From contig NIVC01001549.1 in NCBI GenBank assembly GCA_002269645.1, forward strand, positions 186,001 to 250,000: DNA of 64,000 nt. Direction: 5' to 3'. Each line of letters begins with the position of its first letter. The first letter of the stretch is position 1. Positions 1 through 64,000 of the stretch are shown in pieces. The notes beneath the pieces were generated by a model that saw only the letters and a program-made list of their open reading frames with translations, had not been told where the DNA came from and ran no database searches. The translations under genes and the position numbers were made by a program. The DNA is from Macrostomum lignano (lineage: Eukaryota).

Positions 1-2
1 CA

Positions 3-419
3 TTAATTGAAAGATTTAATCGAACTTTAGGTAAGAAATTGTGGTTTCAGTTTAGTCTTAATGGAAATCAAAAGTGGGTAAAAATATTACCAGACGTCGT
101 GAAAGATTATAATAATTCATATCATTCGGCTATAAAGATGACTCCTCAACAAGCTTATAACAATCCTGAAAACGTTAAAGTTACTTTTGGAGAATTTGAA
201 AAAAATAAAAAGAAATCTTTTAAGGTTGGTGATTCTGTTTATATCTATAAATGGAAAGATAAGTTTGAAAAAGGAAGAAAAGGATATTGGAAAATAAGTG
301 AGAAATTTACTATCAGTAAAGTTTTAAATACCAATCCTACAACCTATATAATTGCTGATAAGGATGGTGAAGAAATATTGGGTTCGTTTTATGAGAACCA
401 ACTAATATCAGCGAACTAA
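3..419 (+). CDS. Polinton/Maverick retroviral-like (DDE) integrase, C-terminal part, 5'-truncated by the window edge
   Basis: The frame is open from base 3: LIERFNRTLGKK (catalytic Glu motif), YNNSYHSAIKMTP, FKVGDSVYI, FEKG, TYIIADKDGEEILGSFYENQL. These are the characteristic Polinton integrase C-terminal motifs. Confidence 0.85.
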   Translation, partial: LIERFNRTLGKKLWFQFSLNGNQKWVKILPDVVKDYNNSYHSAIKMTPQQAYNNPENVKVTFGEFEKNKKKSFKVGDSVYIYKWKDKFEKGRKGYWKISEKFTISKVLNTNPTTYIIADKDGEEILGSFYENQLISAN

Positions 420-498
420 GTTCGAACAATTACTTGAGACAACATGGTAGTAAATTTTTTATAACAAACAAAAACAATATTATTACTATTATTGTTAC

Positions 499-1313
<815 letters not shown>

Positions 1314-1316
1314 AAT

Positions 1317-1334
1317 TGGCGCCCAATGTGGGGC
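1317..1334 (+). promoter_or_regulatory. Primer-binding site, tRNA-Lys type
   Basis: TGGCGCCCAATGTGGGGC lies 3 nt after the LTR. It has one mismatch to the tRNA-Lys1,2 PBS TGGCGCCCAACGTGGGGC. Confidence 0.9.
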
Positions 1335-1496
1335 CTGCTGTGCCTGTGAGTTGTGAAGGCGAGTGTCTGTTGCATTGTTTATTGTTTATGGTGTTGACCG
1401 ATCGTCTGGGGGTTATCGTTTTGCTGGCTGAAGCGAACTTGGAGCCGAACTTCTCAATCGTGCATCGGAACGTTCCGCACTGCTGTACTGTGACTC

Positions 1497-2459
1497 ATGG
1501 CGGGTATCGATGACCTGATTGGTGCGCTGACGGACAGGCTGCGCGAGAATTTCAACCATGGGCCCCCAAGAGTTGCGAAACCGATGAAGTACGTGACTGG
1601 AATGAATTTCCGCCTGTGGTTGAGGAGTTTCAACGAATTTTGTGAGGCTACTGGGATTGAAGAAGCGGATCGAAGGCCACATCTGATGAGTCTGCTGGAT
1701 CTCAACACAGCTTATCTCGCGGTGGACAACCTTAATCTGGCGGATGATCTGGAGTATGAGGAGTTTACTGAGCATCTGCTGAACAGGTTCACGCAGCATC
1801 GGACTCCGCAGGACTTCAGATTGGAGCTGGCTGGACGGGACCAAGACCAGAAGGAGTCGATGGAGGCCTACGGTGACGCCCTGCTCGAGATAATCCGGAA
1901 CGCCTATCCGACGATTGATCAGGACGCGAGATCGGAGCTGGCCAAGGACCGATTCATGAAAGGTGTGCGAGTAGCCGAGCCAGTCCGAGAGAAGTTGTTT
2001 CTTAGCCAGCCGGAGAGTCTGGCTGCTGCGATCAGGAGTGCCCGTCAGCTGGACGCTGCAATTCGAGCGGCTCACGTCGGGCAGCCGGGCCGAGGCAAGA
2101 CGGCGGCGTTCAACGCTGTAGGTGCAGCCGGGGAGGCAAATCAAGAGGACGTCGGCGCCCTGCGGGCCAGGATCGAGGAGCTGGAACGGCAGCTACGGCA
2201 GAGTCAGGCGTCAGGATCTGGCGGAGGGAAAAGTTCTCAGAGACCACCGCCAGCGAATCAACAGAGCGATGTGGAGTGTTGGAATTGCCACGAGAAGGGG
2301 CACATGGCGAACCGCTGTCCGAAGAAAGCCGGAGGTCAGCACCAAGGAGCTCAAGCGGGACGCGGCATTCGGTGTCACCGGTGTGGCAAACTTGGTCACG
2401 TGGCTGCCAAGTGTCGATCGGAGGGAAATGGAGAGCGGGGCCCGCAGTGGGGGAAGTGA
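1497..2459 (+). CDS. gag: Gag polyprotein (320 aa) with two CCHC zinc knuckles
   Basis: CWNCHEKGHMANRC and CHRCGKLGHVAAKC. Capsid-like region QDQKESMEAY...DRFMKGV. First ORF after the PBS. Confidence 0.93.
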   Translation: MAGIDDLIGALTDRLRENFNHGPPRVAKPMKYVTGMNFRLWLRSFNEFCEATGIEEADRRPHLMSLLDLNTAYLAVDNLNLADDLEYEEFTEHLLNRFTQHRTPQDFRLELAGRDQDQKESMEAYGDALLEIIRNAYPTIDQDARSELAKDRFMKGVRVAEPVREKLFLSQPESLAAAIRSARQLDAAIRAAHVGQPGRGKTAAFNAVGAAGEANQEDVGALRARIEELERQLRQSQASGSGGGKSSQRPPPANQQSDVECWNCHEKGHMANRCPKKAGGQHQGAQAGRGIRCHRCGKLGHVAAKCRSEGNGERGPQWGK

Positions 2460-5400
2460 GCCCCGGAGGTCAGAAACGCCCCCAAATGGAGCCGTCGAGG
2501 AGAAGGGATCAAGCGTCATTCAACTCGTCATCAATCGTCCTACCTGTTGCGTCATCGACCATCTCACCTGTTGTGTCATCAATCGTCCCACCTATTGCGT
2601 CATCAATCGTCCCATCTGTTGCGTCATCAATCGTCTCACCTGTTGCGTCATCAACCATCTCACCTGTTGTGTCATCAATCGTCCCACCTATTGCGTCATC
2701 AATCGTCCCATCTGTTGCGTCATCAATCGTCTCACCTGTTGCGTCATCAACCGTCCCACCTGCTGCTTCATCAACGTTCGCACCGGCTGCGACATCACAA
2801 ACTAGAGCATCTAGCACCATCCGGAATCCGAGTATTTCACAGGCCACCATCAACATCGTCCCGACGTCAGTCTATGTGAGTATAAGGATTGCCAAAGATA
2901 ACCCCGTGTCAGCGCTGTTGGACTCGGGAGCCTCGTGTACCATTATGTCGGAGGCGATGTTCTCGCGGTTGCGGTACAAACCAGAGCTCTTCCGGGGGTC
3001 ATTCGCCAAAGTCACGACTGCAAATGGCAGTCCCATTCAAGTTATTGGTGTCACCACGTTGGACTTAGAAATTGATGAGAGCGTGCCGATCGACGTGCTG
3101 GTGGTGTCAGGAATTGGTTACGACCTCGTGTTGGGTTCGGACTTTCTGCAACGGCATGGCTGTCAAATCGATTACGCCAGAGCAGAGCTGCGACTCAGGA
3201 ATGTAGTGCTTCCGATCCGGTTCCAACGGGAGCGACCAGTCGTGTGCCGGATTCGCCTGAATGAGACAGCAACGGTTAAGCCAGGCCACGAGGCGGTTCT
3301 GCTCGGCCGACTGGATAAGCGAAGAGGTCGAAATGTCCGAGTAGCAGGAATGATGGACCCGTTAAAGCACCCTAAGGGAACTGGAGTGGTTGCCGCGAGA
3401 GCGCTTGTGACACCGGATGAGAACGGAAAGATTGTGGTTCGTGTCTGCAACCTATCTGAGCAACCGGTGCGGCTGCGGCGAGGAGAGGCAGTTGGCTGGT
3501 ATCGACCGCTGGAACTGGAAGAGCAGCCAAGGATCGCGGTGTTGCAGAGTGATTCAGAGGAACGTCCCAGCAAGACATTTAAGGCCGAGGAACGCAAAGA
3601 CGACAAGGTTTGGGAGAAGCTTGGCCAGTGGGGCGACGGAATGGCGACTGAGAGGCAGCACCAGCGGTTTAAGAACTTAGTCGACGCGTACGGTGATCTT
3701 TTCGCGACGGACTCAGCACAGTTGGGTGTGACACCCTTGGTGGAGCACCAGATCGACACTGGAGAGGCCAAGCCGGTCAACATCCCGCCGCGGAGACTGC
3801 CCCCGCACCTTAGGCAAGAAGTGCATGCTCTCGTGGATGAACTTGAGGAGCAAGGACGCATTGAGTCAGCACAGTCTCCTTGGAACGCGCCAATCGTTTG
3901 TGTACGCAAGAAGGATGGCAGTTTACGGATGTGTGTAGACTACCGTGGTTTGAATAAAGTAACGACGAGAGATGCTATTCCGTTGCCGAGGATGGACGAT
4001 GCATTGGACGAACTGGCGGGAGCAAGAGTGTTCAGCTCGATGGACCTCCACAGCGGCTACTGGCAGGTGAAAGTAAGACCGGAGGATCAACTCAAGACGG
4101 CCTTCTCGGTGCCTCTGAAGGGTCAGTACGTGTGGAAAGTGATGCCGTTCGGACTCGTCGATAGCCCTGCAACTTTCACGCGACTGATGGCTCTGGCAAT
4201 GCGCGACGTGGCCTGGAAGACGTGCTTAATCTACCTGGACGATATCCTGGTGTGGTCCAAGACGGTTGACGAGCATCTGGAAAGGTTAGAAGAGGTGTTC
4301 ATACGGCTGCGGAAGGCTGGAGTTAAGTTGAAGCCGGAGAAGTGTCATTTTCTGATGAAGAAGGTAACGTTCCTGGGCCATCAAGTGTCGGAGGCGGGAG
4401 TGGAGACGGAGAGTGAGAAGGTCGAAGTGATCAGAAACTGGCCCCAACCGAAGAACACCAGAGACGTGCAATCGTTCATAGGATTGTGCAGCTATTACCG
4501 CCGTTTTATTAAAAACTTCTCGAGTGTTGCCGAGCCGCTGCTCAGGTTGACTCGCAAAGGTGTCGAGTTTGAGTGGGGACCGGACGAAGAGCGATCGTTT
4601 CGGGACTTGAAAGCGCGGCTGACGAGTACAGACGTGATGGCGTTTCCGGATTTTGGACCCGAGGCTGGCGAGTTCATTCTCGACACGGATGCGAGCTCAT
4701 CTATTGGCGTTGGCGCCGTGTTGTCTCAGAAGCAAGTGGACGGTAGTGAGAAGGTTATTGCGTATGGCTCAAGATCGTTGTCATCGGCAGAGCGGAACTA
4801 TTGCACGACGAGAGTAGAACTGCTGGCGGTGGTGACGTTCATGGTCAAGTATCGGTACTACCTGGCGGGAAGAAGATTCTGCTTGCGAACTGATCACAAC
4901 AACTTGAAGTGGATTCACAATCTGAAGGATCCGGAAGGTCAGTGTGCTAGGTGGCTGGAGAAGCTGGCAGAATTCGATTACTACGTGGTGCATCGCAGCG
5001 GGCTCTGTCATGGAAATGCGGATTCGTTGTCAAGGCGGCAGACCCGGCGACATGCAGGCTTCTTGGAATGTCCGTCCTGCTCAGATGTTGCACCAGTGAT
5101 CTCAAATGGTGTGAGTGCGCTGAACGTGGCTGACGAGCGACATGAACTGGTAAAAGCTCAGGACGAGGAAGACCAGATTCGATGGATGAAGGAGCTGGTC
5201 AGCGGAAATGAGAGCGTGAGCGAAAAGCTGAGATTGACCCCAGGGGGCAAAGCGCTCATGGCGCAGTGCGAGCTGCTCAAGGTGGACGGCGGGATATTGG
5301 TGCGGAGGTGGAAAGGCACGGACCAGATTGTGCTACCACAGTGTCTGCTGCAGAGGATTGTGATAGACTGTCATAGCGGCGTGGCGGGCGGCCATTTCGG

Positions 5401-6727
5401 CCTGCAGAAGACAAAGCGAAAGGTCCTTGCACGGTTCTGGAGACCCGGGATCAGCCGCGAGATCGCTGAGTGCGTAAGGAGCTGCGAAGTCTGCGGCCGC
5501 TCGAAGTTGGCGAAGAAGGCTAGAGCTCCACTGGAGCCGATTCGAACGGGCGAACCTTTTGAGAGAGTGATGGTGGACATTGTCGGGCCGTTGCCAAGGA
5601 TTGCCAGAGGTCATCAGTACATCTTAACGCTGCAGGATGCGTTCACTAAATGGCCGGTAGCGATCCCGATCCGTAACCAACGAGCATCAACAGTGGCGCG
5701 CGCCATATTTGGGCACTGGATTAGTATCTACGGTTGCCCGAGTTCGATTCACAGTGACCAAGGGCGGAACTTCGAGTCTCGAGTAATGCAAGAGCTGTGC
5801 ACGCTGCTGAAAATCCAGAAAACCAGAACCACGGCCTACCACCCAAGTGGAAATGGGCAGGTGGAGAAGTTCAATCAGACGTTGAAGTCAGTACTGCGGA
5901 GCTACATCGCTGAGGGAGCAGAGTCAAACAAATGGGATGAACTAATCGACTCAGCCTTGATGGCGTACCGTTCAAGTGTGCATCGCGGCACTGGCTACAC
6001 ACCGTACTTCCTCCTGCACGGCCAAGAGATGCGATTACCACTGGATGTAGCTTACAAAACACCACAAGAGCCGCTGGACGAGTCAACGTACGTGGCCGGC
6101 TTGAGAAAGCACCTCCATCAAGCACATGAAGCAGTGCGACAAGCGACCGGCACATACCAGAAGTTGCAGAAGGACTATTACGACAAGAAAGTACGGGGAT
6201 CCGCGCACCAACCAGGGGACCGAGTTTTTGTTTTCGTGCCAGCCAAGCCTGGGGAGGTGCCGAACAAGTTCCGGGTTGATTGGAAGGGACCAGTGGAAGT
6301 GGTGCGGAAGATTTCTGAGACCGTGTACGAAGTTCAGAATCCGGCTAATCCAAGGAAGACCAAAAGAGTACATTTCAACAACCTGTCGCCTTTCAAAAAG
6401 TCGAAGTCAGCGACGAACGAAGCGAGACAGGAGGAAGGAGGTGCGGTGACAGAGGACGCGCAGAGCCAAGAAGATGAAGAGGAAGAAGCTGAGCAGGTAG
6501 GCCGACGTGGTCGACCACCACCAGCGGAGGTTGAGCCAGGGCTGGAGAACGAGGTCGATGGCAGCGTGAGAAGCTCGGAGTCGCCGCAAAGTGGCCTGCC
6601 GGAAGAATGGGAAGGACTAGATCCACCAGAAGAATGGGAAGGACCAGAAGCGCCCGCAGCGGAGACCTTCACCACCAGGAGATATCCGACTCGGCTCAGG
6701 CGACCGCCAGATCGGCTAAGGTTCTGA
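2423..6727 (+). CDS. pol: Pol polyprotein (PR-RT-RNaseH-IN) in the -1 frame relative to gag; the start given is the predicted frameshift site
   Basis: Protease LLDSGAS. RT YWQV, MPFGL and YLDD. RNase H DAS...E...DH. Integrase HHCC (H..GGH..CEVC) and DDE (DIVG, DQGRNFE, VEKFN). GPY/F-like WKGPVEV. No internal stops. Confidence 0.96.
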   Translation, partial: GKWRAGPAVGEVSPGGQKRPQMEPSRRRDQASFNSSSIVLPVASSTISPVVSSIVPPIASSIVPSVASSIVSPVASSTISPVVSSIVPPIASSIVPSVASSIVSPVASSTVPPAASSTFAPAATSQTRASSTIRNPSISQATINIVPTSVYVSIRIAKDNPVSALLDSGASCTIMSEAMFSRLRYKPELFRGSFAKVTTANGSPIQVIGVTTLDLEIDESVPIDVLVVSGIGYDLVLGSDFLQRHGCQIDYARAELRLRNVVLPIRFQRERPVVCRIRLNETATVKPGHEAVLLGRLDKRRGRNVRVAGMMDPLKHPKGTGVVAARALVTPDENGKIVVRVCNLSEQPVRLRRGEAVGWYRPLELEEQPRIAVLQSDSEERPSKTFKAEERKDDKVWEKLGQWGDGMATERQHQRFKNLVDAYGDLFATDSAQLGVTPLVEHQIDTGEAKPVNIPPRRLPPHLRQEVHALVDELEEQGRIESAQSPWNAPIVCVRKKDGSLRMCVDYRGLNKVTTRDAIPLPRMDDALDELAGARVFSSMDLHSGYWQVKVRPEDQLKTAFSVPLKGQYVWKVMPFGLVDSPATFTRLMALAMRDVAWKTCLIYLDDILVWSKTVDEHLERLEEVFIRLRKAGVKLKPEKCHFLMKKVTFLGHQVSEAGVETESEKVEVIRNWPQPKNTRDVQSFIGLCSYYRRFIKNFSSVAEPLLRLTRKGVEFEWGPDEERSFRDLKARLTSTDVMAFPDFGPEAGEFILDTDASSSIGVGAVLSQKQVDGSEKVIAYGSRSLSSAERNYCTTRVELLAVVTFMVKYRYYLAGRRFCLRTDHNNLKWIHNLKDPEGQCARWLEKLAEFDYYVVHRSGLCHGNADSLSRRQTRRHAGFLECPSCSDVAPVISNGVSALNVADERHELVKAQDEEDQIRWMKELVSGNESVSEKLRLTPGGKALMAQCELLKVDGGILVRRWKGTDQIVLPQCLLQRIVIDCHSGVAGGHFGLQKTKRKVLARFWRPGISREIAECVRSCEVCGRSKLAKKARAPLEPIRTGEPFERVMVDIVGPLPRIARGHQYILTLQDAFTKWPVAIPIRNQRASTVARAIFGHWISIYGCPSSIHSDQGRNFESRVMQELCTLLKIQKTRTTAYHPSGNGQVEKFNQTLKSVLRSYIAEGAESNKWDELIDSALMAYRSSVHRGTGYTPYFLLHGQEMRLPLDVAYKTPQEPLDESTYVAGLRKHLHQAHEAVRQATGTYQKLQKDYYDKKVRGSAHQPGDRVFVFVPAKPGEVPNKFRVDWKGPVEVVRKISETVYEVQNPANPRKTKRVHFNNLSPFKKSKSATNEARQEEGGAVTEDAQSQEDEEEEAEQVGRRGRPPPAEVEPGLENEVDGSVRSSESPQSGLPEEWEGLDPPEEWEGPEAPAAETFTTRRYPTRLRRPPDRLRF
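2518..2800 (+). repeat. 24-bp coding minisatellite (about 11 units) in the pol N-terminal spacer
   Basis: Units like GCGTCATCAATCGTCCCACCTATT encode ASSIVPSV-type Ser-rich octapeptides in the pol frame. Confidence 0.9.
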
Positions 6728-6847
6728 GCGGGTTGGGGATTGTCGGCGGGTTAGGTGGTTGGAGCGGGTGGATGAGTCGGCAGGCACACGGACCAGGTTT
6801 AGTAGCGGAGAAATGAGAGTTTAACGGCTAGAAACGGCACTCCGTAG

Positions 6848-7660
6848 ATGTCCTTGTACGACGAACTGGAGATCGACCAGTGGGTGGAGGCAACTGCAGT
6901 CAAGAGAGCCTATCGGCGGCTAGCCCTGAAGTATCACCCGGACAAGCACCCGGACCGAGCATTCGCAGAAGAGAAATGCAAAGCCCTCAACGTCGCGTAT
7001 GAAATTCTCGGTTGCCCATTTCGGCGGTGGCTGTACGACCTGTTCGGTGAGGAGTCCGTGTCTTTCAGTGGTGCGGTGGAGTTGGCTAGACAGGTTCAGC
7101 CCCCGCCAGGCATTCCCGTGCCAGAGGACATCCTGGAAGCAATCAGGCTGGAAGATGAGGACATGCCGAGCGAGGACGAGCAGTCGGATGCAGACGCCTG
7201 CGTTGGAGACGACGAACCCGTGGAAACCGACAGTGAGTCTGCCGTCAGCGACGGTAATCGGCCGCCCGACTGGGAGGCAGAGGAGCAGGGTTTTCGTCAG
7301 TCATTTGAGCGAAGCTATGCGCCAGACAGCGGCTATTGCATCATTATCAGTGACGACGAAACAGACCAGATCGGAGAGATGGAAACAGACGGGGAGGACC
7401 TGACGGATGTCGAGGGTTGGAAGCTGGTACCGGTAGGGGCGACGACAGTCGAGATGGAGGAGCTACCGTTACCGAGCACAACGAGATTTGTGGAGCTGCG
7501 CCGGAGTCTGAGAACGGCACTGCTGAAGGGCGAGGAGGAAGAGATCGTGAACGTGTTTGAGGAGCTGGCTGACCTGTTTAGGGTGCGGCGAGAAGAGCCG
7601 AGTCGTTATCTGACGGCGGTGACACTTCAAGTGCTTAAATTTCTGCGCCGGGACATTTAA
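6848..7660 (+). CDS. Retrotransposon-borne J-domain (DnaJ/Hsp40-like) protein, 270 aa, with an acidic middle and a predicted helical C-terminus
   Basis: MSLYDELEI...VKRAYRRLALKYHPDKHP...AEEKCKALNVAYEILG..RRWLYD is a textbook J-domain with an intact HPD. It lies between the pol stop and the PPT, inside both LTRs. Confidence 0.93.
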   Translation: MSLYDELEIDQWVEATAVKRAYRRLALKYHPDKHPDRAFAEEKCKALNVAYEILGCPFRRWLYDLFGEESVSFSGAVELARQVQPPPGIPVPEDILEAIRLEDEDMPSEDEQSDADACVGDDEPVETDSESAVSDGNRPPDWEAEEQGFRQSFERSYAPDSGYCIIISDDETDQIGEMETDGEDLTDVEGWKLVPVGATTVEMEELPLPSTTRFVELRRSLRTALLKGEEEEIVNVFEELADLFRVRREEPSRYLTAVTLQVLKFLRRDI

Positions 7661-8300
7661 GTGACGTGGTCCAAGGGACGCGGTCGTCGGAGCGGTTGGA
7701 AACGCGAATGTTTAAAGCGAGCAGCGCGAGTGATGCGGAAGGTGGTGATCCCTCGGTTCGAGCTGCTAGGTGCGGGTCAGGTCCAGGCGCTGCTGCGCTG
7801 GTGTGCTCGTGTGGTGGCGTGCGAGTGCTAGTGGGGTGCGAGTGTGGGTGTGCTGGCGGGGTGGCAGGCAGGTGCCCTTGAGGGTTGTCAGTTGTGTTGG
7901 CTCGCGTTCTCGGAAAGGGGTGCTGTTTCGGGTCGTTGGGTAGGGGGGCAACCGAGGTGATAGGGACAAGGCGGTGGCCGGTTCCGGAGCGGAGCGAGGA
8001 CGGACCCGAGGCCAGGGCGGACGCCCACGCTGCACCCGGGCCCGGGGACAGGGCCACCGTTGCGGACGAAGTTGTGCTCGGACACCACCAAGGGAGGCGA
8101 TTGGACCCTGCCTGAAGTGACCGTTCTATTTGTTCTATAGTTATCGTTCTATAGCTATCTATTTGTAATTCATCGTCTCATCACTTGATTTTTGGGGCCA
8201 TGCCTAGTGTCATGTTTTTTGTTCTTTAGCATTATCTTTTGTGGTGGTGGGTAATTACGGTACTACGCGTTAATTTGCGAATCGTTGGGTTTCTTTTTTT

Positions 8301-8311
8301 GGAGGGCGGGG
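8301..8311 (+). promoter_or_regulatory. Polypurine tract
   Basis: GGAGGGCGGGG is preceded by a T-run and directly abuts the 3' LTR TG at 8312. Confidence 0.85.
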
Positions 8312-9124
<813 letters not shown>

Positions 9125-9317
9125 TTACTAATATAATTATTGACATTTGTTCAACAGTGATTAGACTTAAATTTTCATTAAGTTCATTAATTGGCACATT
9201 TCCGATGTAGGAGTAATCGTGCAAAGCACGCGAACCATGGGTTCGATTTACCTTCATTTTTTTATATATATTTTTCACAATAAATGTCGTTTCTGTTATA
9301 GAGTAATAGTTCATTTT

Positions 9318-9632
9318 TTACATAAAAATTTCAATTTCATTCTCAGAATCACTAGTTTCATATGAGCTATTTGTTGAGTTGGAATCATCTGAACGAACCT
9401 CCCAATCATCCGAATTTAAATAATCTCCAAGTTGAAATATTAACTCACCCTCTTGTTCTAAATCATACATCCCATCCAACTCTAATGGATAAAGTTTTAG
9501 GTCGTGCTTGTCGTCATACTTTAAATAAACTTCATCAATTATTCCATTCAAAATATGTTGTTTTATTATCTCTGCATTTTTAGCAACAGTCTCAAAAGTA
9601 TCACTAACAGAAAAGGTGTAAACTCGGGTCAT
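9318..9632 (-). CDS. Polinton acidic hypothetical protein (104 aa)
   Basis: AAAAATG start context and D/E/S-rich C-terminus. Its stop is 3 nt upstream of the next ATG (TAA AAA ATG), which is virus-like packing. Confidence 0.6.
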   Translation of the reverse strand: MTRVYTFSVSDTFETVAKNAEIIKQHILNGIIDEVYLKYDDKHDLKLYPLELDGMYDLEQEGELIFQLGDYLNSDDWEVRSDDSNSTNSSYETSDSENEIEIFM

Positions 9633-9728
9633 TTTTAGTAACAGAAAAAGACCCTTCGCGCCTGCGGCGCGTGCGAGGGGTTATAGAGAATTGGAAGTGT
9701 TAGAAGTGTTGGGGAGTGTTGGATGTGT

Positions 9729-9993
9729 AGTAGTAGGTAAAAAGACGAGTACAGATCAGACCTTTTTTAATGGCCGTTTATAAGGTTCCAGAGGGGGGAC
9801 ACGAGGGGTGTGTTGGAGGTGATTTTTATTGATTTTTGGTATTAAGGGGTGTTGTGGGTGATTAGATGTGTTATGGGTGTTTAGATGTGTTTAGATGTGT
9901 TTTTTTATTTCCCCCCCGTGTCCCCCCTCTAGACCCTTAAAACGGCTGTTAAAAAAGTGCTCTGGGTCTGTACTCGTCTTTTTACCTACTACT
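9729..9993. repeat. Terminal inverted-repeat (fold-back) structure of the Polinton end
   Basis: 9729-9803 and 9917-9993 are imperfect inverted repeats. The first 27 nt (AGTAGTAGGTAAAAAGACGAGTACAGA) match perfectly. Confidence 0.85.
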
Positions 9994-12340
9994 TGCGTTT
10001 GCTGCGAAAACCGGTCACTAGGGAGATTTGGGCGATTTGTGAAATTAGTCACTTATTTTAGATCAACGAACTGTATGCTTATATTAATAAGTATTAAATG
10101 GTGGCTGAATACTGGAAAAACAGTTTAGCCAAAGTACTGTACAGTTCTGTGACTTGTACAGTAAATTGTAAACAGGTAATACACTGCCTACTATATTAGC
10201 AAGTACAGATGTACATAATTTATCGCAACCAGTGCAAACGCAGTAATAAAAAAATCAATAACAATATAGCAAATTCTACCCCATTTTTCCATGACCTGCT
10301 GTCTTTTGTCATACAGTTAAAAAAGAGGGGTTTGATTGCGTCTGAAAGAAACGTCTGAGCCTCAATTGCTGCATTTTCTGTGAACTTTTGTGGCTACTAT
10401 TTGCTGCAAGTTGTAAAGTTGTTTGCTTCAATAAGTTAGCTCGTACTAAGCAATTAAAATCCACTTTGTGTATTCCGAAAAATTTTAGGAGATCCGTCTG
10501 TCCATGCGAAATGAAGGTGCAAGGTAGACAGTTAAACCCATCGATAATGGATCACCGGACTGCAAACCCTTACAGGAATGAATCACCGAGGGTGAGCAGG
10601 TCTTACATGAGGACCAAAGTTTGTTGCAACATTCCTAACAAACGTCAATTCATGTTTTCTGGACTCGTCGAACTTAATATTACTTTTGATGAAAACAAGA
10701 TTCTCAGCTACGATTTGGACATTCAGAATGTTCCGCATGCTGGCCCTGGATCGGGAAAATGTAATAGCAGCTTTAAAACTGTTTGATTTATTTTATTTTG
10801 CTAGATTTTGCAGCTTAAGATGTTCATGACCGAATATTGGATAATTTTTTCTATTCATCTGAGTCAATCCACGAGCAACTAATCTTAGCTTGTCCAATGC
10901 TCCTATTAAAAGTCAAATCAAGGTTTCATAGATAAAATTCATATGCCCTCGTATGACATCTATGTACTCGTAAATTTGCATTCGTATAGCGTCCTATTGA
11001 TGATAAATAACAGAAAAATGTTATGAAAGCCGAGCGTCGAGGCGCATTTGTGCTTTTTCCATAGACGAACGAGTTTGAATGTAATACGTTCATGGTTTCA
11101 GAGGTCATTAATGTCTATGGCCTCAGGGCAGTGGACAAAATGGCACAGCTGATAGTACATTAATGGGTCATTGACAACCCACGCTTTAAGGGCGTTAATG
11201 GAAAAATCAGAGGGCTTAAATGTAATCTATGACATTAAAAGGCAAGAATAAGTGCCCAGCGGGCACAAAGGTCATGGTACAATATTTATTTACACATTGA
11301 TTATAAGGTGGTTACACAAGAATTCGGTGAGGTGTCCCATATAGAGAATTTAGGATCTACACTTTAGTCCCGCATTCGATCAATCCATGTATGGTCTTAT
11401 TTAGTTCTTTTAGCTTCCAAGTGCACGGGGATTGATACGCTCGTATTCTCTAGGTGTTTAAATATCCTTGTAAATCGTCCAAATAGGTGTAAATGATTCT
11501 TGGCTGGAACTCTGTACTCATACTCGTAGGTAGATATCTCTACACACGGGCATATATTTATATACCCAATTGTCAAAACCTCAAGTCAAACCCTTGAGTT
11601 GACTCCTATTATATGCTATGATCTGGACTGATATTGAGTGCTCAAAGGACGAGATACAGTTAGCCTGAGAAAGTTTTTTTCTTCCTGAAAAGATAGAGAC
11701 ATTTATTCTCATTTATAGCACATTCGTATTTTTTTACATTTTAGTATGCCCTCCTTTTAAAAGAATTGAGTCGAACTCCGATCACTATGCTCATGTTGGA
11801 ACTAGAAATGATCGCACTGTTTCAAGTGAAAAAATTGAGTTGTCGTCCAAAGTCGATTGCATCTCTGTGCTCCGCAGTTTCTTGCTCAGTGAAGAACTAC
11901 AGGCTGTAAGTTGATTTGTTGTTCAAGCTTTTAGAAAGATAACACACACACATATTCTATGTGACGTGACAACGGTGAATAGAAATTAGGCAAAGTTCGC
12001 TGTACCCAATAATTATCAACTTTGCCGAAATATGTTACTCGTACTTCGGTATGCATAACTAAACTAAGAACACTACTCATTACACAGCAGGAGGTAGGAT
12101 TCACTGAGCAACTAATTTGAAATTTGAGTTTTCCTATCTTCACTCTTTTACTTCTTTAATTAATTTGATGATATAAATGAACCTAAAGTCTACGAGTCTC
12201 GTACCTGCACTTTCTTCAGCATCCTCGCACTGGCCAGTAAGAGTTACAAAATTCTGAAGTCAGCTCGTATAGCTTCTCTAATCACATCGTTCTCAAGTTG
12301 ATTGACTCGATTCAATATCTTTTAGCTCTCCAAATTTTAG

Positions 12341-14472
12341 GCTTACATATTCCAACGCATCAGAAAATGGAGGATATCAATAAGTTGCAACAATCAAAGT
12401 GGAGTCCTCTATGGAGTAAACAGAGACGACAACATAAACACCATAGCTTGCAACAGCTCAGCAATTGTTCGGTTGTACAGACCAGATTTCTCAATTGAGA
12501 CGGTTGGTACAGGTGGATTTACTGCCTATTTCGATCGAATCACTCAGATCCGCGGTGAGTCCCATGCATTTTTAAAGTTGGTCAAGTTCTTCTCAGTTTA
12601 AATTTAAGTTTGGATTTTTATTCTAGATGGCGCAACCGACTGCAAAAGATTTGAAATCAGCCAAACTGCTCAAACGAGTGCCAGCCTGCCACTCCTGTAC
12701 ACGCAGACATTAGACCGCCACAGTAAGTACATGTGTATGTGTAACAATCAGGGGCGTCGCCACGGGGTGCAGGGGGGATATGTCCCCCCAGTAAATGCTA
12801 TGGGGGACATGCTAATGCCTTGTCCTCCCCACCCCACCTTTGTTGACCTGTTATGGAAATTAATATTTTGCTTCAGGGCCACAAAGCATAGTGCCTGCGG
12901 CGCTAAAATGACTGAATGCTGCACTAAAATGAGTGTCTGTGGCGCTAAAATGAGTGTCTGCGGCGCTAAAATGAGTGTCTGCGGCGCTAAAATGAGTGTC
13001 TGCGGCGCTAAAATGATCGCTAACAACACCGATTCTAAAAAATGTACATGTAGGAATTTAGTCATATACATGTACATGTGGAATTCTTGGCTTTGTCCCC
13101 CCACCATAAAATCCATGGCGACGCCCCTAGCAACAATACAAAATTGAGTCTCATTTACTCAAAAAACACAAAATTTGCAAATTTGATTTGGCTAATTTTA
13201 AACGTTCATCTTGCTTCTAGACTCATCAACAAAGCAGCATTTCTACTGCTCTTACTCACTCAGGCCGCCGAACGGCAGTGACCTCATCGTTGAACTGCGA
13301 ATGCCTTTCAGTAACGACCAGCTGGACCAATTCTGTCTAGAGATTAGCGCCCAAAGCATTCGACCGAAACTGATATTTATCATTACTAAACTGGATGGAA
13401 GCAAAACTTTGTTAAGCTTATGCAACAATAACATTCCTGGTGGCTTGTCAATGCAGAGCAATTTAAAAGTCTGGCAGGGTGAAAAACTAGAGATTGATAT
13501 CACAGTGGCTAAAATCTTTACAAATTGGAATAGGTCAGAGGATTCAGAGCGCCTCCTTCGATATAACTTCGATGTTGACGCTAATTTCATTGTGAGTCCA
13601 GGTGAGTTCTTGTTGGAGTAAATTAAAACACCAATCATATCGTAATATGCATATAACTTAACTCCGGTTGGATAACCTTTAGTGCAGGTCTGCACAAGAC
13701 TAACCAGCTCAAGTGAGCAGTGGCAGCTGAGCACAGACGGTACACAGATGCTCAACACTATGACAATCCCTCCTGACAACACTCAGACTGACTGCAATCT
13801 TCAACTGGATGCCTTCACCGCTGCTCGAATCATAAACAACACAAAACCCGCCAGTTCTGTGCGTGAAATCTCGAATTTATCGAAGGCAGATTGCTGGAAG
13901 CTGGAAGTGAAGCTGGACAAGTTCAGTACGGTTTGCGGACTCAAGCAGCTCGTGCTGACTGCGTCTCACTGGGACTCTCTGGCAGCGTCGGTCGAGCACA
14001 TGCAGCGAGAGGTCTGCGGCTCGAACTCGCAGTTCGAATTCAGCGTTGAGACCAGCCTGCAAGCGGAAGGCAGCGGAATGAGTCTCGCGTACAGCGGAGT
14101 GAGGTCCGGCTTCAGGGCTCGGTTCTCCATCTCAAGCTGCGGTCAGAGCTCTGCTCAGAGGGAGCAGCTGGTTGAGTCTCCAGGTTAGTAAAAATTTCTT
14201 CATAATTCTGAAAAAATTTTATCTGGCTTCACCAAACAGAAATCTCTTTTATTACAGCCTCCGTGCAATCAGCTTCCTCGTTCTTTATCTTCCTTGTGGT
14301 TTTGCTGTCTCTGGCAAATGTTTTTGTGTTGATTTTCATGTTTCGGAAAAACATTTGGCGACAAGTGACGCACTGGATCGATGCAGCACAGCAAAGACAA
14401 GCTGCCCAGCCTGTCTTGAACACATCTGAGGCAGATCATTTGAACCTTCTTTCTGATGTACAAGATACTTAA
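12341..14472 (+). CDS. CUB-like-domain type I membrane protein; 3' exons only, 5' end unresolved
   Basis: Phase-consistent GT-AG exons 12341-12554, 12627-12722, 13221-13601, 13683-14183 and 14258-14472 give 468 aa. CUB-like motifs are GGFTAYF, YCSYSLRPPNGSDLIVEL and EVCGS...SGFRARF. The TM segment FFIFLVVLLSLANVFVLIFMF is followed by RK and a short tail. Confidence 0.6.
12749..13129. mobile_element. hAT-type MITE (381 bp) in an intron
   Basis: 17-bp TIRs CAGGGGCGTCGCCACGG / CCATGGCGACGCCCCTA match 15/17. The 8-bp TSD GTAACAAT (12741-12748) / GCAACAAT (13130-13137) matches 7/8. An internal 21-bp tandem repeat GCGGCGCTAAAATGAGTGTCT is present. Confidence 0.85.
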
Positions 14473-15113
14473 TTTCGCTGAATTCCGATAAACTTCAACG
14501 AACCCCTGTCAGAATCTTTGATCGGCTGTTTGTCCTGCGTACTTACGCTTGTGGAGTAATATTATTTAATTGATGATATCAACCAATTGGCTTTTTCAAT
14601 TGATCTTCAATCTATGCTCCAGTACGAGCTACCAGCTTAATGATTGTGCAGAGACTCGTACCAGGATCTCACGAAACTGCTTCTCTGAATTTGAACTGCG
14701 TTGTTTTAAAGTCCTTTATTGGCGTTGGACGATCACCGATTTCACTATTAAAACTTATTAATTACATGTAACTAGTTGCAACTCAATTTAGTTTACTATA
14801 CATTATTCTGCTTTTCTAGTGCTTTATAATTTTTCTACGATGTCATTTTCGCAGTATCGAGATTTCCCAAAGTACAATAAAATAATAATCTGTATCTGTG
14901 TACGAACCCGAAATTTACTACCATGAAGTCTTAGCAAGAACCAGTATACCAGTGAAGAATTGTATGGCGAAATATTTTTGTTGCAACTTATAATTGACAA
15001 CTGCAAAATTCTATGCCAATATGATTGTCATTAACTTAATCAATGCAAGAAATTTGCGGGTAACAATGTGGAAATTTGCGGGCTCTATGTTAGAGATAGG
15101 CAGAAAGTTGAGA

Positions 15114-15820
15114 TAGTCTATGGTCGAAGGCTATTTTTTTCGGTGGATGGGCAAATCTTTGTGCCATAGACTAAACACTTTGATTGATCGAGAGGACAGG
15201 GCTAGGGAGCCGCGTTTTGAAGCAACGATTCTAGAAAGTTCTGTCTGTCTAATCAACTACTGACTAAGAATGTTGAACTATGCGAATCTGCCCGACCAAC
15301 TTATCAGCGGTCTGTCAACAGAGGAGTTGAATTGGCTGTCGTCAGAGTCAGCAACCCGCTATTTGGAAGAATTAAGTGGCGAGTTCGCTCGACAACTAGA
15401 CGCTCAAGAGATTCTGGACCTAAGCGAAGATGCGCTCGAGGAACTTAAAGAAATTGAACGAGAAGGAATCCCGAAGTCCTCTGAAAGACAGATGGCGGAC
15501 GCTGTGAGGAGGTTTCAAACGTTTTTGACTGATAAGCAATTGTCATCAGATCTGCAATCGTCGTGAACTTCAACGGGACCTTCCAGAATTGCTCGATTAA
15601 TCTAACTGGAGTTGGTAAGCAGTAGCTTGGAAAAAGTAAAACGTCGTCTGATTGAATGAACTAAACTAACAAGCCGAAAATTGTTGCGTTACTGTTACGA
15701 AATTATAAAAGTACGAAAGCGTAAAAGAAAACTAAATCATAATACGCGTAATCCTATAAAAGTATAATTTTTTTAAAATATAAAAGCATACTTGGTTGGA
15801 ACTTGTTTTACCATAGACTA
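15114..15820 (+). mobile_element. Small Crypton-like (tyrosine recombinase) non-autonomous remnant
   Basis: 11-bp inverted ends TAGTCTATGGT / ACCATAGACTA. The internal ORF 15270-15566 contains IPKSSERQMADAVRRFQTFL, resembling from memory the N-terminal motif of Crypton/DUF3504 proteins. No catalytic domain is present. Confidence 0.5.
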
Positions 15821-16953
15821 CGAAAATTCGAGACGAAATTTCATTCATTGATACCCCGAAAAGGGACACTTGAGCTAAGAAAAGTTAATGACAATGTTGC
15901 AACGTTATATAGTGAGGCACCTTACGTACATTTTTAGTTACAAATGACTGAAAATAATGGTTTTTTATTATTCAATATATTTTCTTCTCATTCTTGCTTA
16001 TTTAGTGTTCTACTACTGTAGGGCCCCTACAGTAGTCCCTACAGCTAAGGGATTAAGATAAGAAACTCTCCAAAGAATTGGGTTAGAAGGTTGGCCATAG
16101 ACATTGAGAAAAGTGAGAAAATGGTCATTCGCGTTCCTCCACTTGGCCATGTACATCAAAAACGGCAGCGGTCATTAATGGGTGCTTTCCACAAAAATTA
16201 GTCTTTCGCATGCTCGGGCTGCCTATTTTGAGGAATTTTTTAAAATAGATGGCGGGAAACTACTATCGTGTGCCAATAACCCTAAATCCTCGATCATTAA
16301 TGTCTTCGCGCCCTCGGCCAAAAGACATTAATGACCTCTGAAACCATGCTAGTATTACAATTGGTGAGATATTTTCTCCTTTACACTGACAAATAACCCC
16401 TCCTTTCTTCTCTGCTCTTCCGCAATTCGCTCCTTCGACTTCTGCACAAACTGCCTCTTTCGCCTAGCCAATAAGCATTCGAATCACAATTTTATGTATT
16501 AAAAAAGTTTATAAACCATTCAGATTTTGCTAAATTCCATTGTGATTAAAACCATACACAGTACTGAGCACTAACACTGGTTTTTAAAATGTCTGAAAAA
16601 TTATGTTTATAGCATCATCACGAAGTAAAATTTGTTTTATATTCTGCTGCTCTTCAAAAACACATTGTTATTATATTTCCAGGTTGCCCATTATTAATCC
16701 TTTAAAAAGGCGGTTATTCTTAATCTCGTACAGACAGGCAACGTCGTAAAAATAGGATTCCCTTAAATAGCTTCTGACGAAAGGCATACAGAAAGATGAA
16801 AAAAATTGCAAGGAGCCAGCATAGCAAGGATAGTAGCCAGTGGCGCGGAGACTGCTTAAAGGAAGTATTATAAAGGATACGCGATCGCGTCAGATAGACT
16901 GAAACGATTTCTTCTATAGCACTGGAAATTAATCAGACTGGCTAATAAACTGC

Positions 16954-17586
16954 TTAACTCACTTTCGCCGCTGACATTGTGCAGTGAAGTCCAGCTGCCT
17001 GAAGTCCAGAGCTCTGACCGCAGCCCGAGATGGAGAACCGAGCCCTGAAGCCGGACCTCACTCCGCTGTACGCGAGACTCATTCCGCTGCCTTCCGCTTG
17101 CAGGCTGGTCTCAACGCGGAATTCGAACTGCGAGTTCGAGCCGCAGACCTCTCGCTGACTGTGCTCGACCGACGCTGCCAGAGAGTCCCAGTGAGACGCA
17201 GTCAGCACGAGCTGCTTGAGTCCGCAAACCGTACTGAACTTGTCCAGTTTCACTTCCAGCTTCCAGCAATCTGCCTTCGATAAATTCGAGATTTCATGCA
17301 CAGAACTGGCGGGTTTGATGTTGTTTGCGACTAGAGCAGCGGTGAAGGCATCCAGCTAGGAGGGGTTGTTTGGCTCCACCCGTGGGGGTGGGTTTGCGGC
17401 GTTGGGGTGGGTGGTTGTGTTCTGTGCCTTTTTAGGCCTCGCCTTGAGCTGAAATCGCTTGTTCTCGCAGTTTTGAATTTTTAGGTGGATAGGTGAATAG
17501 AATTTAGGTGGATATATACTGGCTACAAGCAGGATCGAGAGCAAAATGCCCAGGCAATAAAAATCCGCACTAAACTGTCGCATCAT
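16954..17586 (-). pseudogene. Inverted partial paralog of the CUB-like exon, fused to a signal-peptide-like ORF, with one in-frame TAG
   Basis: 17355-17007 is a 349-bp inverted copy of 13805-14153. ORFs 17586-17356 and 17355-16954 share a frame and are separated only by the TAG at 17358-17356. Confidence 0.55.
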
Positions 17587-18373
17587 GTGGCAGTTGAATT
17601 TCTAATGCTCGTATTTCTGGCCACAAGTTTGAGGTTAGTTCCCAGTAAATTGCAGTATGCATGATGTTTATATTGTATAATAAAACTCCAATAAAGCATC
17701 AGTGGCTGGTGTCTCATCAAAGAAACTATTTCTGCCTGGAACTTTCTACATATATACTTCCTTAGCATTTGAACTACATATAAATGTTTTGTTTTGTTAA
17801 AAAAATAGATTTAATCAACAACAAGCTTTTTAGTCAGATTACGATACAATACATTGTATTTGCAATCTGGCAGGGTAAAGTTTCAGATTTTATGACTAAT
17901 TTCAAACCTCTGCAGCTTCTAAAAGAATTCGCTAAAACTTTATGTTATAGGATAACAAGGTTTTAATGCAATGAAAATTAGAAGATAACCAAAATATCCT
18001 GTTGCGATGTCGTGCTAAAATGTCTGGTACAAAAGCACCAATTTGCTGGCTGGCTGATAATTGCTGCCTGTCAATCTTCAGCGCTTCATCTTGCACAGTG
18101 TGGATGGAGAATGCATGTAGCTAACAGGCATTGGCCAGAGAAGAATTTTTGCTGAAAGTTGGTATTCGAAAAGTAATTAATTTTTTGCACAAGGGTTGTG
18201 GGCACCCTGGAGCAGTTTCTCTTCGATTTAGTGACATCTTCCCGAGAGGCAAAGCTGCCCACCCACTGATTCCTGAGCACATTACTCAGCAACAGTTTCA
18301 CCCTCCAAGCGACATGAAATTTTCTCACTTCACGAGTGACGCAGCTTACGGCACGCGCGAAGCTTATTGCCAC

Positions 18374-18694
18374 TTGGGTGTTGTCCAGGATGACTTAACG
18401 CGCCGCCACACCGAGCCGATGCTGTTAGTCAACTGAAAGAACAGCTACAGCTACAGCACTCTGCACTGGCCTTCCCGGTCTCCAGACATGAATCCCATCG
18501 AGCATGTTTGGGACTTCCTGAAACGCAGCATTCGAAAAATGAATCCACCACAGAATGTTGCGGAGCTGCGTCATGCCATTGAAAACGCTTGGCAGCAGCT
18601 TCCCCAGGACTTTCTGCCGCGCCTCATCCTGCAGGGGATGCCCCGCAGAGCCGCCGCACTTCTGCGTGCGAGGGGATCCCACACGCGTTGTTAA
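18374..18694 (+). pseudogene. Degenerate Tc1/mariner transposase C-terminal fragment
   Basis: WPSRSPDMNPIEHVWDFLKR...MPRRAAALLRARGSHTR. The upstream QDD(N)APPH motif is broken by a 2-nt insertion and a second frameshift. Confidence 0.88.
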
Positions 18695-19567
18695 GCATCG
18701 CGATATTCTAACTGAATATAGTATAAAAATGAAACTGTTGATTTTGTGCCACTGACGTTTGAACGTTTGACTGACAGTGAACAGTTGAAATAACTTCCTG
18801 CCTCATCAAAAACCGAACGATATCTTAAAGACTGAATGCAACATGACCAGAACTCTTTACTTAGAGAACTTTTCTCAGATTTATGTAGATGTACATGCAT
18901 CTTTTGAGAAGTTTTCAGCATTCTTATAATACATTAACTCTATGAAACATAGTACGATAGGCCTGATCTTCAGTAAATCGGCCAGATTTTAATAAGTATT
19001 ACGTATTTAACTTTATTTTAAAGTATAGAAGCACATATTGAGTTGTATCATTAGAACGATAACTATTGTAGCTTGAAGCTACGTTTTACGTGTATTTCTG
19101 TGCATTACCTTGAAACGTTTCTCATACGCAATTGCAAAACATACAAATGCACACGCATGTTTTGAAGCTTTGTATGACTGTTATAAAATGGTGGACGACG
19201 CTTTTTTAAAAACAGTACTCACTGCTCTATGCACTTCATCGAATAAGACAGCGTACTGCGACACTGCTTAAAATATACTTAAATGAAGTGTGGGCAGCGA
19301 ACAGAGCTAGTGATAGGGCTCTTACTAACCCCAGAGCTCTAAAAGTTTACAGCCAATGCAATTTCTAGCAAACAAATGAAAATGAAGAGGAAAACGATGC
19401 TTTAAAACAAAAGAAAAGTCATAGAAGAAACCATGCGAGTTAAAGCAGCCATATTACAACTATAATAAGTGATAGTTAGGCAAAATATTTTGGGAAAATT
19501 AAGTGACTCCGTACATAATCTTTTGCACTTGTAGTAACGAAGGTTATTAGAGAAAAAAATTCAGATC

Positions 19568-21244
19568 TTAGCGATGGTTCTTCGACCAGCGTACATGCGG
19601 AGCATCGTCGCTTTCCTCTGACAGATCTCTCTGGTGACTGTGGCTCTCTTTTTGTCTTCCATGTCGTGCTCTACGAGTGGCAGCAATGCAATCAGCGCAT
19701 TCAAACGTCTGTGCGTGCAACGACAAGGTCACATAGGGACATTGGAAAAGCATTTCCTGACGGCTCTGCGTTGGCTGCAGTCTGTTGCCTTCGCGGCACC
19801 AATGGCGTGGGCGAGAGGCTGCCGTCCTCCGATCTGAAATAGACGTTACCTGATCCCTCTTTTGCGACTTTTGAAATGCCGGTCTGTCTGAGTTATTCTG
19901 TAGACGATGCAGAATACTCGGTTGGACCAAACGAATCTCATCGTCTTCCTCACGGCACGTCTCATCGTCAGGCTCATCTTGATAAAATTTACCAATTTCA
20001 TAGGGCATTTTGCTCCTGTCTTGCCTTTCGTATCGCCTAATTCTTTCGGGCCACCCTAAGTCACTCGATGCATTATTTCCAGAATAAATTTTGTCCATTC
20101 GACGCTCTGGATGACGCAAGGTTTGCTCCAACTGCGGCTGTTCTTTTGCAGGAAATTCCAGAGTTCTCTTAGGTTTCTGTTTTGGTAGCTCTTGCCTCTG
20201 AGGCTGATGACTTTGTGGCTGCAGGACCGCAGACTGTTGAGGCTTCTGGCCTGACTGTCGAGTATTTACTGGTTTTCGTCGATCGTCAACGTAGATTTCG
20301 TTTTGGTTGGATACATTTTGCTCGTAGTCCCAGTTGGTGAAGTCGTTCCGTCGTTCATCCCTGTTGCTACGGCGAGACTGAGACTGCCGTTGCTGCTGCT
20401 GAGATTGTGGCAAATAATGCAGAGATGGTGAAAGCGGCATTGACGTCCGAGGAGACATTTCAGATTGCAGTGGCAAATTGTAGTCAGCGTTGCATTTTGG
20501 CTCTTTTTGCGGTCTCTGCAGCTGACGATGCTGCTTCCGGTTGGATGTGTTCTTGTTTTGTCTAGCGATTCTAGCAAACTTTTTGGCGTAATACTTTGGA
20601 TCAAAATTAGTTTGGTCATCGCTCATTTCCACTGAAGAATTATCCGACGCGGTGAGAGGAGAGAGAGCCACCTGGTAGGCAACTTTTGAGCTCTGCTGCT
20701 TTCCTCCGCTTCTTTCACATGGGTCTTTTGACATTAACTGCCGCATGTGAGGGCTGCACAGCTGCATGAAGCGGCCTTTCATCGATCCTCTTTGCTGGGG
20801 CTGAGCTGGCTTGCTTTGCTTATTTTGTAACAGCAAAGAATTTGAAGGCAGTCTGCCTGTCCTGCCGCTTAACAGGCTGCGATACTGCTCTTGGAAGAAA
20901 TCTTCGGAACCGCTAGAAACATTGCTGGCGTTGTCCTTGCCGATTGGACTACGCGGATTTCTGGGTCCGATGCTGCCCAGATTTATAAGTTCACCGCTTT
21001 CTTGACTGCTAAAGTCGCGGTCTCTACTGGCGCTTCTTTCAGAATAGGACAACGCCTCCTGTATTTCGTTTAGTCTACTCGGGTTCTGATCGTAATTGTT
21101 GCTAAAAGACTGCCCAGAAAGACGCGGGCGTCGCGTCTGGCACAATCGGCTGTCCAATTGGCTGCAGCCCTGCTGGCTGCCGTTTTGGCGTCGTCTTCTT
21201 CGGCCTCCAGCGGCGCGACACGAAGGTAGCACTTTTGTTGGCAT
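19568..21244 (-). CDS. Intronless Q/R/S-rich, probably disordered hypothetical protein (558 aa)
   Basis: Long uninterrupted ORF with an ATG start in AT-rich surroundings. No recognisable domain except a C-terminal CPYVTLSLHAQTFECADC motif. Confidence 0.65.
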   Translation of the reverse strand: MPTKVLPSCRAAGGRRRRRQNGSQQGCSQLDSRLCQTRRPRLSGQSFSNNYDQNPSRLNEIQEALSYSERSASRDRDFSSQESGELINLGSIGPRNPRSPIGKDNASNVSSGSEDFFQEQYRSLLSGRTGRLPSNSLLLQNKQSKPAQPQQRGSMKGRFMQLCSPHMRQLMSKDPCERSGGKQQSSKVAYQVALSPLTASDNSSVEMSDDQTNFDPKYYAKKFARIARQNKNTSNRKQHRQLQRPQKEPKCNADYNLPLQSEMSPRTSMPLSPSLHYLPQSQQQQRQSQSRRSNRDERRNDFTNWDYEQNVSNQNEIYVDDRRKPVNTRQSGQKPQQSAVLQPQSHQPQRQELPKQKPKRTLEFPAKEQPQLEQTLRHPERRMDKIYSGNNASSDLGWPERIRRYERQDRSKMPYEIGKFYQDEPDDETCREEDDEIRLVQPSILHRLQNNSDRPAFQKSQKRDQVTSISDRRTAASRPRHWCREGNRLQPTQSRQEMLFQCPYVTLSLHAQTFECADCIAATRRARHGRQKESHSHQRDLSEESDDAPHVRWSKNHR

Positions 21245-21888
21245 TGTTCACATTGAATTTCAAAGTTCGTGCTTAAGGCGAACTCTATAGTTTACTATGA
21301 GTTCTTCATCGGTGAGGCTTTTAAATTATTCACCATAGACTACTGATGGTTGTCTTCTAAATCTTATTATCATGAAAGTACGAATCTAAGGCTTCAAAAA
21401 AGGATGTCAACTTCGTCCGTAATAGGAATCGGAATATCAGAGCGGCTGTTTCGCTATCGGACTCAACTAGTGAACTGATGGGTGTCCTCGTAAAATAGGA
21501 AGTCCCTCCAAAAAGTCATGGCTTCAATTCATTTGCTGATACCTCCGCGAAAACGCATGATTTATGTTTTTTGCATAAAAACGATTACATCTTGTAGTTT
21601 TTGGGTGCAGTTAAATTATTTTTTTCTGAATAGAAAACATCAAACTGTAGGGTAATTTTGGGGCTTAGTAAGAGTGTTTTATACATATTACAGAGTTGAT
21701 TATAATACGGAGAATAGGTTAGTCGATAATCGATAGTAAGATGTGAAGGTAAATAAAATTTATTAAAGTGTTTGAACTAAAGAGCGGTAATTTAAATTTT
21801 CTGCTGGCAATACCTATCATAGTCGCTTTATGTCTGCCAATGGATTTCATCAATTATTAAAGATGGAGCATGGCAAAAAACAACTATT

Positions 21889-23411
21889 TCAGCCGCTGTT
21901 GAGACAGTTCCTGAAATTTTGCAAAATTTTTTTTAAAAGAAAGTACGTTTTTAAACGTAAACCAATGATAAAAACATGCCTACTCACATCCAGTCTCTTT
22001 TTTATTTCCTCCTGCACGATGTTTGGAACCCAGTGACGAACTGGCTTCCGAAGTAGGCGCAACAGTAGCTCCTGATCAGGGCAATACCGGGCACTGATTG
22101 CAATTTCCTGCAGGTCTGCGCCATTGCGATCAGCAACTGCTTGAATCCACAGGTAAGTGCGCTCGTCGCTAGGGACAAACTCGAGGCGCAAACCATGCAG
22201 CAAGGCGTCAAAGTTAACAAAATAATACGTATTCATGTTTGACAGCTGCAATGGAAAGCATTCGGAGAAAAATCTGGGCAGAAAGTCAAGCAAAGGCTGC
22301 CGGCTGAACTTGAAGCAAAACTTCCAAGCCGAATCACTGTTCGACAGGTGGTTCCGGACGAGATCTTCTGTGGCGTTATTTGCTGTCATTCTTGCGGACC
22401 AATCGATTCCAAGGCTCACAGGAAACTGCCCAAAGTCAGTCAGAATTTTCACTGCAGCCTCTCGTTGTCCCAACTTGAGACAGTTGAGCGCTCTGAGAGT
22501 CTCCCTAGCGGAGCGAGCGCAGTCTGGCAGTCGATCAGTTAACTCAGCAACTGTCTGCTGCGAATAAGCCTCGCTTTTCGCTGCGCTCAGTAAGTACAAG
22601 CAACGCCTTACCACACCGTAGATCTCGTGGTATTTTAGCTCTTTAGACTGGGACATCGACCCAGGAAGATGTGGCAGAATTTGAAACGGGTGAAAGTAAA
22701 ACACACCAGTCTCACCAAGTGGCTTCAAACTGTTCTTGTATTCTTCTAGATATTGCGGCAGGTTCCTGATCACCGTTTGCACGGCCTCCATTACAGTCTG
22801 CAAGGCTTGAATAACATCTTGCGGACTTTGTAAACTTAATCCTTTCAAATACAAGCTAGCATCGCACAGAAAGAAATGATTCATTATTCTCCCGTTTAAA
22901 TTATTTTCCGTACAGTTTTCTTTGATACTGTCGTATAGAACTTCCAAGGAGCGCTTAATAAGGTTTATTAGATTCTTCGGATATTTCCAAGCTTCCACAG
23001 GGGTTTCTTCGACCAATCGAAATGTCAAGGTTTTAGCGTGATAAGACTTCAAGCCTTGAATGTTTAATTTATCTTTGTTACCAATAACCTTCTTGACGAG
23101 ATACTTGAGCGAGACAAAGACCTGTCCCTGCAAAGTAGTCAGACTTCTCAGCAGTCGCTTCTCCAGAAAAGTTGTGCTCACCCTGAGCTGCTGGCCAGCC
23201 ATGCCGGCTGGGGCTGCGTGGACGATATGACACGGAGAGTCAACCAACTCGTCCTGGAGTGACTTCAGCACGGACTCGAGGATATTCGAGCGCCGCAATC
23301 GTTCCGGTAAAAAAATCGCGATTGGAGGATAGCAGCAGAGGCGACAGGCGTCAACATTGTCCACGGCGGGCTTGAGCTCAGACCCGTTGATCGGTTTGGC
23401 TGGATTCGACG
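21889..23411 (-). CDS. Exon 3 of the ankyrin-cGLR gene: Mab-21/cGAS-like core and helical C-terminal region
   Basis: VDNVDACRLCCYP (third catalytic Asp), LRVSTTFLEKRLL, SLKYL, LKSYHAKTLTFRLVEETPVEAW and MNHFFL match Mab-21 motifs. The acceptor TTCTCCACAG ends at 23412 and is in phase. Confidence 0.85.
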
Positions 23412-24041
23412 CTGTGGAGAAATAAATGGCAAATTCAAATGAAAATAACTTTCGGATACATATAGAATTTGTGAAGCATCCGTTTAAATAAATATTCATG
23501 TGCTTGTTTTACTAGTCGAACATTTTCTGCATTATAAAACATTTAACAAAAGTACATCTACGCCATTCAACTCATAATTTACTTTTTGCCTTAATTGAAC
23601 ACGGCAAAAGATCGCCCACTGATAACTAATTTCAAAGGTGTGTGTGTACGGGTATTGGCTCCGCGATTTAGATCAGCAAACGAGAAGTGAACGCTCGGAA
23701 AACGATGCTGGTCGATCGTAACTTCGAACCTCGATCTACAACATGGAGTCTTGCACCTTTGAACTAGAAGTAACGCTCCTGTTTTTTTCTGTCCCAGTTT
23801 TAATGGCAACTGTCCTTTGTGAACTTTTGATTGGTAAAAACTTATTAGCTGAGTTTATATCCTCCTGCTCTTTTGTCTGTAAAGAGTTTACCTAGTTTAG
23901 TAAAACATAGCAATTAGCCCTATCAAGTAACCAGGGTACACACAAGGCCACAACCCTTTTGGGAATGTTTTTAAGGTTTTCTTTAGTAGGCCAGGTGCTC
24001 CCATAGACTTCGAAATGGCATAAAGTGAAATTAACTCTTAC

Positions 24042-24388
24042 CAAATCCGGAAACGACAATATGACCATCTGCGTACTCCACTTTATCCGACTCGGGTATT
24101 TCCGGGCAGCGACACGCACCTTTCAAGTGATACAGTCTGCCCGGAATCAGCTGCATCATATCGATGTCTGATTCGCTATCTGTACTGCCGTCAAGTACGG
24201 ACAAATTGTTCCCCCAGCCTTCCGAGTAACTACCAACAATGTAATATCCATCGTACGAGTTCATATCGCGAACAATCTGCTGTAGTACATCCGCAACAGC
24301 CGTTTGAAGTGCAACCCTGGAGTCTACAAAGCCTGACAGACGGAGGGCTGAGTGCAGTTCCTCGCTCTGCTGTGAGACGTCTTGCTGG
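24042..24388 (-). CDS. Exon 2 of the ankyrin-cGLR gene: nucleotidyltransferase catalytic motif
   Basis: YIVGSYSEGWG...SDIDMM is the GS..EG...DxD signature. Acceptor TTTTGCAG at 24389 and donor GTAAG at 24041 are both phase-compatible. Confidence 0.85.
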
Positions 24389-24795
24389 CTGCAAAATTAT
24401 TATTGTATTGAAGTTTTCTGTACGTATAATCGAAGTCGCTGTTCGATATAGCGACTTTTGTTTACAGATTCATCCGTGTTTTTATTCATTTGCTAATACC
24501 AGCTTCGTCGCTATTCAAACCGTACGTCAAAACCTGTTTTCCTAATATGATAAATTAATCAGTATTTCCCCTGGTTTCGTTGCTTTCTAAATATCATTCA
24601 TATTGATTCTCCCAAAATCTCTAGCTGCACACCTACAGGTAATAGAAGAACTAAATATACCTTTTTTCCAGACGCTCTACCTTTACAGTAGATAAACTAC
24701 AGAGGTAAAAACTATGACTATTATACATGTAGAATCAACCAATTTTCTGTGGACAGACAGAGGCATTCAGAAATAAAAAAAACATAGATGCTTAC

Positions 24796-26747
24796 CCATC
24801 TGATTTTTCCACAGAATTCGTACTATCTTTAGCTTGGTCCGAAGAATCAGATTTCGACAAGATCTCTTCCACATTCGCTAGCGCCTTTTTTAGCAATGCG
24901 ATTACTTTATAGTGCCGATTTTGCGAAGCAATGAAAACCGGTGTCGCTTTGTAGCTTGTCTGAATCGTTGGGTCTGCCTGTGCTTTAAGAAGCGCATCAA
25001 CCACACTCCCGTGACCTTTCTGCGAGGCAATAAAGAGCGGCGTTTCTCCTGTAATTAGCTGTTAATTCACGCTTGCTTGAGCTGTTAAAAGCAGTTGCAC
25101 AACGTTGCGATGGCCGAATTGTGACGCGACGTAGAGCGGCGATGCGCCTGTTTCAGAGCAGGCGTCGATGTCTGCACCTGCTTTTAGTAGCAAGCGCACA
25201 ATTTGGTAGTGTCCATTTTGTGATGCAATATAGGCCGGTGTCTCTCCGATTTTTGATTGAAGATTAACGTCGGCTCGAGCTTGGATAAGAGACTCGACAA
25301 CTCTTAGGTGACCGTTTTGTGCAGCGATATACAACGGCGTTGCACCGGACTTCGCCTGGAGACTAACATTTGCACCGGATCTAATAAGCAGGTCTACAAC
25401 AATGCAATGACCTTCTTGCGATGCCGTGTAGATGGGTGACAGGCCGCTTCTTGATTGCAAGTTGACTTCGGCTTCGTTCTCGATTAGGCCTTTAACTATT
25501 TTATAATGAGCGTGTTGTGCTGCCACAAGCAACGGTGTCTGACCGAGCTGGTCTTGGGCATTAACCTGAGCTGCGGCTCTAATAAGAGAGCGGACTACCC
25601 TTAGATGTCCATTTTGCGACGCAATAAATATTGGCGTTGCGCCTGAATTTGTTTGAATGTGAATATCCGCGTTTGCTGCGATTAGCAGATCAACCACAAG
25701 GTTGTAACCTTTCTCGGCTGCGATGTATATTGCTGAAGCTCCATTGTTTCTCTGCAAATTAAGATCAGCCTGCCGCTCGATGAGCAGCCGAACGACCTCC
25801 GGGTGGTTTAACTGAGAAGCTATAAACAGTGGTGTCACCCCGTGACTTTCCTGAACGTCGCAGGTGGCTTGCGCTTTCAGTAGTACCTTCACCACTTCAC
25901 CGTGGCCCATGAGAGATGCAATAAACAGTGGTGATTCACCGGAACTTCTTTGAAGGTTTATATCGGCTTGAGCATTGATGAGCAATTCGACTGTGTTAGC
26001 ATGACCCTTCTGTGAAGCGATGTAAATTGGTGTTGCGCCCAAATTTTCTTGCATGTTTACATCAGCTTGAGCTTTGATTAGCTCATCTACAACTCTGATG
26101 TAGCCATTCTGGGAAGCCGTGTACAGTGGCGATGATCCAAATGAGATTTTCTTCGCGTCAACATTAGCGCGTGCCAAAATCAGACGCCTGACAATATCGT
26201 GATGGCCACTTTGGGATGCAATCCAAATTGGAGTGATGCCATTGGTAGTTGCTAAATTCACATCCGCATTGGCTTTAATCAGAGCCTGCACAATAAAACA
26301 GCGGCCCTGCTCTGATGCAATATAAACTGGTGTTGATCCGGAAACGGTTCGAATATTTACATCAGCTTGATAGTCGATCAGCAAATTTACAACGGCAAGG
26401 TGACCCTCCTTGGACGCTAAGTAGAGAGGAGAAATGCCAAAGCTGTTTTGCAGATTGACGCTGGCACCGAAGTCAATCAGGACTCGAGCCGCATCAGTGC
26501 GTCCCTCTCGACTGGCTAAATGTAGAGTGGAGGTGCACATTCTGTCTCCAGTGGGCAGCACCAGTCGGTCAATGTCGGTCCTAGATTTCAATGCCGTTTC
26601 CAAGTCGCGTAAATTTCCATGCTTGATAGCCTGCAGTAAAAATTCTTCAACAGCAGAATCTTTCCAGTCTTGTTTAGTAGAATCGCCAATAGCTTGCATC
26701 AAAGCTGATAGTGCTAGCTTTAAAAGTACACCAACAGCTAGCTGCAT
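24796..26747 (-). CDS. Exon 1 of the ankyrin-cGLR gene: about 17 ankyrin repeats, with an in-frame TAA at 25064-25062
   Basis: 33-aa G-x-TPLxIASxxGHxxVVxxLIxAxADVN repeats continue in frame after the TAA (QLITGETPLFIASQKGH). Donor GTAAG at 24795. Confidence 0.9.
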
Positions 26748-27461
26748 GATTATGTCAAAACATTAGCAATGGTGAAACCAGTATAATTTGTTGGTAATTT
26801 TTTCTGGCCTTTTTACAAATAAAGTTTGTCTGATCTTGTTTTACGAGTATTAAAAATTCCTGTCTTGCAATAAGAGACACTCCTAAGGCTTCAGCAAGTG
26901 CTTTTCAGTTCCTACAGTGTACGCAAAGGCGCAAGGCTGTACAGTGGGGTAGGGAAATAGTGCGTACAAAATGCTTCCATTTTTCCTGAGCGGACTATCT
27001 TTTTCAGACCTCAATCGTACAATGCACGCGTACTAGACGTCTTTTTAAATACTATTTAATATTTTTGGATGAACTTGCTGAAGGCTCGTTTGTACCGTGG
27101 TCATGAGGGGCTGAAAATTGCGTCGCTGTTAAAGTTCGTGGCGCTGCAATGTACAGTGGACGTACCAGGTAAATATGCGTTCAGAGAAGCAATCAATAAT
27201 CATTCAATAGCTTTTCTGCACGGGCGTGCGACAATTAGACTTAATAAAAGTGCTGAATTAGCACATTTGAAAAGACACCTTATCGTAGTTTTAAGAAAGT
27301 CGAAAAGCAATATTAGAGCAATATAAAAAAGTTTACTACGTTTCCCGATGGCTACTCATGCTAGTAGTATTATCCGAATTTTATCTTCCTAAAGATTCAA
27401 GCTGCCGCCATAAAATCTGCTTGGGAATAATAAAAAAAACGGCTGATTACACTTGCCCGAA

Positions 27462-27725
27462 TGTGCAACCGACAGCTCAGCCGCAGCTATTGCGCGGCGC
27501 ATCTGAAGGCTGCGTACGGCTGTTCAGTCCAAGGACTGGGGAGTCGCCTGTCACCACACACACCTTCAATTACCCCAGCTAATGCTGGCACCCATTTTAC
27601 AGTTGAGTAAACTGAAGCAATTGAGAGTTAAGTTTCTTACTAAAGGACACAAATTGTTCCGAGTGGGTCGAGAATCGAACCCCGACCTTACAGTCATGAC
27701 TCTATAACCACCAGGCTAAAACTAC
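27462..27725 (-). mobile_element. tRNA-derived CORE-type SINE, copy 1
   Basis: A/B-box head (TAGCCTGGTGG...GGTTCGATTC) and CORE-like GTGTCCTT...CTGTAAAATGGG. The 3' tail is shared with the copies at 40329-40590 and 61355-61619. Confidence 0.85.
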
Positions 27726-29298
27726 TTTGGGAATAAATTTCAGAAGGACACTTAACTTGAAAAGAAGCGCTGTGCAACTCATTAGCTTGAAAACCATCGG
27801 CATAGGCCAATTTTCGGAAACTTTCAAGTCAAAGCTGGAAATACCTGTAGAAAATAGACGATTATGTTGAAAGTTTTTAAAGTGCTAATAAATTATTGAA
27901 GTCAAGGCAGCGAAAATTGCCTACCAAAAGTCTACACTACCTCCAAACCCAGTTGTAACAGCCATCCTTACGTCTCAGGAAGAAATAAATTCTCAATTTT
28001 AGTAACGCGGGTTCAAATTTTGGCCACCCACCGGCAAGCGGACTAAGTTTATTGCTAGCAAGGCATGCAGTCAGCTATGAACTTTTCTTAGCGACAGTTT
28101 TATGACTGGGTGAGCTAACCCCCCCCCCCCTGTGGAATTGCTTTGCTAATACTTAATGCAGGAGATAGCGAGGAGTTATTTCTTGCTAGAATTTATTTCT
28201 ACAGTTTCATAAAGTAAATCGTAAACAGTTCTAGCAAAATAAATCAAGATGTATACTTAGGCTGTTGTTTAATTACTTCCAATGCGTAATCTGCATAGTA
28301 TGCAAAAGTGCACGCATAGCACTCGCTATCATGCTTACATGTAGGTGTCTCGATTCCAAATAATGCAATTTTTCACGGATCTCGGAATTGCCATTTCGAC
28401 TCTGACAAAAGATTTACGATTCGCATTCCGCATTGAAATGATTTATGGCGGCAGAGGAGTCTGCTTCTCTGTACATGGACAAGCAACCCTCCAGCTTGTG
28501 CTTTCTAGTCTTTGCAAATCTGTAGGCTTATAGGAACTATACTAGACAGTTTCCAAAGATTATGAAATATCTGGAACGTCTTTGAATTATGATATCGGAA
28601 CACATGTATTTGCACGGAAGCTAAGTCAAACTATAATATACAATTAGTTACGTACATTGTACTTATCCTGAAATAATAATATTTTCGGCAATAGGCATGG
28701 ATAGCACACGCTGCAGTAGTGTCAGAGACAAGAGACAATACCAATCGAGAATTATTAATAAATCCAATGAAGATTGTGACAAAATGATTTAATGGGAAGA
28801 AATGGTTACATATATAAAAAGCAGAAGCAGTTCTTACTAAAAGAAGAAGCCGCAAAGAAAGAGCCGGTAGCTACTAGCTTTGCTACACAAGATAGAACAA
28901 GCTCGACGGAGTTGAACCGTAAGAGCCTCAATACAAAAAACATAATTGAGTACACATAATAGTGAGGGAAATTTGATTTTGTGAAGTCAACCTTGAAAAT
29001 TAAAGCTGCGTCGCGATCAATACTGGAAATTTTCTGGGCCTTATGAAGCCCTAATATACGGTCGACTCAAGCAGAGTTTTCTCCAAACCGGCCTCAAACG
29101 AAATTTGTACAGTGTTAGAGTGTAGCGGCATTTTACTTTAGTAGTCAATGGCCCAGTACGTAATATTATTATAGAAATAGGCAGCATTTTCGAATGGCTT
29201 GCTTAGTTGCTTATCAATAGAATTGTGATAATGATAGCTCGTACTAACTAGTAACAATGCCCATAGTGCGTCACTGCTCGTTACCAAAATCGTTCAAA

Positions 29299-32200
29299 TT
29301 AAGTTTCTCCAGCTCCACTTGACTGCGTCAAAGCGAACATTGGAGCCTGCGCAATGAGCAGCTCAACGGCGTCCTCGCGCCCCAGTTCCCGCAGCACGTC
29401 AACCAGAGCTCCGACATTGGTGCCGCCCGGCCCGCCGACTCGTCGCCACTCGTCCAGCAGGACAGCCGTGCGGCTGCGCAGCCACTCGTTGCCGCTGTGC
29501 ACCGCGGGCACGGAGTGGGTCAGGCCGAGCCGCACTGCCAGCAGGCACCAGTCCTTGCCGAGCGGATCCGGCGGGTCAAACATGCGGCAGAGGCGCTGCA
29601 GAGTCGGGGCTCTAAGCGACGACAGTGGAAGCTGGGGGCCCAGGGTTAGATGCGACAGTAGCTCTCGGCTGCCAAAGCAGATCAGATTTTCCAGGTCCTC
29701 TTCTTCTTCCTCCTCGTCTTGTGTCTCATCGCACGTTGAACCGCTGGCGGGAAACGCGATCGGGATAGTTGGCGGCGGAAAGCTGATCAAGCTGCCCGAC
29801 TCACTGGACTCCCCTGTTGTGCTTTGGTGCTTCTGCATTGCTCGAAACACGGCACTCTGCGGCACGGCCAGTTTAAGTCTCCTTGGAAACTGACGCAGCT
29901 CTTTCGGGCTGAGCAAAGCCAGATCGAACTCTAGGCCGGGGCACATGTCGTCAATTGTCTGCTCCAACAGGCCGGCGATGTCTTGGCAGATACCAAACAG
30001 AAGCTGGGCCCGGGCCGGCGGACCCCTGGCTCTAAGTCGGATCAGCTGATCCGATTCTTCGAGTTGCAGCATGCACTCGACGCAGCCTTCCAGAGACAGT
30101 TTTGAGCCGTGGAACCATTGGAAGAGATCGATGCGCAGCGGCTCCAAAGGCGGTGGTCTGCAGGCGGCTGCTTGAATACTCCGACGCAGACGGCACTGAA
30201 CTCGAGGGAAAATATGCACTAGCTGGGAGGCGGCCATCGATGCCTTCAGTTGCCAGCCGCCATACACTGAGTTCTCGTGCTGAGCTGTCGGCTCCCATGG
30301 ACTTCGGCCGCTCTCCAAGAAGTTCAAACAGGGAAACTCGTACTGAACATCTTCGTCACTGTCAGAATCTTCGGCGCCACCATCGAGGTCAGCTCGAGTG
30401 CAGAGATCCAGTGCAGACAGCAGTCGAACCAGCTGATCAGCAGCAGTTTCACCCGTCATGAACTGAACGTCATTCACTGAGAATGTACCTGTGACGCGAG
30501 CCTGCGCAATGTTGTCATACGACAAAAGATAGCCTAGTACATCGGAACAGAGCCACTGCGGACTGAGCACAATCATGTCCTGCTCTACTTCTGATTCTAG
30601 GTAGACGACATCGCCGGTGTATTGCAGCTCCTGGATGAGATCTTTCAGATGATCATCTGAGCATAATGGGTTGACTTTGCCCCTTACGGCTTCAATAAAC
30701 TGCTGCCAGGTGAAAACTGGGAATTCTGTGGCTCCAGCCCATTCTGGTAGTCGGCTCGCCACAGTGTCGAGAAGACCATTGCCTCGAGGCAGGTGCCGCA
30801 AAATTTCCGTTCGCCAATCAGCCAGTCTCTGTCGAAGCGACTTCATTTCAGCAGACATTGCCTCGCTGGTGTCAACCGCGAAGACCTCGTGGCAAACTTC
30901 GAGCCTGTACTGAGCCAATTCCTGCACCTCGAGAAGCAATCGGTCAGCGTCTGCACTCTCAAGGAGACCACGCGGTCCGTCGCCACGAAAGACAGTCGCC
31001 GCATCTGCGTGCGTTCCAATTAGCAGCACTCGGGCGAGGGTCTTTGGCTTGCCGCAGTATCCTAGAGGTTCCCTTGGTGGCAATCGGGCCAGCAAAAAGT
31101 GCAGCCAGAACAGGACCCTCTGACGCATCGTCTCGTAGCATTCCGCTAAGCTGAACAGAATGGCGTGTACGCACGAAGTGTCGCCAATAAAATGATCGTA
31201 AAACAGATAGTAGGGCTCGTAACCAGAGAATTCCCACACGCTGAAGTCCCCAGCGCCAGTGATGTTCAAGTTTTGAACAGCTATGCCGCGTGTGTAGGCC
31301 TCGTGTTGGGCGTCAAAGCTAATTTCTGATGGTGCAGAGGACCGCTGCAACAGCGAGAAGCACTGCCGTCGGTCCAACTCGTCGTCACAGTCGCCAACAA
31401 TTACTTGACCAGTGGAGGCGCCGCTTCCCCCACCGCCGCCGCTGCCGCCGGCAAGAAACGTCCGACGCAAAAAGCCGGTGATTCGGTTCGAGCGCAAACT
31501 GTCAATTAGAGCAGTCTTTCCGCTGCCGCTGTGACCGAACACCTTCAGCTTGATTCTGGGCAGGCTGCGCTGAGTAGGCACCAGCTGCTCAACGCAGACC
31601 GCTCGTCGCTCAGGTCGCATCCGGCCCAGTAAACTGGCCGTCATTGTGTGACCCTGCGCGAGTGACATAACCTCGGGTAGAAGGCCCTCTTGACTCGCCA
31701 GCTGCGGATTAGCGCCGGCGAGAAGAAGACAGCGAACAACTTCAAGATGACCAGCTCTGGCCGTTTGATGCAGTGGCGTGAGTCCTTGGACGTTGACAGC
31801 GTCAACTCGACAACCGTAGGCACACAGCGCTTGGACAACTGGCAGCTGCCCTAAACGACTCGCTGCATGCAATGGAGAGTCGCGTTCCGACGAGTCGAGC
31901 TGATCAAGCGGTGCTCCAGCGCTTATTAGTAGCATAGCCATAGCCTGGTGCTGTCGTTGAATAGCATGTCGCAGCGGACCCCAGCCCTCGCTGTCCGGAA
32001 TATCCGGTCGAGCCCCGGCACGAAGGAGGACGCGCGCGACTTCGATGCCCAAGGATTCGCTGACGATCTCGGAGGCCGCTATCACTAGCGGCGTGCGCTG
32101 GTGCCGCCTGTCGCGCGAATTCGGACTGGCGCGTCGACTGCCGAGTAGAAGTAGGCGCAGAATAGTCAGGTGACCCCCGCGACAGGCCAGGTGTAGCGGC

Positions 32201-32637
32201 GTCTCACCAGCTCGATTCTGGCCCTCCGGGCACACCGATCTATCCAGGAAAAAAGCCGCCACCTCGTCGTTGCCGACGTGGCTAGCCAGGTGAAGACCAT
32301 TTTCGCAATCGGTGTTCAACTGGTGCAGGTCGGCGCCTCGCTGCTCCAACACCATCAGAGCCTCGACGGAACCGCTATCCGCCGCAACGTGCACGACCGT
32401 TCGACCACTGCTGTCGCGACAGTTCAGGTCGACAGTAGGCGGCAGCGTCAGCAATGCGTCGCGAACTTGGCTGGGATCGCCGCTTGCGGCAGCTTCAAAC
32501 AGGCCGGCCAGCGGGAAGGACGCATCACCGCCTGCCGCTTCGCCTTCGCCGATATTCAAAGAAGCGTCGTTGGCATCGTTCGCCAAGGAGTTGACGCCGT
32601 CCGCAATGCTTGAGCCGTCAATTTCTAGTAGACTCAT
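29299..32637 (-). CDS. DAPK1: DAPK-family ROCO protein (ANK x8-9, ROC, COR, death domain); no kinase domain in the ORF; 1112 aa
   Basis: RIKLKVFGHSGSGKT (P-loop), TRGI, VWEFSGYEPYY and THAD are DAPK-type ROC motifs. The death domain reads DPLGKDWCLLAVRLGL...LRELGREDAVELL. An in-frame TAA lies two codons upstream of the ATG. Confidence 0.9.
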   Translation of the reverse strand: MSLLEIDGSSIADGVNSLANDANDASLNIGEGEAAGGDASFPLAGLFEAAASGDPSQVRDALLTLPPTVDLNCRDSSGRTVVHVAADSGSVEALMVLEQRGADLHQLNTDCENGLHLASHVGNDEVAAFFLDRSVCPEGQNRAGETPLHLACRGGHLTILRLLLLGSRRASPNSRDRRHQRTPLVIAASEIVSESLGIEVARVLLRAGARPDIPDSEGWGPLRHAIQRQHQAMAMLLISAGAPLDQLDSSERDSPLHAASRLGQLPVVQALCAYGCRVDAVNVQGLTPLHQTARAGHLEVVRCLLLAGANPQLASQEGLLPEVMSLAQGHTMTASLLGRMRPERRAVCVEQLVPTQRSLPRIKLKVFGHSGSGKTALIDSLRSNRITGFLRRTFLAGGSGGGGGSGASTGQVIVGDCDDELDRRQCFSLLQRSSAPSEISFDAQHEAYTRGIAVQNLNITGAGDFSVWEFSGYEPYYLFYDHFIGDTSCVHAILFSLAECYETMRQRVLFWLHFLLARLPPREPLGYCGKPKTLARVLLIGTHADAATVFRGDGPRGLLESADADRLLLEVQELAQYRLEVCHEVFAVDTSEAMSAEMKSLRQRLADWRTEILRHLPRGNGLLDTVASRLPEWAGATEFPVFTWQQFIEAVRGKVNPLCSDDHLKDLIQELQYTGDVVYLESEVEQDMIVLSPQWLCSDVLGYLLSYDNIAQARVTGTFSVNDVQFMTGETAADQLVRLLSALDLCTRADLDGGAEDSDSDEDVQYEFPCLNFLESGRSPWEPTAQHENSVYGGWQLKASMAASQLVHIFPRVQCRLRRSIQAAACRPPPLEPLRIDLFQWFHGSKLSLEGCVECMLQLEESDQLIRLRARGPPARAQLLFGICQDIAGLLEQTIDDMCPGLEFDLALLSPKELRQFPRRLKLAVPQSAVFRAMQKHQSTTGESSESGSLISFPPPTIPIAFPASGSTCDETQDEEEEEEDLENLICFGSRELLSHLTLGPQLPLSSLRAPTLQRLCRMFDPPDPLGKDWCLLAVRLGLTHSVPAVHSGNEWLRSRTAVLLDEWRRVGGPGGTNVGALVDVLRELGREDAVELLIAQAPMFALTQSSGAGET

Positions 32638-34061
32638 TACTTAGCTCTTAATTTGCATAATTTGAGCAGGCAGCGGTTGTAGTAGTGCGAGTTGCGGTAA
32701 GTGTCAGTTGATTAGAATTTCTATAGCTGCTCAATTTGATCAGGCCTCGGACCGAAAGCTGATTTGTTCGATCTTATTACATAGCCATCGGCGATTGGGC
32801 TGGGGCGGGGTTCGGGGTCAGACAGCTTCTAGTTCCAGCAGCGGGATCCGGGGTTGTTCGGGATAATATATGCAGAGTGTGTGGCAAATGCTGGGGCTTT
32901 GCTGGGAACGGAAGGATGGCATTGGGAGGGATTGGGGCACGCCACCGCGATAGAGAGAGAGAGAGAGAGAAGATGAGGAGAGAGGCGGGAGGGGGCGCTG
33001 CATTTTCAGTGGGTGGAAAAACGAATGCGCAGAGCTGACTGCAGGCACTGCGCGAGACTTGCGGCCATGAGCGATGGGACAGAAAAAAAAAGAGAGGCAG
33101 AGAGAGACCGTTGGATGGGGGAGAGGAGGGAGACTCCGAGACAGCCGACAGACGGTTTATCTGAGCGGAGGAGAGGGGGGGCCGGCCGCGGATTGTTAGG
33201 GCAGGCAGGCATTGCGTGTAGCAATAGCGACGCGAGGTGGAAGGGACGAAGGTAAAGTCCTCTCTGAGTGGCCGTAGGGACGACTGCTCGAGACCTCGTC
33301 CGAGGGTTGGAGGGCCCGGTTGCGCAAATTCCTCGGACATGAGTTCCTGCGAGGAAGGAATTAGGAATAGTGAGAGAGTCGGGGAAAAAACACAGCTTTA
33401 GAGAGTGTTGAGGGAGTAGTCTCAAAATAGGTCCTCGGAGGCCCAGGGCAGAGGGGGCATTTGAGCGCTTGATGAGTGCGTTAAGTTCGAACGGCAGTGC
33501 TGCTGCTGCTGCTGTTGGCAGACGAAAAAATTGAACGCGGGTGGGAGGGGGGGGTAGCGGATCAGCAGGGAGTTGACTGAGATGCTGAATACAAATGCTA
33601 CATCATGCTATAGTACAGTTCTGCTTGTCTCGCGAAGACAAATAGGCAAAATCTGGAGTCAAGAGAGCAGCAAGCAAGCTATATGATCTAGAGTGAAATT
33701 TTATTGCTAGCGCTACGGTGTCTCACTGAAAGGATTTCGCAAGCGCAAACAGCGTCGCTATAACTACTCTGTAAAAAATAGTATCGTCTTTCCTTTCTAA
33801 CCTCAAAAAGAAGGATAAAACCCCGAACTTCAAAAATAAGGATGTCTTGCAGTAAATATGCTCTAAACAGCCAGTTAGCCGTCAAGACGCCACAAGTACA
33901 TACAGAGGCGGCAAAATGCAGCACAGAGTACTGACTGCACTCAAACGTGTGGTCACGTCAGTCACCTGCATCCCCACTGCAGCAGTGAGCGGCCGTGAAG
34001 TTCTAAACTAGCAATCTGGATTGGAAACTCATGAAGGACTTGGCCATCACCAGGGAGCTTT

Positions 34062-34980
34062 AGCACCAAGGGGCGCCAAGCACCAAGGGGCGCCAAGCAC
34101 CACGGGGCGCAAAGCACCACGGGGCGCCAAGCACCACGGGGCGCAAGCACCAAGGGGCGCCAAGCACCACGGGCGCAAAGCACCACGGGGCGCCAAGCAC
34201 CAAGGGGCGCCAAGCACCAAGGGGCGCCAAGCACCAAGGGGCGCCAAGCACCAAGGGGCGCCAAGCACCAAGGGGCGCCAAGCACCAAGGGGCGCCAAGC
34301 ACCACGGGGCGCAAAGCACCACGGGGCGCAAAGCACCACGGGGCGCAAGCACCAAGGGGCGCCAAGCACCACGGGGCGCAAAGCACCACGGGGCGCCAAG
34401 CACCAAGGGGCGCCAAGCACCAAGGGGCGCCAAGCACCAAGGGGCGCCAAGCACCAAGGGGCGCCAAGCACCAAGGGGCGCCAAGCACCAAGGGGCGCCA
34501 AGCACCAAGGGGCGCCAAGCACCAAGGGGCGCCAAGCACCAAGGGGCGCCAAGCACCAAGGGGCGCCAAGCACCAAGGGGCGCCAAGCACCAAGGGGCGC
34601 CAAGCACCAAGGGGCGCCAAGCACCAAGGGGCGCCAAGCACCAAGGGGCGCCAAGCACCAAGGGGCGCCAAGCACCAAGGGGCGCCAAGCACCAAGGGGC
34701 GCCAAGCACCAAGGGGCGCCAAGCACCAAGGGGCGCCAAGCACCAAGGGGCGCCAAGCACCAAGGGGCGCCAAGCACCAAGGGGCACCAAGCACCAAGGG
34801 GCGCCAAGCACCAAGGGGCGCCAAGCACCAAGGGGCGCCAAGCACCAAGGGGCGCCAAGCACCAAGGGGCGCTAAGCACCAAGGGGCGCTAAGCACCAAG
34901 GGGCGCCAGGCACCAAGGGGCGCCAAGCACCAAGGGGCGCCAAGCACCACGGGGCGCCAAGCACCAGGGGCGCCAAGCAC
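34062..34980. repeat. 17-bp GC-rich minisatellite (CAAGGGGCGCCAAGCAC)n
   Basis: Direct tandem array. It explains the overlapping repetitive ORFs in the track. Confidence 0.97.
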
Positions 34981-37229
34981 TAATTTCAAATTTCAGATAC
35001 TAAAACTAATTCCCTAATTTTGTTTTGAATTTTATCAACAGAATATTTTCCTCATTTAATAGCAATTTGATCTGACTTCTTTCCAGACACTGTTTCTAGC
35101 ACTTCTTGGCCTATGCGAGATGTTTATCGCAAATAATGGCTTTCGCTCCCACAATCCGTTTGCCGAGTGAACTAAAATAGCCTGCCTTGGGAAAAGAGAG
35201 GAGAGAGGGAGAAAGTCGAAGTCAAGTGCGCTTCGTGGAAAAGGTGCAGCAGTCTTCCATCGGGGGTTATGACTAAACTATAAGACTCGTATATATACTG
35301 CATGCAGACCCACCCAGTCAGTCACTTCAGTCAGCTTTTCGAATCGAGCCCTGGGAGATTTCGACTGGCTGAAGGGCTAGACTTTTATCAGCTACGCCGC
35401 ATCTGTGTGGTCCAGCCCTCAGTCTACGCTCGTAACAGAGAAAGTTCAAGTCGACCCAGGAATGCGAGATGCTGCGATGATGGGGGGGGGGGTTCGTTCA
35501 CGTGGCGCAAGTGTATTGGGGTGTGGAGGGCAGGGCAAACTTGCCGTCAAAGTTGCGTGAAATTTCACAAAAGTCACAGCTGCTAGTAGATGATGCTGAC
35601 AAAAAATGTCAGGCCCATGCCGCTGACCCCTGTTAGTTTTGTTAGAGGCAGGGGGCACACCCTGGCGCACTTTAAGCGTCATTGTCACACATCAGAGAGA
35701 GGCAATACTGCCCATCCCGCCGACACCCCTGAGCAAGCGCACGGATACGTACGCAGCCATACGCACAGGCACACACTCACACAGGAGTGTACAGCGGCCC
35801 TAACTTTATTTATCGTTCGGCATGTACACTTCACTGCGCCTTGGGGTTGGACGAGCAGAGCCAAGCCGAGATTCCAATTTAGCCCCAAATTAGTGTGACT
35901 GCACTTGGAATCGAGCCTGGACCCCTGGTACATCAGAGCGCCACGCTGACCCCTGACCCCTATGTGTGAACAGATTTTATAAGAAGACTTCATCAAATCA
36001 TCATCTTCATCTTCATTCTGAGATTAAATCATTGACTATCTCAACGATGCTGAAATACTGTTGTCATTTGATATTTTCCGTAAAAAGTGCATAAAAATGA
36101 ATGGAATACATATTGTTAAAATTATCCATCTGCACAAATAAATACTTTCAATGGGATGATATGAGAGAAAGCAGATGGATATTTCTTGCAAATCTTACAA
36201 ATCGTGAAATACGATGTCATTTAAGCGCTAATTTTCCTCAATTCAAAAAAGTACAGAACGTCCTTTAAATGAAGTTGTCTCACCGGTCCTTTGGGAATAA
36301 TTTTTTTTCGCAAGCGGTGTTCCTTCGTTAGCTAAGAGCAGCGTTATTCCACATTCAAATGGAAATTCGATTTTTGTAAGAAGTGGCATGGAAGCTGGGA
36401 ATTTTGCATGACAAAGCTTCTTGATGACTGCTTACTGGATGGTCGGTGCTAAAACCACTAATACCAATACTTAATATTCATACTGGTAGAATTCAGCGCT
36501 TTTCACGTACATACTACTATTACTAATTCTCAGTAGCAACTGAAGCACTTGAATGAAAAACACAGCAGAGATATACGGTCTGTCTGGTGTCAGGTGTCTG
36601 ACTAATTAAAATCAATCAGGTATTGGGAAGTTTAGCTGTAACTGAGCAGCAAACTCATTTTCATTCTAACTGTTTCTTTCATGTCACTTCCGTAATTGAA
36701 AGAGGCTGAGCCTGGGCATCGAATGGGGCCGGAAAGAGACAGTAAGTCTCCGCTAATGCTCTGCAGCTTCATCAAAAATTCATACACCATGCAGACGCTG
36801 TGTGGCCAGGAACAGGCAGAAGATTCCTAATTGAAAGAAGATGATGATATGCGGTCGTGGCAAGTCTCCAAAGCAATATGCGCACATGAGATAAAAAGGT
36901 TCCACCATTGGAGTGAAGATTCACTGCTGCTACAAGCAGCTCTTTGCGATGGCTTTCTATAGACAAAAAATAGGCTGATGCCTAACGAAGCAAGGCCCTA
37001 CTGACACGACTTGACGTGAGCAGCCCGTAATTCATTCCAGCTCAGGGCTTGATGCCCCCTATTGTACTCGCAGCCGCGCCTCATCTGGAATCTGTGTGTC
37101 TGGGCTGCCCTGGATTCACTCCATCCCTTCCATGCCGTGTGAGCTAAATGTAGAAATTCTGAGACCTCTGATTGCCCAGCTGATGGAGCTTGTGAGGCTT
37201 AATTTTGGCTGATAAATTCGGTTTCTAAC

Positions 37230-37818
<589 letters not shown>

Positions 37819-38564
37819 ACCCATATTCTCAATTTCCAATTAACGCAACAATTGGCAATCAATGGAAGTATTAAGCTGCCAATAATCCAGCCATTTCTGG
37901 CACCGGGCGCTGACCAGCCGCCCAGTGAGTGCACTATAAACATCTGGCCTGTTTGAACTCACTGTTTATACTAAGGCCCCAGCAGGCCTCAGTTGACATT
38001 GCCAGAATTCTGCAGTCGTGCTGGCAGGCCTTCATCATCTGTTGCCCATAGCGGCAGTCCAGCTTCCATTCCATAACAGTTGACGAAGAAAATATTTTAT
38101 CCTGCATAATTCATCGCCAACCACAGAGCGGTTTTAACGTCTCGCGACACCCCGTGTCTTTTTCCTGCAACCCTCCCCTTTTTTCTTGAGGTTTTCTGTC
38201 AGCCTCGCACCCGGCGTCTTTCGCACGCGCAAGGCAATAACTTCTTGTTGGCAAAGGTTTGTTTTAACTGGTAAACTAGCTTGCGCCGTTCGTTTCTTTG
38301 TTGCGGCGGTTGCTTTTTCTAAAGCAGTTCATATTTGTTTGCCCTCGAGAGTAGCTGGGGCTCAGGGCGCGACTTCTTTTAGTTGAATATTCAACAGGTA
38401 ACTGGGTCGCAACAACTGGTAGTGCCCGGTTTCATTATCGTCAACTGCTAAGAGGGAAATCAAGCATTGATTGGGGAGTCGCCTATTTTGGTGACAAAGG
38501 GGAGATGGATAACTCACCATTATTTCAAGCTGATGTGTCTGAGTTTCCATGAGCTAAAGATTGT

Positions 38565-39200
38565 GCTTGACGCCATTTTTGGTTTTGATTGTGTTTGACG
38601 CCATTTTTGGTTTTGATTGTGTTTGACGCCATTTTCGGTTTTGATTGTGTTTGACGCCATTTTCGGTTTTGATTGTATTTGACGCCCTTTTCGGTTTTGA
38701 TTGTGTTTGACGCCATTTTCGGTTTTGATTGTGTTTGACGCCATTTTTGGTTTTGATTGTGTTTGACGCCATTTTTGGTTTTGATTGTGTTTGACGCCAT
38801 TTTTGGTTTTGATTGTGTTTGACGCCATTTTTGGTTTTGATTGTGTTTGACGCCATTTTTTGGTTTTGATTGCGTTTGACGCTATTTTTGGTTTTGATTG
38901 TGTTTGACGCCATTTTTTATTGTGTTTGACGCCATTTTTGGTTTTCATTGTGTTTGACGCCATTTTCGGTTTTGATTGTGTTTGACGCCATTTTTGGTTT
39001 TGATGGCGTTTGACGCCATTTTTGGTTTTGATTGTGTTTGACGCCATTTTCGGTTTTGATTGTGTTTGACGCCATTTTTGGTTTTCATTGTGTTTGACGC
39101 CATTTTCGGTTTTGATTGTGTTTGACGCAATTTTTGATTGTGCTTGGCGCCGTTTGATGGTTTTGATTGTGTTTGGCGCCGTACGATGTTTCTTATTGTG
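38565..39200. repeat. 28-bp minisatellite (GGTTTTGATTGTGTTTGACGCCATTTTT)n
   Basis: Tandem array that degenerates at the right end. Confidence 0.95.
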
Positions 39201-39596
39201 TTTGGCGCTTCTTGGATGGCACAGATTGCCTTTGATGCCAGCTGGATGGCCTCTTTGCTGGGATTTCAGAAGCTCACAAGAAGTCAGAATTATTTAACAT
39301 TGTTATTCCTTGCTTTTTTATTTCTGGACAAAAAAATAACGTAAAAACATTTGCTGCACCTCTTTAGAAATTCCATCAACAAGCGTCTTATTGAGGTGTA
39401 AGTTAATCCTCTTGACATCCAATTCACCTGAAGTTATAAAAATAGCCTCATGGGCGACACTCCGCAGCCAATCAAAGCAGTCCACCAATCGCCTGCAAGC
39501 TTGTAGATTTCTTTTCGAGGCAGGCATGAGCGACATCTTGATATCAGTCGGTCAGTCGGTGGTCGCCGCTCAGATCTGCCATCTGAGAGAATCCGC

Positions 39597-59595
<19,999 letters not shown>

Positions 59596-61354
59596 TTCGA
59601 TTTACAGCGCCACTACTGCACCACTTTAACTAGCATATATTTTATAGGCTTTATAGCACCCACGTTTCGAAGTGGGGCATCACTTTCTAAGAAGCTTTGG
59701 TCCCCGGACGTCTAGAGCCCCGATTTGCCGATACTGTTACAAAAGGTTTTTACACAGCTGAATAAACCATAGCTTTAGTTATTTAACTTAAAACTCAGGA
59801 TAGTTGATGGAATCGAGTTAGCCAAAAACAATTGGAGCTTAAGCCTACCAAGTAGGCTCATATGTACTGTAAAGTGCTAAAACTTTAAAATTATAGTGTA
59901 GCTGTGCATGTGATACGGGAGATTAAATTCGATCCAAGGACTGCTCTTTTCTTTGATGCATCAGTGTCTGCCGACTAAAATTGCTTCACATATTACTGTC
60001 GATCGCAACCGCGCAAACCTTGTGCATTTCCAAATTAAATCGTATACCAAATTACATAAGGACAAAATAAAAAATCCAACGACGATGCGACTTTCATACA
60101 ATTGGCCAAGTTTAGTGACCTAGCGATTCATATACCGGTAGAAAAATATGCGTGTTTTTCTTTTTTTACTCTCAAAATACCAATCAAGTCACAAAATAAG
60201 TAAGAGAAGGTCCGAAGGAAGAGCTGCACGTTATGTAAAACTTAAGGACACTGGGAAAATCTTTTTATTCCACATTTCTCAAATCTTAAAAGAAATCAAG
60301 ACGTCCCACAGATTTTTTTGTGATGGAGACGGCCTTGGAAAATGTCATCTTTTTGATAAATGTAAAATGAGAGGGAGAAGGGGAGAAGAGAGAGAGGAGG
60401 GTGAGAAAGGGGAAAGGGAGAGAGGGAGAGAGGGGAGAGGGAGAGAGGGAAGAGGGAGGGAGGGGAGAGGGAGAGAGGGGAGAGGGAGAGAGGGACAGAG
60501 GGGAGAGAGAGGGAGAGAGGGGAGAAAGGGATGGAGAGTGAAAGGGAAAGGGAAAGGGAAGACTGCTACAACGATCTGTCTCAAAAACACATATTCCATG
60601 TATTGATTGAATACGAGCGTATTGGTTTCACGAACGGAATTCTGTATGCATTTGTCTCTCATTATAAAACCTACCTTTGTGTGCCTCCTTTCTCTGCATT
60701 CGTAATTATACGTCGTACTTAGCTTAACAAGTGTTAAAGCAGACTGAATTCAAAGTTTAAAGACAGCACTGTCTGTAAATGCTTCTTTTTCAACAGTCCG
60801 CTACGCTTGAGAGGCGGAAAGTTACTAAGAGAAGTAACTACTATAGAACCAATTGTGTACAGCGGCTACTGCTGCAGTCACGGTGAGAGCAAAAATGCCT
60901 GTACACTAACCATGGCTGGACTTAACAAGCAACTGTACTTTGATCGTCTGCCACGAGACGGGCAGGCAGAGCTAAATAAATTATATTTCAGACGTATTGT
61001 ACAATTGTACGCGTGCGTGAGCTATAGCGACGGCAGTTAATATTTACAGGAAAAAACATATTTTGCAAGCGAGCGCTGGCTAAAAAGACAGCATTAGCTG
61101 CAGACTGAAATGCTTTCATATAGTTTTAAAGTGGAGCAACTCACTCAATTAGGAGCGCGTATGTAACAGACTAAACCTCGAATTCCGCTACTTCTTAAAC
61201 TGTTTTTTAGCGTTAAGTAGCTAACGATTGAGCATTTGTAACAGGCAGAGAGGTAAGTGCGCTGCGAGTAAATGTGCTAATTTAATAAAATACTGCTTTA
61301 AACAGGATGCAAGATCGAAAGTCTACTACTGGCTTCCTCACTTATAAGAGAAGA

Positions 61355-61619
61355 GGGTGGTTGTAGCCTAGTGGTTAGAGCGTCAGACTCACGATTTGAA
61401 GGTCATGGGTTCGATTCTCGTTCCCACTGGAACAGTTTGTGTCCTTGAGCAAGCCTTTGCCTTGAGCATTGCTTCACTTCACACAGCTGTAAAATAGGTA
61501 CCAGCATTAGCTGGGGTAATTGAGGGTGTGTGGCGATCCCCCCAGTCCTTGGAATGAACAGCCGTACGCAGCCTTCAGATGCGCCGCGCCATAGCTGCGG
61601 CTGAGCTGTTGGTTGCACA
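61355..61619 (+). mobile_element. tRNA-derived CORE-type SINE, copy 3
   Basis: GTAGCCTAGTGGTTAGAGCG...GGTTCGATTC head, GTGTCCTTGAGCAAG...CTGTAAAATAGG core and the shared tail. Confidence 0.87.
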
Positions 61620-62093
61620 AAAAGTTTTTAAATAGCTCGTATACGCTCATAGGAGCATATTGTAATAACTTCCTCTTACCAGATAAGTCCAAAGCTTAAC
61701 AGTTCAGTTCTAAACACTTGTAAGTTTTGTCTGTAAGGTTTCAGCTTCAACTGATTAGGTTGAGGTAAAGTTTTCCATATTTGCTGCTGCCTCATGATGT
61801 GCAATAGACAAAACTTCAGCCGCTAAATCTAATTGAATGTTATGGATAGATAGATAGAAATACCGCTCCTAATTTTCAGACCTTCTAGTTTGTTTACAGT
61901 ACGACTGAACTGTCAAGCATTGAACTTATCCGATGAGAGGTTAAGAAAAAAGTGTACGCTCGTACCCTACAGATACTAGATACTCCTGGCTTGAGGAGCA
62001 TACTCCCAATCATAGCACTCGTACTTGCCAAGTACACCTACCAACGTACATAAACATCAGTGTACTTTATGACCGGTTTCAGTTGCAGACAAA

Positions 62094-64000
62094 ATGGATC
62101 GCACCCCAGTGTGCTGCACTGCCTACACAAGTCCTAACGACCTATGGCTGCAAATCCGTTGGGATGGCGGTCAGCAGCTCAAGTCATTGATGGTAGCCGC
62201 TACGAAATGGGCCGCTGCTGATCAGACTGCAAATGTCCCATTGAGCACTTTGAGCTCAAACAAAGACTGGGTTCTGGTTCGTCCGAACAATTGGAATCTG
62301 TGGTTTCGCGCCAGACTACTGGGTCCAGTGGCTAGCGACAAGAGCTGCTGTCAGGTGCAGCTGGTGGACTTTGGAAACCGGCTATACTTGCCGCAGAGCC
62401 CCGACCGCCTGCTGCCGATGCCCGAATTCTTCGGAGAACAGAAGCTGCCGAGCTGCGCGGTGCCGTGCCGACTGGCGAGAATTTCACAGCGCAGCGACTG
62501 GTCCAAGCGAGACGCTAAACGGCTCGAGGAGCTGCTCACCATGACTACAGAGGATCGGATTCTAGATGCCGAATTCGATTGGGAAAAGTCAAGTGCGAAC
62601 GCGCCGACGCCTGTGGAGCTCTACCAGCGCGGTAGCGAGTTGTCAATCAACGACGCGTTTGGTAATAGAACCGGCAGTCTGATTGCCAAGCTGAGAAGCG
62701 GCCAGGCAGTGAATTTCTTGCCAGCTAATCCGACCACGCTGAGGTCAATGCCACTAGTGCAGCAGAATCAACCAATAAATGATTTCGACAACTCGTGGGA
62801 CCAGCCTTTCAATGGCATGGTCAGCCATGTGACGGACAAGGGCATCGTGTTCGTACAGAAGGACGAAAAACTACTGTCTGGTCTTCAGAGTCAGCTCGAG
62901 CTGCTGAGCGACAGCGAAGATCTAGTTCGATTTTCGGCGAGCTCGTTGCCAGATAAGGATGAGATTTTCGCTGTTTTCCAGGTAAGTAGTGCATGGCTAC
63001 ATGCATAAGCTATAGCGGTATTAGCCTATCAACTTGTATGCTTTTCACCAAAGCCACCGATTTTACCTACTTATTTTTATACTTTTCAATGTCCATGGCA
63101 TCAACGAAAAAATGAAAACACTTAATCTTGCAACACTGCCCCACGCTTCGCAGGAGCCGCCACTCCGTCACTACAGAGGACGAGTTTTAGAACTCCTTGG
63201 GGGTCAGCGAGTCAAGCTGCTTATCATTGACTTCGGCTTCGAGCTGATAGTCGATTGGAATCAGTGCGCCAAACTACCAGGTAGAATTCGTTACAAACCG
63301 CAGTGCTGCCCGTTTCTACCTGTGCGTCAGGGTCAGGTTAAATCCGGAGACCCAGGCATGGATCGCCTAAGTTCGCTTTGGAAGGAAGTCAACAAGAACA
63401 CTTCTCCAGTCAGGGTGACGGTTACTCCTACTGAAGTTCCGGACATGGACCCAGTCGAGGTGCAAACTGCAAGAATTGACGTCCATCTGAACAACGGCGG
63501 TAGAGAGGACATCGTGGACTTTCTGCTTAGCACTGGAGCTTCGAAATGCGCTGACACGAAAACTGTTGATCTGAGCACATGCAAGTATCGAAACTGCAGA
63601 GAGGAGCTCAACTGGGACGTGGACAATATCGTCTGTGGCACGTGCACCCACGTAGAAACCGAGAATTCAGTCGAGCAGTTCGTATTCTTCCAACCGAACA
63701 CTATGCAAGCAGTCGCCGAACAACTAAAGCTAAAACTGACAATTTCCACCGACAAGCTGGAAAAATATGACGCAACCAGCTTCAAACAATTGCCAACGCC
63801 AGTTCTTGTACAGAAAGACGAAGACGGTGCCAATTTTCAACGCGCCACGGTGGACAATGTTGACAAGACAACGTGCGACGTAACCTACGTAGATATGGGC
63901 AAACGGCAGCAAGGTGTTCCAATTGGCAGACTCTATAAACTGCCTAGCGATCTGCTAACACTACCAACAATCTGTGTCAAGTGCCAATTGATAAATAAAG
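62094..64000 (+). CDS. Multi-Tudor-domain protein (TDRD-like), partial; at least three extended Tudor domains
   Basis: Exon 62094-62981 (WFRARLL..VQLVDFGN..LLPMP..AVPCRL) splices in phase 0 to an exon starting at 63154 that is open to the window end (HYRGRVL..LIIDFG; NFQRATV..VTYVDMG..LYKLP). Upstream exons are possible. Confidence 0.85.

Follow-up and report, generated by a model that had tools for sequence, protein, structure and literature searches.

J-domains with an HPD motif stimulate Hsp70. To our knowledge, a small number of animal transposons have been found to make proteins that influence host control. In the Ty3/Gypsy elements Juno and Vesta of bdelloid rotifers, a family-specific ORF3 that is not an env follows pol; excerpts of the original report describe gains and losses of these ORF3s across the tree, typical expression from spliced messages, and a cargo that is either a GDSL esterase or a DEDDy exonuclease, and they contain no mention of DnaJ, TatD or chaperones (Rodriguez et al. 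2017, PMC5408684). Orchid Gypsy elements have likewise captured a host-type domain as an extra ORF, an AlkB m6A demethylase proposed as a host-element regulator; the excerpted text, which does not mention DnaJ, presents it as an enzyme gained recently in a plant (PMC9289625). In errantiviruses, the third ORF after pol is env-F, which is expressed from a spliced subgenomic RNA and has a signal peptide, a furin site, a fusion peptide and a membrane anchor; in the springer subclade, splicing completes the env start codon (bioRxiv 10.1101/2023.08.03.551782, in part). Meanwhile, J-domains have been described in viruses. Polyomavirus large T antigen recruits Hsc70 and carries an N-terminal HPD J-domain of ~70 aa, after which come a disordered region and domains for target binding (PMC11720896, in part). 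A partly available preprint reports J-domains, as self-encoded Hsp70 co-chaperones, in 11 RNA virus families, where they are part of the polyprotein of RdRP viruses (bioRxiv 10.1101/2022.02.15.480533).

The ORF3 described here joins two of these kinds, the non-env ORF3 cargo of Ty3/Gypsy elements and the virus-encoded J-domain, and adds a domain of no known family. Like the ORF3s of Juno and Vesta it follows pol, whereas its product is a J-protein; in contrast to the orchid gene it is present in deeply diverged lineages with module swaps; and in contrast to the J-domains of RNA viruses it is a stand-alone ORF of a retroelement. Its layout is similar to that of the T antigen, although the latter belongs to a DNA virus and has origin-binding and helicase domains (PMC11720896, in part). 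Structure searches gave no sequence or fold match between ORF3 and T antigen, and the likeness is used as a working analogy only. Literature searches, judged from their listings, returned no description of a Gypsy lineage with a J-domain ORF, in line with the preliminary description, which knew of no standard lineage of this kind; Repbase, GyDB, Dfam and Biryukov et al. 2020 lay outside their coverage. In the available text of a study of M. lignano LTR elements, the terms DnaJ, J-domain, Hsp40, ORF3, chromodomain and TatD occur nowhere, and its pipeline apparently annotates standard domains only (PMC12801592).

The window, that is, the whole 64-kb stretch analysed of Macrostomum lignano contig NIVC01001549.1, contains a complete Ty3/Gypsy element at 499-9124. 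The hallmarks are all present, namely two TG...CA LTRs, a primer-binding site (PBS), a polypurine tract (PPT) and a target-site duplication, and according to Pfam the gene order (gag, then PR-RT-RH-IN in pol) is that of Ty3/Gypsy. The features are as follows.

495..498, no strand: left target-site duplication, 4 bp (right copy at 9125-9128)
499..1313, plus strand: 5' LTR, TG...CA, with a TATA-like sequence at 792 and AATAAA at 917
979..984, plus strand: candidate splice donor within the LTR, predicted from sequence; its joint is absent from the contig matches listed
1317..1334, plus strand: PBS, from sequence
1497..2459, plus strand: gag, 320 aa, with two CCHC knuckle stretches (PF00098, E 4.9e-8)
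2423..2429, plus strand: candidate -1 slippery heptamer, read from sequence; pol is in the -1 frame of gag
2459..6727, plus strand: pol, with protease, RT, RNase H and integrase (Pfam); frame open from 2006
2526..2797, plus strand: 24-nt units repeated in tandem, within the 5' portion of the pol frame
6845..6847, plus strand: candidate splice acceptor (YAG), abutting the ORF3 start codon on its 5' side
6848..7660, plus strand: ORF3 as open in the window copy, 270 aa, with an early end (ORF list, copy comparison)
6854..7039, plus strand: J-domain with HPD, aa 3-64 (Pfam and structure matches)
7064..7159, plus strand: two additional helices C-terminal to the J-domain, aa 73-104, pLDDT about 90 (model of a 327-aa sister copy)
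7181..7453, plus strand: acidic disordered linker, aa 112-202 (composition and model)
7481..7831, plus strand: basic five-helix domain, aa 212-324, to the end of the family frame; cut by the window-copy stop at 7658-7660
8301..8311, plus strand: PPT, from sequence
8312..9124, plus strand: 3' LTR (LTR comparison)

The LTRs align over 815 columns (499-1313 against 8312-9124) with 811 identities, two mismatches and two one-base gaps, and at 811/813 identical positions they mark the element as young. We take the PBS to be tRNA-Lys-like. Pfam found no chromodomain in pol, so the element lacks the chromodomain that chromoviruses carry at the integrase C-terminus. Four Ty3/Gypsy clusters, Gmr1/Osvaldo, Mag, CsRN1 and Mdg3, are given for this species in the available part of PMC12801592. 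The element is surrounded by an AT-rich stretch (3-419 and 9321-9680); the frame at 3-419 has no Pfam match and presumably resembles the end of a Polinton/Maverick-type integrase. The preliminary description had called the element intact. This holds for its LTRs, target-site duplication, PBS, PPT, gag and open pol but not for ORF3, which ends early at codon 270.

ORF3 lies between pol and the PPT, as first reported, and residues 3-64 of its product match DnaJ (PF00226, E 3e-16; 59.7 bits, with the cut-off at 27.8). Pfam, a structure model and structure matches agree on the four-helix J fold in the window family, with HPD between helices II and III; the J-domain is thus complete, as had been claimed. 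The best match by sequence among solved structures is human DNAJB2 (E 6e-15), and DNAJC12 matches in fold (Z 9.5, rmsd 4.3, 85 aligned). In the model of the 327-aa sister copy, the J-domain and two further helices (aa 1-104) reach a pLDDT of about 90, and the linker (aa 112-202) is modelled as disordered (pLDDT <50). The linker is as acidic as had been noted, with 35 D/E against 4 K/R in 106 aa. The J-domain shares its sequence and fold with cellular J-proteins such as DNAJB2, DNAJC5 and DNAJC12, whereas Pfam found no G/F region, zinc finger or DnaJ C-terminal domain, the parts of class A/B DnaJ proteins, in six family ORF3s and that of family G; the acidic linker of the window-family ORF3 is a further contrast to these classes. 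The initial proposal that ORF3 is not an env, and that it has no transmembrane segment, is borne out: the highest Kyte-Doolittle 19-residue mean in six family ORF3s is 1.04-1.49, which gives no hydrophobic segment, Pfam finds DnaJ only, and the model is soluble and all-helical. An env is thereby ruled out, and the product differs from env-F (bioRxiv 10.1101/2023.08.03.551782, in part) in being a J-protein without a hydrophobic segment.

The C-terminal part is a domain of ~115 aa with five helices (pLDDT 89.5 when modelled alone) and a basic composition (27 K/R against 13 D/E in 120 aa). A helical C-terminus had been predicted and such a domain is indeed modelled, but the window copy holds its first half only: the stop at codon 270 (7658-7660) falls in the middle of the domain (aa 212-324), and the homologous frame runs on to 7831. 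Six loci are at least 91% identical, comprising three with 327 aa, two with frameshifts and the window copy itself. Since the stop is absent from the contigs in all four runs where the codon is covered, it is either private to the window copy or an assembly error. In the six family ORF3s, no Pfam match of the helical domain is better than E 0.005; sequence comparison with the PDB gave only designed helical bundles and weak matches, Foldseek against PDB and BFVD gave no match at E<=0.001, and the ESM Atlas gave nothing usable. The best fold match (VIA) is M-Sec (Z 8.4, rmsd 3.9, 117 aligned), which is within the range of generic helical bundles. The domain is therefore without a known family or a clear fold match, and these searches do not establish a new fold. 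The premature stop, the second half of this domain and the whole clade described below had been overlooked at first reading.

The search of the genome of M. lignano with ORF3 gave at least 140 matches. Integrase lies directly upstream at 25 of the 30 best loci, the other five being fragments of a diverged sister family. Among 40 more loci sampled across score classes, 22 lie downstream of a pol of their own, one adjoins the pol of another element, four hold a piece of ORF3 by itself and 13 are host DNAJ genes of the ordinary kind. In total, seven lineages, A-G, have ORF3 after pol, together with the sister families A2, B2, C2, D2 and E2, and LTR-paired copies are known for all seven; other copies, and related families with the ORF at the same position, for which a search had been suggested, do exist. 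A long open ORF3 frame is present at 21/25 loci of family B, 14/20 of C, 17/23 of D and 10/17 of G, counts in which unfetched matches were placed by equal score and frame length and which may include assembly duplicates. In all fetched copies of E and E2, ORF3 is broken.

The RT identity to the window element is 52-65% for the ORF3 lineages and at most 51% for other families (150 of 4282 candidates scored). In an RT tree of 29 sequences with midpoint root, the ORF3 lineages and their derivatives form one branch (support 96/94), and the six outgroup loci are all free of J, helical and TatD matches and of ORFs of at least 150 aa after integrase. The groupings E+G, B+B2, C+C2 and D+D2 are concordant across the RT, J and helical trees where these are resolved. 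A one-off host capture is ruled out by the seven lineages with ORF3 after pol in one RT clade, and we regard ORF3 as an accessory gene that a single Ty3/Gypsy clade has long passed on by vertical descent. In the suggested phylogeny against host DNAJs, with 15 host J-domains, a common origin for the J-domains of the elements is neither rejected (p-AU 0.30) nor shown. The match to one host J-protein, presumably DNAJC9-like, is slightly extended, and the extension is too slight to make it a usable candidate for the donor.

Some side observations concern individual members. At least four different PBS sequences occur in the clade (A; B and C; D; E, F and G), so the primer tRNA has switched several times. 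In a family F locus, L085 (G000:C506:46000-55999), an internal deletion fuses RNase H in frame to the J-domain, with integrase missing, and the fusion protein is a database gene model, P0002. Another family F locus, L059 (G000:C20:437900-447899), has a 3.35-kb tandem duplication of RT-RH-IN-J (99.6% identical) that is either real or an assembly artefact. At L110, a truncated D-like element is followed by Polinton-like frames.

The whole ORF3s of the other lineages are only 23-35% identical to that of A, and the core common to all seven is the J region and the basic helical domain. The HPD motif is kept in A-F; in G it is lost and the DnaJ match is weak (E 0.0025), with an ORF3 of 558 aa retained. 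Four of the seven lineages carry neither of two further domains. In family D, a chromodomain (PF00385, E 1.4e-12) is inserted in ORF3, not at the integrase C-terminus, and its best solved relatives are Swi6/HP1 (E 1.7e-10). If the aromatic cage is placed as we take it to be, two of its three aromatics are present in D, the third being missing, and all three in D2. In E, E2 and G, a TatD-like domain is appended (E 4e-9 to 7e-6), which scores above the PF01026 cut-off in E (36.6 bits) and E2 (34.1 bits) and just below it in G (26.1 against 27); against solved TatD proteins, E is about 0.002. In one aligned stretch of E2, Gln replaces a His that is kept in two solved TatD proteins and is presumably a metal ligand.

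Between sister families, ORF3 generally diverges more quickly than pol. The identities in RT, J and helical domain are 97%, 81% and 66% for B/B2, 87%, 71-77% and 56-58% for C/C2, and 92-93%, 55-58% and 71-74% for D/D2; for E/E2 they are 84%, 73% and 75%, with 58% in the TatD-like domain. Within A, identity is 97-98% in the helical domain, the same level as in pol, and 93% in the J region. Such divergence, as expected of a host-facing protein, suggests this role, and it also fits relaxed constraint or recombination.

ORF3 has also been lost. Family H, about 7 kb in length, is nested in the clade as sister to G (RT 81%, branch 99/96), and J, helical and TatD matches are absent from all five of the full-length copies examined (two of these have a flank in common). 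A 207-aa frame after pol in H has no Pfam match and no start codon near its beginning. Family I retains only the end of the TatD-like domain at all four loci, and two derivatives of C2 have no J, helical or TatD match. The LTR pairs of H are 97-100% identical, and those of H and I are near-identical where LTRs were fetched. The recent mobility of H without ORF3 indicates that ORF3 is dispensable in cis. This, together with the loss of HPD in G, weakens the earlier suggestion of a role in particle or RT assembly, where such a role is taken as required; an obligatory assembly role may survive only if ORF3 comes in trans, e.g. from G or E.

The sequences suggest that ORF3, like env, may be translated from a subgenomic RNA made by splicing. 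An AG directly abuts the ORF3 ATG in A, B and D, against a background of 11% (44/395 ATGs), precedes it by one base in F, and lies within 16 bases in C and G. GTAAG occurs in the 3' half of seven of eight LTRs, with a chance expectation of 13-50% each per LTR half; there is none there in family G. In E and E2, the candidate donor exon ends in A and the candidate acceptor precedes TG, so splicing could complete the start codon, as in springer (bioRxiv 10.1101/2023.08.03.551782, in part). In family E, a Met in the same frame is present further upstream as well. Contigs from three runs that are guessed to be RNA give thin cover of 27-30 of the 30 element bins, and among the contig matches listed for them there is no splice joint to 6848. 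The same three runs (X1-X3) contain, at a depth of 22-61, a long contig that matches briefly in integrase and in the J region; its loose ends resemble family B, which may be the better expressed member. A heat-shock link was considered for the clade and set aside: a canonical heat-shock element (HSE) is absent from all 14 clade LTRs, so the clade is apparently not among the heat-induced families of PMC12801592. Three gene ids of element ORF3 copies are absent from the supplements to that study, but its expression table follows a different id scheme, which makes the absence uninformative.

A profile of the helical domain gave nine matches in 1.84 billion representatives, comprising two Macrostomum lignano proteins, six Logan or JGI proteins and one HEAT-repeat protein (P0010), a compositional match that was dropped. 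The J-domain and helical domain occur together in five external proteins (P0005, P0006, P0008, P0009 and P0014), and HPD is kept in all five external proteins that include the J region. P0009 also has a chromodomain and groups with D, P0014/P0004 group with B, and P0007 has at most 42% identity in the genome of M. lignano (G000). Searches for the DNA context of these proteins gave nothing in viral contigs or in a metagenome scan with P0008; a second metagenome scan gave 80 loci, none with a helical, TatD or RT match, and a region search with P0006 returned only P0006 itself. We infer that the external relatives lie in retrotransposons. Database copies of the element ORF3 bear no label other than 'hypothetical protein' or 'J domain-containing protein', those of family D being in NCBI under M. 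lignano; element genes thus account for some of the gene models annotated as 'J domain-containing' in this species.

Since HPD is kept in six of the seven lineages, an Hsp70 adaptor encoded by the element may be soundly inferred. Our preferred reading, to which we give a probability of about 0.45, is that ORF3 acts in trans as an adaptor that would bring Hsp70 to host repressive chromatin or silencing complexes. ORF3 would be translated from the spliced subgenomic RNA; the helical domain, together with the chromodomain or TatD-like domain in some lineages, would bind a target on chromatin or nucleic acid; and the J-domain would recruit Hsp70 to this target and trigger its ATPase. The target complex would then be remodelled or dismantled, by analogy with the polyomavirus T-antigen J-domain. 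The most likely target would be a complex through which the host represses or silences these elements, making ORF3 a trans-acting counter-defence factor. The chromodomain, TatD-like and basic helical domains suggest chromatin or nucleic acid rather than Argonaute loading, a link that rests on a minority of lineages (readers in three) and on a charge argument. The main observation outside this explanation is family G: it has no HPD and keeps a long ORF3 at 10/17 loci, which argues that Hsp70 recruitment is not the sole or indispensable function. In a bolder and more doubtful version, the clade would possess a modular anti-silencing machine, in which a constant pair, the J-domain and a novel helical domain that binds nucleic acid, is combined with swappable readers, aims Hsp70 at repressed copies and strips silencing complexes from them. 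The HP1-like chromodomain and an inactive TatD-like domain may be such readers, and ORF3-less families such as H would be cheaters on the trans-acting product.

The other explanations have to be weighed against the same observations. The J-domains in RNA-virus polyproteins have been proposed to aid polyprotein folding or virion assembly (bioRxiv 10.1101/2022.02.15.480533, in part), and by extension ORF3 could be a private co-chaperone that directs Hsp70 to Gag, Gag-Pol or RNA for folding, particle assembly or uncoating, with the basic helical domain binding element RNA. We consider this unlikely, because all five copies of H lack ORF3 and all four loci of I have only a partial TatD-like domain, with near-identical LTR pairs; moreover, in most sister pairs the change in ORF3 outpaces that in Gag or Pol, and it is hard to see what a chromodomain would do in a cytoplasmic particle. 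Alternatively, ORF3 could tie the pre-integration complex to chromatin and use Hsp70 to clear or disassemble chromatin at the site, as a separate-protein counterpart of the chromovirus integrase chromodomain. Chromodomains are reported to direct integration to heterochromatin (work cited in the available part of PMC9289625), family D has one of HP1 type, and the window copy lies in an AT-rich stretch with an integrase-like frame. However, most lineages have no chromodomain and the ORF3-less families still integrate with 4-bp duplications, which makes this role quite improbable.

ORF3 might instead act as a decoy, diverting Hsp70 from small-RNA loading or from restraint of the heat-shock response and thereby weakening silencing in general. 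Argonaute proteins are loaded by Hsp70/Hsp90, Hsp83 has been linked to the loading of piRNAs (PMC11125864, in part), and other LTR families of M. lignano exploit heat shock (PMC12801592, in part). This is a distinctly unlikely account, given that Hsp70 is abundant and the elements appear thinly covered in the RNA-like runs (contigs only), that a conserved targeting domain would be superfluous for a pure decoy, and that the LTRs lack a canonical HSE and G lacks HPD. That ORF3 is a piece of a host DNAJ carried without benefit is very improbable indeed. Loss or breakage of ORF3 in H, I, the C2 derivatives and all fetched E and E2 copies would fit it, but the pattern of HPD and helical domain persists across ORF3s of such low identity, four families have an open frame in the majority of their copies, and the helical domain has no host counterpart among the 1.84 billion representatives. 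The adaptor directed at silencing complexes is therefore the reading we prefer. If it is true, chaperone hijacking extends from DNA and RNA viruses to retrotransposons. The clade-wide J-protein in the env slot, with variants that add a chromodomain or a TatD-like domain or that lack HPD or the whole gene, is a ready comparative series, and transgenesis is available in M. lignano (PMC12801592, in part).

Other features were observed in the window. On the minus strand, 29299-32640 is an uninterrupted frame of 1113 aa, and 21889-23508 is a frame of 539 aa. We take the former to contain ankyrin repeats, ROC-COR and a death domain, like DAPK without the kinase, and the latter to be like the C-terminal part of a Mab-21/cGAS-like nucleotidyltransferase. 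A long frame at 25062-26762 (minus strand) is presumably ankyrin-repeat-like, and that at 62073-63008 (plus strand) Tudor-domain-like. In addition, there is an inverted repeat of 349 nt (13805-14153 and 17007-17355) whose arms are 96% complementary and 2853 nt apart. A tRNA-Val call at 61356-61429 lies inside a three-copy window repeat, with related arms at 27462-27682 and 40329-40577, and this repeat is probably a tRNA-derived SINE.
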